From IMG/VR virus record IMGVR_UViG_2643221939_000004, positions 1 to 64,000 of that record: a stretch of 64,000 bases of DNA; one strand, given 5' to 3'. The translations under genes and the position numbers were made by a program. The notes beneath the pieces are model-generated. The model had not been told where the DNA came from. It did no database searches and saw nothing but the letters and a program-made list of their open reading frames with translations. The stretch's first letter is position 1. Each line of letters begins with the position of its first letter. The DNA is from a virus (Duplodnaviria > Caudoviricetes). Positions 1 through 64,000 of the stretch are shown here, piece by piece.

Positions 1-768
1 TCATGTCCGACGCTCCGAGAGGGCGGCGGGCGTATTGCGGACAGGCGGCGCACGATCTTCAACGGCTGTTCCGTCGTTGTTGTACATGTAGATGCCGAAC
101 CCGACTTTGAGCCATTTGCAGTCGCCGTCGTCCGTGTGAAGGGTGACGGGCATCTTCAAGCCTCGCGAGACCTCCAAAGGCTTCGTCCAGTCGATAAGCT
201 CCTCCACCTCCTCCGTCCGCCCATCCGGTACGGCCGGGGCGGTGGCGAGGGCGGCAGCGAGAACTCTAAGGGCAGCGTTCACCGCATAGAGTTGCTCGTG
301 CTCGCCCGACGCCTTAAGCGCGCCCGCCGATACCTTGTCCATCTGGTCGCCAGGGAAGAGGAAATGGATACGCTCTGCCGCCGCCCGCAGGCTCGCCTCC
401 GCGTTCTGGACTTCGGGGGCGAGGGTGGCCGCAGTACAAGCGGTGCATTCTCCAAGCCATTCGCCATCCGCACGATGCACGTCGCCTGTTCCGTCGCAGT
501 ATTCGCAACGCTCCTCCCGCGCCGTCCCGTCCTCTACGACGGGGGCGGGCTGGAGACAGGCGAGGCGCTGGAGAGCATCGCGGATTTGCTCGCCATGACG
601 CTCGACCGTGCGCAGGAGGTCGTAGTTGTGCCGTCCGGCGAGAGGGTCCTTCGGGTGTGCCGAAAGGCTGACGACGCCCATCATATCGCGCACCTGATCA
701 GCGGCCCACTTCAGGTCGCGCTCGACCCTCGCCCGGACATCATCTGAAACGAAGTTCATCTCAAGCAA
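1..768 (-). CDS. Phage hypothetical protein with internal CxxC..CxxC motif
   Basis: ORF in early-left operon orientation; CEYCDGTG...GECTAC. Confidence 0.6.
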   Translation of the reverse strand: MLEMNFVSDDVRARVERDLKWAADQVRDMMGVVSLSAHPKDPLAGRHNYDLLRTVERHGEQIRDALQRLACLQPAPVVEDGTAREERCEYCDGTGDVHRADGEWLGECTACTAATLAPEVQNAEASLRAAAERIHFLFPGDQMDKVSAGALKASGEHEQLYAVNAALRVLAAALATAPAVPDGRTEEVEELIDWTKPLEVSRGLKMPVTLHTDDGDCKWLKVGFGIYMYNNDGTAVEDRAPPVRNTPAALSERRT

Positions 769-898
769 TGCAGCGCTCCTCCGGCGAACGGGCTAAATAG
801 CCATGTGGCAACAATCCAGAGCGGGTTTCCGGTATTACAAGCTACTTTGAAACTAACAGGCCAGACAACGAAGAGAAGGAAGAGCTGAATAACCGAGA

Positions 899-1291
899 TC
901 ACCCCCTCCCCTCCGCCTTGACGAGTGCCGCCTGCCGCTCATCCGAAGCCTTGTCCATCGGAGAGGATGCGGAGGCGAGAGGGCGGCAGGATAGAATGCG
1001 GTTTTTCAGATGCCGCTTGAGAAAAGTAGCCATCGGAAAGGCTGTCGTGGCTTTCTCGATGGCCTGCTTCAGAATACTTTCAACTAGAAGTTCGATTTCT
1101 GAAACGACATGATCCACCGTGACAGCATAGCCGTCCGCATCATCAGCAGTTTTCCAGAACTCAGCATCTTCTAATATCTTGCGGATATCAGCGCTCATTG
1201 CCTGCCATCCTTCTCTAGGAATGGGCTGGGTCTCGGTGCCTGTGGCGTTCGGCATGGTGGTGGCGGGGATGGTCGTCGAGAGAGTGCTCAT
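899..1291 (-). CDS. Phage hypothetical protein
   Basis: Start MSTLSTT overlaps stop of upstream gene; lower-GC core. Confidence 0.45.
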   Translation of the reverse strand: MSTLSTTIPATTMPNATGTETQPIPREGWQAMSADIRKILEDAEFWKTADDADGYAVTVDHVVSEIELLVESILKQAIEKATTAFPMATFLKRHLKNRILSCRPLASASSPMDKASDERQAALVKAEGRG

Positions 1292-1599
1292 GCGGGTGCC
1301 TTCGTGGCCTTGGCGATTGCCGCCTTCATCTGCTTGTGAATTGTGCCGTTCATCGCCCACGTGTGCTCAAACAGGCGCTCGCTCGCGATCAGAGCGGCCA
1401 GCAGGTCATCGTGAGAGTTCAGCATGTCAGCGACCTTTTGCAGCTCGCCTTTGGCCACCCATTCTGTCTGCTTGGCGACTGGGAAACCGAGTGTTATGCA
1501 GGTGCGGCCTTCCGCATCTTTGGTTTTGCGGGGCGACTGATGGAGTGTGCCGTCTTCGACGTAGAAGCTGCCGTCTTCCAGGCTTTTCATCTCGCTCAT
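1288..1599 (-). CDS. Phage hypothetical protein
   Basis: MSEMKSLEDG; C-terminal DLLAAL...AAIAKAT tail typical of phage early genes. Confidence 0.6.
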   Translation of the reverse strand: MSEMKSLEDGSFYVEDGTLHQSPRKTKDAEGRTCITLGFPVAKQTEWVAKGELQKVADMLNSHDDLLAALIASERLFEHTWAMNGTIHKQMKAAIAKATKAPA

Positions 1600-1655
1600 G
1601 TTCGTCTCCGATGAGTTGAACCCGCTCGCCTTGGCGGGAGAAAAGTCGCGGACGC

Positions 1656-1790
1656 TCATCCGAACACCGCCCACGCGCCGCCGGCCACGATCAGCCAAAA
1701 CACGGTCCCGAGCTTGATTGCATTCGCGAACCCCAGCGCTTCCGAGATCGGGGCGCGGGTGGTGCTAGGTGTGTCTGTGATGGGGTGCAT
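1656..1790 (-). CDS. Small membrane protein
   Basis: Hydrophobic C-terminus, operon-coupled. Confidence 0.45.
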   Translation of the reverse strand: MHPITDTPSTTRAPISEALGFANAIKLGTVFWLIVAGGAWAVFG

Positions 1791-1792
1791 GG

Positions 1793-2113
1793 TCAGGCCC
1801 TCACGAGGTCGGAGAGGCGGCTTACGGCACCGCTTTCGCTGTTCGGCCAAGTCGTCCAAGCCCACTCGCCCGCTATGGCGCGGATGTTGACTTCACTCGT
1901 TCCACGAAGCACTCGGTCCCCGACCTTCAGCGGGTGGGGCTCGACGGAGACGATGTCGAGGCGCGAGTGATGGAAGGCGCCGCTCGGATCAGGGTTGAGG
2001 GTATCGATCGATACGAGCGGCCCAGCCTTGCCCATTTCGATGATCTTGCCGCGCACTGTAACGACATCGCCCTCACGCAGCGTTGAAACGTCGATCTGTG
2101 ATGGGGTGGTCAT
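1793..2113 (-). CDS. Phage hypothetical protein
   Basis: MTTPSQIDV start overlaps HNH gene stop. Confidence 0.55.
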   Translation of the reverse strand: MTTPSQIDVSTLREGDVVTVRGKIIEMGKAGPLVSIDTLNPDPSGAFHHSRLDIVSVEPHPLKVGDRVLRGTSEVNIRAIAGEWAWTTWPNSESGAVSRLSDLVRA

Positions 2114-2493
2114 CGGACATCGTCCTTGATGGCGCGCAGACCGAACGGACCCTGCTCGTAGCGGGTGCCGGGCGCGGGTTTGCGGAAGGAGGAGGGCTTG
2201 CGCGGGCCGCCGGCGCGCTCGGCTTGGCGCTTGGTCTTGGCGGCGCGCGGCGTGTCGACGGTGCGGGTCTTGATCGCGTGGCATCGCTTGCAGACGCAGG
2301 CGCAGTTCTCGAGCGTGGCCTCGCCGCCGATGCTGTCTGCGATGATGTGGTCGAAGTCGAAGCCTGCGGAGAGATCGCCGTTGCAGCGGGCGCCGGGCTC
2401 CAGGCCATAGTCGGCGCCGACGGCTTCGCACTTCTTGCCGGCTCGCTTGAAGGCTTCTCGGCGAATGACGATTCCGAACTCGGTCCGGCTCAT
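2110..2493 (-). CDS. HNH endonuclease
   Basis: FDHIIADSIGGEATLENCACVCKRCH motif. Confidence 0.85.
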   Translation of the reverse strand: MSRTEFGIVIRREAFKRAGKKCEAVGADYGLEPGARCNGDLSAGFDFDHIIADSIGGEATLENCACVCKRCHAIKTRTVDTPRAAKTKRQAERAGGPRKPSSFRKPAPGTRYEQGPFGLRAIKDDVR

Positions 2494-3710
2494 CGGCGCG
2501 CCGCCGGGCGAACATCCGCCTCCTTCACTCCGATCTCAGCGGCGATCAGCGCGACCGCGGCGGCGAGGTTGGACTTGCCGAGGATGACGTCGTTGGACCG
2601 GGTGACGATCTTCTTCAGCGCCGGATGGTGATCCTCGGGGATCTCCTTCTTCCAGAAGGCCGATGCGGTAGCGATGGCGTCCTGACGTGCCTTGCCGTCC
2701 AGATCGTTGGTGGCGATCTCCAGGAGTTTGGAGGCCGCCTCGGCGAGGAGGTTGGCGACGGCAGCCGGCGCAGGCTGAGTGCTCTCGTCGGGCTGCTCTT
2801 CCGCCGCCGTGTCTCCCGGGAAGCCTTCGTCCGCTTCCGTGCCTTCAGCGGCCTCCTCTTCGGCGTCCTCGATCTCGTCTTCGTCCAGAGTTTCGTTGTC
2901 GGGTTCCTCGACGGTCTCCACCGTCGCCTGATCACGATTGAAGCCTTCCCGTGCATCGGTGAGGCTCGCCTGCCTGCCGGCGGTGAGCCGATCCTGCAGC
3001 GAGGGCCGTGCATCCGGCGCGCGCGACAGGTCATACATCGCGTCGTCCCGGGCGATCAGGTCGTGAAGATCGGTCGAGAGCGGGAGGCGCTTGGACAGCC
3101 GTCGGATGGCCGACTTCTTCGCCATCTCCTCCCACCATGTCGCCCACGGGCCGCTGTCGCGCGACCGGGAGACGGAGCGGATCTTCTCGATGTCGCGCGG
3201 CGTCAGCGTCTCGACGTAGATCGAGCCATCCTTCATCTTCGCCATCGCGAAGACCTGCCGGATGTGGCCGTAGTCGGGGAGCTCGGCCTGCTCATAGGCA
3301 AGATGCTCGCCCTCGTCGTCGATCCAGGACCGGAAGCTGTCGCCGCCGAACACGACCTTGGCCGTGATCATCGCGACTTCGCCGGACTGGTGGATGCGCT
3401 TAATCACGCCGCCGATCATCGGCATCCACTGGACCTTGCCCTTGAAGACGACAAAGGCGCCTTCGCGCTTGTCCGGCAGAAGACCGTCCTGCGCCGCGCG
3501 AATGGCCGATTCCATCAGGCTCTTGCGATCGGCGCTGAGGATGTTCGGATCAGAGAGGACCGCCGTCATCACGACGCGCTGAAACTTCTCCGGCTTGATG
3601 TGCGACGGCAGGGCCGCGGCGAACTGCTCGCCCATGCGGTCCAACTCGTTGCGAAACCGATCGCGCGGAGAGAGCTCGCGCCCTTGATCGGTCGTGGCGA
3701 GCGCGCTCAT
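2490..3710 (-). CDS. recT: RecT-family ssDNA annealing protein
   Basis: AAQDGLLPDKREG, GPWATWWEEMAKKSAIRRLSKRLPLS; acidic C-terminal extension. Confidence 0.9.
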   Translation of the reverse strand: MSALATTDQGRELSPRDRFRNELDRMGEQFAAALPSHIKPEKFQRVVMTAVLSDPNILSADRKSLMESAIRAAQDGLLPDKREGAFVVFKGKVQWMPMIGGVIKRIHQSGEVAMITAKVVFGGDSFRSWIDDEGEHLAYEQAELPDYGHIRQVFAMAKMKDGSIYVETLTPRDIEKIRSVSRSRDSGPWATWWEEMAKKSAIRRLSKRLPLSTDLHDLIARDDAMYDLSRAPDARPSLQDRLTAGRQASLTDAREGFNRDQATVETVEEPDNETLDEDEIEDAEEEAAEGTEADEGFPGDTAAEEQPDESTQPAPAAVANLLAEAASKLLEIATNDLDGKARQDAIATASAFWKKEIPEDHHPALKKIVTRSNDVILGKSNLAAAVALIAAEIGVKEADVRPAARR

Positions 3711-4672
3711 GCGGCCTTCTCCATCTCGAGGAAGTCGTCGATCTTCTGCTTCGCCCAGGGCTTGAGCTGCAGGTGGCGCTCGCCAGCGGCGAACGGACGC
3801 GCGCCGGGCCACTCGCCAGCGTCGAGGCACTTGCGGATCGTCTTCAGAGCCCAGCGGATTTCGCGTTCGCCGCGGTCGAGCTCGTGCTCGGACATTTCGA
3901 CATGCGCGGTGTCCGGCACTTCGTCCTTCAGCACGTAGACGAGGGCGAAGGTCGTGAACGGCAGATCGAGTGCGCGACACACCATGCGGATCATGGCACC
4001 CTGCAGGTAGTAGCAGGCGTCGAAGGCCTGCTTCTCGAGGAAGTCCTCGCTGAAGTCCGCCGTGGTCTTCAGGTCGGCATAGATGCCATCGCCGCTCGGG
4101 ATGACGTCGGGCCGGACCTTGATCCAGATGCCGGTCTCCGGGTCCTTGAAGGCCATCGTGCGCTCAATGGCGCCGTCGAGGATTCGCGCGTCGCGGATCA
4201 GCGGATAGCGCGCGGCGTCGTCGCGGATGCGGCCGATCATGGCGCGCTGGTCCGGCGAGATGATCGTCTTGCCGCCTTGCTGGTCGCGCCAGTCCTGGCA
4301 GAAGCCGGCGTTCCAGTTCCAAGGCTTGGTGTCGCCCTCGCCCTTCTTCGGCTTCTCGTTCGGGTAGACCGCCGGGTGGACGGCATAGGCCGCGTCGAAG
4401 TCCTCGTCGCCGAGGAGAAGGGCGTGCGTCGCCTTGCCGAAGCTGAGCGCCTTCGTGGTCTCGACTGCGATGTGATCCGGGTTGTGCTTCCAGCGTCCCC
4501 AGAAGGCCTTCGGGCTGCCGCCATGCGAGGGTAGGAGCCACTTCATCGCGCTCTTGGAGAGCGACGGCGCATCGAACAGGTCGACGTCGCCGTGATAGGT
4601 CTCGATCGGGACGCCCGCATAGATGCCGGGCTCGGTGATCTGCGTGCCATCCCATGTGCGTTCGGTGATCAT
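3707..4672 (-). CDS. RecE/exonuclease VIII-like PD-(D/E)XK nuclease (DUF3799-like)
   Basis: GKATHALLL, KVRPD, DLKTT, YYLQGA motifs; adjacent to recT. Confidence 0.85.
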   Translation of the reverse strand: MITERTWDGTQITEPGIYAGVPIETYHGDVDLFDAPSLSKSAMKWLLPSHGGSPKAFWGRWKHNPDHIAVETTKALSFGKATHALLLGDEDFDAAYAVHPAVYPNEKPKKGEGDTKPWNWNAGFCQDWRDQQGGKTIISPDQRAMIGRIRDDAARYPLIRDARILDGAIERTMAFKDPETGIWIKVRPDVIPSGDGIYADLKTTADFSEDFLEKQAFDACYYLQGAMIRMVCRALDLPFTTFALVYVLKDEVPDTAHVEMSEHELDRGEREIRWALKTIRKCLDAGEWPGARPFAAGERHLQLKPWAKQKIDDFLEMEKAA

Positions 4673-4944
4673 GCTGCGACCTTTCTGCGGCGCTCGGCGC
4701 GCTCTGCGGATGCGACCTTGGCGGCGGCGATCTCTGCCTGGCGCTCGGTCCACCAAGCTTCGGCGCGGGCGAGCGCATGGGCCTTGGACTTCGACCAAAA
4801 CCGCATGTTGAAGGCCTGCTCGCGCGGGTTCGGGTTGCCAGCGGTGGACGCCGGCTGAAGCAGGATTTCGCCGTACCAGCGGAGGTGCTCGGGCGCCTCG
4901 GGCGAGGTGTAAGCGACGAAGCGGACTGACTGGACGCGGGCCAT
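4669..4944 (-). CDS. Phage hypothetical protein
   Basis: Operon-coupled ORF. Confidence 0.55.
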   Translation of the reverse strand: MARVQSVRFVAYTSPEAPEHLRWYGEILLQPASTAGNPNPREQAFNMRFWSKSKAHALARAEAWWTERQAEIAAAKVASAERAERRRKVAA

Positions 4945-4946
4945 CG

Positions 4947-5210
4947 TCAGAGCCTCCCCGCCGCGCGCAGGCAGGCCTCAGCCTCGGCGCGACGTTCCTG
5001 GCGGTTGCTTTCCTTGGCCTTCTCGGCCCACTTCATCGCGGCCTCGTCGTCGTCTTTGGCGCGGATGATCGTGCCGTAGATCGCGATGGCGCCGCGCTCG
5101 ATGAGATCGGCGGGCAGAGGCTTGGCGCGGGCAGGGCGCGCCGGGCGATCGTCCTCGAACGGATCGAACGAGGTGGCGAGCTTCTGCGCCTGGAGGATGC
5201 GGCCGCTCAT
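4947..5210 (-). CDS. Phage hypothetical protein
   Basis: Operon-coupled ORF. Confidence 0.55.
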   Translation of the reverse strand: MSGRILQAQKLATSFDPFEDDRPARPARAKPLPADLIERGAIAIYGTIIRAKDDDEAAMKWAEKAKESNRQERRAEAEACLRAAGRL

Positions 5211-5380
5211 GCCCGACGCTCCGACCGATCCACCTTCACCTTGTGGAAGATCACAGGGTCCGGCAGGCAGGCGATGCGGATGCAGTCGCGAGCGGCCTCG
5301 GGCGTGTCGGCCTGGACGACCTTGATCTGGTCGTCACCGCCGGCGGCGTAGTGAACGCGGAAGGGGATCGCGGGCGCCAT
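5207..5380 (-). CDS. Small phage hypothetical protein
   Basis: MAPAIPFRVHY start coupled to upstream stop. Confidence 0.45.
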   Translation of the reverse strand: MAPAIPFRVHYAAGGDDQIKVVQADTPEAARDCIRIACLPDPVIFHKVKVDRSERRA

Positions 5381-5550
5381 TACTCGGCCGCCTCCCGAGC
5401 CGCACGGGCGCGTTCTGCGTCCTGACGCTCCAGTTCCTCGCGATAGACGTCGTCGCGATCCTGGCGGCGCTTGTGGTCGTGGTAGGCCGCGGCATCGGCG
5501 AACCCGAGATATCCAGGGCCGTCGTTCCAGCCGTAGGGAGAGCGGCCCAT
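5380..5550 (-). CDS. Small phage hypothetical protein (56 aa, not in ORF track)
   Basis: MGRSPYGWNDG...REAAE* fills the gap with overlapping start/stop at both ends. Confidence 0.5.
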   Translation of the reverse strand: MGRSPYGWNDGPGYLGFADAAAYHDHKRRQDRDDVYREELERQDAERARAAREAAE

Positions 5551-5780
5551 CACTCGGCCGCCTCTGCCAGGGCGTGGACTTCCGGTTCAGCATAGAGGAC
5601 GCGGAACCGCGCAGCGCGAGGCAGCCCCTCCAGCGCATCGGTCGAACCGAAAAGGGTGATGCTCAGTTCGCCGTCCGCGGTGGAGATCGTGAGCGTCCGG
5701 CTGTTGCCGTTGTCCGGCATGGCGGAAGTCAGCTCGACCGCAGTCACGCCGTGGATCATGAGGCTGGACAGCATCCCCAT
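5550..5780 (-). CDS. Phage hypothetical protein
   Basis: MGMLSSLMIHG, operon-coupled. Confidence 0.5.
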   Translation of the reverse strand: MGMLSSLMIHGVTAVELTSAMPDNGNSRTLTISTADGELSITLFGSTDALEGLPRAARFRVLYAEPEVHALAEAAE

Positions 5781-5950
5781 CTCAGCGGCTCCCCATCGAA
5801 GCGATGAGGGGCAACGAAGGGCGCGCCGTGTCGGAGAGGATGAGAGCCGAGCCCATGAAGCAGGCCATGAAGGCCCCAAGGGCGAGGAGTTCGGCTAACG
5901 GCTTGAGGATGTGCATGGCAAAGCTCCCGGCGGGTGCGCGGTGAAAGGGT

Positions 5951-6157
5951 TCAGGCTGCGATGAGGTGTTCGACGAGGACGGGTGCCGAGCGGCCGGTGA
6001 TCTTCACGACCATCGCGCCACGTCCGATCTCCCAAGGACGGGAGACGACTTCGGCTTCCTGGGCATGCTGCTCGCCGGAGACGGGGAAGAACTTGACCTT
6101 GGCGCCGAGGGGAAAGCGCTTGGCGGCTTCGGCAACGGTCAGGGTGGGTTGGCGCAT
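5951..6157 (-). CDS. Small conserved phage early protein
   Basis: Clear homologue of 51071..51283 (RFPxGxKVxFxPxSGEQH...PW...VxKITGRS); GGGAGA RBS. Confidence 0.75.
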   Translation of the reverse strand: MRQPTLTVAEAAKRFPLGAKVKFFPVSGEQHAQEAEVVSRPWEIGRGAMVVKITGRSAPVLVEHLIAA

Positions 6158-6201
6158 GGTGTGTCTCCCGAGCCGGTGATCCGAACCCGCGATGGGGTGG
6201 A

Positions 6202-6555
6202 TCAGGCGGCAGGCTTGTTCATCATGCCGGCGAGCGTCGACACCGGGTCTGCCGAACGCTGCATCGTGCCGCGTGTCACGGTGACCGTGTCGCCATAAGC
6301 GGAGGTCGCCTTCTCGGCTGCAGCCTTCCAGTTGGCCTCGGCCTCATGGCGGGTCGGCATGTCGGGGAGCCCGATGCGGGCGTGAGCGCCGATCGCATCC
6401 ATCGTCTCGCGGTGGCCGAGTTCGTGCGTCCAGACGTCGTGACCGGCCAAGACAGTCGCGATCTCGTGCATGCGGCTGATGGAGGTCGAGCACAGGGCGA
6501 TGCCGGTCATCGCAGTCGCGACCTCAAGCGTCGGGAATTCGTGGGTCTCGGCCAT
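6202..6555 (-). CDS. First gene of leftward early operon, hypothetical
   Basis: MAETHEFPTL with GGAG RBS, directly downstream of the pL-like promoter. Confidence 0.65.
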   Translation of the reverse strand: MAETHEFPTLEVATAMTGIALCSTSISRMHEIATVLAGHDVWTHELGHRETMDAIGAHARIGLPDMPTRHEAEANWKAAAEKATSAYGDTVTVTRGTMQRSADPVSTLAGMMNKPAA

Positions 6556-6603
6556 CTGTCTGCTCCATCGGTTGGCGTGTTCGCCGTCGTTCGATGGAGC
6601 CAT

Positions 6604-6673
6604 TCGTACGGTATGTACGATTGCCGGTCAAGTACGTTTTGTACGATTTCCGTTGACCGCACGTTTTGTACGA
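6604..6673. promoter_or_regulatory. OL operators (3 x 17 bp) and pL-like promoter
   Basis: TCGTACggtatGTACGA (6604-6620), AAGTACgttttGTACGA (6630-6646), CCGCACgttttGTACGA (6657-6673); minus-strand TTGACC-N17-TACGAA. Confidence 0.8.
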
Positions 6674-6939
6674 TCGTATAGAGGGTGCATCGGCGACGAG
6701 TGGTGCAATCCCACTACCAGCACTGCGTCGATGGCGTGGGAGTTAGATCACCCTACAGCGCCGCTGGAGAAATGAGGGCGGAGAAGCCGACGAGGCCTCC
6801 TGGCGTATGTCCCATCCCGGCTCCGGTCGTCAGGACAGCCAAGGCTCCCCAGCCTGCGAAAGCTTCGGCTTCCGTGGGTTAGGGGAGTCTTTGGCTCGAA
6901 CCCTCCCACACCAGACGTCAGAACACTGAAGCAGACCTA

Positions 6940-7653
6940 TCAGAGGTCAGTGATCACACGCCTCACGCGACCGACCACGTAGACGTCATCCTCATCTACC
7001 GGAAGCGACATGTGATCGAGGTTGGTTGAAAACGGTTGCAGCATCGGACGCGGAGTTCGGCGGAACCGCTTGAAGGTCGTCTCGCCACCATCTAGCGCGA
7101 AGACGTAGTATCGATCGTTGATCAGCGAATCGTCGGCGCGGTTTACGATGATGATAGACCCGTCAGGCGCGATGCGGTTCATGGAATCGCCTTCGACCTT
7201 CAATGCCAGCCAGTCTCCTCGCGGCAGGTCGGCGATCGGCAAATAACGTTCGACCTCATCAAGAATAACGCCGTCCCTCTTTTTCAAGCCGCCGGCGCTT
7301 ACCCACGAGACAACAGGTATCTGTATCACAGGATAACCTGGCGTAGCCTCTCCGAGGTCAGGATCGTAGTCGTCGTCTGCAGACGGTGTGGTCGTGCCAA
7401 GGTCAAGAAGGACCTTGTCGATAGCTTCTTTCATGGTCGCCGATTCATGGTTGGCGCCATAGATGATCCAAGCAGGGTCTACGTCCAAGGCGGAACCATA
7501 CTTCAAGGCGGCCTTCAGGCTGATTTCCCGGTTCCCGTTCTCGTGGCTATTCCACGAATGCAGATTCAACTTGGTTGCCCGCGACGCTTCCGACCGCGTT
7601 TCATAGCCTTTCGCGAGGCGGGCTTGCTTGAGGCGTTCTCTAGGCTCTTCCAT
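6940..7653 (-). CDS. CI-like repressor (HTH + S24 peptidase)
   Basis: N-terminal HTH (RLKQARLAKG...SHENGNREIS); ALKVEGDSMN and TFKRF autopeptidase motifs. Confidence 0.92.
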   Translation of the reverse strand: MEEPRERLKQARLAKGYETRSEASRATKLNLHSWNSHENGNREISLKAALKYGSALDVDPAWIIYGANHESATMKEAIDKVLLDLGTTTPSADDDYDPDLGEATPGYPVIQIPVVSWVSAGGLKKRDGVILDEVERYLPIADLPRGDWLALKVEGDSMNRIAPDGSIIIVNRADDSLINDRYYVFALDGGETTFKRFRRTPRPMLQPFSTNLDHMSLPVDEDDVYVVGRVRRVITDL

Positions 7654-7728
7654 GCGTACGTTCTGAACGATTTCCTTCGTGCAGGGTGTACGATTTCCGC
7701 TTGCGCTTAATTCGTACTGAATGTACGA
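7654..7728. promoter_or_regulatory. OR operators (3 x 17 bp)
   Basis: GCGTACgttctGAACGA (7654-7670), TCGTGCagggtGTACGA (7677-7693), TCGTACtgaatGTACGA (7712-7728); same consensus as OL. Confidence 0.8.
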
Positions 7729-7735
7729 ATTGGGA

Positions 7736-7969
7736 ATGAGCGACGAACCCGCATCGATCTCCGCCATTATCGACACTTTCCCGACGATCGCAGTCTTCGC
7801 GACTGAGGTTGGATGTGGATACGAGGCCGCACGGCAGATGCGGAGGCGCGAGAGCATCGCGCCCGAGCACTGGTCCCGAGTGATTGAGGTGTGTTCCGCA
7901 CGTCAGATCACCGGCGTCACGTTCGAGTGGCTCGCCCGGCAGCGTGCGAACGCATCGGTGGCGGCATGA
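7736..7969 (+). CDS. Cro-like HTH protein
   Basis: Small HTH-like protein divergent from cI. Confidence 0.75.
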   Translation: MSDEPASISAIIDTFPTIAVFATEVGCGYEAARQMRRRESIAPEHWSRVIEVCSARQITGVTFEWLARQRANASVAA

Positions 7970-8946
7970 GCACGCTCCGCGTCATCGACCGGGGCGAGCA
8001 GGTCGCCTTCTCCTATGAGAGCGTCGCAGTCGACGTTGCGACGGAAGCACGGCAGGCAGCGGAGCGGATCAACCTTCGTCTGCGCAGGACGGCCGAAGAC
8101 GTGGTTGAGATCGGCCGCGATCTGACCCGGATGAAAGAGCGGCTGCCACACGGTTCGTTCCTGCCGTGGATATCTGCCGAGTTCGGCATGAGTGACCAGA
8201 CGGCTAGACGATTCATGCAGGTGACGAAGGTCTTCGCCAGCAAATCCAACATGTTGTTGAATTTGGACGCATCTGCTCTCTACGAACTCGCCGCTCCCAA
8301 GACTCCGATCGAGGTCCGCGAGGAAGTGGAGCGGATGATTGAGGCCGGCGAGGTGGTTCGCTCCGCCGATGTCGCCGAACTGAAGCGGCAGCATGCAGCC
8401 TCTGAGGCCGCGAAGTTCTCCGCCGATCTTGATGCCGAGAAGGCGACTGCGAAGGCCGGCGAGCTGCAGTCCGACTTCGATATCAAGATCGCCGAGGCCG
8501 TAGCCGTCGCGGCTAGGAAGATCGAAGACGGCTACCTCGCCAAGCAGGCGCAGCTCGACGAGCAGATCGCGAAGCTCCGTTCCGAGAATGCGCGGCTCAA
8601 GGCCGGGCCCGTCACGGCGCCGATCATCGACCACGACACCGGCAACGTCGTCTCGTTCACTCCCCGATCGCTGACCGAAGCCCTGGCAGCCGAGATCGAC
8701 GCTGAGCACGACGAGCATGTCGACGCCGAATTCAATGAGACAGCCAATCCCGAAAAGCGAGCCCGCGTGGTTGTCGGTGTCTGCCGGCAGATCGTGGCCG
8801 TGAAGGCAGACCCGCGGTCGGTGTTCCGCGGCATGACCCAAGGCAAGCCAGAGCAAATCATCGCTGAAAACAAGGCGATGATCGAGACCGCCTTCTCCCT
8901 CTTCAAATCCATAAAGGACCAGTTTGATGGCAAACCGCGTCGTTGA
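7966..8946 (+). CDS. DUF3102-like domain protein
   Basis: EIGRDL...KERLPHGSFLPWI..EFGMS..TARRFMQ. Confidence 0.75.
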   Translation: MSTLRVIDRGEQVAFSYESVAVDVATEARQAAERINLRLRRTAEDVVEIGRDLTRMKERLPHGSFLPWISAEFGMSDQTARRFMQVTKVFASKSNMLLNLDASALYELAAPKTPIEVREEVERMIEAGEVVRSADVAELKRQHAASEAAKFSADLDAEKATAKAGELQSDFDIKIAEAVAVAARKIEDGYLAKQAQLDEQIAKLRSENARLKAGPVTAPIIDHDTGNVVSFTPRSLTEALAAEIDAEHDEHVDAEFNETANPEKRARVVVGVCRQIVAVKADPRSVFRGMTQGKPEQIIAENKAMIETAFSLFKSIKDQFDGKPRR

Positions 8947-9502
8947 GACGAAGGAATTTCGAGAGGCTTTCCGAAGAGAGATCATCGCCTGCGGTGATGT
9001 CTCGCCGGAAGGCAAGCGCCGCCGCAACATCCTCGGCATCGGCGGCCGGCAGCTCAGCATCAGCGCTGGCGTCGACATCCTCGGAACCCTCATTCGCCAG
9101 TTCCAGGACAAGGGCGCGACGCTCTGCCGGTCGCAGATCGACCTCCTGAACCCGAAGGGCGCGCGTCGGTACGTCTCCGAGCAGATGAACGCGATGGCCT
9201 CGGCCAAGCTGTCCGTCGGCGCCAATCCGATCGAGACCCTGCACAAGTCGCTCGGCGATCTGATCGTCGTGGCCCGGAAGACCGGCCGAAACGTGTACAT
9301 CAGCAAGGCCTCTGCGACGGCGCTGGAAATCCAATGCTGCATCGATCTGCGCATCGGCAAGTCGAACGCCCAGGCCGAGCGGACGGAAGCTCTGACGGAG
9401 CATCTGAAGGAGGGCATGGTCGCCCTCGGCGATCGGACGGTGGCGGATGCGATGGTCGCGGACGTCGAGCAGTATTTCCGCGCCGTCGATCGCGCCGCAT
9501 GA
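8927..9502 (+). CDS. Phage hypothetical protein
   Basis: Operon-coupled ORF. Confidence 0.6.
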   Translation: MANRVVETKEFREAFRREIIACGDVSPEGKRRRNILGIGGRQLSISAGVDILGTLIRQFQDKGATLCRSQIDLLNPKGARRYVSEQMNAMASAKLSVGANPIETLHKSLGDLIVVARKTGRNVYISKASATALEIQCCIDLRIGKSNAQAERTEALTEHLKEGMVALGDRTVADAMVADVEQYFRAVDRAA

Positions 9503-9738
9503 CTCTCGTGGCCGCCGTTCCCCTTCAAGCTGCCAAGGGCGTCTTCAAGCCTTGCCGCTGGTGCAGCGGAGCGCGCGGCCACATCGACGCGGCGCCGGTC
9601 ATTGAGCCGGCCCGCCACGTCGGCCGGATGATCTGCGACGGCTGCGGCCGGCAGACCGGATGGGTGTCCGACAGGGCGCTCCGCAAGGCCGAAAAGCTCA
9701 CCCATCACGCCGCTCCCGCCAGCGAGGCCGCAGCATGA
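9499..9738 (+). CDS. Small zinc-finger-like protein
   Basis: CRWC...CDGC motifs; ATGA overlap. Confidence 0.55.
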   Translation: MTLVAAVPLQAAKGVFKPCRWCSGARGHIDAAPVIEPARHVGRMICDGCGRQTGWVSDRALRKAEKLTHHAAPASEAAA

Positions 9739-10075
9739 CATCGTTCTTGCCTGTGTCGCCATCTGGATCGGCATCTCGCTTGCCGCATGCTGCCTTCTCG
9801 GCCCCTTCCTCCGCGACAGCGCAGCGGCGCAAAGCATCCAAGCGCCTGAGGGTTTCGACCCTGTGCCAGTTTCTCTCCGTGCCGTGCTTACGGGCCGCGA
9901 CGTAGGCCAGATCCACGCTGCTCACGCCCATGGCGCCGAGCAAGGCTGCCACCGCCTCCACCATCGTCAGTCCGTCCATGTCGTCGCCGCTGGGTTCCAT
10001 GCAGCGAACATGTCGCAGGGCCGGCAATAGCTCACTGAAATCCCGCAGCGCACTCTTTCACCGACAGGTCAGAAG

Positions 10076-10564
10076 ATGTCCGATCTCAGAAAATCCACGG
10101 GTGCGATGCGCTTGGCGATCAAGGCGGCGGTCCGGCGCGCTCTGACGCTGGCCGGCGGCGGGGAGAGCGTCCAGCACGCCACGCGCGTCAACGGCGCCTC
10201 GCTTTCGCGCTATGCCAGCGCCAACCCGGATCACGAATTGAACCACGCGCCGATCGACGTCGTGCTCGATCTCGACCTTGAGGCTGGGCAGCCCGTCATC
10301 CTGGCCGCCTTCGCCGATGCGCAGGGCTACGACATCGTTCGGCGCGAGCGGCCCGACACCGCGTCCGACATGCCGTGGTGCGCCAAGATGGGCATCCTGT
10401 CGAAGCAGGACAGCGCCGTGCTCGGGCAGATCGGTGATGCGCTGGCCGACGGCAAGATCAGCCCGGCCGAGGGCCGCTGCATCGTCGACGAGATCGAGAA
10501 GGAGGAGCTTCTCCTCCGCCGGCTCAAGGAGCGGGTGATCGCGGAATCCGGGGCGGGCCGATGA
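10076..10564 (+). CDS. CII-like phage regulatory protein
   Basis: LSRYA...PIDVVLDLD...ALADGKISPAE pattern; position downstream of cro. Confidence 0.65.
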   Translation: MSDLRKSTGAMRLAIKAAVRRALTLAGGGESVQHATRVNGASLSRYASANPDHELNHAPIDVVLDLDLEAGQPVILAAFADAQGYDIVRRERPDTASDMPWCAKMGILSKQDSAVLGQIGDALADGKISPAEGRCIVDEIEKEELLLRRLKERVIAESGAGR

Positions 10565-10863
10565 GCGGCCGCTCCCTCACAGACAGTCCGTCCGGGACTT
10601 TCGACCGGTGCCAGTTCGGCGCATCGGAACAGCTTTCATGTGCGGCGGGCCCGGACGGGCTACGGACTTGCTTCCCCGCCAATGAGAGCATGCCGACGAG
10701 GGGCGGGGAGGCTGTAGCGGCTTCCCCGTTCCGCCCCGTCGGCCCCTATGCAGAGCACATCGTTCGCGGGCTGGCCCGCCATCTCCATAACCGCGCGATT
10801 GACGAGGCCGCCACGAAAGAGGCGATGGCGCTCGGCTCCCGCGTCCAGCGGAGGGAAGGCTGA
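10561..10863 (+). CDS. Phage hypothetical protein
   Basis: Operon-coupled ORF. Confidence 0.4.
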   Translation: MSGRSLTDSPSGTFDRCQFGASEQLSCAAGPDGLRTCFPANESMPTRGGEAVAASPFRPVGPYAEHIVRGLARHLHNRAIDEAATKEAMALGSRVQRREG

Positions 10864-11360
10864 TGCCTCACTTCACCTGGACCGACGAGGCCAAGGCCGA
10901 GGTCGTGAAGCGCTCCCGCATGGGCTTCACCTATGCCGAGATCGCCGCCTATCTCGGAACCACGCGGGAAGCCATCTCGCGCGCCGTCACCCGGCACAAG
11001 CTGATCTCCGTCGAAGAGCGCCGCAAGCTCCAGTCCGAGCGGCTCATCGGAAAGAAGCAGCCGAAGGCCGTGGTCGCCAAGCGCTCGCGGCACATGAAAG
11101 CGACGTGGGCCGATCCCGTCATCCGGGCCGAGCGCGTCTCCCGCCGGCGGAAGGCCTGCGAGCGGCCCGAGGTCCAGGCGCAGATCGCGGCAGCTGCTCA
11201 GGCATCCTTCCGTAAGCGCCGTGGTGGCTTCGACCTGCCGGACGCGGAGACCGCGGCGAAATACCGATTCCTTCGCGAGAGCAAAGGCATCCCGGCAGCC
11301 GAGGCCGGTCGAATGCTCGGCCTTCTTCCATCATCCACCAGCCAAGAACGGAGAGCCTGA
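10863..11360 (+). CDS. HTH protein (GcrA-N-like)
   Basis: WTDEAK...GFTYAEIAAYLGTTREAI. Confidence 0.6.
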   Translation: MPHFTWTDEAKAEVVKRSRMGFTYAEIAAYLGTTREAISRAVTRHKLISVEERRKLQSERLIGKKQPKAVVAKRSRHMKATWADPVIRAERVSRRRKACERPEVQAQIAAAAQASFRKRRGGFDLPDAETAAKYRFLRESKGIPAAEAGRMLGLLPSSTSQERRA

Positions 11361-11941
11361 TGGCCCGCGCCGCGAAGAACACCGCATCCGCCGAAACCGG
11401 CCCGGCCGGCATCGGGCACAACGACATCGCCTTGAAGGACCTCAAGGTTCTCTTCTTCATCGGCCGGCAGAAGTATCTCGCTGCCCAGGCTGCGCAGAAG
11501 GCCGCCAACGCGGAGATGAAGCGCGTCGGCAAGGTGATCAAGGTGGACCTCGGGGAGTTCGGCCTCGACAGCATCAAGGCCTACGAGAAAGCCCAGACGC
11601 CCGAGGGCAAGGCAGCGCTCCAGGCCCGCCAGGAAGCCGAGCGGCAGGCCATGAGCTTCGCTGGCATCCCGATCAACACGCAGCTCGATCTTCTCACCGA
11701 TCGCATGCCGCTCGTGGAGCGAGCCTATCGCGATGGCGAAGAGGCGGGTCTTCGTGGCGACACGCTGAACAACCCTTTCAGCGAGGCATCCGAGGAAGGC
11801 CACGAATATGCTCGCGGATGGCATGACGGGCAGGGCGCCCTCTTCGCCGGCATCAAGCAGAAGGAAGCCGAGGCGGCGGCCGAGCTGATCAAAGGCCCCG
11901 GCCATGACGGCGGCGGCGATCTCGACGAGGAGCAGGACTGA
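11360..11941 (+). CDS. Phage protein with C-terminal Rmf/CrpP-like motif
   Basis: AYRDGEEAGLRG...NPF...EYARGWHDG. Confidence 0.6.
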   Translation: MARAAKNTASAETGPAGIGHNDIALKDLKVLFFIGRQKYLAAQAAQKAANAEMKRVGKVIKVDLGEFGLDSIKAYEKAQTPEGKAALQARQEAERQAMSFAGIPINTQLDLLTDRMPLVERAYRDGEEAGLRGDTLNNPFSEASEEGHEYARGWHDGQGALFAGIKQKEAEAAAELIKGPGHDGGGDLDEEQD

Positions 11942-12618
11942 TGGCTGGGTCTGCTCGCGGGCTGTTCCGCGCCACCGGCAAGAAGTCCAAGCCCGTTGCC
12001 GTCCGTGACCTTGCTGGCGACATCGTCATGGCCGATGCGCTGGAACGTGAGAAGGACGACTTCTACCCGACTCCGCCCGAGCCGACCCGCGCCATCCTCT
12101 CGGCCGAACTAAGGCGGCTGAGGGACTTCCATACGGTCTGGGAGCCGGCGGCTGGCGACGGCGCCATGGTGCGCGAGATGGAATCGGTCGGGCTGACCGT
12201 CCGCGCATCGGACCTGATTGACCGCGGCTGCGGTGCTGACATCCGGTCCTTCTACGACTTCCCGGCAGCGCCATCGCCTGCGATCCTCACGAACCCGCCC
12301 TTCGCCGAATGCGGCTGGGGCAACGGCAAGGCTCGCTGGCTGACGCATGCGCTCGACAACCTCGGCGTCGAGTACATGGCGCTCCTGATGAACTGGGGCT
12401 TCCCAGGCGCCGGTGGACTCGGGCCCTTCTGGGCGAAGCATCCGGCAGCCCGCGTCTATCTGATGCGCTGGAAGATCGACTTCACCGGGCAGGGTGCCCC
12501 GCCCATGCTCAACGCGTGGTTCGTCTGGGATCGCCAGCACCGCGGCGAGACGGTCCTTCGGATGCTGGACCGGGCCGATGCGCGTCAGGCGGAGATGTTT
12601 GGCGAGGTGGCGGCATGA
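11941..12618 (+). CDS. Putative amino-DNA methyltransferase
   Basis: DFYPTP, WEPAAGDG SAM-binding motif, TNPPF catalytic motif. Confidence 0.8.
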   Translation: MAGSARGLFRATGKKSKPVAVRDLAGDIVMADALEREKDDFYPTPPEPTRAILSAELRRLRDFHTVWEPAAGDGAMVREMESVGLTVRASDLIDRGCGADIRSFYDFPAAPSPAILTNPPFAECGWGNGKARWLTHALDNLGVEYMALLMNWGFPGAGGLGPFWAKHPAARVYLMRWKIDFTGQGAPPMLNAWFVWDRQHRGETVLRMLDRADARQAEMFGEVAA

Positions 12619-13190
12619 GCCTGATCCTCGGCCTCGACGCCGCCTCCACCACCGGCTTCGCCTATTACGACGACACCCGCAGCATATCGGCCATGGAGGT
12701 CGGAGTGCTCCGCGCCAAGGGCGACGGCTTCGAGGACCGCGCGTCGTTCCTCGGCCGCGAGCTCGTCGTCATGCTCCGCAAGCGGCGGCCCGACTTCGTG
12801 GCGATCGAGCAGCCGCTCCGCATGCTTCCCGGCGGCAAGCGCAAGGAAAAGTTCATGGGCGAGGAGGTGGAGGTCTCCGGCGCCGGCGGCGGGACCAACG
12901 CGCTCATCCTCTCCAACCAGATCGTGAGCGCCTTCTGCACCGCGGCCCGGATCAAGGACATCCCCTTCGTCCTGATCGCCTCCGCCACCTGGCGCACGCA
13001 GTTTCTCGGCTTCGGCCGCAAGCCCGGATTCGACCGGAAGGCCTGGAAGAAGGCGGCCCGCGAGCGCTGCGCTGCGCTGAAGATCTCCGTGACCAACGAC
13101 GACATGGCCGAGGCCTGCGGCGTGGCCTTCGCCGCCACCGCGACCGACGCCTTCAAGATGATGAAGCACCAGATGGAGCGAGCCGCATGA
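12615..13190 (+). CDS. RuvC-like Holliday junction resolvase
   Basis: ILGLDAASTTG, VAIEQP, NDDMAEA RNase H-fold motifs. Confidence 0.75.
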   Translation: MSLILGLDAASTTGFAYYDDTRSISAMEVGVLRAKGDGFEDRASFLGRELVVMLRKRRPDFVAIEQPLRMLPGGKRKEKFMGEEVEVSGAGGGTNALILSNQIVSAFCTAARIKDIPFVLIASATWRTQFLGFGRKPGFDRKAWKKAARERCAALKISVTNDDMAEACGVAFAATATDAFKMMKHQMERAA

Positions 13191-13846
13191 TGAACCTCGT
13201 CGACATCCGCGAGCGCGCCGAACGTCGGCAGCAGGCCGCGCACCAGAACCAGAGCTTCCATCGCGAGCAGCTGTCCAAGGCAGAGGCGGAGGAGGGGGAT
13301 CTCGGTATCATCATCGACGGGATCGACGACCTGATCGAGGCGCAGGCTACGTTCGCGAAGATCATGCACGGCGCGTCGCCCGAGCTTCTCGCCGCTATCG
13401 GCGCGACCGAGACGACCACTGGCACCATACCGGCCATCCCGGCTGAGGAGCCGGTCGCTGAAGAGGTCGGCGTCGGAACGCCGCCCGCCGCGGTCGAGCC
13501 GCCTGTCGCTCCGAAGCGCGCGGTTGCCCGCAAGGCGAAGGAAGCCCCTGCCGATCCCATAGTCCAAGCCGCCGCCAAACCGCCAGCACCCGCCGACGCG
13601 CCGCGTCCGACAGACGCCGCCCTCGACGCCAAGGTGCTCGACATCATGCAGCGCGCGGCGGCCAGCGGCGATGGGCAGGCGATGTTCGACATGGCGACGT
13701 TGGCCGGCAAGATGGAAGTCACCTCCCTCGCGCTCGACAAGTCCTTCACCCGCCTGGCCGAGGCCGGCCGCATCGTGCGCCAGAGGTGCGAGCTTAAGGG
13801 CCATGCCGCGTTCGAGGTGATCGCCGAGACGGAGGCGGCGGAGTGA
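13187..13846 (+). CDS. Phage hypothetical protein (possible C-terminal wHTH)
   Basis: Operon-coupled ORF. Confidence 0.55.
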   Translation: MMNLVDIRERAERRQQAAHQNQSFHREQLSKAEAEEGDLGIIIDGIDDLIEAQATFAKIMHGASPELLAAIGATETTTGTIPAIPAEEPVAEEVGVGTPPAAVEPPVAPKRAVARKAKEAPADPIVQAAAKPPAPADAPRPTDAALDAKVLDIMQRAAASGDGQAMFDMATLAGKMEVTSLALDKSFTRLAEAGRIVRQRCELKGHAAFEVIAETEAAE

Positions 13847-14961
13847 CAATCTCCACATTCCTCGACGGCCGGGTACGGCTTCATCTGGGCGATGTGCGGG
13901 AGCGGCTCGCCCTCATGCCCGAAGGTTCGATCGACTGTGTCGTGACCTCGCCGCCTTACTTCGGCCTTCGCGATTACGGGATGCTTGGTCAGATCGGAAT
14001 GGAAGCTACGCCTGCTGAGTTCGTCGCGGCACTGGTCCAGGTGTTCCGGCAGGTGCGTCGCGTCCTGAAAGCCGATGGATCACTCTGGCTGAACATCGGC
14101 GACAGCTATGCGGGATCGTGGGGCGCGCAGTCTCGAGGAGATGACACGCCCGGCACCTTGGAAGGTGGGTCGATGATCTCGGCGCGCCAGATTGCCGCTC
14201 ACCCAAGAGGGCAGTCCGGGACAGGATCGCTCAAGCGCACGCCCGGATTGAAGCCGAAAGACCTCATGATGATTCCGGCGCGCGTCGCGATCGCCCTTCA
14301 GGATGACGGCTGGTATCTGCGGCAAGACATCATCTGGCACAAGCCGAACCCGATGCCGGAGAGCGTACGCGATCGCTGCACCAAGGCGCATGAGTATGTC
14401 TTCCTCCTCACCAAGTCGCCTCGTTATTTCTACGATGCTGACGCAATCGCAGAGGGCCTCGCGCCAGCTTCGGTCGGTCGTCTCGCGCAGGTAGGTCTCG
14501 CATCTCAGGCAGGTTCTTCTCGCGTCCCTGGTAAGGCGAATGGGGCCATGAAGGCAGTCGCGGGCGGAAGAAAGCGTGGCGTTCCTCCTCGCCATGCTTC
14601 CTACGAAAGCAGCGATCAGTCGGGCCTTGATGACGTTGGCCGCGGCTATCGCAATAAGCGATCCGTCTGGTCGATCTCAACGCAGCCGTTCTCTGATGCG
14701 CATTTCGCCACCATGGCGCCGGAGCTTGCGGAGACGTGCATCCTCGCCGGCTGCCCGAAGGGCGGCACCGTTCTCGACCCGTTTGGCGGCGCAGGCACTA
14801 CCGCTCTGGTCGCGCTACGCCATGGCCGTAAGGCCGAGCTGATCGAGTTGAACCCCGACTACGCGGCAATGGCGCGGCGCCGGATCGAGACGGAATGGCG
14901 GGTATCGATTCCATCTGTAGGCTCCGACTTCGGGCCCCTTTTTTCGGAGTCCGCAGCATGA
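13843..14961 (+). CDS. Beta-class N6/N4 DNA methyltransferase
   Basis: VTSPPY followed by VLDPFGGAGTT. Confidence 0.92.
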   Translation: MTISTFLDGRVRLHLGDVRERLALMPEGSIDCVVTSPPYFGLRDYGMLGQIGMEATPAEFVAALVQVFRQVRRVLKADGSLWLNIGDSYAGSWGAQSRGDDTPGTLEGGSMISARQIAAHPRGQSGTGSLKRTPGLKPKDLMMIPARVAIALQDDGWYLRQDIIWHKPNPMPESVRDRCTKAHEYVFLLTKSPRYFYDADAIAEGLAPASVGRLAQVGLASQAGSSRVPGKANGAMKAVAGGRKRGVPPRHASYESSDQSGLDDVGRGYRNKRSVWSISTQPFSDAHFATMAPELAETCILAGCPKGGTVLDPFGGAGTTALVALRHGRKAELIELNPDYAAMARRRIETEWRVSIPSVGSDFGPLFSESAA

Positions 14962-16454
14962 ACGCGCTCACCCCCATCGACTTCGACGGCGCGGTCAACA
15001 TCGAGGCCGAGCAGGCGCTTCTCGGCGCGATCCTCGTGAACAACGAAGCTCTGGCGCCTGTGCTGGAGGTCGGCTTCGAGGCCCGGTTCTTCGAGGAGGC
15101 GATCCACCGCGACATCTTCACCGCGGCGAGCTCGCTCATCACGTCGGGCCGGAAGGCCGATCCGGTGACGCTCCGCCCGTTCCTGCCGGTCGATGCGGAG
15201 ATCGGCGACACGAACCTCGGCGGCTACCTCATGCGTCTTTGTGCCGAGGCCGTCACCGTCCTGCATGCTCGCGACTATGCCCTGGCGGTGCTCGACGCCT
15301 ATGCCGCGCGGGTCGCTGCCCAGACGCTCGACCGCTACATCGAAGAGTTCGTCCGGCGCGATCCGGCGAAGGGCATCACCGATATCATCTCCAGGCTCGA
15401 GGACGATCTCGGCGGCATCCGCGCGCTCTCGCCCGCGATGAAGGCCCGCGAATCCATGAGCGGCGTGATGGACGCATTCCTGCGCCGGCTGAACGAAGGC
15501 CGGACGAAGGGGGGGCGGGTCATCCCGTTCCCGCTCGGCGAGATCGCGGACGTTCTCCAGGAGGACGGGTTTCAGGTCGGCAACCTCTACGGCCTCCTGG
15601 GCTCGTCAGGGGAAGGCAAGACGTCGCTGATGCTCCAGTGCGTCCGCGCCGCGGCCGACGCTGGCAACCCGGTCCTGCTCCTCTCCTACGACCAGACTTT
15701 CGAGCAGGTCGCTCGGCAGATGATTTCGCAACAGACCGGCATCTCGGTCTCGCAGATGCTCCGGCACAATCCCGGCAAGTCCGAGACGCTGAACCGGAAG
15801 GAGATCGACCTCATCACCGAGGCCGGCGTCGACCTGCAGGAACTCCCGATCCAGGTCCGCAAGCTCCACAATCAGAAGATCGGCGGCATCCTCTCCATCG
15901 CCCGCAACTGGACGAAAACGATCCGCAAGGGCCGGCAGCCGAATGGTGAGCCCTGGGGCTCGCCGCTCATCATCCTCGACCACAACCGCAAGGTCACGCC
16001 CGAGGATCCGAAGGCGCACGAGGGCCGCATCGCCGGCGCAGTGAACGGTGCCGGGAAGGCGATGGCCGAGGAGTTGGGCGCCGCGGTGCTCTTCCTCAAC
16101 CAGCGCAACGGCAAGGGCGCGGATCGGTACGTGCCCCGGCCGATCGCAGCGGACCTCTTCGGCGGAGAGCAGGCGCGCGAGGACTATGACGCGATCCTCT
16201 ACATCTACAGGCCCGAGCGCTGGCGCGACGAGCAACTGAGCGTCGCCAAGGACCAGAAGCAGGCCGACGAGATCCGCCGGCGCTTCATGCTCCGATCCTC
16301 ATGGGAGGACACGCCTCGCGATCCCGAGGGCATGGCCGAGATCGGCGCCATCAAAGTCCGATACGGCGCCGGCGGCGTCCGGTCCGAGCTGAAGTTCGAA
16401 GGCCGATACACCCGCTACGCCAGCACACGCCAGACCGAGCCGGAGCTGTTCTGA
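14958..16454 (+). CDS. DnaB-like replicative helicase
   Basis: EAEQALLGAIL N-terminal domain; Walker A GSSGEGKT. Confidence 0.85.
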   Translation: MNALTPIDFDGAVNIEAEQALLGAILVNNEALAPVLEVGFEARFFEEAIHRDIFTAASSLITSGRKADPVTLRPFLPVDAEIGDTNLGGYLMRLCAEAVTVLHARDYALAVLDAYAARVAAQTLDRYIEEFVRRDPAKGITDIISRLEDDLGGIRALSPAMKARESMSGVMDAFLRRLNEGRTKGGRVIPFPLGEIADVLQEDGFQVGNLYGLLGSSGEGKTSLMLQCVRAAADAGNPVLLLSYDQTFEQVARQMISQQTGISVSQMLRHNPGKSETLNRKEIDLITEAGVDLQELPIQVRKLHNQKIGGILSIARNWTKTIRKGRQPNGEPWGSPLIILDHNRKVTPEDPKAHEGRIAGAVNGAGKAMAEELGAAVLFLNQRNGKGADRYVPRPIAADLFGGEQAREDYDAILYIYRPERWRDEQLSVAKDQKQADEIRRRFMLRSSWEDTPRDPEGMAEIGAIKVRYGAGGVRSELKFEGRYTRYASTRQTEPELF

Positions 16455-16816
16455 TGACCGACACATCCCGTCCCGAGGTCAGATCCTTCCCGTGGGCCCG
16501 AGGCTATCAGGGCCAGTTCAAGATGCCCGGCGGCGGCTGGAAGTTCGTGCGCATCCCCGGCACGAAGGAGGCGCAGGTCTTCCCGACATCCGAGGCGGCG
16601 AAGGATGCCGCGACCAAGTTGGTGTTTCAATTCATGTGCCCGCCGATTGTCTCGGAGCGGGTGGAGGAAGTCGATCTGTTTGCGAAGGGCGTAACGGCAG
16701 CGGTCCTGGAGTTCAAAGCGGGCCAGCAGCGCCAGCGCGTCGAGGACCGGAAGGTGTTCGCCCGGGCCGGCCAGAAGCCCGTCATCGTCCAGACAAAGCG
16801 GAGCCGCCTCGCATGA
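16454..16816 (+). CDS. Phage hypothetical protein
   Basis: Operon-coupled ORF. Confidence 0.55.
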   Translation: MTDTSRPEVRSFPWARGYQGQFKMPGGGWKFVRIPGTKEAQVFPTSEAAKDAATKLVFQFMCPPIVSERVEEVDLFAKGVTAAVLEFKAGQQRQRVEDRKVFARAGQKPVIVQTKRSRLA

Positions 16817-17124
16817 GCCGCGAAGTCCTGCCCCACCGCCGCCCGTCCGAGAACGAAGAGATCGTGTTCGCCGGCATGCCGATCTCCGTCACCTTCGGCT
16901 ACACCGATGATGCCCGGATCACCGAGGTCTTCATGTCCACCCGCAAGGTCGGGACCATGATGGACATCGCCGTCCGCGATCTGGCCGTCACCATCTCGCT
17001 CGCGCTTCAGTATGGCGTCACACCGACGGTGCTGGAGCGCTCGCTCACCGCTGACGAGAGCGGCAAGCCGGAAGGCCTCGCTGGCAAGATTGTCGCCATG
17101 ATCCGGGAGCGTGCCGTCGCATGA
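16813..17124 (+). CDS. Stand-alone TSCPD-like domain (class II ribonucleotide reductase C-terminal-like)
   Basis: REVLPHRR...ITEVF...ISLALQYGV. Confidence 0.7.
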   Translation: MSREVLPHRRPSENEEIVFAGMPISVTFGYTDDARITEVFMSTRKVGTMMDIAVRDLAVTISLALQYGVTPTVLERSLTADESGKPEGLAGKIVAMIRERAVA

Positions 17125-17555
17125 CCAACGCCAAGAGCCATCTAGACCAGTTCCTAGACGGCATTGGCGTTCGCCTGGTGCCGGTGGCACGCCGGCGCCG
17201 CGGTGCCCAGAGCCACGCCCGGGCCACCATGCGCGAGATCCTGAACGATCACGGCGGCGATCACCTCGCGCTCGTGCTCCGCTTCATCCGCGACAGCGAG
17301 GGGAACAAGGGCGCGCTTTGGTCCGAGACCATCGGCGCCGTGTCGGACATCCTCCTGCAGCGTCCAGACTGGGCGGAGAGGCCGTCCGACGTCTTCGCCG
17401 CACTCGACACCATCGATCTGAACGACGCGCGCCGTGAGGCCGTCCTGCGCCGCCCTTGGCCGGTCCGACAAACCCTCCGCGCCTACCTCTACCGTGACCT
17501 GCAGCGCGCGCTCGACGCCCGCATTGATCAAGACCTTCTCGGAGCTGCCGCATGA
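17121..17555 (+). CDS. Phage hypothetical protein
   Basis: Operon-coupled ORF. Confidence 0.6.
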   Translation: MTNAKSHLDQFLDGIGVRLVPVARRRRGAQSHARATMREILNDHGGDHLALVLRFIRDSEGNKGALWSETIGAVSDILLQRPDWAERPSDVFAALDTIDLNDARREAVLRRPWPVRQTLRAYLYRDLQRALDARIDQDLLGAAA

Positions 17556-18544
17556 AAATGATCACCCAATCTGAGCTCATGCAGCTCTTTTCATACGATC
17601 CTTCCACCGGAGACTTCACGCGGCTTTCCCGTATTCGACGGCATCAAGCCGGCGAGACTGCCGGTTGGACCGATGATCGAGGCTATCGGCGCATCAAGAT
17701 TGATGGGCGAAACCACTTCGCGCACCGTTTGGCATGGCTTTACGTCCATGGGACGCTCCCAACTCAAATCGATCACATCAACCAGGACACTGGCGATAAT
17801 CGGATTGCCAATCTGCGTGACGCGACCCATGCTCTTAACCAGAGGAACAAGCGCAATTCGTCGTTGTATCGACCGCCATCAACCATGCGGCCATGGAGCT
17901 TCGAGGAAGAGGCAATCCTCGCGCCGCTGATCATTTTGGCAAAGGCCCGCTTTGTTGAGGCTGCAGACACGTTCGCTCATCTCGGACCCGAGTACACCGG
18001 TCCATCTCTGATGCGATCAGTCTGGCCCACGTATGCCTCAACAACTCTGGGCGGGCATGACGTTGGCTACGGCGGGAATGGTCAGAGGGTGATCTACCGG
18101 CCAAATTCAGCAGCAGTCTCCAGAGCGGAGGAGGTTGTCAGCCAATGGGTTCCGACGATCCGTCAGCAAGACGACAGAGTGCTAGCTGGAGCCTGGGCTC
18201 AGTGTCTTGCCGCACCTCGGATTGCGGGGTCTTGGCGTTCATATTGTCGGGAGAAGAGACTAAATCGAACCACCGCAGACAGACACGTTTTCAGTGCATT
18301 CCATAGTGTTGCTGTAGGCTTATCGAAAAACTCTCAAATGTTGCACGAGCCTGATTGGGTTCGGCTAGTGCCAAGGTTCCCAATCTCGGGTACTGACATT
18401 GATATGGTCGCAGAACGTGTGACAGAGCGCGCCAACCACTGGCGAGCCGACGACGCAAAGCCGACCAGCCAGCCCGACATGCGCGATACCTCGTGGGCCG
18501 AAGGGCAGAACGAGATGCGGCGTCGTCGGGTGGCGAACGGATAG
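17552..18544 (+). CDS. HNH endonuclease fused to putative late regulator (DUF6362-like)
   Basis: AHRLAW...IDHINQDTGDNRIANLR at N-terminus; RFVEAADT...WP...SRAEEV C-terminal domain; located at the lambdoid Q position. Confidence 0.65.
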   Translation: MKMITQSELMQLFSYDPSTGDFTRLSRIRRHQAGETAGWTDDRGYRRIKIDGRNHFAHRLAWLYVHGTLPTQIDHINQDTGDNRIANLRDATHALNQRNKRNSSLYRPPSTMRPWSFEEEAILAPLIILAKARFVEAADTFAHLGPEYTGPSLMRSVWPTYASTTLGGHDVGYGGNGQRVIYRPNSAAVSRAEEVVSQWVPTIRQQDDRVLAGAWAQCLAAPRIAGSWRSYCREKRLNRTTADRHVFSAFHSVAVGLSKNSQMLHEPDWVRLVPRFPISGTDIDMVAERVTERANHWRADDAKPTSQPDMRDTSWAEGQNEMRRRRVANG

Positions 18545-18562
18545 CAGATCGGCCTCCGCATA

Positions 18563-18915
18563 GGGCCGTTGGCGATGAGCGTAATCCGGACAAAGCGGAA
18601 CAAGGTCGGACGCGGGGGCAGCGCCCGCCGCCTCCACCAAGACCACACCGGCCAGTGCGGGACACCCGTTTAAGGCCCAAGCCTCTGATCAAGGTCACTC
18701 CCTAAGATAGGTGGGAGAGCTGCGAATCCGGTGTGGTCTTGATGGGGGCGAAACAGGATCGACGGCCTAGGGAAGTGGCGAACGCGCTCGGGAATGGCTC
18801 CACCCTCATCGGGCCGAACGGAAAGCTGTCAACGACAACTCTCCCCACTCGGGTCTCGCCCTCGCGGCGTGATGTCTGACGGGCCGCCGGCGCCTTGGAA
18901 CAGAAGCCCGGCACC
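18563..18915 (+). ncRNA. ssrA: Two-piece (permuted) tmRNA, prophage-encoded
   Basis: Acceptor piece ending GCGGG-GGCAGCG-CCCGC-CGCCTCC-ACCA (18639); stem-closed intervening segment; coding piece starting GGGGGCGAAACAGGATCGAC (18744); tag frame VNDNSPHSGLALAA* (18828-18872). Outer ends approximate. Confidence 0.88.
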
Positions 18916-18939
18916 GATCGCAGCAGCAGGAATGCGCAG

Positions 18940-19110
18940 ATGGAAGATCGCGCCTACTTCACGACAGAGGGCGAGCGGCTGGAGGTCGTTGCGTTCGCTG
19001 ACGAGGACATGATGGAATGCCCGGAAGAGGGCGCCTTCTACGCCATCGCCAACATGCCAGACGGAGCGCTTGAAGCCGTCGAAATCATTGAGCGGCCTCG
19101 CGCCCACTAA
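18940..19110 (+). CDS. Small acidic hypothetical protein
   Basis: MEDRAYF ORF downstream of tmRNA, followed by a terminator. Confidence 0.4.
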   Translation: MEDRAYFTTEGERLEVVAFADEDMMECPEEGAFYAIANMPDGALEAVEIIERPRAH

Positions 19111-19132
19111 CCGCCGCCCCATTCCATTACTC

Positions 19133-19162
19133 GCCCGCCGGAGAAATCCGAGCGGGCTTTTC
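19133..19162 (+). terminator. Rho-independent terminator
   Basis: GCCCGC..GCGGGC hairpin followed by TTTT. Confidence 0.6.
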
Positions 19163-19163
19163 T

Positions 19164-19415
19164 ATGCCCGGCGCGGAGGGATACCCCATGGCATCCAAGC
19201 GGCGGCTCCGGCGGAAGTCCTGCACCTCCAAGGTCCGGCACGAGACAGAAGGCAGCGCCTGGGGCGTGGTTCGCAACCTGATCCGCAAAGGCAAGGGTGA
19301 CGGCCTGCGCGCCTATCGGTGCGGGAACTGCAGCGGCTGGCATGTCGGCCACCCAATCGGCAGCGGCAACAGCGGGCTTCTGATCGCCTGCCGCTCTGCT
19401 CGCCCTCATCACTGA
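19164..19415 (+). CDS. Small basic Zn-binding phage protein
   Basis: CTSKVRH...AYRCGNCSGWHVGH. Confidence 0.6.
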   Translation: MPGAEGYPMASKRRLRRKSCTSKVRHETEGSAWGVVRNLIRKGKGDGLRAYRCGNCSGWHVGHPIGSGNSGLLIACRSARPHH

Positions 19416-19425
19416 TCGGAAAACC

Positions 19426-19653
19426 ATGCGCCTCTCTGGCAACCTGCTGCCCTTCATCGGCCGCGTCATCAGCCCCTGCGATGCAAACGGCATCCCGGCC
19501 ATGACGGACGAAGAGGCGGGTGAAGCTCACTTCGAGACGACCGCGCTATGCCTGGCATGGTTCGGCCGGGTGATCATGATCGGCATTGGCGCCGTAGGGC
19601 CCCGGGCGGTCGATCCTGACAACCCGAGGGCCTATCTCGCCGGAAACCTCTGA
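19426..19653 (+). CDS. Phage hypothetical protein
   Basis: ORF in late operon orientation. Confidence 0.4.
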   Translation: MRLSGNLLPFIGRVISPCDANGIPAMTDEEAGEAHFETTALCLAWFGRVIMIGIGAVGPRAVDPDNPRAYLAGNL

Positions 19654-19794
19654 TGCCGCCCTGCCGATCCTGTGAAGAGCGCCGGCGCATGCTCTCCGAC
19701 GCCAAGGCCAAGGACGGCATCAAGGGTATGGTGCGAGCCATCCCAGCTGTCGGGCGGCATCTGATGGCGAACCCGCCGAAGCTGAAGGACGACG

Positions 19795-20280
19795 ATGCCA
19801 GCGCTCAGCAACGCGAAGCATGAGGCATTCGCTCGTGCGCTCGCAAAGGGCTCCAGCGCGGTCGACGCATATGCCAAGGCGGGATATGCCCCAAACAGGT
19901 CCCACGCCTCCCGGCTGGTCGCAAATGGTAACGTGCGGAAGCGGGTGTCCGAACTGCAGCGCGACGCCGCCGGACGAGCCAAGGTGACAATCCAGAGCAT
20001 CGCCGACCAACTCGACGAGGACCGCGCCTTCGCTCGTCTCCAGGGGCAGGCCAAGGCAGCGATCGACGCGACCATGAACAAGGCAAAGCTCCTCGGCCTC
20101 TACAGCGAGCGTCGTGAGGTGTCCGGCCCTGGCGGGGGCCCCATCCAGACCGTGGACCTGACGAACCTCTCCGATGACCAGCTTACCGCCCTCGAAGATA
20201 TCTTCGGCCCGCTTGCCGCCGGCGCCGATGATGATGAGGATGCTGCGAGCGGAGAGGGCGAGGCGGACCCAACAGGCTGA
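19795..20280 (+). CDS. Terminase small subunit
   Basis: KHEAFARALAKG..AY..AGY; EVSGPGGGPIQ; directly upstream of terL. Confidence 0.85.
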   Translation: MPALSNAKHEAFARALAKGSSAVDAYAKAGYAPNRSHASRLVANGNVRKRVSELQRDAAGRAKVTIQSIADQLDEDRAFARLQGQAKAAIDATMNKAKLLGLYSERREVSGPGGGPIQTVDLTNLSDDQLTALEDIFGPLAAGADDDEDAASGEGEADPTG

Positions 20281-21700
20281 GCGCGACCGCGTCGCAAAGG
20301 ACGCCGAACGTATCCGGGCCAAGTGCCAGACGCTCTCCGGGTTCGTCCGCGAGGCCTGGCATGTGCTGGAGCCCACAGCGAAATACACCCACGGCTGGCA
20401 CATCGACGCCATCTGCGCGCATCTGGAAGCGGTGACCGACGGCCGGATCAACCGGCTTCTGATCAACGTGCCGCCGGGCTCATCGAAATCCCTGCTCGTC
20501 TCTGTGATGTGGCAGGCGTGGGAATGGGGCCCGCGCGGGCTTTCCTCGCTCCGCTACCTTACCACCTCCTTCAACGATGGCCCGGTGAAGCGCGACACGC
20601 GCAAGTGCCGCGACCTGATGCTGTCGGACTGGTATCGGTCGCTTTGGCCCGAGGTCGAGCTGAACCGCACCGGCGAGACGTCGTTCTCGAACACGAAGAC
20701 CGGCACGCGAGAAGGCGTCCCGTTCGGTTCCCTGACGTCGCAGCGTGGCGACCGGCTGGTGATCGACGATCCGCACTCGACCGAGACCGCGGAATCGGCA
20801 GCCGATCGCCTCGCCACGACCCGCAAGTTCCGAGAGGGCGCGCAGAACCGCCTCAACGATCAAGAGCGCTCGGCCATCGTGGTCATCATGCAGCGCCTTC
20901 ACGAAGAGGACGTGTCGGGCGTCATCGCCAAAGTCGGGATGGAATACGTCCACCTGATGCTGCCGATGGAGTTCGAGCCGGAGCGGGTCTGCACCACAGA
21001 GATCGGGTTCACGGACCCGCGCAAGCACGAGGGCGATCTCCTTGACCCCGTCAGGTTCGGGCCTGAGGCGGTCGCCAAGCTCAAGCGCGACATGGGCAGT
21101 TATGCCTATGCCGGCCAGTACCAACAGCGCCCGGCACCCCGCGCAGGCGGCATGTTCCAGCGCGGCGATTTCGAGATCGTTGATGCAGTCCCGGCCGGCG
21201 CAGTGCGCTGCAGGGCTTGGGATTTCGCCGCCAGCACGCCAAAGCCGGGCAAGCAGCCCGATTGGACCGTGGGGCTGCGCATGGCCTACGTCGATGGGCT
21301 CTTCTTCGTGGAGGATGTCCGGCGGGATCGCTGGTCGCCGGCCGACGTCGAACGCAACCTGAAGAACATCGCCACCCAAGACGGGCAGATGGTCCGCATA
21401 CGGATGCCGCAGGATCCTGGCGCCGCCGGCAAGTCAGACGCTCATACGAAGGTCAAGATCCTCGCCGGCTACGACGTGAAGGTTGTCCCGCCGACAGGTG
21501 AGAAGGCTCTCCGCGCCAAGCCGGCATCAGCACAGACCGAGGCAGGGAACGTCAGGCTGCTTCGAGGGCCTTGGAACGACGCCTTCCTCGATGAGGTCTG
21601 CTCGTTTCCGAATTCGCAGTTCGACGATCAGGTGGACGCCTTCGCCGACGCTCTAAACGAGCTCGCGCTCGGGTCCAGCTACACCCTCGCCAACCTCTAG
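20174..21700 (+). CDS. Terminase large subunit (true start possibly about 20228)
   Basis: INVPPGSSKS, VIDDPH, QYQQRP, FPNSQFDDQVDA. Confidence 0.93.
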   Translation: MTSLPPSKISSARLPPAPMMMRMLRAERARRTQQAERDRVAKDAERIRAKCQTLSGFVREAWHVLEPTAKYTHGWHIDAICAHLEAVTDGRINRLLINVPPGSSKSLLVSVMWQAWEWGPRGLSSLRYLTTSFNDGPVKRDTRKCRDLMLSDWYRSLWPEVELNRTGETSFSNTKTGTREGVPFGSLTSQRGDRLVIDDPHSTETAESAADRLATTRKFREGAQNRLNDQERSAIVVIMQRLHEEDVSGVIAKVGMEYVHLMLPMEFEPERVCTTEIGFTDPRKHEGDLLDPVRFGPEAVAKLKRDMGSYAYAGQYQQRPAPRAGGMFQRGDFEIVDAVPAGAVRCRAWDFAASTPKPGKQPDWTVGLRMAYVDGLFFVEDVRRDRWSPADVERNLKNIATQDGQMVRIRMPQDPGAAGKSDAHTKVKILAGYDVKVVPPTGEKALRAKPASAQTEAGNVRLLRGPWNDAFLDEVCSFPNSQFDDQVDAFADALNELALGSSYTLANL

Positions 21701-21708
21701 GACCGTCG

Positions 21709-23526
21709 ATGCGCATCCCGTTCCTGGACAGCCTGACCAATCTCATCACAGGGATGGGCGGGTCGAAGGAAAAGGGCGCGTCCACAGTCTATGCCTTCGT
21801 GCCGATGCAGGCTGGCGAGCTGGATGCGGCCTATCGCGGGTCTTGGCTGCCCAGGAAAGTCGTCGACATCCCGGCGATGGACATGTGCCGCGCATGGCGC
21901 GCATGGCAGGCCGACGACGACCAGATCGAGAAGCTGGAGGCTGAGGAGAAGCGCCTCGACGTGCAGCGGAAGGTGCTGGAGGCGAAGACCAAGGCGCGGC
22001 TCTACGGCGGCGCGGCGATCGTGATCAGCGATGGTTCGCAGCTGCCGGGCGAGGAGCTTCGGCCGGAGCGAATGCAGCGCGGCAAGATCGAGTTCCTGAC
22101 GGTGATGACGCCGCAGCATCTCACAGCGGGCGAGATCGATCGCGATCCGCTGTCGCGCACGTTCGGCCAGCCGCGGTTCTACACGATCCAGGGCGCCACA
22201 GGCACTCAGGTCAAGGTCCACGCCTCGCGTGTGGTCCGGTTCCTCGGTAACCCGGTTCCTGACGATGCTCATGTCCTGCACCAAGGCTGGGGCGACAGCA
22301 TCCTCGAGACCGTCAGCCGCGCGCTGAAGGACGCGGAATCGGCAGCCGGCAACATCGCGGAGATGACGCACGAGGCCAAGCTCGACGTGGTCCGCATCCC
22401 GAACTTGATGGCCTTCGCGTCTCAGCCCGAATACGAGGCTCGGTTCCTCCGCCGCATGACCCTGGCCGGCATGGCGAAGGGCATCCACAACATGCTCATC
22501 CTCGACAAGGAGGAGGAGTGGGAGACCAAGCAGCTGTCTTTCGCGACGCTGCCCGAGGTGCTGGACCGCTTCCTGCAGATCGCTTCAGGCGCGGCCGACA
22601 TCCCCGCCACGCGCCTTCTGGGCCAGTCGCCGGCCGGCATGAACGCCACCGGGGAATCGGACCTGATCAACTACTACGATCGGATCAGCGCGGGGCAGAA
22701 CCTTGAACTCGGCCCGGCCCTGTCGATCCTCGACGAATGCCTGATCTGGTCCGCGCTCGGCAGCCGGCCGGCGGAGATCCACTACCGCTGGCTCCCGCTC
22801 TGGCAGCTGAGCGAGAAGGACAAGGCCGACGTCGGGCTGAAGAAGGCGCAGGCCTTCCAGATCGACGTCAACGGCGGGCTCTTCCCCGACAGCGCCATGT
22901 CCAAGGCTCGGCGCAATCAGCTGGTCGAGGACGGCACCTATCCGGGGCTCGAGGCGGCGCTCGACGAGGCTGCGGCGGAAGGCGACGAGATCGACTTCTC
23001 CGCCAAGGCTGCAGAGCCCGAGGTCGACCCGGCCGAGACGGCATCCATCCTGCGCATGCGGGCCGCTGCGAACGATGCGGCGCCCGCCACGCTCTACGTG
23101 CACCGCAAGGTGAAGAACGGCGCGGAGATCATCGCCTGGGCCAAGCGGCAGGGCTTCACCTCCACGCTGGAGGCGTCTGACCTTCACGTCACCATCGCCT
23201 TCTCACGCCAACCCGTCGACTGGATGGCCGTTGGCGAGACATGGGAGAGCGAGATCAAGATCGCTGCTGGCGGACCGCGCCTCATGGAGCAGTTCGGCGA
23301 GGCGACCGTGCTTCTCATCTCCTCGCGCTCGCTGAAGTGGCGACATGAGGAGATCATCGCGGCGGGCGCGTCGTGGGATCATCCCGAGTACCAGCCGCAC
23401 ATCACGATCAGCTACGGCGGGGCACCGGCGGACCTGACGAAGGTGCAGGCCTACCAGGGCGAGATCGTGCTCGGGCCGGAGATCTTCGAGCCGCTTGACG
23501 AGGACTGGAAGGCGAAGGTGACATGA
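21709..23526 (+). CDS. DUF1073-type portal fused to C-terminal 2H phosphoesterase (Acb1-like)
   Basis: ARLYGGA, IPATRLLGQSPAGMNATGESD portal motifs; LHVTIAFS and PHITISY HxT pair. Confidence 0.85.
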   Translation: MRIPFLDSLTNLITGMGGSKEKGASTVYAFVPMQAGELDAAYRGSWLPRKVVDIPAMDMCRAWRAWQADDDQIEKLEAEEKRLDVQRKVLEAKTKARLYGGAAIVISDGSQLPGEELRPERMQRGKIEFLTVMTPQHLTAGEIDRDPLSRTFGQPRFYTIQGATGTQVKVHASRVVRFLGNPVPDDAHVLHQGWGDSILETVSRALKDAESAAGNIAEMTHEAKLDVVRIPNLMAFASQPEYEARFLRRMTLAGMAKGIHNMLILDKEEEWETKQLSFATLPEVLDRFLQIASGAADIPATRLLGQSPAGMNATGESDLINYYDRISAGQNLELGPALSILDECLIWSALGSRPAEIHYRWLPLWQLSEKDKADVGLKKAQAFQIDVNGGLFPDSAMSKARRNQLVEDGTYPGLEAALDEAAAEGDEIDFSAKAAEPEVDPAETASILRMRAAANDAAPATLYVHRKVKNGAEIIAWAKRQGFTSTLEASDLHVTIAFSRQPVDWMAVGETWESEIKIAAGGPRLMEQFGEATVLLISSRSLKWRHEEIIAAGASWDHPEYQPHITISYGGAPADLTKVQAYQGEIVLGPEIFEPLDEDWKAKVT

Positions 23527-23765
23527 CGCTGGTGATCGCTGGAATGCGCGTCCCTTCGAACTTCCATGTCTTTCTGAACGGAGAAGCTGTCGCTGACTGT
23601 GTGGAGGCAGACGATATTGCCGGTTACGTCATAGTGACCCCTCGTGATGAGCGCGGGCGCTTGATTATCGAAGGCGAGTGCTACGCTCAACAGCGTAAGA
23701 CGGGCCGCGTCGAGTTCAGCGTACCGCTCAGCACGCCTGCGCCCCACTTGGTCGAGCATGGCTGA
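23523..23765 (+). CDS. Phage hypothetical protein
   Basis: Operon-coupled ORF. Confidence 0.5.
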   Translation: MTLVIAGMRVPSNFHVFLNGEAVADCVEADDIAGYVIVTPRDERGRLIIEGECYAQQRKTGRVEFSVPLSTPAPHLVEHG

Positions 23766-23991
23766 CGTCGTCGCCTTCACCGGCATCACGAAGCTCGACA
23801 CGGACCCGGATCGGGTTCTCGCAGAAGCGGCGGATAAGCTCGAAGGGGTGGTCATTTGCGGCGTCGGCAAGGACGGAGACCTCTACTTCGCATCGTCATT
23901 CGCCGATGGCGCTGACGTGCTGTGGTGGATGCGCCGTGCCGAGCATGCGCTGATGAAGATCACCGACGCTCTGGAGAGCGGCGAAAGCTGA
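23758..23991 (+). CDS. Phage hypothetical protein
   Basis: Operon-coupled ORF. Confidence 0.6.
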   Translation: MADVVAFTGITKLDTDPDRVLAEAADKLEGVVICGVGKDGDLYFASSFADGADVLWWMRRAEHALMKITDALESGES

Positions 23992-24001
23992 CGGGGCTGG
24001 A

Positions 24002-24832
24002 ATGCAGACCTTCAACCTCGCCCGCCTCGCTGCCGCCAAGACCCGCCGCGCCTCCGTCACGCTCCCGCCGATCGTGGACAGCGGCGGGGCGCAGAAGGAA
24101 TATCTCCGCGCAGAGCGGGCCATGCTGCGGGCTCTGGCGGCGCGGACCATGTCCGACGTTGTCCCGCAGGTGGAAGCCGAGATCGCCCGCCAGAGGTCAG
24201 CCCTGACGCAGGACGCGCTCTTCTCGGGCATGTTCGAGACGCTGAAAGATCTGGCCGTCACGCTCGGCATCATCGCGGAGGGCACGGTCAGCCGCATCCT
24301 TGGGCTTGAGGCCGGCCGCCACACCGAGAAGTGGAAGGCCTCTGTCCGGTCCACGCTGGGCATCGACATCGCTGCGGTCGTCTCGCAGGAGGACTTGGGC
24401 GACAAGCTGCAGGACGCGGTGGGGCGCAACGCCTCGCTGATCAAGAGCCTCGCCAGCGACACCGTCGCGAAGGTGGAGCGGGCCGCCTATGACGCGGTGC
24501 TGCAGGGCCAGACGGCCAAGCAGTTCCGCGAGCGCCTGACGGAGGAGTTCGGGGTCGCCGATCGCCGCGCCAAGGTCATCGCGCGGGATCAGGTCGCCAA
24601 GCTGACAAGCGATCTCAACCGCTTTCGGCATGTGCAGGCCGGCGTCACGTCTTACGCCTGGAGCACGTCGCACGACGAGCGGGTGAGGGCGCGGCACAAG
24701 GCTCTTGAGGGCAAGGAATACGAATACGGGAAGCCGACGGACGCTGAGAACGGCTTGCCACCTGGGCAGCCTATCCAGTGCCGGTGCGTTGCGCGCGGGA
24801 TCGTCTACTTCGACGGTGAGCGCTTCGACTGA
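24002..24832 (+). CDS. Minor head protein (Mu gpF / SPP1 gp7-like)
   Basis: IARDQ, WSTSHDERVRARH, PGQPIQCRC. Confidence 0.88.
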   Translation: MQTFNLARLAAAKTRRASVTLPPIVDSGGAQKEYLRAERAMLRALAARTMSDVVPQVEAEIARQRSALTQDALFSGMFETLKDLAVTLGIIAEGTVSRILGLEAGRHTEKWKASVRSTLGIDIAAVVSQEDLGDKLQDAVGRNASLIKSLASDTVAKVERAAYDAVLQGQTAKQFRERLTEEFGVADRRAKVIARDQVAKLTSDLNRFRHVQAGVTSYAWSTSHDERVRARHKALEGKEYEYGKPTDAENGLPPGQPIQCRCVARGIVYFDGERFD

Positions 24833-25056
24833 GGCAGGGGCAGCGTGTGGCTGGGGCGAGGGCCCTTGCCGAGCAGCGACATGAACGTGTCGAGCTCCTT
24901 CATCCCGCCGATATGCGCGATGTCGTTGATGCGAAGGCCGGCCTGCAGATCGTCCATCTGCACCTGCAGCCGTCGCACATGGTTCGCCAGGTCGGACAGC
25001 CGGCAGTTCTGATCCAAGAGGATCTGCTTCAGCTCTCGGAATTGCTCGTCGTTCAT
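24805..25056 (-). CDS. Small moron, opposite strand
   Basis: Coiled-coil-like ORF filling the gap between head genes. Confidence 0.5.
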   Translation of the reverse strand: MNDEQFRELKQILLDQNCRLSDLANHVRRLQVQMDDLQAGLRINDIAHIGGMKELDTFMSLLGKGPRPSHTLPLPQSKRSPSK

Positions 25057-25092
25057 GGGCGGCGACGATAGCCGCGATCAAGGACATCGCCA

Positions 25093-26235
25093 ATGAAATT
25101 CACCGACGCTGCACCGATCGCGGACACGCGACGGACGGCAGACGGCTATCTCGTCGCGGACGCGCGCATCGTGCGCACCGGCATCCAGGCCTACACCGGC
25201 GCGGAGGTCGGCAAGCCCGATCTCGCCATCGTCCGGGTCTACCGGCCCGAGGCGGAGGTCTTCGACGCCAAGAGCCTCGCCTCCTTCAGCCATGTCCCGA
25301 TCACGAACGACCATCCGACGGTCGCGGTCACGGCCGACAACTGGAAAGACCTGGCAGTCGGGGAGACCAGCGGCGAGGTTCTTCGCGACGGTCACCGCCT
25401 GCGCATTCCCCTGATCGTCAAGGATGCCTCCGCCATCGCGTCGATCGAGGGCGGGAAGCGCGAGCTTTCCGCCGGATACACCTGCGACCTCGCTTTCGAG
25501 AGCGGCAAGACCGCCGACGGCGAGTCCTACGACGCCATCCAGAAGAACATCCGGGCCAACCACGTCGCGATCGTCGCGCGAGGGCGGGCGGGTGCCGAAT
25601 GCCGCATCGGCGATGCTGCCGGCGGACCATGGGGCGCCGCCCCGATCAACGATGCCAATCACTCACAGGAGGGCCGTATGGCCGATGCTCTGCGCAAGGT
25701 GATGGTCGACGGGCTGCAGGTCGAGACGACCGACGCGGGCGCCGCTGCCATCGAGAAGATCACGAAGGACAAGCAGGCGGTCGAGACCCGTCTCTCGGAT
25801 GCCGAGAAGGCGCACGTCACCGCGCTCGCGGCCAAGGATGCCGAACTCGCCAAGAAGGACGCCGCGATCGACGATCTGAAGGGGAAGGTGCTGTCCGACG
25901 CCGATCTCGACAAGCGCGTCCAGGACCGCGCGCTGCTCGTCACGGTCGCCGGCATGATCGCCAAGGACGTGAAGACCGCGGGCCTCTCGGATGCTGCGAT
26001 CAAGAAGGCCGTCGTCGTCGCCAAGCTCGGGGATGCCGCAGTGGCCGGCAAGTCCGACGCCTACTTCGACGCGCGTTTCGACATCCTCGCGGAGGACGCC
26101 GCCAAGGCCGACCCGCTGCGCGATGCACTGCTCGGCCAGCCGCAGCCCGTCACCGACGCTGCCGTTCCCGAAGCTGCCTGGAAGGCGATGGTCGCCGACA
26201 TGCAGGCCGCGTCCCGTCCCTCCAAGGCCGCCTGA
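25093..26235 (+). CDS. DUF2213 head maturation protease/scaffold
   Basis: RTGIQAY, PITNDHP, ELSAGY, NHVAIVARGRAG. Confidence 0.88.
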   Translation: MKFTDAAPIADTRRTADGYLVADARIVRTGIQAYTGAEVGKPDLAIVRVYRPEAEVFDAKSLASFSHVPITNDHPTVAVTADNWKDLAVGETSGEVLRDGHRLRIPLIVKDASAIASIEGGKRELSAGYTCDLAFESGKTADGESYDAIQKNIRANHVAIVARGRAGAECRIGDAAGGPWGAAPINDANHSQEGRMADALRKVMVDGLQVETTDAGAAAIEKITKDKQAVETRLSDAEKAHVTALAAKDAELAKKDAAIDDLKGKVLSDADLDKRVQDRALLVTVAGMIAKDVKTAGLSDAAIKKAVVVAKLGDAAVAGKSDAYFDARFDILAEDAAKADPLRDALLGQPQPVTDAAVPEAAWKAMVADMQAASRPSKAA

Positions 26236-26249
26236 AGGAGACCCTGATC

Positions 26250-26729
26250 ATGGCAACGCTTCAGACCACCTATGGCGGCACGCCTCCGAAGGGCCTCAAG
26301 GGCCAGATCGCGAACGAGGAGAGCTGCAACAAGATCAGCCGCTCCGTCGAGAACGCGGCCGGCATCAAGTTCGGCCAGCCCGTCCAGCGTGGCGCCGGCG
26401 ATCATGGCGTCGTCCCGTTCGCGGCCGGCGGCAAGTTCATGGGCTTCGCGGTCCTGAACCCGGCGGTCCCGCCCGTTTCGCCCGGCGCCACGCTGGTCGA
26501 CGGCTACCCGCAGTTCTTCACCGGCGCCTTCATGACCCGCGGTCAGATGTACCACGTCGCCGGCGGCACCGTCGCGGACGGCGATCCCGTCTACTACGAC
26601 ACGGTCAATGACCGGGTGGTGGCGGCGGCTGGCACGGGCATCGTCGGCCCGTTCCCCGAGACCTTCTTCGACACCTCCGGCGCGGCCGGTGCCGTCGTCG
26701 AGTTCAGCACCAAGAACCGGAGCGCCTGA
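26250..26729 (+). CDS. Capsid cement/decoration protein
   Basis: AAGGAG RBS; between protease and major capsid gene. Confidence 0.75.
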   Translation: MATLQTTYGGTPPKGLKGQIANEESCNKISRSVENAAGIKFGQPVQRGAGDHGVVPFAAGGKFMGFAVLNPAVPPVSPGATLVDGYPQFFTGAFMTRGQMYHVAGGTVADGDPVYYDTVNDRVVAAAGTGIVGPFPETFFDTSGAAGAVVEFSTKNRSA

Positions 26730-26731
26730 TC

Positions 26732-27709
26732 ATGAACATGCAACGCCAGGCCTTCGCAGACGCGCAGGCAGCGTACCCCTTCGTCCTCGCGCAGGGGCGC
26801 AACATCGAGACGCGGATCTATCAGCGCCGCTACCCGACCTTCAACTACGCGGCCCATGTGCCCGTGGTCACGGAAGGCAACGAGTGGGCGATCGGAACCA
26901 CGTTCTTCACGATCGACACCGCGGGCGAGGCCAAGTTCCTCTCCGGCGCCGGCACCGACATGCCGTTCAACCAGGCGACCCGCGATCAGGCGAGCCAGGA
27001 CTTCGCCATGATCGGCTCCGGCTGGGAATGGAACATTGAGGAGGTCAATCAGGCGGCCCTTTACGGGATCAACCTGAACGACACGAAGGCGATCTCCGCG
27101 GCGGACAAGGTCGAGCGCCTGCTCAACTCCGTTGCCATGGTTGGCGCCGCCGAGAAGGGCTGGACCGGCTTCGCGAACAACCCGCTGGTGACGCGCATCG
27201 ATGTTCCTGCCAACGGCACGGGCTCGTCTCGGCTCTGGTCTACCAAGACGGTCGATCTGATTCTGAACGACATCAACAACCTGCTCGCCAGCATCCGCAG
27301 CAACACAGCTGAAACGGAGTGGGCGGACAGCGTGCGTCTGCCGCCGGATGCCTTCCGGCTGCTCTCGACCATCCGCGTCGGCTCCGGTGACTTCCTCATC
27401 AGCGGGCTCGAGTATCTGCAGAAGGGGAACATCTACACGGCCGAGACCGGACAGGCGCTCGACATCAAGCCGCTTCGTGAACTCGGCGCAGCCGGCGCCG
27501 GCGGCACGGGCCGGATGGTCGCTTACCGCAAGGACCCGGAGGTTCTGCGCTTCCATCTCCCGATGCCGCGGCGGGTTCTGCCGACCCGTCAGAAGTCCAT
27601 CATGGGCTTCGAGACCGGCATCATCGCGCGCACCGGTGGCACGGAAGTCCGTCTCCCCGGCGCCATGGCCTACGCGGACGGTATGTCGCCGGCCCCGAGC
27701 GTTCAGTAA
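26732..27709 (+). CDS. Major capsid protein (DUF2184 type)
   Basis: GAGGTGRMVAY, RTGGTEVRLPGA; size and position. Confidence 0.85.
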   Translation: MNMQRQAFADAQAAYPFVLAQGRNIETRIYQRRYPTFNYAAHVPVVTEGNEWAIGTTFFTIDTAGEAKFLSGAGTDMPFNQATRDQASQDFAMIGSGWEWNIEEVNQAALYGINLNDTKAISAADKVERLLNSVAMVGAAEKGWTGFANNPLVTRIDVPANGTGSSRLWSTKTVDLILNDINNLLASIRSNTAETEWADSVRLPPDAFRLLSTIRVGSGDFLISGLEYLQKGNIYTAETGQALDIKPLRELGAAGAGGTGRMVAYRKDPEVLRFHLPMPRRVLPTRQKSIMGFETGIIARTGGTEVRLPGAMAYADGMSPAPSVQ

Positions 27710-27721
27710 GGAGCGGCGGAC

Positions 27722-28249
27722 GTGAAGATCACGAACAACTCCAAGGCCCTGCAGGGCATTCATACGGCAGACGGTGGTGTTGCGTATCTCGCGCCGGGCG
27801 AGACGCGCGAACTCAGCGTCTTCAAGCGCGACAAGAAGGCGATCGACGACGCACCGTTCCTTACCGCCGAAGGAGACTACGCGCCGAATCCTGACGAGCC
27901 GCCGCAGCCTCCTGAGACAAGCAAGGTGGAGCCAGAAGCGATCCTCGCGGCAATCGCCAGCCTGCGAGAGGACGTTTTCAGCAGGGTGGACGCTTTGAAC
28001 GGTGTCGTTGAGAACTTGGGTGCGCGGTTGATCGCATCCCAAGAGACTTCGGAGAACGGCTCGGCTCCGAACACCGGTGCCCCAGCCACGAGCGTCTATG
28101 CGGTCGTCGGCAAGGCTGGCGGCTGGAACGTCGTGACGAAGGATGGCGTGCCCGTCACTAAGTCCCTCCGCGACGAGGCGGTGAAGGACTTCGACGCCAA
28201 GTCCGAAGACGACAAGGCCTCCTTCGTCGAGGCCAACAAGCCCGACTGA
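27722..28249 (+). CDS. Head-associated hypothetical protein
   Basis: TAAGGAG RBS directly after capsid gene. Confidence 0.65.
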   Translation: MKITNNSKALQGIHTADGGVAYLAPGETRELSVFKRDKKAIDDAPFLTAEGDYAPNPDEPPQPPETSKVEPEAILAAIASLREDVFSRVDALNGVVENLGARLIASQETSENGSAPNTGAPATSVYAVVGKAGGWNVVTKDGVPVTKSLRDEAVKDFDAKSEDDKASFVEANKPD

Positions 28250-28348
28250 CGCGATGGCGGGCAGCCGGTACCATCCCCGCTGCCCGCATCCCTCTGACCT
28301 TCCACAACCCGCAACCGGCGGGCGCTTTCGTGCGCATTGGAGAAGTGA

Positions 28349-29914
28349 ATGGCCCGGTCCTCTCGCATGCGGCTGATGCGTCCGATCAATGGCGGGCCGA
28401 ATGCGCCTATTCCAGGCTCGTTCTCCCCTGGCGCGGGTGGTGGGGTTGTTCCCGTCCTGCCGACGCCGGTTCTTTTGGAAGCCTTCGAGAGCCTCACCGG
28501 CTTCACCATCGGCGGCAATCCCGTCTCCTCGATCGACGCGACGACCAAACTTCGCGGCGCCGGCGCGATCCGGCTGGAAGGGCGCGGCACCGGCACGACG
28601 ATGACGCTGACGAAGTCGGAGGGCACGATCGACCTCGCAGCCGACGACGTTCTGGTCTGGGCGACCCACGTCGAGAAGCCCACGATCGACGCTTATGCAG
28701 CCAACATTCAGATCGAGCGCGGCGGTAACGGCACCTATTACGGGCCTGGCGCGGCGGGCGGGCGGCCCGCCATGCTCTACAACGGCAACCTCGGCACGAC
28801 GGGCTTTCGGTTCGAGGCTGCAACGGTTCCCGAGTTCGGCTGCGCTCTCGGCCCCGCAGTCACGAACGTCCGTGCCCGCGACGACTTCGGCGTGACCGGC
28901 ATTGGCACGGGCCTCAACCCGGTCATTCGTCACGCTGGCCTGTGGAAGACTAAGGCGTTCCCAGGCACGGTCGTCCTGACCAATGACGATGCCATGGCGA
29001 GCTTTCTTGCTAACGTCGCGCCCGCACTGGACGCCGCCGGCATCCCAATGTCGCACTATCTGCCGTGGGAACAGGTTGAGGCTGGCGCCGCGGGCAAGGC
29101 ATCGAAGGCCACATATCAGGCTCGCTACGCCAAGGGCGACGACATCTGCCTCGACGGCCATCCCCTCGACCAGTCGGTCACGACCTATGCCAATCCCGAT
29201 GCTTGGCTCGCCAAGATGGCGGAAGGCGACCAGTGGCTTGTGAACAACGGGTGGACGCGCGGCCGGGGCCACACGACGTTTCCGAACGCCGACAAGGCGA
29301 TCCTGCCAGCGACGAAGATCGTTGCCGCCGTCACCGCAAACGGCACGACCACGCTGGCCGTCACGAGCAAAAGCGCCGGCACCATCGCCAACGGTCAGAG
29401 CGTTTACGGCTACCTCGTTCCCGCGGGCACGGTCGTCGTAAATGCCGCGGATCAGGCCAATCCGATCCTGAACAATCCGATCCCCGCCGGCACGCCGAAG
29501 GTGACGTTCATCGACGAGACCGGCGTCTGGGCCGTTGGTCAGGCGCAGGCCAAGCTCGCCGCGTCCAAGTTCTGGAAGTCCGCGACCACGGGCGTTCGAG
29601 GCTCGGGGCAGGACAATGTCATGTTCACCCGCTTCGGGGTTCCGCAGCCGTTTGACCTCTGGCGCAAGTCGCACACCGACCTGAGCTGGGCTGCGGCACA
29701 GCCCGAATACGATCGCGTCGTGGCGACGGGCGGCACGCTGATCCCGCTGTTCCACGGTTCTTATGCGGGCGCTACGGGTCTCGACACGCCGCCTGAGTTC
29801 TTCACGGCCGGCATGATCCCGTGGGCTGCCCCGCTGGTTGCTGCCGGCAAGCTGCAGTTCCTGACGCTGTCGCAGTGGTGGGCGCGCGACGGCGGCGCGA
29901 CGGTGCCGGCCTGA
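28349..29914 (+). CDS. Polysaccharide deacetylase (NodB/CE4-like) domain protein
   Basis: VVLTNDDA, DGH, IPLFHG; Thr/Gly-rich beta regions. Confidence 0.65.
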   Translation: MARSSRMRLMRPINGGPNAPIPGSFSPGAGGGVVPVLPTPVLLEAFESLTGFTIGGNPVSSIDATTKLRGAGAIRLEGRGTGTTMTLTKSEGTIDLAADDVLVWATHVEKPTIDAYAANIQIERGGNGTYYGPGAAGGRPAMLYNGNLGTTGFRFEAATVPEFGCALGPAVTNVRARDDFGVTGIGTGLNPVIRHAGLWKTKAFPGTVVLTNDDAMASFLANVAPALDAAGIPMSHYLPWEQVEAGAAGKASKATYQARYAKGDDICLDGHPLDQSVTTYANPDAWLAKMAEGDQWLVNNGWTRGRGHTTFPNADKAILPATKIVAAVTANGTTTLAVTSKSAGTIANGQSVYGYLVPAGTVVVNAADQANPILNNPIPAGTPKVTFIDETGVWAVGQAQAKLAASKFWKSATTGVRGSGQDNVMFTRFGVPQPFDLWRKSHTDLSWAAAQPEYDRVVATGGTLIPLFHGSYAGATGLDTPPEFFTAGMIPWAAPLVAAGKLQFLTLSQWWARDGGATVPA

Positions 29915-30681
29915 TGGCCGACATCAAGCCCATCGTCTGGCACAGGGACGAAGAGCCGATCGAGGAGAACGGGCACAAAGGCCGCTTCATCCTGCCGCGC
30001 CCGCAACGGGATCGATGCTCGACGCGCTTTCCGGCGCCTCCGCGCGGCCCTATCGTTCGGGACTTCTCCGTGCGCTTCGGCGACTGCTCGGCCAACGAGG
30101 CCGCGCAATACGCCGCGAACCTGAACGAGGCGCCGCAACGCGCCATGGCGGGCTACGACGACGACCAGTACGACCGACGCCGCTTCGACAAGATGCTCCG
30201 CGCCGCGACGATGCTCAACCTCCTGCCGGACGCGCCGCAGTTCCTGCCCGTCCTTCAGCCGGGCTGGCCCTGGTGGGAGATCTTGATCCAGTGGAATGTC
30301 AAGCCGCTGCTTCTTGGCGGTCGCTGGCGTTCCCCGTCCGCTGCTGTCGGCCGCAAGCGCACCGTGGCCGGCGAGTTCCTGATCTTCGACCTCCGCTGCG
30401 ATCCAGGCGACCCGAAAGAGCAGGGCAAAGAGATCATCCTGCCGATGATCCCCATCGGCCGCGAACAGTATCATTTGGAGATCATGTTCCTGGACGGTCG
30501 CGGCGGCACCGGCTTCTTCCAGGCCAAGCTGAACGGCAAGGTCGTCTGCGAGTATTGCGGCCCGCTCGGCTATGCCGGCTACGGCCAACCCTACTTGGCG
30601 CACGGCATCTACCGTTCGCCGAACTCGCGAGGTCTCACGACTGTCCGGTACGAAGGTCTAGTCGAGGGCATCGCGGCGTAG
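29914..30681 (+). CDS. Putative polysaccharide lyase (jelly-roll type)
   Basis: ILIQWN...LNGKVVCEYCGPLGY...YLAHGIYR. Confidence 0.55.
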   Translation: MADIKPIVWHRDEEPIEENGHKGRFILPRPQRDRCSTRFPAPPRGPIVRDFSVRFGDCSANEAAQYAANLNEAPQRAMAGYDDDQYDRRRFDKMLRAATMLNLLPDAPQFLPVLQPGWPWWEILIQWNVKPLLLGGRWRSPSAAVGRKRTVAGEFLIFDLRCDPGDPKEQGKEIILPMIPIGREQYHLEIMFLDGRGGTGFFQAKLNGKVVCEYCGPLGYAGYGQPYLAHGIYRSPNSRGLTTVRYEGLVEGIAA

Positions 30682-30896
30682 CTCCCTGGGGCACCGTATC
30701 AAGTGCGGTCGCGCCGCGCAGAGTGCTGGTGGGGAACTGCGCGGCGCTCTTGCGGACCGAGGGTCTCCATCCGCTGATGTTTTCTAGCTGAACGCGATGT
30801 CACGTCAACGACTACCAACCGCCACCCCTGCATCATCTGCGGGCTATCCGCTGCCTCCATTCCGTTCCCGACCTGCCACGCCCGTAAGGAGCCCCC

Positions 30897-31103
30897 ATGG
30901 CCTCGACCAACATCACGAACAAGCATGAGGACGCGCTGACCGTCGGCGGCGTGACAATCCAGCCAGGCCGGACGGCGGCGGTGCCCGACTTCGATATCGC
31001 ATCCCAGCCCGAACCGATCGCGACATGGGTGAAGCTCGGTCTCCTCGTGGATGCCGATGCCAAGCCGGCGGCCGAAGAGCCCAAGGGCAAGGCGAAGGAC
31101 TGA
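30897..31103 (+). CDS. Small head-associated protein
   Basis: TAAGGAG RBS; upstream of connector genes. Confidence 0.65.
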   Translation: MASTNITNKHEDALTVGGVTIQPGRTAAVPDFDIASQPEPIATWVKLGLLVDADAKPAAEEPKGKAKD

Positions 31104-31501
31104 TGCCCTACGTCGCCCCGACGCTCGCAGAGTTCCGGGCGCGCTATGCCGAGTTCGCTCCGGTCGGTGACGCGCTCGTGCAGGCGGTGCTCATTGAGGC
31201 GCAGGCGTCCGTCTCTACCTCGTGGGTCGAGCGCGACTATGTCCCGGCCATCTTGCTTCTGACGGCGCACCTCCTCCTGTCTGAGGACGCGATCCAGAAG
31301 GCGCAGGGCTCGGTCTCTTACGGCGATTATGCCGGCCCGATCACGAAGGAGAAGGTCGGGGAGGTCGAGGTCAGCTATGGCGGGGGCACAGCGGCCTCGT
31401 CAGGTGCGTCCGGCGGCTCGGACGACTATTCGTCCACGGAATACGGCAAGCGCTTCCTGAGGCTCCTACGGCTGAACTTCGCCGGGCCGATGGTGGCCTG
31501 A
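31103..31501 (+). CDS. Head-tail connector (DUF4054-like)
   Basis: FRARYAEF, LLTAHLL, STEYGKRFLRL. Confidence 0.8.
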   Translation: MPYVAPTLAEFRARYAEFAPVGDALVQAVLIEAQASVSTSWVERDYVPAILLLTAHLLLSEDAIQKAQGSVSYGDYAGPITKEKVGEVEVSYGGGTAASSGASGGSDDYSSTEYGKRFLRLLRLNFAGPMVA

Positions 31502-31980
31502 TGTTCACGGCGCGGGTGGATCGAAACCAGAAGCTGGATGTCGCTAAGATCGCCGCGCTCCTCAAGGGCCCGACGAAGGTCAAGGTCGGCTTCCCGGCTG
31601 GCAAGGTCGAGAGCGATATTGTCCAGCGCGCGGTCTGGAACGAGTTCGGTACGCGCGGCGGTGCCTCTGGCGGCGGCTGGGGCGGACCGGTGCCGGAGCG
31701 GCCCTTCATGCGCAACACGATGCGCGCGAAAAGAGGGAAGTATCAGAAGTCGATGGCGGCCGGGGCCAGAGCGATCCTTCGCGGCTCGACGGCGATCGGA
31801 GAGGTGCTGCGCGGTCTGGGTGTTTCCGCTCAAGGCGACATGCAGCATGAGATTTCAACCCTCACCAGTCCTCCAAACAGCCCGGTCACGATCAAGCTGA
31901 AGGGCGCCGGCAAGAAGCCTCTGATCGACGAGGGCGACATGAGGACGAGGCTGACCTTCATGGTGGACGATGGCGCTTGA
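31501..31980 (+). CDS. Neck/tail completion protein
   Basis: NEFGT..VPERPFMR, KPLIDEG. Confidence 0.75.
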   Translation: MFTARVDRNQKLDVAKIAALLKGPTKVKVGFPAGKVESDIVQRAVWNEFGTRGGASGGGWGGPVPERPFMRNTMRAKRGKYQKSMAAGARAILRGSTAIGEVLRGLGVSAQGDMQHEISTLTSPPNSPVTIKLKGAGKKPLIDEGDMRTRLTFMVDDGA

Positions 31981-32305
31981 TGTCTCTGCCGCTTTCAATT
32001 CGCGCCTGACCACCGCGGCGACGCACGAGCGCGACGTCGGTGGTGGATACGATGCCGACGGCTATGCCGTGCCAGGCACGACGCAGACGACTGCGATCCG
32101 TGCATCCATTCAGCCGCTCTCGGCCAAGGAATTCGACAACATGCCGGAGGGCCTTCGCGACGAGGCCCAGGCAAAGGTCTTCACCCGGTTCCCGCTCGAG
32201 CCCGCCGATCGCATCATCACAGGGGAGCGCTACAAGGTGCTGTCCGTGGATGATTGGCAGCCTCTCGGCGGATATAGCCGAGCCATCCTCGGGGCGCTGC
32301 GATGA
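31970..32305 (+). CDS. Head closure-like protein
   Basis: ASIQPLS...MPEGLR; position. Confidence 0.65.
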   Translation: MALDVSAAFNSRLTTAATHERDVGGGYDADGYAVPGTTQTTAIRASIQPLSAKEFDNMPEGLRDEAQAKVFTRFPLEPADRIITGERYKVLSVDDWQPLGGYSRAILGALR

Positions 32306-32793
32306 CGGAGAAGGAAGTCCGTGACGCGGTGCGCGCCTGGATCGCCAGCCTCATGGGCATCACCGTCATCCAGTCCTATCAAGGGCAGAAGGAGCCGGCT
32401 GAGCCCTACGGCGTCCTAAACCTGATGCTGGCGGACAGCGTGCGCGAGCTGCCAGCCGCCATGGAGATTACGTCGGTCGGCGCCGGCGAGAACGAGGTCT
32501 TCACCCAGACCACCGCGCACGAATGGTTCTGGCGCTTCTCCGTCAACGTCTATGGCGGGGAAGGCAAGACACTCCTACGCCAGATCAAAACGGCGCAGTT
32601 CTTCGCGAGCACGGCGGAGACGCTGCGCCCGCTGACGCTCTTCGAAACCAGCGCCATCCGCGACGCGGCCGAGATCCTCAACGAGGAATGGCGGGCCCGC
32701 GCGCAGATGGACATCGAGATCCGCGGCATCGTCCGCGACGGCGTGACAGTCGACGTGGTCGACGTGGCGCCGGTCCAGATCACCAAGGCCTGA
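32302..32793 (+). CDS. Tail terminator-like protein
   Basis: Directly upstream of sheath. Confidence 0.65.
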   Translation: MTEKEVRDAVRAWIASLMGITVIQSYQGQKEPAEPYGVLNLMLADSVRELPAAMEITSVGAGENEVFTQTTAHEWFWRFSVNVYGGEGKTLLRQIKTAQFFASTAETLRPLTLFETSAIRDAAEILNEEWRARAQMDIEIRGIVRDGVTVDVVDVAPVQITKA

Positions 32794-32838
32794 AGCCTAT
32801 CCATCGCGGCCGGCGTGCGCGCCATACGAGAGGACGCC

Positions 32839-34002
32839 ATGACAGTCCCCATTTCAAGATTTGTGAACGTGCAGGTCACGCGCAAGGACCGCTTCGCTGC
32901 GATCGAGGGCTTCGGCGTCGCCTTGCTCCTCCAGTCGAAAGCCGTGACCGGCTCGCTCGACGCCACGCGCCGGACGAAGGTCTATGGCGCGATCGAGGAG
33001 GTGGCAGTCGACTTCGTCCCGACCGACGCTTTCTACATCGCCGCCGAACAGGCGTTCGCGCAGCGCCCGCGTCCGCTCCAGATCAAGGCTGGCTTCGTCA
33101 GCCTCACGGCCTACACCGCTGCGGCCACGCCGACGCTGAAGAAGGCTGCGTTTAAGACCGAGCTCGACGCCATCCAGGACTTCGATGAGCAGTGGTACTG
33201 GTCCGATGTCGAGGCCACGCTCCGCGACAGCCCGGCGGCGCAAGGCCTCATCGAATGGGTGCAGGCGCGCCGCAAGATCGCGTCCATCACGTCGAACGAC
33301 GCCGGCATCGAGGATCTCGCGAACACCACGAACATCGCCGCGGTGAACAAGACCAGCGGCTTCGACCGGACGCGCATCTTCTACCACACCGACGCGGCCA
33401 AATACCCCGGCTTTGCCAACGCCGCCAAGCTCGGCAGCTACAACTTCGACGAGGAGGGCGCCGGCTACACCGCCAAGTTCAAGGCAGTCGAGGGGCTCGC
33501 CCCGCTCAACAAGCGATCCTCGGTCGTTCAGGCCATCACCGGATTCGTGCCGGCGCTCGGGCGCAATCCGGCCGCCGGACATCTCGCGGATACCTATGTC
33601 GACACCAAGGGCATCAGCCTGGTGGTGGAAGGCGGCACGCTGAACAAGGACGTCTTCATCGACGAGGTGCACGCCTGCGACTGGCTGGCCGCTCGGATGG
33701 AGGAGGAGGTGTTCAACGCGATGCTCGCGAACAAGCGCATCGCCATGGACAACCCCCGAGGCATGGCGATCCTCGCCGGCGCCTGTGAGGCTGTCATGGT
33801 GCGCGCAGATCGCGCCGGCATCGTCGCCCGGTATCTCGACACGAACGGCGACATTCAGCCGTCCTTCATCGTGACGCCCGGCGACGTCAACGCGATCTCC
33901 GCGGCCCAGCGCAAGCAGCGCATCGCGCCGGCCACCGACGTCACCTTCCGCTATGCCGGCGCGGTCCATTACGCGACCGTCAACATCTCCGTGGAGTTCT
34001 AA
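32839..34002 (+). CDS. Tail sheath protein (DUF3383-like)
   Basis: FIDEVHACDWL, RYAGAVHY. Confidence 0.85.
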   Translation: MTVPISRFVNVQVTRKDRFAAIEGFGVALLLQSKAVTGSLDATRRTKVYGAIEEVAVDFVPTDAFYIAAEQAFAQRPRPLQIKAGFVSLTAYTAAATPTLKKAAFKTELDAIQDFDEQWYWSDVEATLRDSPAAQGLIEWVQARRKIASITSNDAGIEDLANTTNIAAVNKTSGFDRTRIFYHTDAAKYPGFANAAKLGSYNFDEEGAGYTAKFKAVEGLAPLNKRSSVVQAITGFVPALGRNPAAGHLADTYVDTKGISLVVEGGTLNKDVFIDEVHACDWLAARMEEEVFNAMLANKRIAMDNPRGMAILAGACEAVMVRADRAGIVARYLDTNGDIQPSFIVTPGDVNAISAAQRKQRIAPATDVTFRYAGAVHYATVNISVEF

Positions 34003-34005
34003 ACG

Positions 34006-34443
34006 ATGGGCGTGTCCAACCTTCAGACCTCCTACAGCTTCGGCAATGTCACCGCGACACTGAACGGGCGCGAGGTCATCGGCCTCTGGGATGGTGACGA
34101 CTGCATCACTGTCGAGGAGGGCGCCGATATCGGGTCCGGCATTGTCGGCGCCGACGGCTCCACGATCTTCTCTCAGATGGTCGATCGCTCGGCGACGATC
34201 ACGCTCCGAGTCCAGCACCGCTCGCCCATCCATGCGCAGCTGGTCCGCCAGCTCGAGGCGCAGCGTGCCGGGGCTCTCGACGGCATCCCGTTCACGGTGC
34301 GCGATACCGATTCCAACGAGGGCGGCGCCTGCGATAAGGCGCTGATCCGCCAGGCGCCCGGCACCGGCATGGGCAAGCAGGCGACGGTTCGGACCTGGGT
34401 GCTCTGGACCGGAAACTACATGACCCGCGTGCCGAAGGAGTAA
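34006..34443 (+). CDS. Tail tube protein (DUF3277-like)
   Basis: YSF..V, VGADG, ATITL; follows sheath. Confidence 0.8.
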   Translation: MGVSNLQTSYSFGNVTATLNGREVIGLWDGDDCITVEEGADIGSGIVGADGSTIFSQMVDRSATITLRVQHRSPIHAQLVRQLEAQRAGALDGIPFTVRDTDSNEGGACDKALIRQAPGTGMGKQATVRTWVLWTGNYMTRVPKE

Positions 34444-34449
34444 GCCGAC

Positions 34450-34890
34450 ATGGCCGAGAAGAAGATTGCGGGCCGGCTGTTCCGGGTCGACCAGCCGCTT
34501 GCGACCGAGGCGCTTCAGCTTCAGTTCCGCGTCATGAACATGCTCCAGGGATCGACCGACGACCTGCGCAAGGTGTTCGGTGCGATGTCCGGCGCAGAAG
34601 ATGCGGAGTCGGCAAAGAGCATCGGCGCCGGGGAATCGGCGCTGGCGACCATCGCCATCCTCAGCCGGCTTAAACCGCGCGAAGGCACACAGTTCGTGGC
34701 CGACGTCGTCGCGATGGCGAAAATCAAAGGCGAGAATGGCGCCTTCGAGCCAGCGGACGTGGATACCGAGTTCTCGACCGATCCGACCGGCCTCTACGAG
34801 CTCGTCGGATTCGTGCTGAAGACCGTGCTCGGCCCTTTTATCTCCGGCCTCGCGGGCAGTATGAGCCTCGCGATCAAGGCCGGTCGCTAA
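34450..34890 (+). CDS. Tail assembly chaperone (G-like)
   Basis: Between tube and tape measure; slippery site near 3' end. Confidence 0.75.
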   Translation: MAEKKIAGRLFRVDQPLATEALQLQFRVMNMLQGSTDDLRKVFGAMSGAEDAESAKSIGAGESALATIAILSRLKPREGTQFVADVVAMAKIKGENGAFEPADVDTEFSTDPTGLYELVGFVLKTVLGPFISGLAGSMSLAIKAGR

Positions 34891-35081
34891 GCGAGGCGCA
34901 GGTCAAGCGGATCGCGCCAACCGTCAGCGGGAAGATGCTGCTCTACCGGCCCATCATGGCGGAGCCGCCGGCTTACACGCTGGCAGATCTGCGATCATGG
35001 GTGACGCTCGATGACGTTCTGGACGCGAACGAGATGCTCGACCTGAAGGCGGCCATGGCGGAGAAGGCGAGGGAGAAGTAA
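34450..35081 (+). CDS. Tail assembly chaperone GT-like product via -1 frameshift
   Basis: In-frame C CCT TTT at 34833-34839; -1 frame open to TAA at 35079-35081 (…YTLADLRSWVTLDDVLDANEMLDL…). Confidence 0.75.
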
Positions 35082-35109
35082 GAAGGGCGCCACACCTGAG
35101 ACGGAGCAT

Positions 35110-35499
35110 GTGATGATCGCTCGGATTGCAGCTACAGTTCTGATGCTCGCGGTTGGCGCGGTGACGCCGGTTACCGCAGCGCCTGTGAAGACGATTCCAA
35201 GCTTGGACTTCATGGTCGAAGCGCCGAAGTTAATCGGACAACGGGTCAGGATCGAAAACCAGCGGGTTGACGGCCTCAGCTTTCAGGGCGGGTTCCTTCG
35301 GCTTTCTGGTGGATCGGCGCTCTTGCAAGGCCCCTGGTCCGATCGCGAGGACTTCCGGCGGCTGATTCCGGCGTGCGAAAAACAGTGGTTCGACAAGCCA
35401 GAAGACGAGGCCGCTTGCGTCGTAACCATCGAGGGCACGGTGAAAGCGCCTAGCGGCGATTACCCGGTCCTGACGGACGTCGACTTCATCTTTCCCTGA
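35110..35499 (+). CDS. Secreted/periplasmic moron protein
   Basis: Signal peptide MMIARIAATVLMLAVGA; inserted before tape measure. Confidence 0.65.
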   Translation: MMIARIAATVLMLAVGAVTPVTAAPVKTIPSLDFMVEAPKLIGQRVRIENQRVDGLSFQGGFLRLSGGSALLQGPWSDREDFRRLIPACEKQWFDKPEDEAACVVTIEGTVKAPSGDYPVLTDVDFIFP

Positions 35500-35526
35500 G
35501 AGCGGCATCAAGGCGCTCGTGACGAA

Positions 35527-35559
35527 GGCCGACGGGGCTCCCCGCCGGCCCTTTTGTTT
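35527..35559 (+). terminator. Terminator after moron
   Basis: GGCCG.CGGGG..CCCCG.CGGCC hairpin plus T-rich tail. Confidence 0.55.
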
Positions 35560-35570
35560 GGAGCGTTTGC

Positions 35571-37487
35571 ATGATCGTCGACGAGCTGATTGCCGTCCTC
35601 GGCTTCGACCTGAAGGGCGAGGGCGACCTCAAACGCTTTAAGAACGAGCTCGACGGCGCGGAGAAGCAGGCGAACAACTTCGCCGCAGCCTTCACGAAGA
35701 TTGGGCTTGCCGTCTCAGGCGTTTTCGCTGGCCTCGCCGTTGGCAATCAGATCGGCAACTTCGTCGCTAGCATCACGCGAACCTCTGCGGAGTTCGAGAA
35801 GTATCAGGCTACCCTCGAGACGCTTGAGGGCAGCACGGAGAAGGCAAAGGCCTCCCTAGATTGGGTGACAGAGTTCGGCCGCACAACACCCTACGAGGTC
35901 GCAGAGGTCACAGAGGCGTTCGTCCGCCTGAAGTCGTACGGCATCGACCCAATGGACGGGTCCTTGAAGAGCGTCGGCAATGCATCGTCGGCCATGGGCA
36001 AAAGCCTCATGTCGGGCGTTGAGGCGCTGGCAGACGCTGCGACCGGCGAATTCGAGCGTCTGAAGGAGTTCGGCGTTCGGGCGTCCACCGAAAAGGACAA
36101 AGTGACCTTCGCGTGGACGGAGGGCGGCAAGACGGTGGAGAAGACCGTCGCCAAGCAGGGCGACGCCATCACGAGCTTCCTGCGGCAGAACTTCGCGCGC
36201 TTCAACGGCGCGATGGACAAGCAGTCGAAGACTTGGGACGGCATGGTCTCGAACCTATCCGATTCATGGACCGGGTTCCTTCGCCAGATCGGCGAGGCCG
36301 GCTACTATGACGACATCAAGCGCCGTCTGAGCAGCGTTCTTGATACAGTCGATGGCTGGTCGAGCTCTGGGGCTCTGAACCGCGTCGCCGAAGTGATTTC
36401 CAACGGCCTTGTCGGCGCGATGAACACGGCCACGCACCTCGCGACGCAAGCCTACCGGATCGGTCGCGGCTTCTACTATGCTGCCGACGGCGTCATCAGT
36501 CTCTCCAGCCGCATGACCGGACTGTCCAAGACGGCCACCGCTTTTGGTATGGGCGCCGGCCTGATCGCCTCGACGGCGATGGGGCGGAGCGCCATCATGG
36601 CGATTGCGAAGCGCGTCCCGATGGTCGCGGCGTTCCTTGTCCTCGACGATCTGATGTCCGGCCTCGCTGGTGATGACAGCGTTATCGGCAGCCTGGAGGG
36701 CGGGGAGGCCGCGCTTGAGCGCGTCCGCCAGTCGTTTGTTGATGCCTATGCCGCGGCCGAGGGGCTGGCGGACGCCATCAATGGCATCTTCAACGTCTCA
36801 GCCTTGGCAGGCGAATCGCAGATTGATGCCCTCGTTCGGGGTATGAAGGAGTTCGCCTCCACCGAGGCGGTTCGGTTCATCAACGAGATGGCCGACGCTC
36901 TTCGCCAAGTCGGCGAGATCCTGACGTTCGTCTCTGGTGTTCTCAAGAACCCCGAAGGGGCGTTCAAGGCCTTCGCCGATGGGGTGATTGCGCAGATTGA
37001 TCGCATCATCGCAGCGATCGACGAGAAGCTCGGTGGTGCGCTGACGAGGTTCGGTTTCATCGGAGCCCCTTCCGTCGCTCAGCCGAACAAGACGCCGATC
37101 ACCAGCACTGGGAAGACCACCAGAGCTGCAACGCCCCGCATCGCTTTCACTCCGATGGCTGAACTTGAGCAAGACGGGCGCGTCAATGCTGAAGGGATCG
37201 GACAGCAGTTCGGTGTGGACCCTGACAGGTTAGCAAGTGGGTCCGAGATAGTGATGAAAGCCGTTCTTGACATCACCAGCTATCTGAACCCAGCGAACAT
37301 CGCGAAGGCTGCCATGAGCGATTTACAGGCTGGCATCACAGCACGAGCCGATCTCGACATCTCCGCCTTCATGGCGAACGTTTCCACGGCCAAACAAGCG
37401 CTCGCCGGCCTCTCCTCCGCCGGCGCCACCGTTGGCCGTGCAGCGGTGCAGGATCGCGCCGCCGTCGTCGCATCTCCGGGGGGCTGA
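35571..37487 (+). CDS. Tape measure protein
   Basis: TTPYEV, ADAATGEFERLKEFG, TWDGMVSNLSD. Confidence 0.88.
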   Translation: MIVDELIAVLGFDLKGEGDLKRFKNELDGAEKQANNFAAAFTKIGLAVSGVFAGLAVGNQIGNFVASITRTSAEFEKYQATLETLEGSTEKAKASLDWVTEFGRTTPYEVAEVTEAFVRLKSYGIDPMDGSLKSVGNASSAMGKSLMSGVEALADAATGEFERLKEFGVRASTEKDKVTFAWTEGGKTVEKTVAKQGDAITSFLRQNFARFNGAMDKQSKTWDGMVSNLSDSWTGFLRQIGEAGYYDDIKRRLSSVLDTVDGWSSSGALNRVAEVISNGLVGAMNTATHLATQAYRIGRGFYYAADGVISLSSRMTGLSKTATAFGMGAGLIASTAMGRSAIMAIAKRVPMVAAFLVLDDLMSGLAGDDSVIGSLEGGEAALERVRQSFVDAYAAAEGLADAINGIFNVSALAGESQIDALVRGMKEFASTEAVRFINEMADALRQVGEILTFVSGVLKNPEGAFKAFADGVIAQIDRIIAAIDEKLGGALTRFGFIGAPSVAQPNKTPITSTGKTTRAATPRIAFTPMAELEQDGRVNAEGIGQQFGVDPDRLASGSEIVMKAVLDITSYLNPANIAKAAMSDLQAGITARADLDISAFMANVSTAKQALAGLSSAGATVGRAAVQDRAAVVASPGG

Positions 37488-38086
37488 TGACCGCGATTCT
37501 TTTCTCACGCGCCATCGGCCCCGTGCCCATTCCCGTCGTCGTCAGCGAGGCGCCGGAAAGCACGCTCTCCATCACGGAGATCCCTATCGAGGACGGTTCG
37601 GTCATCACCGACCATGCCCATTCCGAGCCGTTTCGGATCACGCTGGAGATCGCGACGCCGACGCTCGCGGCCACCTATGCCGCTCTGGTCGCCTGGCAGA
37701 AGGCGCGGGTGCCGTTCACCTACGTCTCCGGGTTCGCCAAGCACGACAACCTCCTGATCCGGCGCATCGCGGCCGAGCGCGACGTGCGCGTCTCGGACAT
37801 CTTCAGCGGTCGGATTGAGTTGCAGGAGGTGAAGATCGTCTCCTCGGCCACGGCGCCGGGGGACAGTGCGGACGCGGGGCAAAACGGCGGCAACGCCGAT
37901 GCTCGAGGCGGAAAGAAGCAGCCCGGCGGGAAAGACAGTCGTCGGGCTGCAACACCCTCCGCTTCGCGCGCTTCGGACGCGGCAACCAAGAACCGGGCGG
38001 CTGGCACCGTCACGCGCGGCGATGCTCGGACCAACCCCGTCGAGCCGGCGCGTGGTCAATCCCTCCTGAAGCAGTTCCTTGGATGA
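37487..38086 (+). CDS. Baseplate/tail tube initiator-like protein
   Basis: ITEIPIEDGSVITDHA. Confidence 0.7.
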   Translation: MTAILFSRAIGPVPIPVVVSEAPESTLSITEIPIEDGSVITDHAHSEPFRITLEIATPTLAATYAALVAWQKARVPFTYVSGFAKHDNLLIRRIAAERDVRVSDIFSGRIELQEVKIVSSATAPGDSADAGQNGGNADARGGKKQPGGKDSRRAATPSASRASDAATKNRAAGTVTRGDARTNPVEPARGQSLLKQFLG

Positions 38087-38394
38087 TCGAGATCCCTGTC
38101 ATCGACGCGCCGGACCAGGAACTGTCCGTCGTCCTGTCGGATCGGCGCTGCACCTTCCGGCTTCGCTACAACCAGACATCCGATCGCTGGGCTTTCGATC
38201 TGGCGCTGGATGACCAGCCAGTGCTCTGCGGCCGGCGAATCGTGGTTGGCCGCGACCTTTTCGAGGGGCTTGGCCTCGGACTCGGCATCCTCTTCGCGCT
38301 CGGCGGAGACGACCCAGGCCGCGATGCTTTCACGACCGGCAGCGTCCGGCTCTACCACGCGGGTCTCGCCGATGTCGCAGTTCTATCTCCGTAA
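38083..38394 (+). CDS. Small baseplate protein
   Basis: LRYN...W.FDL; position. Confidence 0.65.
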   Translation: MIEIPVIDAPDQELSVVLSDRRCTFRLRYNQTSDRWAFDLALDDQPVLCGRRIVVGRDLFEGLGLGLGILFALGGDDPGRDAFTTGSVRLYHAGLADVAVLSP

Positions 38395-39259
38395 GGTCCG
38401 AGTGATCCTAAAGGGCTCTGCCGGCTCGAAGGTCATCAACCCTGGCGACAGCACCGACGATCAGCTGCAGATTGAGTTCAGCGTCTCCAAAACGATGTCC
38501 TCGACGCAGAACACCGCATCCATCGACATCTGGAACCTCGCAGAGGCCACCCGCAACGCGATGGGCAAGGAGTTCGACCGGATCGAACTGGAGGCTGGCT
38601 ACATCTCACCGGACGACGTCTCGACGGTGGGCACGATCTTCATCGGTGAGCTGCGGGACGTAGAGCACACGCGAGAGCGCGACGACATCATCACCCATTT
38701 CGAGTGCGGCGATGGAGACGCGGCGGTTCGGCGGGCGACGATCTCAAAGACCTATCGTGCCGGCACTCCGGTCAAGGAGGTGGTCGAAGGCCTACGCGCG
38801 GAGTTCGAAAAGCAGGGCGTCACACGCGGCGAACTGAAGGGTCTGGACGACCTGCCGCCGTTCAAGCGGCCTTATTCAATGTGCGGGTCATGCTCACGCG
38901 AGATGGATCGTCTCAGCCGGCAGCATGGGTTCCAGTGGAGCCTCCAGAACGAGACCTTCGAGACGGTGCCGGCGGACGGGCACGTCGGCGGCATGGTGCT
39001 CCTGACGCCGGACACGGGGCTCATCGGCGTCCCGACCATCACCGACAAGGGCGTTAAGGTCGGTGCACTCCTGAACCCCCAGATCCGCCCCGGCCGGCGC
39101 GTTCGGATTGAAAGCCATGTGCTGGAGATGAATAGCGAGGGCGGCGTCTACCGGGTCGCCTCCGTCACCTTCAGCGGCAACAATCGGAGCGGCGACTTCA
39201 AGGCGTCGATCGAGGGCGAGAAGATCGCGTCAGGCAAGGTAGACAAGGGCGTGAAATGA
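38372..39259 (+). CDS. Baseplate hub protein
   Basis: IDIWNL, LEAGY, TGLIGVP, LLNPQI. Confidence 0.75.
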   Translation: MSQFYLRKVRVILKGSAGSKVINPGDSTDDQLQIEFSVSKTMSSTQNTASIDIWNLAEATRNAMGKEFDRIELEAGYISPDDVSTVGTIFIGELRDVEHTRERDDIITHFECGDGDAAVRRATISKTYRAGTPVKEVVEGLRAEFEKQGVTRGELKGLDDLPPFKRPYSMCGSCSREMDRLSRQHGFQWSLQNETFETVPADGHVGGMVLLTPDTGLIGVPTITDKGVKVGALLNPQIRPGRRVRIESHVLEMNSEGGVYRVASVTFSGNNRSGDFKASIEGEKIASGKVDKGVK

Positions 39260-39930
39260 GCGGCCACGGCTACATCGGCGGGACCAACCGCCTTGCGGGC
39301 GACGCAATCGATACGCGGGTCGGCAACGAGCGCGAGGACCAGTGGGGCGAGATGCCCGCCCGCATCGTGTCGTTCAATCCGTCCAAGCAGACCGCGACCA
39401 TCCAGCCGCTCCTCATGAAGCGACTGAACGGTGTGCCAACGTCTCTGCCAGAACTGCATGACGTGCCTGTGCGCTTCACGCGGGCCGGCGGTGGCTCTGT
39501 CACGTATCCGATCGCGGCTGGCGACAAGGTCACCCTGCGCCCGCAGATGCGGTCCAGTGAGGCCTTCCACTCGGACGGCGGGGATGATGGCTATGCGGCC
39601 TCCGACGGCCGGTCCTTCAACCTCTCCGACATGGAAGCCTTCCTCGACGGCGGGGAGAGCCTGACTGACCCCATCCCGAACTTCGATCCGAGGAATCTGC
39701 ATATCCGGGCCAACGCCAGCGGCTCCTTCGGCATGAAGATGAGCCAGGACGGCAAGGTCGCGATCGAGGGTGCCGAGGGCAACGTCTACGACATCCTCGC
39801 ACAGGTGGTCGAGATCCTCGGGGTGCTCACGACGACGGTCAGCGGCGGGTCTTCTGCCGGGATCTGGCCCATCACACAGCAACCCGAACTTGCCGCGCTG
39901 GCGGCCAAGCTGCGAGCCATGGCGCTATGA
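39256..39930 (+). CDS. Baseplate spike (Gp138-like)
   Basis: MPARIVSF...TATIQP...DVPV. Confidence 0.75.
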   Translation: MSGHGYIGGTNRLAGDAIDTRVGNEREDQWGEMPARIVSFNPSKQTATIQPLLMKRLNGVPTSLPELHDVPVRFTRAGGGSVTYPIAAGDKVTLRPQMRSSEAFHSDGGDDGYAASDGRSFNLSDMEAFLDGGESLTDPIPNFDPRNLHIRANASGSFGMKMSQDGKVAIEGAEGNVYDILAQVVEILGVLTTTVSGGSSAGIWPITQQPELAALAAKLRAMAL

Positions 39931-40301
39931 CGATCCGCCGCCTAGCCCCAGCGCTTCGTTCGAACGGGCAGGGCATCCCCGATCTCGCTCTGGCCGCCGA
40001 TGGCAACCTTGCCATGGTGGCCGATGCCGAGGCCGTAGGGCAGCACGCCGCGCAGCGACTTCAGACCTTCGAAAGCGAGTGGTTTCTCGACACGACGGCC
40101 GGCGTGCCTTGGCTGGAGCGCATCATGGGGCGGAAGGTCGATCTGCCGCTCGCTGAGAGCGTGATGAAGGCCGAGATCATGGACACCAACGGCGTGACCG
40201 GGATCGAAGCCTTCGACCTGCGCTTCGACCGAAAGCCGCGCCGGCTGAACCTCGTGCGCGCTGATGTCGGAACCGAGTACGACGAAGAGGTGTCCTTGTG
40301 A
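39927..40301 (+). CDS. Baseplate wedge protein (gp25-like)
   Basis: EWFLDTTAGVPW. Confidence 0.75.
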   Translation: MTIRRLAPALRSNGQGIPDLALAADGNLAMVADAEAVGQHAAQRLQTFESEWFLDTTAGVPWLERIMGRKVDLPLAESVMKAEIMDTNGVTGIEAFDLRFDRKPRRLNLVRADVGTEYDEEVSL

Positions 40302-41194
40302 GCTATGGCGTCACGCCTGCCGGCTTTGTTCGCCCGACCATGGCCGAGATCCTCGACGCGATCGAGCAGTCCAACGTCGCCATCTTTGGCTCCGGCCTGA
40401 TCCAAACTGCGGCCTCACCGATGGGGCAGTGGAACGGGCTGCGTGCCGAGCAGATCATGATGAGCTGGGAGAGGACCGAGGAGGTCTACCAGTCCTACGA
40501 CCCGCGCCAGGCCGAGGGCGTGCCGCTCGACCGGCTGGCCGCGCTCCGGCTGCTCGCCCGGCAGCCCGGCGAGACCGACGCATCGCTGTCGCTCGCCATC
40601 ACGAACGCTGGCGTGGCGAACACGCGCGATGCCGACTTCTATCGTTCCGTCCTGAATGTCTCTGGCGTGACCTGGGCGCGCATCTACGTCAACGACGCGG
40701 ACGAGGAGGACGACAATGGCATGTCGCCCCACAGCGTCTCGCTGGCGGCGATCGGCGGGGATGACGAGGCGTTGGCGCTCGTCGCGCGCCGCTACATCGT
40801 GCCGGGCATCACGTCGTTCGGGAATACGCGCGTGGAGACCGAGATCGACGGCTACTGCCGATCCATCATGATCCACCGTCCGGTTGAGGTGCCGACCAAG
40901 TTAGAGCTCGACATTCGAAAATGGGCCGATGCCGGCGGGTGCCCGCCCGATCCGACAAGTGCCATCGCCGCGACGCTTGTCGCAAACCTGTCCGATGCGA
41001 ACCGGCCTCGCAACGGCGTCACCCTGACGAAGCACATTATGAGCCAAGCGCTCTGCGACAAGCCGAACGTTGAAGTGGTCGCGGGGCGCGGCGCGAAGAA
41101 CGCGGGCACCGTGGCGGCACTCCCGCTGGCCTTCGGCTTCAACGAAATACCGCTTATCACTCTTGCGAACGTGACGCTCCATGTCGTCGACTGA
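40298..41194 (+). CDS. Baseplate J-like protein
   Basis: GVTPAGF, AEGVPLD, GETDASL. Confidence 0.75.
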   Translation: MSYGVTPAGFVRPTMAEILDAIEQSNVAIFGSGLIQTAASPMGQWNGLRAEQIMMSWERTEEVYQSYDPRQAEGVPLDRLAALRLLARQPGETDASLSLAITNAGVANTRDADFYRSVLNVSGVTWARIYVNDADEEDDNGMSPHSVSLAAIGGDDEALALVARRYIVPGITSFGNTRVETEIDGYCRSIMIHRPVEVPTKLELDIRKWADAGGCPPDPTSAIAATLVANLSDANRPRNGVTLTKHIMSQALCDKPNVEVVAGRGAKNAGTVAALPLAFGFNEIPLITLANVTLHVVD

Positions 41195-41897
41195 TTGTCC
41201 TGATCGCGAGGCGCTCGTTCAGGCGACGATGGATCGCGTCATCACGCAATATCGGGAGAGCGACAATCTCCTCGGCGTGATCCGCTACGACGTCGGGGCC
41301 ATTGCAGATGCGCATCTCGCGGCATGTAAGATCCCGTCTGCCTTTGATCTCGACACAGCCGCTGGCGAGCAGTTGACCTTCATAGGCGAGCGGCTCGGCT
41401 GGCCGCGGTGCCATTGCGTCTGCGTCACTCCACCGGTCTTCGGTTTCTCCTGCGGTACGGCGAACCCGAACCACATCGTGCTTGGCTTCTGCAAGGATGT
41501 CGTCTGGGCTGACTGCCAGGCCGGCGGGACAGGCGATCTCTGCCTTGCCGATGACGAGGTCTACCGCGGCTATGTCCGCGCCCGCCGCTTTCAGGTTCTC
41601 CAGCACTACAGCATCGACGACCTTCAAGCCGCCGCACGGTTCATCTGGGGGCCATCGGCCTTCGCTGTCTCAATGGGGCGGGGCAAGGCCTGCGCTGCGC
41701 CTGGACGCGCTCTGACGAGCCGCGAGGAGCAGGAGCTGCCGCTGGCGTTCCGCGTTCTGCCGTTCGCGCCGGGCATCGCTCGCTTTGTCCACCGCGGCGT
41801 CGCCAATTCTTTCGGCTTTGGCTCCGGCTGGGGCGGCTTTTGCGACGGCAGCGAATGGTTCTGCCCGACCTTCATTGATCCGCTGGCCTGCGCCTGA
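41181..41897 (+). CDS. Baseplate wedge protein (DUF2612-like)
   Basis: ITQYRES, FDLDTAAGEQL. Confidence 0.75.
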   Translation: MSSTDCPDREALVQATMDRVITQYRESDNLLGVIRYDVGAIADAHLAACKIPSAFDLDTAAGEQLTFIGERLGWPRCHCVCVTPPVFGFSCGTANPNHIVLGFCKDVVWADCQAGGTGDLCLADDEVYRGYVRARRFQVLQHYSIDDLQAAARFIWGPSAFAVSMGRGKACAAPGRALTSREEQELPLAFRVLPFAPGIARFVHRGVANSFGFGSGWGGFCDGSEWFCPTFIDPLACA

Positions 41898-41923
41898 CGG
41901 TCTGATCCTGCAGGAGGTACATT

Positions 41924-42871
41924 ATGGCTCTGCCTTTCCCGACCGTCTGGGCGGTCAACGGACCCGTGCGCGATCCAACCAGTCCTGAAGTCGATCAGGG
42001 ATTCCCATGCGGTGAAGCCGATCGAGCGCTTTTCAACCGGCTGTTCCAAGACGTTCAGCAGGCAATTAATGCGATCGGCCTACGCAACGGTGATGCGGAC
42101 ATCCCGGTGAATGGGTTCCAGGCCTCGCCGCCTTCCTCCCCGGAGGTCGGGGACCGCTATATCGTGGCGTCCTCCCCAACGGGCGCATGGGCCGGGCAGT
42201 CAGCTAATATTGCAGCATGGGCAGGCTCGGCATGGGCCTTCATCAGCCCGCCCCGCGGCCTTATCGTCAATCATTGGAACGGCGCGCGCCTTGTCGTCCT
42301 TCGCTATGACGGCACAACTTGGGCCGAGTGGATGGCAAGCGACACGGCCTCAGGCCCTGTCGAACTCGCCACGCAGGCCGAAGTCGACGCAGGCATTGAC
42401 GCCACGCGTGTGATTACGCCCGCGACCCAAGCCAAGGCAAAGTCGAGCTACATGGCCGCTCGTGCCGCCCCCGGGGTTGGCGGCACCACCGCCACCGTTT
42501 CCGCCACTTACACCAACCTCTCGGGCTTCGGTGTGACGTCCACGTTCTTTAAGGGCGGGTCAACCTTCGCCGCGGGTGTCCTGACAATTGGCGCCGGCGA
42601 TGAGGGTCTCTGGCTTTTGACACTCAGCCTCCGCGAGGATGGCTTGTCTACCTCCGGCCAAGCTGTTCGCATCACACTCAACAACGTGACGCTGGCAAGC
42701 GATGGCGGCCAGACGCCCGACAACTCCGCCATCGGGCACAGTGGTACGGCTGTCGGTGTCGCTCTAAGCGTGGGCGACGTGATCCGGTTTCAGGTTATCC
42801 AGAGTCTGGGTACAACTAAAACCTTCGACGAATATTCGCTCTCAGCCGTCCGGATCGGCGGGGCCTCGTGA
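41924..42871 (+). CDS. Tail fibre protein (DUF2793-like)
   Basis: PPSSPEVGDRYIV..PTGAWAGQ; ELATQAEVDAG..TP. Confidence 0.75.
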   Translation: MALPFPTVWAVNGPVRDPTSPEVDQGFPCGEADRALFNRLFQDVQQAINAIGLRNGDADIPVNGFQASPPSSPEVGDRYIVASSPTGAWAGQSANIAAWAGSAWAFISPPRGLIVNHWNGARLVVLRYDGTTWAEWMASDTASGPVELATQAEVDAGIDATRVITPATQAKAKSSYMAARAAPGVGGTTATVSATYTNLSGFGVTSTFFKGGSTFAAGVLTIGAGDEGLWLLTLSLREDGLSTSGQAVRITLNNVTLASDGGQTPDNSAIGHSGTAVGVALSVGDVIRFQVIQSLGTTKTFDEYSLSAVRIGGAS

Positions 42872-43443
42872 TGGAGACGTCGATGCGTATTGATCTGTCC
42901 CTTGAGGAGGCGGCCGCTCTCGTTGCGCTGGCTTCACCTCTAGTCGAGAGTACATTTTTTGACGGCGACGGTCTCGTCTTTGCGGATGAGGCGGAGTTCC
43001 AGCGGGTTTCGAACTTGCACGCCAACCCCGTTGAAGCGAGTGAGAGAGCTTTCGGTTCGGCAAAGCGCGCCAAATCCGCTGCAGTAAATGCCAAGCGCGA
43101 GGCGATCATCGCAGCCGGCTATCATCACAACTTTGGAGGCACGATTGGCACGCGAATCCTCGACCAACGCGGCCCGGAGGATGTGACTTCCTGGTTGGCG
43201 CTCAAGCTCATGGCGCAGGATCTGAATTCGTCGGATCAAGGCGACACCCTTCTGCCCATTCGGGACGCGAACAACTCGACCTTCTCAGCAAAGTCGACGG
43301 CTGTAGAGGCTTCCATGAGCGATATGGGCTCGTGGCGGGCTCGCATCCTTGCTCGGTCCTGGGTGCTGAAGGACGAGATCACGGCGGCGGCCGATCAGGC
43401 AGCGCTTGATGCCATCGACATCAACGACGGTTGGCCGGAGTGA
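42868..43443 (+). CDS. Tail fibre assembly-like protein (DUF4376-like)
   Basis: LKDEITAA...LDAIDI..GW C-terminus. Confidence 0.65.
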   Translation: MMETSMRIDLSLEEAAALVALASPLVESTFFDGDGLVFADEAEFQRVSNLHANPVEASERAFGSAKRAKSAAVNAKREAIIAAGYHHNFGGTIGTRILDQRGPEDVTSWLALKLMAQDLNSSDQGDTLLPIRDANNSTFSAKSTAVEASMSDMGSWRARILARSWVLKDEITAAADQAALDAIDINDGWPE

Positions 43444-43447
43444 GGCG

Positions 43448-44119
43448 ATGGAGAAGGATCGAACGGGGCCCGTAGTCGGCAAGCTGCGGCAGCGCGTCCA
43501 GGCGTTGGAGGAGAAGCCGGCAGATCAGACGAGCATCGCGACTGAAGCAAGGACCAGGGCGGACGCCGACATAGCGCTTGCCGACAGCATTGGGGCCGAG
43601 ACCCGAGCCCGCACGGATGCGGATACGTCGGAGGCGGGCGCGCGATCGGCGGCTGACAAAGCGAACGGCGATGCCATTTCTGCCGAGGTGAAGGCCAGAG
43701 GCGACGCCATCACGGCCGAAGCTTCGGCCCGCGTAGCCGGTGACAAGACGAATGCTGATGCCCTGACAGCCGAGGCAAAGTCCCGGTCGGACGCGGATGC
43801 TTCCGAAGCCAAGGCTCGAGGGGATGCAGACGCGGCGATGCAGGCTCGCATTGTCACCCTCACCGGAGCGCTCGTTCTTCCTGCCGGCCTCTCGATCGCC
43901 GTCGGCAAGACCGAGCGCAAAGTCGTCGTGCCAGGCCTGAAGAAGGGCGATGTCGTCGCCATCACACCTGACAAAGCACTGCCCGGCGGCATGTCGCTGG
44001 GCGACGCCTATTGCCTCGTGGATGGTGAGTTGACGCTGGCAACGCTCTTCACCGCGCTTCTCGGCCTTTCCCTGTCGGCCGCGACCACGATCACGCTGAG
44101 CATCAAAGCGATCCGTTGA
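43448..44119 (+). CDS. Fibre-like protein with ExxAR coiled repeats
   Basis: Repeated ETRAR/EAGAR/EVKAR/EAKAR units. Confidence 0.65.
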   Translation: MEKDRTGPVVGKLRQRVQALEEKPADQTSIATEARTRADADIALADSIGAETRARTDADTSEAGARSAADKANGDAISAEVKARGDAITAEASARVAGDKTNADALTAEAKSRSDADASEAKARGDADAAMQARIVTLTGALVLPAGLSIAVGKTERKVVVPGLKKGDVVAITPDKALPGGMSLGDAYCLVDGELTLATLFTALLGLSLSAATTITLSIKAIR

Positions 44120-44159
44120 TCCCGCGCTAATCCACAGCCTTTTCCACCGCTCATCCCCA

Positions 44160-44189
44160 GCCCGGCCGCCAGCGCGAGCCGGGCTTTTT
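44160..44189 (+). terminator. Terminator before lysis module
   Basis: GCCCGGC...GCCGGGC followed by TTTTT. Confidence 0.6.
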
Positions 44190-44208
44190 CGTGCCCGGAG
44201 ATCCTCGC

Positions 44209-45285
44209 ATGTTCACTCTCGACCAGCGGCGTGAGGTCGGCGCCGCCGCGCGCGCATTCAATCTGCCCGAAGCGCACGTCCTCGCCGTCACCGAGGTCGA
44301 GAGCGCCGGCGTCATCTTCGCCACGGTGAAGGGCGAGCAGCGCCCGCTGATCCTCTTCGAGCCGCATATCTTCTATCGCCGACTGAAGGGGGCCGAGCGT
44401 GAGGAGGCGGTCGCGCTGAAGCTCGCGTCGGAACGCTGGGACAAGACGCTCTACCCCGCCGGACAGCCGGCGCGCTGGGCGCAGCTGGAGCGCGCGGCCG
44501 AGATCAACCGTCAAGCTGCCTATGAAAGCGCGTCCTACGGCGTTGGCCAGGTCATGGGCTTCCACTGGAAGGCGCTCGGCTATGCCAGCGTGTTCGAGCT
44601 CGTCGATCGCGCGCGATCCGGGCTTGGCGGACAGGTCGAGCTGATGCTGCGCTTCGTCCAGCAGAACAACCTGACCGACGAGCTGGCGACCGGGCAGTGG
44701 GCGCCCTTCGCCCGCGGCTACAACGGCGCCAGCTACAAGGCCAACCGCTACGACGAGAAGATGGCGGCTGCCGCGGCGAAGTTCGGCGGCCTGACCTCGG
44801 AGCCAAACGGACTCCTGCGCATGGGCTCGAAGGGGCGCCGCGTGCGCGAACTGCAGGCGCTCCTCATCCGCGCCGGCTATACTGTGAAGGAGGATGGCGA
44901 CTTCGGCACGACCACGAAGGCGGCCCTCGTCGCGTTCCAGACAGCGCGCGGCCTGACACCGGATGGCATCTACGGCCCGCAGACGGAGAGCGCGCTGGGC
45001 GAGCTTCGGCAGGCGTCCGACGATCGCCCGGGCAAGCAGGCGCTGACGAAGCTGGTCGACGTCCAGAAGGGCGTAGGCGGGGGCTTGGGCGCGGGCGTGA
45101 CGATTGCCGGGGCGAAGGAGGTCCTGCAGGACGCCTCCTATCAGGTGGCAAGCCTGGGCGTCTCCTTGCGCATCCTCGACTATGTCCAGACCGGCCTGAC
45201 GATCGCGATCACGGGGTGCGCCATCGCCGGGCTCGGCTATGCCGCCGCCGGCTGGTGGAAGTCGAAGCAGACGGTGGAGGCATGA
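44209..45285 (+). CDS. Endolysin: DUF3380 muramidase + peptidoglycan-binding domain + hydrophobic C-terminus
   Basis: EVESAG, LFEPH, QVMGFHW, FARGYNG; DGDFG..T..A..AFQ..GL..DGIYG. Confidence 0.9.
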   Translation: MFTLDQRREVGAAARAFNLPEAHVLAVTEVESAGVIFATVKGEQRPLILFEPHIFYRRLKGAEREEAVALKLASERWDKTLYPAGQPARWAQLERAAEINRQAAYESASYGVGQVMGFHWKALGYASVFELVDRARSGLGGQVELMLRFVQQNNLTDELATGQWAPFARGYNGASYKANRYDEKMAAAAAKFGGLTSEPNGLLRMGSKGRRVRELQALLIRAGYTVKEDGDFGTTTKAALVAFQTARGLTPDGIYGPQTESALGELRQASDDRPGKQALTKLVDVQKGVGGGLGAGVTIAGAKEVLQDASYQVASLGVSLRILDYVQTGLTIAITGCAIAGLGYAAAGWWKSKQTVEA

Positions 45286-45524
45286 ACGGGCTCGCTCTGC
45301 GGATCGCGCTCGTCGCAGCGGGGCTCATCTGCCTCGTGCTTTTCGCCACCTATATCGTCGGGCTGATCCGCGAGGATGGTTCGCGCGACACTCTCACCAC
45401 CATCGAAAAGCTCAACACGGAGGCCGGCAATGCTGGTGAGAATGCTAGGCTTGGCCGTCGCGAGTGCGTTGCTCGCGGGATGCGCTTCGACTTTGAAGCC
45501 GGCAAGTGTCTCGGCCACCCCTGA
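45282..45524 (+). CDS. Putative i-spanin-like membrane protein
   Basis: N-terminal TM helix; directly after endolysin. Confidence 0.5.
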   Translation: MNGLALRIALVAAGLICLVLFATYIVGLIREDGSRDTLTTIEKLNTEAGNAGENARLGRRECVARGMRFDFEAGKCLGHP

Positions 45525-45726
45525 CCTGCGACGCGCGCTCGGCACGGCGCTGCCCGGCGCTCGCGGTCGCACTGAGGAAGACCAGGAGGCGATCGACGAC
45601 ACCGTCGCGGGAGGCTGCGCAATCGGCCTCTACCTGCCTGCCGAATGCCGGCGACACAACATGACCTCCATCGCTCGCACAGCAATGGAGGAGCAAGGAA
45701 GGAAACGCCTTGATGCCGGGAACTGA
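45430..45726 (+). CDS. Putative o-spanin-like lipoprotein
   Basis: Lipobox LLAGC; overlaps preceding gene. Confidence 0.55.
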   Translation: MLVRMLGLAVASALLAGCASTLKPASVSATPDLRRALGTALPGARGRTEEDQEAIDDTVAGGCAIGLYLPAECRRHNMTSIARTAMEEQGRKRLDAGN

Positions 45727-46009
45727 CGACAGCGTGGAGCGCCTGCGCAAGGACCACACGCAGCTCGCCGCGACGATCTCGGTGCTGACGACGGAGGTCG
45801 GTGGCATCAAGACCGAGAAGGCGATCGAGAAGGCCGTCGGCGTCGAGCGCGAGAAGAACCTCGACGAGCGGCTGGAGCGGATCGAGAAGAGCCTCGAAGG
45901 CCTTTACGGGCTCGGAAAATGGATGCTGCTCGCCTTCTTCGGCACGCTCATCGCCGCGGTCGTCACCTTCATGGTCAAAGGAGGATTCAATGTCCCCCCG
46001 ACCCCTTAG
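45710..46009 (+). CDS. Holin/XhlA-like membrane protein
   Basis: Coiled coil plus single C-terminal TM helix. Confidence 0.6.
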   Translation: MMPGTDDSVERLRKDHTQLAATISVLTTEVGGIKTEKAIEKAVGVEREKNLDERLERIEKSLEGLYGLGKWMLLAFFGTLIAAVVTFMVKGGFNVPPTP

Positions 46010-46439
46010 CTGGATCGGACCGCTGAAAGTGCTGCTTGGCACGATCGCCGTCCTCTGTGGTCTCTACGTCTTCTTCCTCGTCGGACCCGCCCTTGAAACG
46101 CGGTTCTTCCCAGTGCTTGGCAAGATGCGCTTCACGGAAGTGCTGGCGCAGACGAAGGACGCTTCGATCGTTCGGACGGAATTCGAGAAGCTGCGGTCCT
46201 GCGAGTACATGGGCATTGCCTGGTACTATGGAGCCGAGGCCGGAGTGTTTGAGCGCGTGTCCATGGTGCCAATCCGCGATCCGAACGACACGTCTAGTCC
46301 AAGCCGTCCGGTGGGAATTGCCCGCGCTGGGCCGTGGCGGATCACGATCCCGGCGGCGGACGTCCGCACGAAAAGCTTCGTCGAGGCGTTCCACCGATGC
46401 CACCCGTTCTGGACGACGGTCTCCAAGTTCTACCCGTGA
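45990..46439 (+). CDS. Membrane-anchored hypothetical protein
   Basis: AAGGAGG RBS; N-terminal TM helix. Confidence 0.65.
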   Translation: MSPRPLSWIGPLKVLLGTIAVLCGLYVFFLVGPALETRFFPVLGKMRFTEVLAQTKDASIVRTEFEKLRSCEYMGIAWYYGAEAGVFERVSMVPIRDPNDTSSPSRPVGIARAGPWRITIPAADVRTKSFVEAFHRCHPFWTTVSKFYP

Positions 46440-46539
46440 TGTTGCAAGGCTCCCATGCAACCAGTGGAATAGCTCGACGCAAGCCGTCTGAGATATTCCT
46501 AGGCTGCATTGTTTCCTCCCAGACTCATGCATCAATTGG

Positions 46540-46572
46540 CCCGCCCGGTTCGTCCGAGGCGGGTTTCTTTTT
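46540..46572 (+). terminator. Terminator at end of late operon
   Basis: CCCGCC..GGCGGG followed by TTTCTTTTT. Confidence 0.6.
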
Positions 46573-46707
46573 GCGTTCAGCCGCCGGTGTCTTTTGGGGC
46601 GCCGGCGGCTTTCGTCGTTTCGGGCTTCGGAATGAACAGCTCGCGCGGATCGGCCTGGAGCAGCCGCAATAGCTCGGCCTTGCCGGCGAGGGGAATGCGC
46701 CGATCGT

Positions 46708-46980
46708 TCACGGCCCTACCGACCACTGCTGTCTCGTCTGGCTGTCGTATTGTAAGCCGCATGGATCACCATATTGGCCGGCGCCGTGTCGTTGACAGCC
46801 CTCGGCCGCGGCAAGGCGCTTGATCAGGTGCGGCAAGCACTGATGGTCGAAGCTCGTCAGCCTCGCCATGAGTTTCAGCCTGTCGTAGCTGCGGGTCATT
46901 CCACATTTGGCGCATTCGACACCAACGCGCGGGATCGTCAGGTCGCAGAGGTAGCGGGAGGAGTAGGCGCGCTCAGGCAT
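46708..46980 (-). CDS. Small Cys-containing phage protein
   Basis: VECAKCG...GDPC; overlaps upstream gene. Confidence 0.5.
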   Translation of the reverse strand: MPERAYSSRYLCDLTIPRVGVECAKCGMTRSYDRLKLMARLTSFDHQCLPHLIKRLAAAEGCQRHGAGQYGDPCGLQYDSQTRQQWSVGP

Positions 46981-47431
46981 TCCGCAGCATGAGCGTCGCC
47001 CGCGCGTACTTGTCCAGCCTGCGCTCATCGGCCTCTGAAACATGCGTCAGCCGCGTCCGGTCGGAGTTATCCGCGAGGTCCGCCAGCTTCACTTGCCGTG
47101 CTATGGTGTTCGCTCGCGCCCGCAGGATCGCCGAGAAGTAGTCCTCGCCTCGTCGTTTCGTCATGGCGTCCACGGCTTCAATGATGTCCTCGCCAAACCC
47201 TTCAGCGCGAAGCCTGTCCAATGTCCAGGCGGAGCAGTCCTCTACGACATCGTGAAGCAGGGCGACGATCTTGGCGGGCGCGTCCTCGACGGCCGCCGCC
47301 ACTCGACGAGGATGGTCGATGTACGGGGCGCCGCCCTTGTCCACCTGACCGGCGTGCGCCTCGGCTGCAATTTCGTCGGCTCGGGTCAGCATCTTCGCCC
47401 TCTCCATCATCTCCAGCGCGTCTCGTCTCAA
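46973..47431 (-). CDS. HD-domain small alarmone hydrolase (Mesh1/SAH-like)
   Basis: AHAGQVDKGGAPYIDHP, ALLHDVVED, VKLADLADN. Confidence 0.85.
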   Translation of the reverse strand: MRRDALEMMERAKMLTRADEIAAEAHAGQVDKGGAPYIDHPRRVAAAVEDAPAKIVALLHDVVEDCSAWTLDRLRAEGFGEDIIEAVDAMTKRRGEDYFSAILRARANTIARQVKLADLADNSDRTRLTHVSEADERRLDKYARATLMLRNA

Positions 47432-47477
47432 TCCTTTCCGCTATCTTGGCATGAGGGAGGAGGGGCGGGAAGCGGGG

Positions 47478-48023
47478 TCAGGCCGCAATCCGACGATCCG
47501 TCGTGACGCGGTCCCGCAGCTGCGCTCTGGCGACTTCGCTACTAGCCCAGCCCCAAATCTTCATCTTGCGGCTCGGCCGTCCGGTTCTGGCATCGGTTCC
47601 ACCGCCACCACCTTTGCCTAGGATCTGCCAGCCGTCGAAGCGATAGAGGTCGCCAGAGTGCAAGGCTTCGTCCTGATACGAGACTGCTACCGTCCGCCCG
47701 TGCATTAAAGCGATCGGTGGGAACACAAACTCCCGCCATAGGCGGAGCATCGGGCGACAAAGGTCAGGACGCGACGCGCACAGCCTAACAAGCTCTACGG
47801 CTTCGTCGCGCCGGATACCAGTTTGGCCCACGACTTCACGCGCTGTCTCTCCCGCAGCTGTAACCGCTACGGGTTCGCCATGTGAGAACAGGGCGTGGTG
47901 GGCTTCAAAGGTGTAGGTCGGCCGCGAGTAGACGCCCATGCGGTGGCCCCATGCGACCAAAAGCCGGTTGAGTTCGCGTCGGTCAATCGTTTCGAGATGC
48001 GCGATTGGCGGTAGGAAGTCCAT
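47478..48023 (-). CDS. Mom/XF1762-like GNAT DNA-modification protein
   Basis: ELVRLCA, VSYQD..HSGDLYR..GW. Confidence 0.65.
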   Translation of the reverse strand: MDFLPPIAHLETIDRRELNRLLVAWGHRMGVYSRPTYTFEAHHALFSHGEPVAVTAAGETAREVVGQTGIRRDEAVELVRLCASRPDLCRPMLRLWREFVFPPIALMHGRTVAVSYQDEALHSGDLYRFDGWQILGKGGGGGTDARTGRPSRKMKIWGWASSEVARAQLRDRVTTDRRIAA

Positions 48024-48026
48024 CTC

Positions 48027-48431
48027 TCAGCTCCCCTGCGGATGCACGGGAGAGGCGGACAGAATGGCGTCGATGGCAGCAATCGCCTTATCCTGCGGCG
48101 TCCTGCCATCGCCGGGGTACGTCGTAACATTGTAGCTCGTGCGCAAAGCCTCGCGTGCCATCTCCAAAGCGGCCGTCACATTTGGCTCGACCCACCCTGC
48201 GGCTTGCTGAAGCAGCGTCGCAGCCTTGAGCATGAGGTCTCCGTTCGTCGGGTTGTCGTCGGGATGATCCACATGCCGCGCCTGATGGCGAAGATCGCTG
48301 ATTAGGTTCTCAATCTCGGTCGGCTTGCGAGGGTGGAGGGAGCACCGCCACGGCTCGTCATGAGCCGCCGCGAAGCAGACGCCAGCCTCCTCGCATCCCA
48401 CGCCCATGTCGCAATGCTTGTCCGCGCTCAC
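48027..48431 (-). CDS. Phage hypothetical protein
   Basis: GGGAG RBS; co-oriented with accessory genes. Confidence 0.55.
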   Translation of the reverse strand: MSADKHCDMGVGCEEAGVCFAAAHDEPWRCSLHPRKPTEIENLISDLRHQARHVDHPDDNPTNGDLMLKAATLLQQAAGWVEPNVTAALEMAREALRTSYNVTTYPGDGRTPQDKAIAAIDAILSASPVHPQGS

Positions 48432-48479
48432 TTCGCTTCTCCCAACGAGAGAGGGGAGGCGGGAAGGGCGAAGAGCGAT

Positions 48480-48521
48480 CGTGGTAAACCCGTGGTAAAC
48501 CCGGCTCCACGGTCTACCACG
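48480..48521. repeat. Putative integrase arm-type sites (prophage 1 end)
   Basis: CGTGGTAAACC x2 direct plus inverted TACCACG. Confidence 0.5.
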
Positions 48522-48566
48522 GTACGCCGTTCGTTCTCACGCGCCTCCGAAGCCCTTTCGCCCTGC

Positions 48567-48596
48567 TTGCGCTCAAACCCCTTGTGCGCTAGGGCT
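48567..48596 (+). promoter_or_regulatory. Putative sigma70 promoter of tRNA-Gly
   Basis: TTGCGC-N17-TAGGGC, alphaproteobacterial-type. Confidence 0.4.
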
Positions 48597-48607
48597 TCGT
48601 CGTGAGC

Positions 48608-48682
48608 GCGGGCGTAGTTCAGCGGTAGAACGCCAGCTTCCCAAGCTGGATGTCGTGGGTTCGATCCCCATCGCCCGCTCCA
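48608..48682 (+). tRNA. tRNA-Gly(CCC)
   Basis: GCGGGCG/CGCCCGC acceptor stem, CCAGC-TTCCCAA-GCTGG anticodon arm, TTCGATC T-loop, encoded CCA. Confidence 0.97.
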
Positions 48683-48729
48683 ACGATTTCATAACGTTAG
48701 ATCTGAATTGATTCCTGCCCCATCATGGT

Positions 48730-48748
48730 TTGGACGGGTATTGGACGG
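48730..48748. repeat. Putative arm-type sites (prophage 2 end)
   Basis: TTGGACGG x2 direct repeat, 11-bp period. Confidence 0.45.
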
Positions 48749-48781
48749 ATAGGGCAGGACGAGAGCGAACGTCGATGAACA

Positions 48782-48985
48782 TCAGGCCGCTGATTGACGG
48801 TCGATGTAGCGCTGAATTTCCGCTTCTCTCCAGCGCTTCATTCGCATTCCGAACGTGATGGGCTTCGGGAACGCGGTCGTTCTCTCCAGCTTCCAGAGGG
48901 TGGTTCGGCCGACCTTCATCAGCTCGCAGACTTCTGTCGTCGATAGCAGCGCGCCGGCCTGGACGGGTTTGGACGCCTCGGTCAC
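48782..48985 (-). CDS. AlpA-family excisionase/regulator
   Basis: EVCEL..VGRTTLW...FPKPI....RW..AEI. Confidence 0.85.
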   Translation of the reverse strand: MTEASKPVQAGALLSTTEVCELMKVGRTTLWKLERTTAFPKPITFGMRMKRWREAEIQRYIDRQSAA

Positions 48986-49173
48986 TTCGTCTGTTCCTTC
49001 TCATGTCGGAGCAGCGCGAAGCGCAGCTCGTCCGCCTTCCGAATCGTTTCTCTGGAAATCAGTCCGCCGTTGCCGCCTCGGCCGGCGATGCCGCTGTCGT
49101 CGAAGGTGATGGCGGCGACGAGATCCTGCGCCGCGTCGATCAGCTCGTGTCTGACGGGGGAGGGGTTTGTCAC
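48982..49173 (-). CDS. Small phage hypothetical protein
   Basis: GTG start with GGAGG RBS, coupled. Confidence 0.5.
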   Translation of the reverse strand: MTNPSPVRHELIDAAQDLVAAITFDDSGIAGRGGNGGLISRETIRKADELRFALLRHEKEQTK

Positions 49174-49379
49174 GGGTATTCCTCCAAGGCTTCCCGCACC
49201 TCGGCGACCGTCATGTCGCCCTCCACCTCGCCGAGAAACCGCATGATCCGGTCGCGGTGTTCGTTGTGCTCGCGCTTCGTCGGTCCGCCGATCTGCCGCG
49301 CGGCGCTGGGTTTCCTCCCGCTTGGCGTGGTCGCCTCCAGGGCCTCCCAGACATCGGGCCACTCTCGAACGCCGCTCAC
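49170..49379 (-). CDS. Small phage hypothetical protein
   Basis: Coupled ORF. Confidence 0.45.
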   Translation of the reverse strand: MSGVREWPDVWEALEATTPSGRKPSAARQIGGPTKREHNEHRDRIMRFLGEVEGDMTVAEVREALEEYP

Positions 49380-49972
49380 ACCCGATCCTCCGGGTGGCCC
49401 GGCACGATGCGCGGAGGTGTCGCGGGGGCCGGGGCGAGGCCGGCCGGATCGCGAAAGCGGCCCGCCTTGGCCGGGTCGGGGGCGTAGACCTTCCCGTCCA
49501 TGCCGTGCCACGTCAGGCGGCCGGCGTGATGGTCGAGCAGATCCGTGTCGATCGCAGACAGGCTGCCATCCATGAACGCCGGCAGCAGCTCGGGCCGATC
49601 GGCGAGGAAAGAGACGATCTGGCCGGCGGTCTCCAGCGAGCCGACGCCGGCCTGCCATGCGATGTTCTCGGCATAAGCGACAATCTGCGCGATGGTCACT
49701 TGTGCGGCCGGCCCGAGCCAACTCCGCAGCATCGCATTCGCCGCCCGAAGCGCCTCGACCTCCTCGGTTTCCGGCTCGGCCGCCTGCCGTTCGCGGAGGC
49801 TCCCGACGATCTCGGTCGCCATTGCGAGGTAGCCGTCAGGCTCGGGGAAGCTGCCGCCGTCCTCAGCAACCCAATGGGCTCGGATGTGGCGGGTAACGAT
49901 TTCCTGCACCGTCGATATCGCGCCGACATCAGAGCGTGACGTGGTTCCGAATGCTGGATCAGACGAGGTCAT
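49376..49972 (-). CDS. Phage hypothetical protein
   Basis: MTSSDPAF, coupled. Confidence 0.55.
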   Translation of the reverse strand: MTSSDPAFGTTSRSDVGAISTVQEIVTRHIRAHWVAEDGGSFPEPDGYLAMATEIVGSLRERQAAEPETEEVEALRAANAMLRSWLGPAAQVTIAQIVAYAENIAWQAGVGSLETAGQIVSFLADRPELLPAFMDGSLSAIDTDLLDHHAGRLTWHGMDGKVYAPDPAKAGRFRDPAGLAPAPATPPRIVPGHPEDRV

Positions 49973-50478
49973 GGCTTCATGCCCTCCATGTTGCGCGTGG
50001 CGGCAAACATCCAGACTTGCGCTTTTCGATCGATGTCGCGATCGAGCGCCCATTGAAGCGTCACGGCGTTGAGGCGTTCGGCGAGATCGTTCCAGTCGTC
50101 GCCCGTGACACTGTCGAAGACCGGTTCTCCGCTGTCCGGGTCGCCGTTTTCTTCGTTCCACTCTTCGAAGAGGTCGCAGAGCCCGCCGCCGTCGAAGCCT
50201 TCCAGCAGGGCCATTCCCTGACGCGCTTCTGTGATGAACGCCGCCTCGTGATCACGGGCCGCCGTTATCGCCTCCTCGCGCGTTCCAAAGCTCTCGTGGA
50301 AGCGCTCGCCGTCGCCGATCCACCACTTCCACGGCGTCGAAGCGCGAACGGCCGGCATGGCGGCGGCTGTCGTTGCAGGCGGAACGGCCAGTGCGAGTGC
50401 TTCCCCGGATGGGAGCGCGCCGACGAAGGCCATGGCCGGCACGGCGGCGCTGCGCATCAGGAATGATCGGCGGTTCAT
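49969..50478 (-). CDS. Protein with twin-arginine-like signal
   Basis: MNRRSFL...ALA. Confidence 0.6.
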   Translation of the reverse strand: MNRRSFLMRSAAVPAMAFVGALPSGEALALAVPPATTAAAMPAVRASTPWKWWIGDGERFHESFGTREEAITAARDHEAAFITEARQGMALLEGFDGGGLCDLFEEWNEENGDPDSGEPVFDSVTGDDWNDLAERLNAVTLQWALDRDIDRKAQVWMFAATRNMEGMKP

Positions 50479-50612
50479 GCGCAGCAACTCCAGAGGACGA
50501 CGCCGGCCGGCGCCCAGACGAAGACGAGGGACAGGAGCAGGCCGAAGCCGACGCCTCGGCTCTCGGCGGACGGATCGACCAAGGTGGATGGGGAGGGCAG
50601 GCGGGGCGTCAT
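50475..50612 (-). CDS. Small membrane protein
   Basis: Hydrophobic, coupled. Confidence 0.45.
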   Translation of the reverse strand: MTPRLPSPSTLVDPSAESRGVGFGLLLSLVFVWAPAGVVLWSCCA

Positions 50613-50911
50613 GCCGCCACCATCGCGCGGGCGCAGCTGAGGCCGCCCTTCGCCGCCCATGCGGCCATGATCTGCGGGGAGCCCCAGCAGTCGTTCGGGC
50701 ATTCCCAATCGAGGAAACGGACGAGGTCGACCAGGAAGAGCCGGTGCTCCAGCCGGCCGCGATAGACGGCGGCGGCGAGGTCGTTGGAGAGGACACCCTG
50801 CAGAAACTTGCCGGGCAGGGTGCCGCCCTCGATCCAGGCGCGGACCTCGCTCTGAAGGTCGGCCGGGAAGGCGGAAAGCTTCGGCTCGAAATCGGGACCG
50901 AGCGCCTTCAA
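50609..50911 (-). CDS. Conserved phage hypothetical protein
   Basis: PGKFLQGVLSNDL...CWGS. Confidence 0.65.
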   Translation of the reverse strand: MKALGPDFEPKLSAFPADLQSEVRAWIEGGTLPGKFLQGVLSNDLAAAVYRGRLEHRLFLVDLVRFLDWECPNDCWGSPQIMAAWAAKGGLSCARAMVAA

Positions 50912-51015
50912 CGGACGAGCCCCGACATGGCGGCCAAGGCGGCCGGCGCCGCGGTCAAGCCGATGAATGCGAGGAGCGCGCCCAAAGCAATGTGGTTGCC
51001 GATACGGCGGATCAT
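50908..51015 (-). CDS. Small membrane peptide
   Basis: GGGAGA RBS; hydrophobic. Confidence 0.45.
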   Translation of the reverse strand: MIRRIGNHIALGALLAFIGLTAAPAALAAMSGLVR

Positions 51016-51070
51016 GGAAGTCTCCCGAAATGGGAGCGGGCCGGCGATCCGAACCCGCGAAAGGGGTGGA

Positions 51071-51283
51071 TCAGGCAGCGCGAAGCTGGTCGACGGCGAC
51101 GCCACCGGAGCGCCCCGTGATCTTGATGACCACCTGCCCATGACCGAGAGCCCAGGGTTCCGACTGGACTTCGGATTCCTCGAAATGCTGCTCGCCGGAG
51201 AGCGGATAGAACTGAACCTTCGTGCCGATCGGAAAGCGCCGGAAGGCTTGGGCGAGGGTCATGCGACGGATTGGGGGTGTCAT
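51071..51283 (-). CDS. First early-left gene, homologue of 5951..6157
   Basis: Direct protein similarity within window. Confidence 0.75.
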   Translation of the reverse strand: MTPPIRRMTLAQAFRRFPIGTKVQFYPLSGEQHFEESEVQSEPWALGHGQVVIKITGRSGGVAVDQLRAA

Positions 51284-51333
51284 CTAGCTCTCCATCGATC
51301 GACATCGGAGACGTGATCTATGGAGTACCGTTA

Positions 51334-51380
51334 AGTCGGATATTTCCGACCGTCAATCATTTGGTAGGAAATATCCGACT
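51334..51380. promoter_or_regulatory. OL operators and pL-like promoter of prophage 2
   Basis: GTCGGAtattTCCGAC and GTAGGAaataTCCGAC; minus-strand TTGACG-N17-TAACGG. Confidence 0.75.
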
Positions 51381-51546
51381 TTAACGATGCGGAATTGTCG
51401 CGCGGAGGCAGGGCCGAGCTAGAGGTTCAAAAGGGTGGATCAGGTCTTTTTCGATGCCGGCGGGGGCGCCTTGGCTAACTGGATCTTGCAGTTGTCCTGC
51501 GGGACCTGTCCTCGATTGCCTGCAACCAATCTTTGATTTGGCGAAG

Positions 51547-52206
51547 TCACCCCGGCTTGGTCCAGTCGATCTTCGCCACCCATTCGACCGAAACGTTCTC
51601 GATCGTAGGATAGGCAGGGTTGATGCTCTCAAGATCCCACTCGTCTTTGGTCGAGGAAGCCCGCAACGTCTTTACGAACAGGCGACCGTCCATCAGCTTA
51701 ACGATGCAGCGCTTGTTGATCATGTCAGCTGGTGGAAGCATTTTTGACCAATAGATCAATGTCCCGTCCTCATAGACGGGCATCATCGAAAGTCCTTTGA
51801 CCTCTGCCGCAAAAGTCTCGTCGACGGCTCCTGGAGGTGTTTCAACCAATCCCGCGTCTCCGTCGCCCGTTTCTACGATCTCTCCACCGTCTCCGATGTA
51901 GCCCTTTAACCGTGTACCAATCGTGAGCAATTGTGCGTGTCTCTCAGGATTAGGCAAAATAAGCAGTGGCGTTTCCTCTTCGCCCATCAGCCAGCGTGGA
52001 GTAGTTCTAAGCGCGTCAGCAAGTTTTTTAAGTCCGTCTGCTCTTACGCTCTTCTTTTTACCTACCAAAATATCAAGAATGAAATTGCGTTCCAGTCCGC
52101 CCGCAATGGCCGTTTCGACAGGTCCTTTCTCAAGGGCCGCCAAACGTTCTTGGACACGGTCTTTCAAATTATCAGATCCCATGTCGGATTTATCCGATGC
52201 GTCCAA
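51547..52206 (-). CDS. CI-like repressor (HTH + S24); start possibly 52182
   Basis: EVKGLSMMPVY, FVKTL, LESINPAY. Confidence 0.88.
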   Translation of the reverse strand: MDASDKSDMGSDNLKDRVQERLAALEKGPVETAIAGGLERNFILDILVGKKKSVRADGLKKLADALRTTPRWLMGEEETPLLILPNPERHAQLLTIGTRLKGYIGDGGEIVETGDGDAGLVETPPGAVDETFAAEVKGLSMMPVYEDGTLIYWSKMLPPADMINKRCIVKLMDGRLFVKTLRASSTKDEWDLESINPAYPTIENVSVEWVAKIDWTKPG

Positions 52207-52265
52207 CGGGGATGCCAGTCGGAATTAAGTCGGATTCTCTCTTGTTAAGTCGGAAATATCCGACT
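52183..52265. promoter_or_regulatory. OR operators of prophage 2
   Basis: GTCGGAtttaTCCGAT, AGTCGGAaataTCCGACT and GTCGGA half-sites. Confidence 0.75.
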
Positions 52266-52277
52266 AAATCGGAGATT

Positions 52278-52481
52278 ATGAGCGAGCTAGAAGCCTTCCG
52301 ACATGAAGTCGAAACCTTCCTTCGGACCTACAACTGGTCGCCGACGCGCTTTGGGCGTGCGGCCGCAAAAGATCAGATGTTCGTATTCCAGTTGCGAACG
52401 GGGCGGGAGCCGAGGTCCGGCGTCCGCCACCGCGTTCGTTCCTTCATGGAGCAGGCTGCCTCTGACGAGGTGGCCGCATGA
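52278..52481 (+). CDS. Cro-like protein
   Basis: SPTRFGRAAAKD..FV..LRTGREPR; divergent from cI. Confidence 0.8.
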   Translation: MSELEAFRHEVETFLRTYNWSPTRFGRAAAKDQMFVFQLRTGREPRSGVRHRVRSFMEQAASDEVAA

Positions 52482-52681
52482 TCTCCGCGCTCGATCAGGC
52501 CGAGGCAGACCGCGCCTATGCAATCTGGATCGCGGGAGATCGCCGGCCGGAGCCGCAGGCTATGGCGGACGAACTGAACTCATGTCGTCCTCACGGCGTG
52601 TCGAAGCTTACGCCCGGCGACGCCGTCCTGATCGGCCTCGCCGAATGGCGCCGCCGCCGTGCCGAGGCGGGGTGGTCGTGA
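52478..52681 (+). CDS. Phage hypothetical protein
   Basis: ATGA-coupled. Confidence 0.5.
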   Translation: MISALDQAEADRAYAIWIAGDRRPEPQAMADELNSCRPHGVSKLTPGDAVLIGLAEWRRRRAEAGWS

Positions 52682-52913
52682 ACCATGGGCCGCCTCGATC
52701 CTCATCCTGTTTTGGCGCTGCCCGATGAGGCGCTGCCGAAAGTAATCCCGATCCCCGCGGTTGGCGCCGCCGGGATCGTCGGCGGGAGCGTTGGCGCGCG
52801 TCCCGTCGAATGTGCCCTCCTGCAAAGGGTCTTTGCAGTCGTCGAAGAGGTCGGCCTGTCGTCGATCACCGTGTCTGGCCCGCGTCTCCATGCCCCTGAA
52901 ACTGGAGCATGGA

Positions 52914-53342
52914 ATGCGCGAGTTCTCGGCACGATCACCCAAGATCTTGGAAAACGGTGAGGCCATGCAAGCGGGAGCGCTCGCCTCGTCCCTCATCCGC
53001 CGCGCGGCCGGACCGCGCGGTCACGACGAACCCCTGAAAGCGCTGTGGCACCGCCTCTACGAGGCCCTGCGACGCCGCAACGACCAATGGACCGAGCGGC
53101 GCGTGCGCGCGCTCTGGGCCGGTGAAGCCCGCCGGATCGAATGGGACGAGATCATGGATCTCGTCGCCGTCGCCGAGCTGCAGGAAGCAAGGAGAAGCCA
53201 TGCCGAATACGTCGCGGAAACGGCTCGGGTGGCGGCGCTTCGTGTCGCTGCTGAGACGCTTGCATTGGGCGGAGCGGACCCGGCGTGCGGGCGCTGCGAT
53301 GGCCCTTTGGCTGGCGCCCGAGCTTCGCCCCGAGACGCCTGA
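52914..53342 (+). CDS. Putative CII-like regulator (start uncertain)
   Basis: RRVRALWAGEARRI; position. Confidence 0.5.
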   Translation: MREFSARSPKILENGEAMQAGALASSLIRRAAGPRGHDEPLKALWHRLYEALRRRNDQWTERRVRALWAGEARRIEWDEIMDLVAVAELQEARRSHAEYVAETARVAALRVAAETLALGGADPACGRCDGPLAGARASPRDA

Positions 53343-53378
53343 CGAACAACGCATCCGCACGGCGGAAGGGGACGACCG

Positions 53379-53627
53379 ATGAGCGTTGCCGAGACCAATG
53401 TCGCCGCCGACGAGCTGCGGGCCTTCATCGAGCGCATCGAGCGCCTGGAGGAGGAGAAGAAGACGATCGCCGAGGACGTGAAGGACGTCTACGCCGAAGC
53501 GAAGGGCCGCGGCTACGACACCCGCGTCCTGCGCAAGATCGTCGCCATCCGCAAGCAGGACCAGAACGAGCGCGCCGAACTCGACGCCGTTCTCGAACTC
53601 TATCTCCAAGCGCTGGGGATGCAGTGA
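53379..53627 (+). CDS. gapR: GapR-like (DUF2312) DNA-binding protein
   Basis: [35 protein letters not shown]...[10 protein letters not shown]. Confidence 0.92.
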
Positions 53628-54082
53628 TGGGAGCGCTAACGCACGGAATGGCCGACGAGCGGGTCGGCGTCTGTCGTGGCGCCTCGCGACACTACGGCGC
53701 CTGCGAGGCGGCACAGTCCGTCGAAGCGGACGAACGCCGTCCCGTCGCCATGACGACGGCGCGTGTACACGCTTGCGCCGAGTGCGGAGAGGCAGCGCCG
53801 GCCGCCGCGGAGTTCTGCTCGCCAGCCTGCCGCCACACCTTCAACAACCGCCGCCGTCTGCGCGGGGCGGAGCTGTACGACCTCTACATGGCGCACCGGT
53901 TCGAACGGCCTCTCGCGAAGGTGCTGGGTCTGTTGCAGGCCATGAACCGGCTCGCCTCGAACTATCGGGCGGAAGACGCGCTATGGCGGGCCGGGCGCAA
54001 GTCATGGCGGGCGCCGCAGGATGTCCTCGCAACGCGACCGCATCTGAAAGCGAAGCGCTGGTTCGTGAGGGCAGGGCGATGA
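53627..54082 (+). CDS. Zn-finger phage protein
   Basis: CAECG...FCSPAC..FNNRR. Confidence 0.6.
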   Translation: MGALTHGMADERVGVCRGASRHYGACEAAQSVEADERRPVAMTTARVHACAECGEAAPAAAEFCSPACRHTFNNRRRLRGAELYDLYMAHRFERPLAKVLGLLQAMNRLASNYRAEDALWRAGRKSWRAPQDVLATRPHLKAKRWFVRAGR

Positions 54083-54360
54083 CGCCGTGTCCGAACCGGC
54101 AGCTTATCGCGCAAGATTCTGGCCGCCTCTCGGCGCGTGCGAAGCGCGTTGCCGCGAAGTGCAAGGGTGGTCGCGTCTGCAAACAGTATGTGCCGGACGA
54201 GCGTACAGGTCGGGGCGCCTTCTTCTTTCTGGAGCATGGCGGCGCCCCACTCGATGCGGAGGGCTGCGAGGAGTTGATCCGCAAGGGTATGCTGCGGCCG
54301 GCCGGCGACGCGCTGTTCCCTGATGCCTCTTCGCAGACGTTCGAGGTTGCCGGGGCATGA
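54079..54360 (+). CDS. Phage hypothetical protein
   Basis: Coupled ORF. Confidence 0.5.
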   Translation: MTPCPNRQLIAQDSGRLSARAKRVAAKCKGGRVCKQYVPDERTGRGAFFFLEHGGAPLDAEGCEELIRKGMLRPAGDALFPDASSQTFEVAGA

Positions 54361-54719
54361 CGTCGATCGTTCGCATCACCATGCCTTTTCCACCGAGCCT
54401 GAACGGCGTCTTCCCGACACGGGGCAACCGGCGCGTGCCTTCGCCCGCCTATCGTGCATGGCGGGACGAGGCGGGGTGGACAATCAAGGCGCAGCGGCCG
54501 GCGAAGTTCACGACGCCAGTCCATGTTCGCATCGACCTGATGCCGCCGGACGGCCGGCGTCGCGACGTGGACAATCTCGCAAAGGCGCCGCTGGACGCTC
54601 TCGTCGCTGCGGGCGTGCTGGCCGACGATAGCCTCGTCCGCCGCCTTTCCATCGGCTGGGTTGAGATCGGCGAGCCTTGCGTTGTCATCGTGTCGCCCTG
54701 GGAGAGCGCCCAAGGATGA
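54357..54719 (+). CDS. rusA: RusA-family Holliday junction resolvase
   Basis: PFPPSLN, RRDVDNLAK..LDAL...LADDS. Confidence 0.9.
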   Translation: MTSIVRITMPFPPSLNGVFPTRGNRRVPSPAYRAWRDEAGWTIKAQRPAKFTTPVHVRIDLMPPDGRRRDVDNLAKAPLDALVAAGVLADDSLVRRLSIGWVEIGEPCVVIVSPWESAQG

Positions 54720-55624
54720 GCAAACAGCCCTGGCTCAAGTTCTATCCTGCCGACTGGCGGGCCGATCCTGCTTTGCGCATGTGCAGCCTCGCCGCGCGCG
54801 GTCTCTGGATCGAAATGCTGGCGATCATGCACGAGGCGGAGCCGCGCGGGCATCTGCTCATCAACGGCAAGGCCGTGTCCGTCCGTCACCTCTCTTCGCT
54901 GGTCGGTGCGAGCGAGGAGCAGGTCGCCGATCTCATGTCCGAGCTGGCGGAAGCGGGCGTCTATTCGGCCAAGCGGAACGGCGTTCTCTATAGCAGGCGC
55001 ATGGAAAGAGACGAGAATAAGTCGAGAAAACTTCGAGATAACGGCAAGTTGGGCGGGAATCCAAGCCTTAGAAAAGAAACGACAATCGAGGGTTTGGATA
55101 ACCAAGGGGATAAGGCCCAGAAGCCAGAAGCCAGATACCAGATACCAGATAAGGAAAAAGACACCCCCGCCGCCCCTGCGGGGCGTCGCCCCCCAAGGGG
55201 GGCGCGCAGCGGGCTGACGATTGGGACGAGGGTCGATGGGTTCGAGCCGGACCTGTCGGTTGCGACCGGGCTCGGCCTGACGGCGGAGCAGGCTCGCCTT
55301 CAGAGCGACCAGTTCCTCGACTTCTGGCGCGGCGTTCCTGCCGATCGAGGCCTCAGTGCCGATTGGCCGGCGGCTTGGCGCCGATGGGTTCGCGAGCAGC
55401 TTCGGAGGGACAATCTCAAGCCGGGCAGCGGCGGCGTGCGCTCGGCATCTGGCGCCGCGACCGGCTCGGCGATCCCCTACGCCGAACGGCTGCAACGCAA
55501 CCGCGATCAGCAGCGCCGCCAGCAGGAGGCGGACGTCAGCCCTGACGTGCCGCTGACCCCGGAGCAGCAGGAAATTATGGACCGCTTTCGGGCGAAACGG
55601 CGGGCGAAGGAGGCACTGCAGTGA
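54716..55624 (+). CDS. Replication initiator
   Basis: WLKFYPADW..D..L..CSLAARGLW; NGKLGGNP; internal iterons. Confidence 0.8.
   Translation: MSKQPWLKFYPADWRADPALRMCSLAARGLWIEMLAIMHEAEPRGHLLINGKAVSVRHLSSLVGASEEQVADLMSELAEAGVYSAKRNGVLYSRRMERDENKSRKLRDNGKLGGNPSLRKETTIEGLDNQGDKAQKPEARYQIPDKEKDTPAAPAGRRPPRGARSGLTIGTRVDGFEPDLSVATGLGLTAEQARLQSDQFLDFWRGVPADRGLSADWPAAWRRWVREQLRRDNLKPGSGGVRSASGAATGSAIPYAERLQRNRDQQRRQQEADVSPDVPLTPEQQEIMDRFRAKRRAKEALQ
55117..55151 (+). repeat. Five 7-bp tandem repeats, putative origin iterons
   Basis: CCAGAAG x2 + CCAGATA x3 in an A-rich patch inside the initiator gene. Confidence 0.65.
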
Positions 55625-56214
55625 TGGCAATCGAAGAGACCGCTCGGCCCGTCATCGCCGAAACTTCAAGTCGAGCGCTGGACTGGTTCGTGGTGCGCAC
55701 GAACCCGAATTGCGAGGACCGCGCGGTCGCCTCCATCCGCGAGGCCGGTTTCGAGGCGTACAAGCCGGAGCGCCGGAAGGAATACCAGCACAACCGTTCG
55801 AAGCGCTGGATCGAGCGTACCTTTCCGCTCTTCGTCGGCTACGTGTTCCTTGGGCTGCCGGCCGGCCGGCCTCATCAGTTCGGCCGCATCCGGCTTTGCG
55901 ACGGCGTGAAGATGATCCTCGGGAGCAACCCGCGCGACCCGCGCAGCCGGCCGATCGCCGTTCCGTCCCGCCTGATCGCGGAGTTGCTGGAAATGCAAGC
56001 GGCCGGCCAGTTCGACGACATGAGGGCGCCCATCGCCGCGCCTCACGACTTCGTGGAGGGGGAAGTCGTGACGCTTGTGACAGGCGCGCTGGCGAAGCTT
56101 CAACTCACTGTGGCGGACCCCGCAGGCAGGGAGCAGATCATTGTCCTAGGCGAAATGTTCGCTAGCGTAAGGGAACTCGGCGTTGCTGCCAAAAAGCTAA
56201 GGCGAGCAGTTTAA
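55621..56214 (+). CDS. NusG-family paralogue (late antiterminator)
   Basis: WFVVRTNPNCE, PLFVGYVF NGN domain; KOW-like C-terminus. Confidence 0.85.
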   Translation: MMAIEETARPVIAETSSRALDWFVVRTNPNCEDRAVASIREAGFEAYKPERRKEYQHNRSKRWIERTFPLFVGYVFLGLPAGRPHQFGRIRLCDGVKMILGSNPRDPRSRPIAVPSRLIAELLEMQAAGQFDDMRAPIAAPHDFVEGEVVTLVTGALAKLQLTVADPAGREQIIVLGEMFASVRELGVAAKKLRRAV

Positions 56215-56408
56215 TAAGATATCATTCCTGTTGGTGTTGACGGCATAGGGGTGTTCGCCTAATCAGATCATCGTGATTGTCTCCGACCGTGCGGGATTGA
56301 GTTCGCCGCCGGGAGACCGGGAAGAGCTTCACGGCTTCCCATCCGGCTTTCTATGGGGCTATCGCGCTGGCGATCTTGGTAGACGCTGTGGGATAGCGTG
56401 ATGTCTTT

Positions 56409-56485
56409 GGCAGGATAGCTCAGATCGGTAGAACGCGCTGGTGTCATAATCGGGAAATCGGGCCTTCAATTCGTCTTTCCGCAAC
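56409..56485 (+). pseudogene. Degenerate tRNA-Met(CAT)-like sequence
   Basis: TAGCTCAG..GGTAGA D-arm, TCATAA anticodon loop, TTCAATT T-loop; mispaired stems, no CCA. Confidence 0.55.
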
Positions 56486-56840
56486 TTACTCTGCCTGAAC
56501 AACCCATGTTCGTCGCTCGCACGGTAATATGTTTACTACAAGAATGCTTGCAGCAGTCTTTGCCAGCGCCTCCGACTTAAAACCTGGAATTGTTGAATTA
56601 GACATGCTGAGCATTCGAATTCGATGATTATTTTCGACTTCAAACATCGCAGTCGAGATAATGACGGTAAACATATCGATTCCTCTTCGTTCTTACCTAT
56701 TAAATACATAGGCGTACACATCAACGTCTTCTCAGGGTGGGGCGTTCGCTATTGCGGCGGAAGCAGTTCAACAGCTTGCCGCCGCAACTATCGGGAGTTC
56801 AGCGCGCCCGCTGAACGTTGCGCTGTAGCGAGATCAGACG

Positions 56841-57260
56841 TCAGGCTGCGTGAGGTCTGAACCACGGAAACGGCCACGGGAGCGGCATCCCGTCGTCAGG
56901 TGTCTGAACGCTGGCCGTGACTACCGAAGCTGACGTCTCCGGTAGCATCGCAGTTTCGGAGTTGGTCGAACTGTGAACTCGGACGCCTAACACCCAATCC
57001 GGAATGGGAAGCTGGAGCGAGGCGGGAATGGACGCGAAAGCTTCCGTCACCATTGTTCCTGGGCGAGGGGGCTCCGCGGTGAAACTTAGGTCGAGAATTC
57101 CGTCCGCCGGGGGCGCGATGTACATCCACGGAGACAATTCACCGCCGCTCCAACCGCCTGTATTCACCATCCCCTTCGCTTCAATCTTTAGGCTCTTTCC
57201 TCCAGTTTCTTGCTCGACGGAAACGCGAACTTCGGAAACGCTGTAGACCAAGACGCGCAT
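56841..57260 (-). CDS. Moron, hypothetical protein
   Basis: GGAGG RBS before MRVLVYSV; opposite strand to late operon. Confidence 0.65.
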   Translation of the reverse strand: MRVLVYSVSEVRVSVEQETGGKSLKIEAKGMVNTGGWSGGELSPWMYIAPPADGILDLSFTAEPPRPGTMVTEAFASIPASLQLPIPDWVLGVRVHSSTNSETAMLPETSASVVTASVQTPDDGMPLPWPFPWFRPHAA

Positions 57261-57453
57261 TTTATCCTCCGGTTGCTGTGACAGGCCAAAGTTTGCATGA
57301 CTGATCGTTCGCCTCAAGGGGTATCGACTGGAAGTTTACCGAAAGGAAGTTTGCCTCCTTCAACGTGGCCTTCTGCAAACAAGGCTGAGCTCTGCAAGCG
57401 TCATCACGACCGGTAGAAGCAGCGGTAGGAGGCGCGCGTGAACGCAAGGTCGA

Positions 57454-58113
57454 ATGTCCATGGCCGTCGTCTCCCTCCCGCTCCTGTGCCGGCCCGCGCC
57501 ACCTCCCGAGTTCTGCCGCCTTGACGGTACAACGACGGACCGGCCGTTCGGCCCTGCGCTAGAACTGGAGGAATGGGCAAGGGCGACCTTCATCGCCGGC
57601 GATGGCATCCTCGCCAATCCCGACCACCAGCACCTTCAGCATGCCGAGATCGGGATGCTGTGGTGCGCGGCCCCAAACGCCCGGCAGATGATGGCGGTGG
57701 TCGGGCAGGCGGAGACGGGCGTCTTTCGCGGCGCTCGCTGGCAGAAGGCCCGGCAGGAACAGCAGATGGTGGAATGGTTCGGCCTCGTGCCGGACTTCAT
57801 CGTCACCTTCCATGCCGACTATGCAGCCGAGTGCGACGACGCCTCGTTCTGTTCCCTGGTCGAGCATGAGCTTTACCACTGTGGGCAGGAGCGCGACCCT
57901 TACGGCAGCCCGAAGTTTCGGAAGGACGGATCGCCGGCCTTCACGCTTCGCGGCCACGACGTGGAAGAGTTCGTCGGCGTGGTCGAGCGCTATGGCGTCG
58001 GCGCTGCTGCGGGCAAGACGGCCGATCTGGTGCGGGCGGCGAACAGGGGGCCGATCGTCTCGGTTTCGCTGATCCATGGCGCTTGCGGAACCTGCGGGAG
58101 GCGCGTCGCCTGA
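57454..58113 (+). CDS. Putative phage metallopeptidase
   Basis: LVEHELYH (HExxH), GHDVEEFVGVVERYG. Confidence 0.85.
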   Translation: MSMAVVSLPLLCRPAPPPEFCRLDGTTTDRPFGPALELEEWARATFIAGDGILANPDHQHLQHAEIGMLWCAAPNARQMMAVVGQAETGVFRGARWQKARQEQQMVEWFGLVPDFIVTFHADYAAECDDASFCSLVEHELYHCGQERDPYGSPKFRKDGSPAFTLRGHDVEEFVGVVERYGVGAAAGKTADLVRAANRGPIVSVSLIHGACGTCGRRVA

Positions 58114-58136
58114 CTTGATGGGTTCTTGATAGACCG

Positions 58137-58637
58137 ATGGCGAAGGGCAAGCTGACGGACGAGGTCCGAACCCATATCGTTCAGGGACTTGCGTGCTTCG
58201 ACAGCCCGTCCGTCGTGGCGGCCTCAGTCAAGAAAGAGTTCGACGTTACCGTCTCACCACAGGCGGTCGAGGCTTACGATCCGACGAAGCGCGCTGGCCG
58301 GAACCTCTCGGAGAAGTGGCGCACGCTCTTCGAGGCCGCGCGGACCTCCTTTGTGGAGGACACGGCGCGCATCGGGATCTCCCATCGGGCGGTCCGCCTC
58401 CGCGCCCTCCAACGCATGGCGGAGAAGGCGGAGGACATGCGCAACCTCGCGCTCGCGGCCCAGCTCCTAGAGCAAGCGGCGAAGGAAATGGGCGAGGCCT
58501 ATTCCAACCGCCACCGGCTCGAACACACCGGGAAGAACGGCGGGCCGATCGAGCATGCGGTCAGTGCGAAGGACATGACGGACGATGAACTTGCCCGTAT
58601 CGCCTTCGGCGGCAGCGGCGGAGCTTCTGCGGCGTAG
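58137..58637 (+). CDS. Terminase small subunit (DUF2280-like)
   Basis: IVQGLACFDSPS, YDPTK, LEQAAKE, EHTGKNGGPI. Confidence 0.85.
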   Translation: MAKGKLTDEVRTHIVQGLACFDSPSVVAASVKKEFDVTVSPQAVEAYDPTKRAGRNLSEKWRTLFEAARTSFVEDTARIGISHRAVRLRALQRMAEKAEDMRNLALAAQLLEQAAKEMGEAYSNRHRLEHTGKNGGPIEHAVSAKDMTDDELARIAFGGSGGASAA

Positions 58638-58661
58638 GTGAGCGCGGGAAAGCCGGATCGG
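58566..58661 (+). repeat. 96-bp direct repeat, copy 1 (terS end/terL start)
   Basis: Matches 59472-59567 with 2 mismatches. Confidence 0.9.
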
Positions 58662-58774
58662 GATACTTCCAGATGCGGCGTGGCCAGCTTGATGATGTGT
58701 ACGCCGCCGGGCTCGGCCAAGAGCGTCCGTGCCGAAGCTGAAATACGGCAGTTCAGCGAAGCTTAGACCTCTAA

Positions 58775-59377
58775 TCAGATCGGGTAGTTGGCTTCTGGCG
58801 GAGGATTTGTCTCCCATTCAAGCGGCACTATATCCTCTCCATGACGGACAAAGAACCACTCCATGAGGATGTAGCAACTAAGTCTGAACCTACGACGAGG
58901 GTCTTGTAGAACACTAACAAGATCGGGAACGCCCGCGCGATACTGTACGTGAGGTGGATCGATTTGATTTCCTGGCGAAAAAACTTGATCGGTTAGTGAA
59001 TCAAAGCCTCTCTCCACTATGAAATTAAGATCACGACAATAAGATGAGACTGGTTCGTCTGAATATGATCCAATCTCGATGTTGTGCGCAAATCTGTTTC
59101 GAATTTTTCCAATTAATATTACGTCACTATGCACCAAATCATTTATTAAGCCGAGCTTTAATGCAGAGTCGCATAGAGTTCCGTATTTTCCAACCGGTTC
59201 CACTATGCCAGATAATACATTGTCGCAATATTTAGGTTCATTTCGTATCTTTCTCTTCGTAATATTTCGAAGGGCCATCTCGATTGCCGTGGCGCACACG
59301 ATGGCATCGGCTCGATCGGCTGACCCGATGTACCGCTCGAAATTGAATGGGTTCACGGCAGGGCGTTTCTTGGCCAT
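58775..59377 (-). CDS. Low-GC moron, MtlR-like/HEPN-fold protein
   Basis: DRADAIVCA..IE..L, KLGLI, IRNRFAH (Rx4H). Confidence 0.7.
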   Translation of the reverse strand: MAKKRPAVNPFNFERYIGSADRADAIVCATAIEMALRNITKRKIRNEPKYCDNVLSGIVEPVGKYGTLCDSALKLGLINDLVHSDVILIGKIRNRFAHNIEIGSYSDEPVSSYCRDLNFIVERGFDSLTDQVFSPGNQIDPPHVQYRAGVPDLVSVLQDPRRRFRLSCYILMEWFFVRHGEDIVPLEWETNPPPEANYPI

Positions 59378-59471
59378 TGGCTAAAATTTTGCTCCTATAT
59401 CAACCGCGAAAATCGCCATTCCTTGACGAATATCTGATTGATATGGCGGGTCAATATTCCTCGCTGTGTCC

Positions 59472-59567
59472 GCGAAGGACATGACGGACGATGAACTTGC
59501 CCGTATCGCCTTCGGCGGCAGCGGCGGAGCTTCTGCGGCGTAGGCGAGCGCGGGAAAGCCTGATCGG
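59472..59567 (+). repeat. 96-bp direct repeat, copy 2
   Basis: Matches 58566-58661. Confidence 0.9.
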
Positions 59568-61038
59568 TTTCAGTCAGGCGATCGAGATCCCCGGCAAGCC
59601 GGTGGAAGACGACGAGGACGAGGAGCATTTCGCCAGCCCGGCGGCGATCGAGACGGGCGTCGCCGATCATCACCGCCTTCTGATGCGGGCCTTTCAGCGC
59701 TGCGTCGAGACGCGGCACGGCCGGCTCATGATCTTCATGCCGCCGGGCAGTGCGAAGAGCACCTATGCCAGCGTCGTCGGCCCGACCTGGGCGATGGGGC
59801 GGCGGCCGGCCTTCAAGGTCATCGGCGCCAGCTACGGTTCGGACCTCTCGCGCAAGCTCGGCCGGCGCTGCCGCTCGATCGTGAAGCAGAAGGGCTATGC
59901 CGGGCTCTACGGCGCGTCCCTGTCGAGCGAAAGCGCGGCGGCCGACGAATGGGCGCTGACGAACGGCTCGGAATACATGGGCGGCGGCATCCTTTCGGGG
60001 ATCACCGGCAACCGCGCCCATCTGCTGGTCATCGACGATCCCGTAAAGGGGCGTGAGCAGGCGGAAAGCCCGACGATCCGCAAGAAGACGATCGAGGCTT
60101 ATCAGGATGATCTGAAGACGCGCCTCGTGCCGGGCGGCTCCATCGTCCTGATCCAGACGCGCTGGCATGAAGAGGACTTGGCGGGCTCGATCCTGCCGGA
60201 GGGCTATGACGGGCAGTCCGGCGCGATCATGTGCCGGGACGGGCAGGTCTGGGAGGTCATCTGCCTCGCCGCGAAGGCGGAGCGGGACGACGATCCGCTA
60301 GGCCGCGCGGCCGGCGAATATCTGTGGCCCGACTGGTTCGATCGTGAGCACTGGCGGCAGTTCGAGACGGTGCCGCGCACCTGGGCTTCGCTCTACCAGC
60401 AGCGGCCGGCGCCCGATGCCGGCGACATCTTCAAGCGGGAGTGGCTGAAGACCTACGAGACGCTTCCCGAGGGCTGCCGCTTCTATGGCGGCTCGGACTA
60501 CGCGGTGTCGGACGACGGCGACTTCACGGTCCACGTCGTCGCGGCCTTCGATCGCGACGGCAACCTCTATGTTCACGACCTCTGGCGCGGAAAGGGCGAT
60601 CCCGAGACCTGGGTCGATCCGCTCCTCGACATGGTGGAACTGCACAACCCGCTCGGCTGGGCGGAGGAGACGGGCCAGATCAACAAATCGGTCGGGCCGT
60701 TCCTTCGCCTGCGGATGCGCGAGCGCAAGGTGTTCTTCGCCCGCGAGCAGATCGCCTCGACGACGGACAAGGTCGCGCGGGCGCGCTCGTTCCAAGGCCA
60801 GATGGCAAGCGGCAAGGTCTTCTTCCGGGCCGGCATGCCCTGGCTGCCCGATCTCGTCTCCGAGCTGATGGTGTTCCCGAATGGGCGCCATGACGACCAG
60901 GTGGACGCGATCACGAAGCTGACGCAGCTCCTCGACCGCATGCGCGGCAAGGCGGCCCCGGTCCGCGACGACGCATCTAAGAACCCCTTCCTCGCGAAGA
61001 ACGCCTTCGCCCTGAAGACCCCGAAAGAGCGCCTGTGA
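59491..61038 (+). CDS. Terminase large subunit
   Basis: MPPGSAKS, GITGNRA, IDDPVKG, QTRWH, FPNGRHDDQVD. Confidence 0.93.
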   Translation: MNLPVSPSAAAAELLRRRRARESLIGFSQAIEIPGKPVEDDEDEEHFASPAAIETGVADHHRLLMRAFQRCVETRHGRLMIFMPPGSAKSTYASVVGPTWAMGRRPAFKVIGASYGSDLSRKLGRRCRSIVKQKGYAGLYGASLSSESAAADEWALTNGSEYMGGGILSGITGNRAHLLVIDDPVKGREQAESPTIRKKTIEAYQDDLKTRLVPGGSIVLIQTRWHEEDLAGSILPEGYDGQSGAIMCRDGQVWEVICLAAKAERDDDPLGRAAGEYLWPDWFDREHWRQFETVPRTWASLYQQRPAPDAGDIFKREWLKTYETLPEGCRFYGGSDYAVSDDGDFTVHVVAAFDRDGNLYVHDLWRGKGDPETWVDPLLDMVELHNPLGWAEETGQINKSVGPFLRLRMRERKVFFAREQIASTTDKVARARSFQGQMASGKVFFRAGMPWLPDLVSELMVFPNGRHDDQVDAITKLTQLLDRMRGKAAPVRDDASKNPFLAKNAFALKTPKERL

Positions 61039-62975
61039 CGACTGAACCCGAACCGACCGGCCCGGAGGGCGTGAGCCCGACCCGCTGGCAGGAGCGCATT
61101 TCCGATGCGACCGGCGTCGAGCGCAAATGGCGCGACGCCGGCCGCGAGGTCGTGAAGATCTACCGGGCGGAGAAGACGGCCGATGGCAGCGCGGGCCGGG
61201 GTCGCTTCAACATGCTCTTCGCCAACACGTCGATCCTGTTCCCGTCCGTCTACCAGCAGCCGCCGCAGGCCGACGTCCGGCGCCGCTTCCAGACGCCGGA
61301 CGCCATGGCCGACGCCGCCTCGACGATCGTGCAGGGCGCGCTCAACTCGGCCTTCGACGCCGGCAACCTCGATGCGGAGATCCGCCGGGCCGTGCAGGAG
61401 GTGCTTTTGCCGGGCCGTGGCACGATCCGCGTCCGCTGGGCGCCGGTCGTTGAGGAACAGCCCGTTCTCGACCAGATGGGGCAGCCGATGGCTGGCGAGG
61501 ATGGGAAGCCCGTCACCGAGCCCCGGAAGGTCTGGGAGGCCCTGGAGTTCGACCACGTCTATTGGGAGGACTTCGTCCATGAGCCGGCGCGGCGCTGGCG
61601 GGAATGCACCTGGGCGGCCTTCCGGCACTACCTGACGAAGGCACAGGTGGAGAAGGAGTTCGGTGAGGATGCCGAGATCCTGGCGAAGCTGAAGGACGAG
61701 GCCTGGAGCAAGGGCGCCTTCGTCTATGCGCCGGCCGAAGCCGGCGAGGCCTCGACCAAGGCGACGAAGTCGGGCGAGCCCCGCGCCCTCATCTGGGAGT
61801 GCTGGGACAAGGACCGGCGCGTCGTCGACTGGATCATCCCCGGCAACGACCCGGTGCTTCTGCGCAGCGACGAGGATACGCTGGAGCTGGCCGGCTTCTT
61901 CCCGTGCCCGGAGCCCATGACCTCGATCTCGACGACCGAGAGCATGGTGCCGGTGCCGGAATACGAGATCTGGCGCGACCTCGCCGCAGAAGTCGCGCGC
62001 ATCACCGAGCGCATCGACGCGATCATGAAGCGCATGAAGGTGCGCGGCATGTACAACGGCTCGATCGAGGAGCTGGCGGAGGTTCTGGACGGCGTGGATG
62101 GGAAGATGGTCGCGGTGTCCGGCGTGGACATGGAGGCGGCCATGTCGACCAACGTCTGGATGATCCCGCTCGACATGCTGGCGAACGCGGCGATTGCGCT
62201 CTACGGCGCGCGAGAGCAGGCGAAACAGGCGCTTTACGAGGTCTCGGGCATTTCGGACGTCCTGCGGGGTGCCTCGAACCCGAACGAAACCGCGACGGCG
62301 CAGCGGATCAAGGGCAATTTCGGCACGCTGCGCATCGACGACCGGCGCCGGGGCCTCTCCGCCTTCCTGCGCGAGCTGACGCGGATATCGGCCGAGATCA
62401 TGGCCTCCAAATTCGCCGGAACGACCCTCGGCATGATGTCGGGCAAACAGGTGACGCCGGAGATCGAGGCCTATCTGCGCAACGAGGCGCAGCTGATGTG
62501 CCTCGTCGACATCGAGACGGACTCGACCGTCGCGGCCGACCAGGCGACGGAGCAGGAGGCCTCGCAGACGCTCGTCGCTGCGATCGGCGGCCTGATCCAG
62601 ACCTTCGGCCCGCTCGTCGCGGACGGCACCGTGCCGAAGCCCTTCCTCGTCGAAATGATGAAGATGATCCTGAAGCCCTTCAAGGGCTCGCGGGACCTCC
62701 TCGACATGCTGGGGCAGATGGCGGAGCAGGCGGGCCAGCAGCCGCCCGAGCCGCCGCCGCCGGACCCTCGTGCCGAGGCCGCGAAGGCCAAGATGGAGAT
62801 CGACGGGGCGAAGGCGCAGCAGGATATGAAGATTCGGCAGGAGGAGCACGGCGCCGACATGCAGGAGCGTCAGGACAACATGCAGATGCGGCAGATCGAG
62901 TTCCGCGCCGACATGGCGGAGCGAAGCGCCGAGATCGAGGCGGCCCGCGCGCTGCCGTTCGGGGGTGTGATGTGA
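61035..62975 (+). CDS. Portal protein (large, podophage-like)
   Basis: Follows terL; GISDVLRG...ETATAQRIK; Q/E-rich C-terminal coil. Confidence 0.8.
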   Translation: MTTEPEPTGPEGVSPTRWQERISDATGVERKWRDAGREVVKIYRAEKTADGSAGRGRFNMLFANTSILFPSVYQQPPQADVRRRFQTPDAMADAASTIVQGALNSAFDAGNLDAEIRRAVQEVLLPGRGTIRVRWAPVVEEQPVLDQMGQPMAGEDGKPVTEPRKVWEALEFDHVYWEDFVHEPARRWRECTWAAFRHYLTKAQVEKEFGEDAEILAKLKDEAWSKGAFVYAPAEAGEASTKATKSGEPRALIWECWDKDRRVVDWIIPGNDPVLLRSDEDTLELAGFFPCPEPMTSISTTESMVPVPEYEIWRDLAAEVARITERIDAIMKRMKVRGMYNGSIEELAEVLDGVDGKMVAVSGVDMEAAMSTNVWMIPLDMLANAAIALYGAREQAKQALYEVSGISDVLRGASNPNETATAQRIKGNFGTLRIDDRRRGLSAFLRELTRISAEIMASKFAGTTLGMMSGKQVTPEIEAYLRNEAQLMCLVDIETDSTVAADQATEQEASQTLVAAIGGLIQTFGPLVADGTVPKPFLVEMMKMILKPFKGSRDLLDMLGQMAEQAGQQPPEPPPPDPRAEAAKAKMEIDGAKAQQDMKIRQEEHGADMQERQDNMQMRQIEFRADMAERSAEIEAARALPFGGVM

Positions 62976-63205
62976 GCCGGTCGGTCTACGTTTTGCGCGA
63001 CGGGAAGCTCGTCGAGAAGTCCAAGGCCCTCCGATCGGACGGGCCTTTTTTCATGCGCGACATCGATCCCTACGAGAGCCCGATCACGGGCGAGACGATC
63101 ACGTCGCGTTCCCAGCGCCGCGAGGAAATGAAGCGTCACGACTGCATCGACGCCCGCGACCTCAAAGGCACGCTCCTCGCCAACGGCAAGAGACATCGAG
63201 GCTGA
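62972..63205 (+). CDS. Small phage protein
   Basis: DIDPYESPITGETITSRSQRRE; coupled to portal. Confidence 0.65.
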   Translation: MSRSVYVLRDGKLVEKSKALRSDGPFFMRDIDPYESPITGETITSRSQRREEMKRHDCIDARDLKGTLLANGKRHRG

Positions 63206-63207
63206 CC

Positions 63208-64000
63208 ATGACCCTGAAGACCACGACCGCGCTCGGCGCGGGTTCGATCGCGTTCGCTGCCGGCGCACAGGCGCCCTTCGGCTTCGGGCACCGCCCGCGC
63301 TTCTTCTTCCAGGCGCCCGGCGAGGGCGGCGGCGATGCGGGCGGGGATGGTGGTGCGGACACGGGCGGCGACGCGGGCGGCGATAACGACGTCACGGTCG
63401 ACAGCGCTTTGACCGAAGCCTTCGCCGAGATCGCCGCCGGCCAGTCAGACACCAATTCCGACACGACGACCGCGCGCCCTGACGCCGCTGCGGCCGAGGT
63501 CGCCAAGAACCCCAACGAGACGCCCGCCGCCGCAACTGACCAGGCCGCCGCGACGCCCGATCGTTGGACCGCAGAGGAACAGGCCGAGTTCGCCAAGCTC
63601 CCGCCGGAGGCGAAAGCCCTCGTCGAGAAGAAGGTCGCCGCGATCGAGGCCGACTACCAGCAGAAGGCAGAGGGCAGCGCGGAGGCGGTGAAGCTCGCCG
63701 AGGAGGTTCGATCCGTCGTCGATGCCGACTTCCAGCGCAAGCTGGACGAGAGCGGAATGACGGTCGGGCAGGGGGTGAAGTACCTCGCCGACCTCGAACG
63801 CTTCGCCAACAGCCGGCCGGCGGAATATCTCGCCTTCGTGGCCCAGCACGTCCAGAAGATGGGCGTGGACGTCATGAAGGTGCTGGGGCTCTCGGGCGCC
63901 CAGCCGGCGGCAGGCGACGACGCCTTCCAGGACCCGCGTGTCGGGCAGCTCGAAGAGCGGCTCGGCAGCCTCACGACACAGATGCGTGAGGACGCCCAGC
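63208..64000 (+). CDS. Capsid scaffold-like protein (partial)
   Basis: Open frame to window end; acidic low-complexity N-terminus, FAKLPPE, DYQQK. Confidence 0.6.
   Translation, partial: MTLKTTTALGAGSIAFAAGAQAPFGFGHRPRFFFQAPGEGGGDAGGDGGADTGGDAGGDNDVTVDSALTEAFAEIAAGQSDTNSDTTTARPDAAAAEVAKNPNETPAAATDQAAATPDRWTAEEQAEFAKLPPEAKALVEKKVAAIEADYQQKAEGSAEAVKLAEEVRSVVDADFQRKLDESGMTVGQGVKYLADLERFANSRPAEYLAFVAQHVQKMGVDVMKVLGLSGAQPAAGDDAFQDPRVGQLEERLGSLTTQMREDAQ

What the first reader, a model, noticed from the sequence alone, without database searches (positions are those of the whole stretch)
18563..18915. Prophage-encoded two-piece (permuted) tmRNA with its own degradation tag
Seen in sequence: an acceptor piece ending in a T-arm GCGGG/CCCGC and CGCCTCC-A-CCA (18629-18639). 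A roughly 104-nt intervening segment follows, closed by a 14-bp stem CAAGACCACACCGG/CCGGTGTGGTCTTG. The coding piece starts GGGGGCG (18744) and pairs with CGCCTCC to give a 7-bp stem with G3-U70. A second helix can form between GGGCCGTTGG (18563-72) and TCGACGGCCT (18759-68). The tag frame reads GTC AAC GAC AAC...GCG GCG TGA = VNDNSPHSGLALAA*. Established: alphaproteobacterial ssrA is permuted in this way, G3-U70 is the AlaRS determinant, and C-terminal LAA is the ClpX degron. Inference: the gene lies deep inside the prophage at the head of the late operon, not at an att site, so it is phage cargo. It may rescue ribosomes stalled by host RNase-based defences or alter tagging during lytic growth. 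No smpB was seen in the window, so it would depend on host SmpB.
Basis: partly seen in the sequence, partly recalled or inferred. Interest (0 to 1): 0.92.

Follow-up and report, generated by a model that had tools for sequence, protein, structure and literature searches.

The report
Prophage-carried two-piece tmRNA gene
An integrated phage in this alphaproteobacterium carries its own complete, split-type ribosome-rescue RNA (tmRNA) gene with a different tag from the host's, which is a real but already documented kind of phage cargo.

Summary
ARAGORN and two Rfam models call a permuted tmRNA at 18547-18963 and 18577-18872 (99.4 bits, cut-off 47), with tag VNDNSPHSGLALAA. The genome has a separate canonical ssrA on another contig (287 bits, tag ANDNYAEVRLAA) and one smpB. 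The gene lies 21 and 30 kb from the ends of a ~51-kb myovirus-type prophage integrated at tRNA-Gly(CCC). It sits between an HNH endonuclease and the terminase, so it is cargo and not an att remnant.

None of 160 terminase-related loci has a tmRNA, and 13 carry tRNAs in that slot. A paralogous slot in the same genome holds tRNA-Met. An independent run holds a near-identical copy whose spacer is swapped exactly at CCA+1 and G1, which argues for selection on the mature pieces.

Phage two-piece tmRNAs, a prophage-borne tmRNA and Bradyrhizobium phage tmRNAs are already in print. I rate it a new member of a known kind with modest interest. Function is inferred, not shown. This scan has noted phage two-piece tmRNAs with swappable spacers before, on other DNA.

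The parts
17552..18544 (+). HNH endonuclease gene (HNH_3 plus weak DUF6362) directly upstream. Its last 92 nt (18443-18534) are 92% identical to a paralogous prophage region on contig C23.
   Evidence: PHROG 99, E 1.2e-40. PF13392, 49.9 bits. blastn against the genome.
18550..18568 (+). Candidate local hairpin at the 5' end of the acceptor piece (CGGCCU 18550-55 / GGGCCG 18563-68, 7-nt loop). It is the counterpart of the hairpin at positions 40-53 of the Rfam alpha_tmRNA model.
   Evidence: Script search for local hairpins. Model alignment of the host copy. Its role is inferred.
18577..18639 (+). Acceptor piece core: P2 outer strand GAGCG 18577-81, UCGGAC 18606-11, T arm 18612-28 (loop GGCAGCG), acceptor 3' strand CGCCUCC 18629-35, discriminator A 18636 and encoded CCA 18637-39.
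   Evidence: Infernal alignment. Family comparison of 101 copies. An independent contig matches 18582-18640 with 4 differences.
18640..18743 (+). Intervening segment of 104 nt, presumed to be excised. It is closed by a perfect 14-bp stem (18638-51 with 18728-41) stacked on the acceptor stem.
   Evidence: Sequence. Fold. Replaced by 40 unrelated letters in the relative in run X4, with the swap bounded exactly at 18640 and 18744. It is longer than all 51 host spacers measured.
18744..18914 (+). Coding piece: acceptor 5' strand GGGGGCG 18744-50 (G3 = 18746), AAACAGGAUCGAC block, P2 strands (CGCUC 18785-89 pairs with 18577-81), a proposed first pseudoknot around 18790-18815 (by eye only), the tag frame and the 3' pseudoknot.
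   Evidence: Infernal alignment. An independent contig matches 18744-18914 with 3 differences and diverges after 18914.
18828..18872 (+). Tag reading frame: GUC resume codon, VNDNSPHSGLALAA, UGA stop. The frame-setting bases AAGCU lie at 18823-27.
   Evidence: ARAGORN. Position -4 is A in 95 of 102 copies, -3 is a purine in 102 of 102 and -1 is U in 89 of 102, and the window fits all three. A GTC resume codon also occurs in 3 of 76 viral copies.
18881..18912 (+). 3' pseudoknot: GGGC 18881-84 pairs with GCCU 18892-95. GCCGGC 18886-91 pairs with GCC(C)GGC 18906-12, with C18909 bulged. The conserved loop motif AACAGAA lies at 18899-905.
   Evidence: Alignment A1 of 71 distinct copies. Pair counts: 86.4% paired against 63.1% in shuffles (0 of 500 reach it), covariation 0.584 against 0.10-0.23 when slid. 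The window fits 4 of 7 pairs in the fixed register, or 6 bp with one bulge.
19795..21700 (+). Terminase small subunit (19795-20280) and large subunit (20174-21700) downstream, after four small ORFs (18940-19823).
   Evidence: PHROG 51 and PHROG 38. Pfam. Small ORFs.
1..48646 (.). Prophage 1, about 51.3 kb, whose left end lies 2.6 kb before the window. Contents: integrase just outside the window, RecT, PDDEXK nuclease, S24 repressor, DnaB, methyltransferase, HNH, tmRNA, terminase, portal, head, contractile tail and muramidase.
   Evidence: 43-nt exact repeat 48604-48646 = C53:91001-91043. Integrase at C53:91172-91627. Gene families.
48608..48682 (+). tRNA-Gly(CCC), the shared attachment site of prophage 1 (its 5' part is duplicated) and of a second prophage to the right (its 3' part is duplicated at window 85269).
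   Evidence: ARAGORN. Rfam, 70.3 bits. Repeat scans.

Best explanation
This is a complete, circularly permuted (two-piece) alpha-type tmRNA gene carried as cargo by an apparently intact temperate myovirus-type prophage. It occupies an exchangeable slot between the HNH endonuclease and the terminase genes. In related phages that slot holds tRNA genes.

Most likely mechanism (steps 1-4 are inferred):
1. The gene is transcribed with the rightward operon, because it has no promoter or terminator of its own.
2. The precursor folds so that the 7-bp acceptor stem stacks on the 14-bp spacer stem.
3. Host RNase P and 3' trimming enzymes remove the 104-nt spacer. This leaves an acceptor RNA ending in CCA (up to 18639) and a 171-nt coding RNA (18744-18914), held together by the acceptor and P2 helices.
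4. Host AlaRS charges it through G3-U70. Host SmpB and EF-Tu deliver it to stalled ribosomes. Translation resumes at GUC 18828 and adds (A)VNDNSPHSGLALAA. The LAA end sends the product to ClpXP.

The benefit to the phage would be extra or replacement ribosome-rescue capacity during lytic growth.

Shown here: the gene, its identity elements, its position as cargo, the separate host ssrA and smpB, and conservation of the mature pieces in a second sample.
Inferred: transcription, processing, charging, tagging and the benefit.
For: **Detection.** ARAGORN. Rfam 99.4 and 83.2 bits, both over the cut-offs.

**Second copy.** The host has a full-length ssrA (287 bits) on C51 with tag ANDNYAEVRLAA.

**Cargo.** Exact repeats of tRNA-Gly next to an integrase delimit the prophage. 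The gene lies 21 and 30 kb from its ends, among phage genes.

**Identity elements, all as in the family.**
- Acceptor stem 7 of 7 pairs with G3-U70, as in 101 of 101 copies.
- T stem 5 of 5 pairs, UCGGAC block and ACCA end.
- Acceptor stem identical to the host's.
- Frame-setting A at -4, purine at -3 and U at -1.
- The covariation-supported 3' pseudoknot is present.

**Selection.** An independent run from another study has a contig matching 18582-18640 (4 differences in 59) and 18744-18914 (3 in 171). The spacer is replaced by 40 other letters exactly between CCA+1 and G1, and the downstream DNA is unrelated.

**Not a recent capture from this host.**
- Identity to the own host copy is 56% (coding piece) and 64% (acceptor piece). 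Identity to Mesorhizobium phage Cp1R7A-A1 is 64% and 72%.
- The 104-nt spacer exceeds all 51 host spacers (maximum 67) and sits within the viral range, median 86.
- The stop-to-motif distance is 29 nt, against 71-76 in all 24 host copies of the same order.

**Slot.** 0 of 160 terminase-anchored relatives have a tmRNA and 13 have tRNAs upstream of terL. The paralogous slot on C23 has tRNA-Met.

**Independent case.** The prophage in G536 has tRNA-Trp/Met/Pro plus a permuted tmRNA between terL and the head genes.

**Host factor.** One smpB on C43.
Against: - No expression or processing data exist.
- The RF04321 score (99.4 bits) is at the bottom of the host range (99-171 bits). The alpha model matches only positions 40-263 of 355.
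- The T loop GGCAGCG departs from the family at two positions that are nearly invariant: position 6 is U in 97 of 101 copies and position 7 is A in 92 of 101.
- The main stem of the 3' pseudoknot needs a one-base bulge, with 4 of 7 pairs in the fixed register.
- Seven pairs are non-standard in the alpha-model alignment, against four in the host copy.
- The resume codon is Val, not Ala. No host copy of 24 has this.
- None of 160 related phage loci keeps a tmRNA here, so it is dispensable for the lineage.
- Only one close relative is known, from a single 374-nt contig at depth 5.2. The positions of its differences were not reported, so compensatory change could not be assessed.
Confidence: 0.7

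Rival explanations
1. It is a neutral or decaying passenger. A once-functional phage tmRNA cassette was swapped into the tRNA slot by recombination and is no longer used. It is still recognisable, but drifting.
For: - 0 of 160 related loci carry it.
- Lowest-range model score.
- Unusual T-loop bases.
- Bulged pseudoknot stem.
- More non-standard pairs in P2 than the host copy.
- No own promoter or terminator.
- Val resume codon.
Against: - Every element known to be essential is intact.
- A second sample keeps both mature pieces at about 93-98% identity while its spacer is entirely different and bounded at the mature ends. That pattern is expected under selection on the mature RNAs.
- The Val resume codon recurs in an independent viral lineage with two spacer lengths.
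- Mesorhizobium phage Cp1R7A-A1 scores the same on RF04321, 99.3 bits. Low scores may therefore be normal for phage copies.
Confidence: 0.2
2. It works against, rather than in support of, the host rescue system. The phage RNA would compete for the single host SmpB or for stalled ribosomes. It would thereby redirect or damp host trans-translation, for example to shape the lysis-lysogeny decision or the stability of particular proteins. Its variant tag would change adaptor use.
For: - The TLD-only RNA of mycobacteriophage DS6A has been suggested to inhibit tmRNA by titrating SmpB (PMC4131195, passages).
- tmRNA influences Mu and lambda-P22 biology, as cited in PMC12656738 (passages).
- The tag differs from the host's in its first residue and its middle part, while keeping NDN and ALAA.
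- There is only one smpB in the genome.
Against: The gene is a full tmRNA with a normal degron-ending tag and a stop codon. The simplest reading is therefore ordinary trans-translation. Nothing in the sequence points to inhibition.
Confidence: 0.07
3. It is not phage cargo at all. It would be a host ssrA locus, a fragment made by integration at ssrA, or an assembly error.
For: - ssrA is a common integration site, and fragments arise there. Sub-threshold fragments covering model positions 35-105 were seen in 3 of 60 relatives.
- The left junction runs through a roughly 30-nt repeat shared with contig C23.
Against: - The gene is complete, with both pieces.
- The host has its own full copy elsewhere.
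- The prophage's att repeats are tRNA-Gly, not ssrA.
- An independent assembly of the likely source run carries one contig from 18460 through the gene to beyond 20200. Contig depths pair the window's HNH piece (230.5) with the tmRNA piece (235.8), and the C23 pieces with each other (182.5 and 188.8).
- Even a mis-join would only move the gene to the same slot of the other prophage.
Confidence: 0.02

Closest known systems
Phage-encoded two-piece tmRNAs of aquatic myophages (OM43 phage Melnitz, pelagimyophages; Buchholz et al. 2022, PMC9004378, passages read)
   Same: - A complete, ARAGORN-detectable permuted ssrA of alphaproteobacterial type, carried inside a phage genome.
- No phage smpB.
- Function unknown, presumed to be ribosome rescue or tagging.
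- A long spacer is typical of virus-borne copies.
   Different: - Those are large lytic marine phages without integrases. In Melnitz the gene is tied to a glutamine riboswitch and an early promoter.
- Here the carrier is an integrated temperate prophage of a host whose relatives' prophages lie in Rhizobiaceae genomes.
- The gene sits beside the packaging genes, and no riboswitch was found (Rfam).
- Sequence identity is limited to the tRNA-like core.
Unannotated permuted tmRNA of Mesorhizobium phage Cp1R7A-A1 (MT188704, 131 kb)
   Same: - Closest isolate-phage copy. The acceptor piece is 72% and the coding piece 64% identical.
- Same RF04321 score, 99.3 bits.
- 93-nt spacer and a 28-nt stop-to-motif distance.
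- Same outer P2 helix, GAGCG/CGCUC.
- The host belongs to the same order.
   Different: - It is a large phage with no sign of integration in the stretch seen.
- The tag is ANDNHFEARALAA with a GCA resume codon.
- It has a full-length match to the alpha model, 112 bits over positions 1-355.
- Its neighbours include a tRNA-splicing ligase.
Prophage-borne tmRNA in Mycobacterium abscessus (prophiT49-2: 24 tRNAs and a tmRNA; PMC9934374, passages read) and mycobacteriophage Bxz1-type tmRNAs (PMC4131195, passages read)
   Same: A tmRNA carried together with tRNA cargo by a phage that exists as an integrated prophage. The host keeps its own ssrA.
   Different: - The hosts are Actinobacteria.
- I assume those are standard one-piece tmRNAs, but the passages I read do not say.
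- They belong to large tRNA arrays, whereas here the tmRNA is the only RNA gene in the slot.
Host alphaproteobacterial two-piece tmRNA (Rfam RF01849; Caulobacter model, Keiler et al. 2000, cited from recall and via PMC9004378)
   Same: - Same permuted gene order, acceptor stem sequence, G3-U70, GAUCGAC block, NDN...LAA tag logic and 3' pseudoknot with the AACAGAA loop.
   Different: - No promoter-like 5' block (model positions 1-39).
- Spacer of 104 nt against 15-67 nt.
- About 43 nt fewer between the stop codon and the 3' pseudoknot than copies of its own host order. That short form does occur in hosts of other orders.
- Val resume codon.

Membership tests
tmRNA, circularly permuted two-piece type (Rfam RF04321 / RF01849) | Covariance-model score above the curated threshold | tested here: met
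   RF04321: 99.4 bits against 47, model positions 1-213 of 213. RF01849: 83.2 bits against 50, positions 40-263 of 355.
tmRNA, circularly permuted two-piece type (Rfam RF04321 / RF01849) | Permuted order: acceptor 3' strand with CCA lies upstream of the acceptor 5' strand, separated by a stem-closed spacer | tested here: met
   CGCCUCC-ACCA 18629-39, spacer 18640-18743 with a 14-bp closing stem, GGGGGCG 18744-50.
tmRNA, circularly permuted two-piece type (Rfam RF04321 / RF01849) | tRNA-Ala-like domain: 7-bp acceptor stem with G3-U70, discriminator A, T arm | tested here: met
   7 of 7 and 5 of 5 pairs, with G18746-U18633. G3-U70 is present in 101 of 101 family copies parsed. T-loop positions 6 and 7 are atypical.
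tmRNA, circularly permuted two-piece type (Rfam RF04321 / RF01849) | Short tag frame without a start codon, preceded by the frame-setting context and ending in a hydrophobic ...AA degron and a stop codon | tested here: met
   VNDNSPHSGLALAA then UGA. The bases at -4, -3 and -1 fit the family. The resume codon is Val, which is rare: 3 of 76 viral copies and 0 of 24 host copies.
tmRNA, circularly permuted two-piece type (Rfam RF04321 / RF01849) | Pseudoknot after the tag, with covariation support in the family | tested here: met
   The window forms both stems, one of them with a single-base bulge.
tmRNA, circularly permuted two-piece type (Rfam RF04321 / RF01849) | Processing into two RNAs, alanine charging, SmpB-dependent tagging | not testable with these tools
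   No RNA run holds the stretch. Host smpB is present.
Phage or prophage cargo gene (as opposed to a host locus or an att-site remnant) | Lies inside an element delimited by att repeats and an integrase, among phage genes, with the host's own copy elsewhere | tested here: met
Phage or prophage cargo gene (as opposed to a host locus or an att-site remnant) | Present or absent among related elements at the same position | tested here: met
   0 of 160 related loci have it and 13 have tRNAs there. The paralogous slot on C23 has tRNA-Met. 1 of 60 relatives-plus-own genomes and 1 further genome of 150 class-level genomes have a second full-length copy.

The most novel reading that the evidence does not exclude
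The slot between the HNH endonuclease and the terminase may be an exchangeable cassette site for tRNA-like genes in temperate phages of this group. The tmRNA cassette, whose own spacer is freely swappable, would be a phage-lineage rescue RNA that writes a phage-specific tag (Val start, SPHSG middle, ALAA end). During induction it would take over from, or stand in for, the host tmRNA. That could happen when a defence nuclease or the phage itself disables host translation. It would change which adaptor and protease see the rescued products. The two tags are distinguishable by mass spectrometry, and the host keeps its own ssrA. This lysogen would therefore be a clean system in which to find out what phage tmRNAs are for.
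Probability: 0.12. Interest if true: 0.7.

Novelty: new member of a known kind. Interest (0 to 1): 0.35.

Why it matters
Phage tmRNAs have been catalogued for years, but in the papers I read (passages only) their role is only guessed at. Here a complete two-piece copy sits in an apparently intact, integrated prophage beside a normal host ssrA and a single host smpB. Its tag has a different mass and sequence from the host's. That would allow simple genetics (delete either gene, induce the prophage) and mass spectrometry to ask whether the phage RNA is processed, charged and used, and whether it helps the phage.

Three side results may be useful for annotation:
- Virus-borne alpha-type copies have much longer and freely exchangeable spacers than host copies.
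- The same slot carries tRNAs in relatives.
- At least one isolate phage genome (Cp1R7A-A1) has such a gene unannotated.

Tried and rejected
**Looking for close relatives.**
- blastn against 50,697 phage records gave only a 74-nt core match to Cp1R7A-A1.
- blastn over 401 genomes of the order gave only host-type core matches of 74-75%.
- An exact tag pattern in the metagenome collection gave 0 hits.
- A lineage-specific 19-mer gave 0 hits in viral contigs and one metagenome hit, L288. L288 is a chance match in coding DNA with no tmRNA by ARAGORN or Infernal, so I rejected it.

**Terminase-anchored relatives.** 160 loci were fetched. ARAGORN through the tool covered 103 of them and then all 160 in a script. 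Infernal covered the 13 closest. None has a tmRNA.

**A claim I withdrew.** I first read the compact 3' domain as a virus-specific trait. A class-wide host sample then showed the short form in 17 of 27 parsed host copies (28 of 30 loci were called by ARAGORN and 27 had the motif). The trait only separates the prophage copy from copies of its own host's order.

**Folding.** The whole-precursor fold is not better than shuffles (z -0.86), so it is not evidence.

**Transcription signals.** No promoter or terminator was found near the gene. These are simple consensus scans and prove little.

**Expression.** No RNA holder is listed for the stretch. This is no evidence either way. Runs X3 and X5 cover only neighbouring coding parts at low likeness and add nothing on the tmRNA.

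**Limits of the parsing.**
- The first pseudoknot (about 18790-18815) was proposed by eye only and not tested.
- Counts from regex parsing leave out copies that did not match my anchors: 4 of 80 viral loci, 1 of 80, 10 of 30 class-level hosts and 1 short locus.
- A few T-loop outliers are parsing-register errors.

**Literature.**
- The phrase 'phage-encoded tmRNA' found 0 papers.
- Supplementary tables of PMC9004378, which list the 402 tmRNA-bearing phages, were not seen. They may already include temperate alphaproteobacterial phages.
Full report
**Observation.** The window holds, at 18547-18963 by ARAGORN and 18577-18872 by Infernal, a circularly permuted tmRNA gene.
- T arm 18612-28.
- CGCCUCC-A-CCA 18629-39.
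- A 104-nt spacer 18640-18743 closed by a perfect 14-bp stem.
- GGGGGCG 18744-50, giving a 7-bp acceptor stem with G18746-U18633.
- A tag frame from GUC 18828 to UGA 18870-72, encoding VNDNSPHSGLALAA.

Rfam tmRNA_permuted scores 99.4 bits (cut-off 47) over the whole model. alpha_tmRNA scores 83.2 bits (cut-off 50) over positions 40-263 of 355.

**Not the host gene.** The genome (53 contigs, 5.44 Mb) has two matches. One is a full-length alpha_tmRNA match of 287 bits on contig C51, and the other is the window's copy. The C51 copy encodes ANDNYAEVRLAA (and ARAGORN). There is one smpB, on C43.

**Cargo of a prophage.** The tRNA-Gly(CCC) at 48608-48682 is flanked by two elements.
- A 43-nt exact repeat (48604-48646 = C53:91001-91043) lies next to an integrase at C53:91172-91627. 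It delimits prophage 1, about 51.3 kb.
- A 49-nt exact repeat (48635-48683 = C53:178900-178948) lies next to another integrase. It delimits a second prophage to the right.

Prophage 1 contains the following genes:
- Left arm: RecT, a PDDEXK nuclease and an S24 repressor.
- Rightward, early: DnaB and a DNA methyltransferase.
- HNH endonuclease (17552-18544), then the tmRNA, then four small ORFs.
- Packaging and head: terS, terL, portal, head protease and major head protein.
- Tail and lysis: sheath, tape measure, baseplate and a muramidase.

The tmRNA is therefore 21 and 30 kb from the ends. It is not an att remnant.

**Assembly check.** An independent assembly of the likely source run carries one contig from 18460 through the gene to beyond 20200. 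Contig depths pair the window's HNH piece with the tmRNA piece (230.5 and 235.8), not with the paralogous pieces from C23 (182.5 and 188.8).

**An exchangeable slot.** I fetched 160 loci around relatives of terL. They comprise 80 from genomes, the best at 85% amino-acid identity in Rhizobiaceae and Mesorhizobium records, and 80 from viral contigs.
- None has a tmRNA (ARAGORN on all 160; Infernal on the 13 closest).
- Thirteen carry one or more same-strand tRNA genes upstream of terL.
- In the same genome, a third phage-like region on C23 shares with prophage 1 only a 92-nt island (92% identity, the end of the HNH gene) and a 32-nt island (97%, upstream of terS). Between them it holds tRNA-Met(CAT) instead of the tmRNA.
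- Among 61 genomes (G000 plus 60 relatives), only this one has a second full-length copy. Three others have short sub-threshold fragments.
- Among 150 class-level genomes, one more (G536) has a second full-length copy. That copy lies in a prophage, after terL and a tRNA-Trp/Met/Pro array and before the head genes.

**Is it intact?** I compared it with 101-102 alpha-type copies. These were 80 viral loci found with a 20-mer of the coding-piece start, of which ARAGORN calls a permuted tmRNA in 51. I added 30 host copies from relatives, the own host copy and phage Cp1R7A-A1.

In favour:
- The window's copy has the family's acceptor stem, identical to the host's.
- It has G3-U70, a paired T stem, the UCGGAC block and the ACCA end.
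- The bases that precede the resume codon fit the family: A at -4, a purine at -3 and U at -1.
- After the stop codon the family has a pseudoknot that I defined here and tested on 71 distinct copies. It shows 86.4% of cells paired against 63.1% in shuffles (0 of 500 reach it), a covariation score of 0.584 against 0.10-0.23 for slid controls, and 6 of 7 pairs of the main stem changing on both sides. The window forms both stems.

Against:
- One pseudoknot stem needs a single-base bulge.
- T-loop positions 6 and 7 are atypical.
- There are seven non-standard pairs in the alpha-model alignment, against four in the host copy.
- The model score is at the bottom of the host range.
- The resume codon is Val. 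However, GUC also occurs in 3 of 76 viral copies (tags VNDNEEVRLAA and VNDNEEVRIAA, with two spacer lengths). One of these lies next to terminase, portal and head genes.

**Evidence for selection.** A coded run from a different study holds a 374-nt contig matching 18582-18640 (4 differences) and 18744-18914 (3 differences).
- The 103 bases between are replaced by 40 unrelated letters, which contain their own inverted repeat by eye.
- The DNA after 18914 is unrelated.
- The swap is bounded by the base after CCA and by G1 of the coding piece. These are exactly the presumed mature ends.
- Spacer turnover among otherwise identical tags is also seen in my viral set. For example, one tag occurs with spacers of 139 and 264 nt.
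- Earlier notes of this scan described the spacer of phage two-piece tmRNAs as a swappable slot. I tested that only through these lengths and this one swap.

**Origin.** The copy is no closer to its own host's gene (56% and 64% identity for the coding and acceptor pieces) than to phage copies (up to 64% and 72%, best Cp1R7A-A1).
- Its 104-nt spacer exceeds all 51 host spacers measured (order level 15-67, class level 12-55). It lies within the viral range, median 86.
- Its stop-to-motif distance (29 nt) differs from all 24 host copies of its own order (71-76).
- I first took this short distance for a viral trait. A class-wide sample showed the short form (33-41 nt) in 17 of 27 host copies, so it is not virus-specific.
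- The copy lacks the conserved promoter-like block of the Rfam alpha model, positions 1-39. It has no consensus promoter or terminator nearby, so co-transcription with the operon is the likeliest route. This is an inference.

**The second helix.** The pairing 18563-72 with 18759-68 is in the minimum-free-energy fold. It has no counterpart in the 100 other copies, whose best helix is 3-7 pairs against 10 here. It would also tie up the invariant GAUCGAC block. Bases 18563-68 can instead close a local hairpin with 18550-55, at the place where the host copy, Cp1R7A-A1 and the Rfam model have one.

**What is known.**
- Buchholz et al. 2022 (PMC9004378, passages) report a two-piece ssrA in OM43 phage Melnitz. 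They found tmRNAs in 402 of 18,146 phage genomes, with 133 unique structures, 53 of them two-piece and 50 of those marine or aquatic.
- Hudson et al. 2014 (PMC4131195, passages) list phages with ssrA and mention second or third ssrA alleles in some genomes.
- Al-Shayeb et al. 2020 (PMC7162821, passages) report tmRNA and SmpB in huge phages.
- A 2025 paper (PMC12656738, passages) reports tmRNA genes in all Bradyrhizobium elkanii phages studied.
- Mesorhizobium phage Cp1R7A-A1 has an unannotated permuted tmRNA.
- The closest isolated phage by terL is only 50% identical.

**Verdict.** This is a real, probably functional, prophage-borne two-piece tmRNA, and a new member of a known kind. Its main value is as a tractable system for asking what phage tmRNAs do. 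Interest is 0.35.

Noticed in passing
window 21709-23526: The portal protein carries a C-terminal Acb1 (anti-CBASS 2H phosphoesterase) domain: PF23474, 155.9 bits, residues 461-602. The PHROG 146 portal profile spans the whole protein, so the fusion may be common in that family.
   Followed up: no
window 48604-48683, with repeats at C53:91001-91043 and C53:178900-178948: Two tandem prophages use the same tRNA-Gly(CCC). The left one duplicates the tRNA's 5' part (43-nt repeat) and the right one its 3' part (49-nt repeat). The intact tRNA between them is therefore shared.
   Followed up: partly
G000 contig C23:161826-162637: A third phage-like region shares with prophage 1 only a 92-nt island and a 32-nt island that flank the cargo slot. 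It holds tRNA-Met(CAT) at C23:162039-162115 where the window has the tmRNA.
   Followed up: partly
L037:3222-3296 (Rhizobium leguminosarum record, prophage related by terL): A tRNA with a CUA anticodon (called 'Pyl' by ARAGORN, amber-suppressor-like) lies in the slot upstream of the terminase. Rfam tRNA scores 49.3 bits.
   Followed up: no
L319:7464-8242 (G536:C5, unnamed alphaproteobacterial genome): A prophage carries tRNA-Trp, tRNA-Met, tRNA-Pro and a second permuted tmRNA (tag ANDNSPVAMAA, 80-nt spacer, acceptor stem GGGCCGG/CCGGUCC) between terL and the head genes.
   Followed up: partly
L005:3946-4381 (Mesorhizobium phage Cp1R7A-A1, MT188704 about 58677-59112): A complete permuted tmRNA gene (alpha_tmRNA 112 bits) is not annotated in the public record.
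   Followed up: yes
viral loci L201, L235, L238, L240, L242, L259 and L253: Virus-borne copies have spacers of 264-293 nt, long enough to hold a small gene. Copies with the same tag have 139-nt or 82-98-nt spacers. I did not look for ORFs in them.
   Followed up: no
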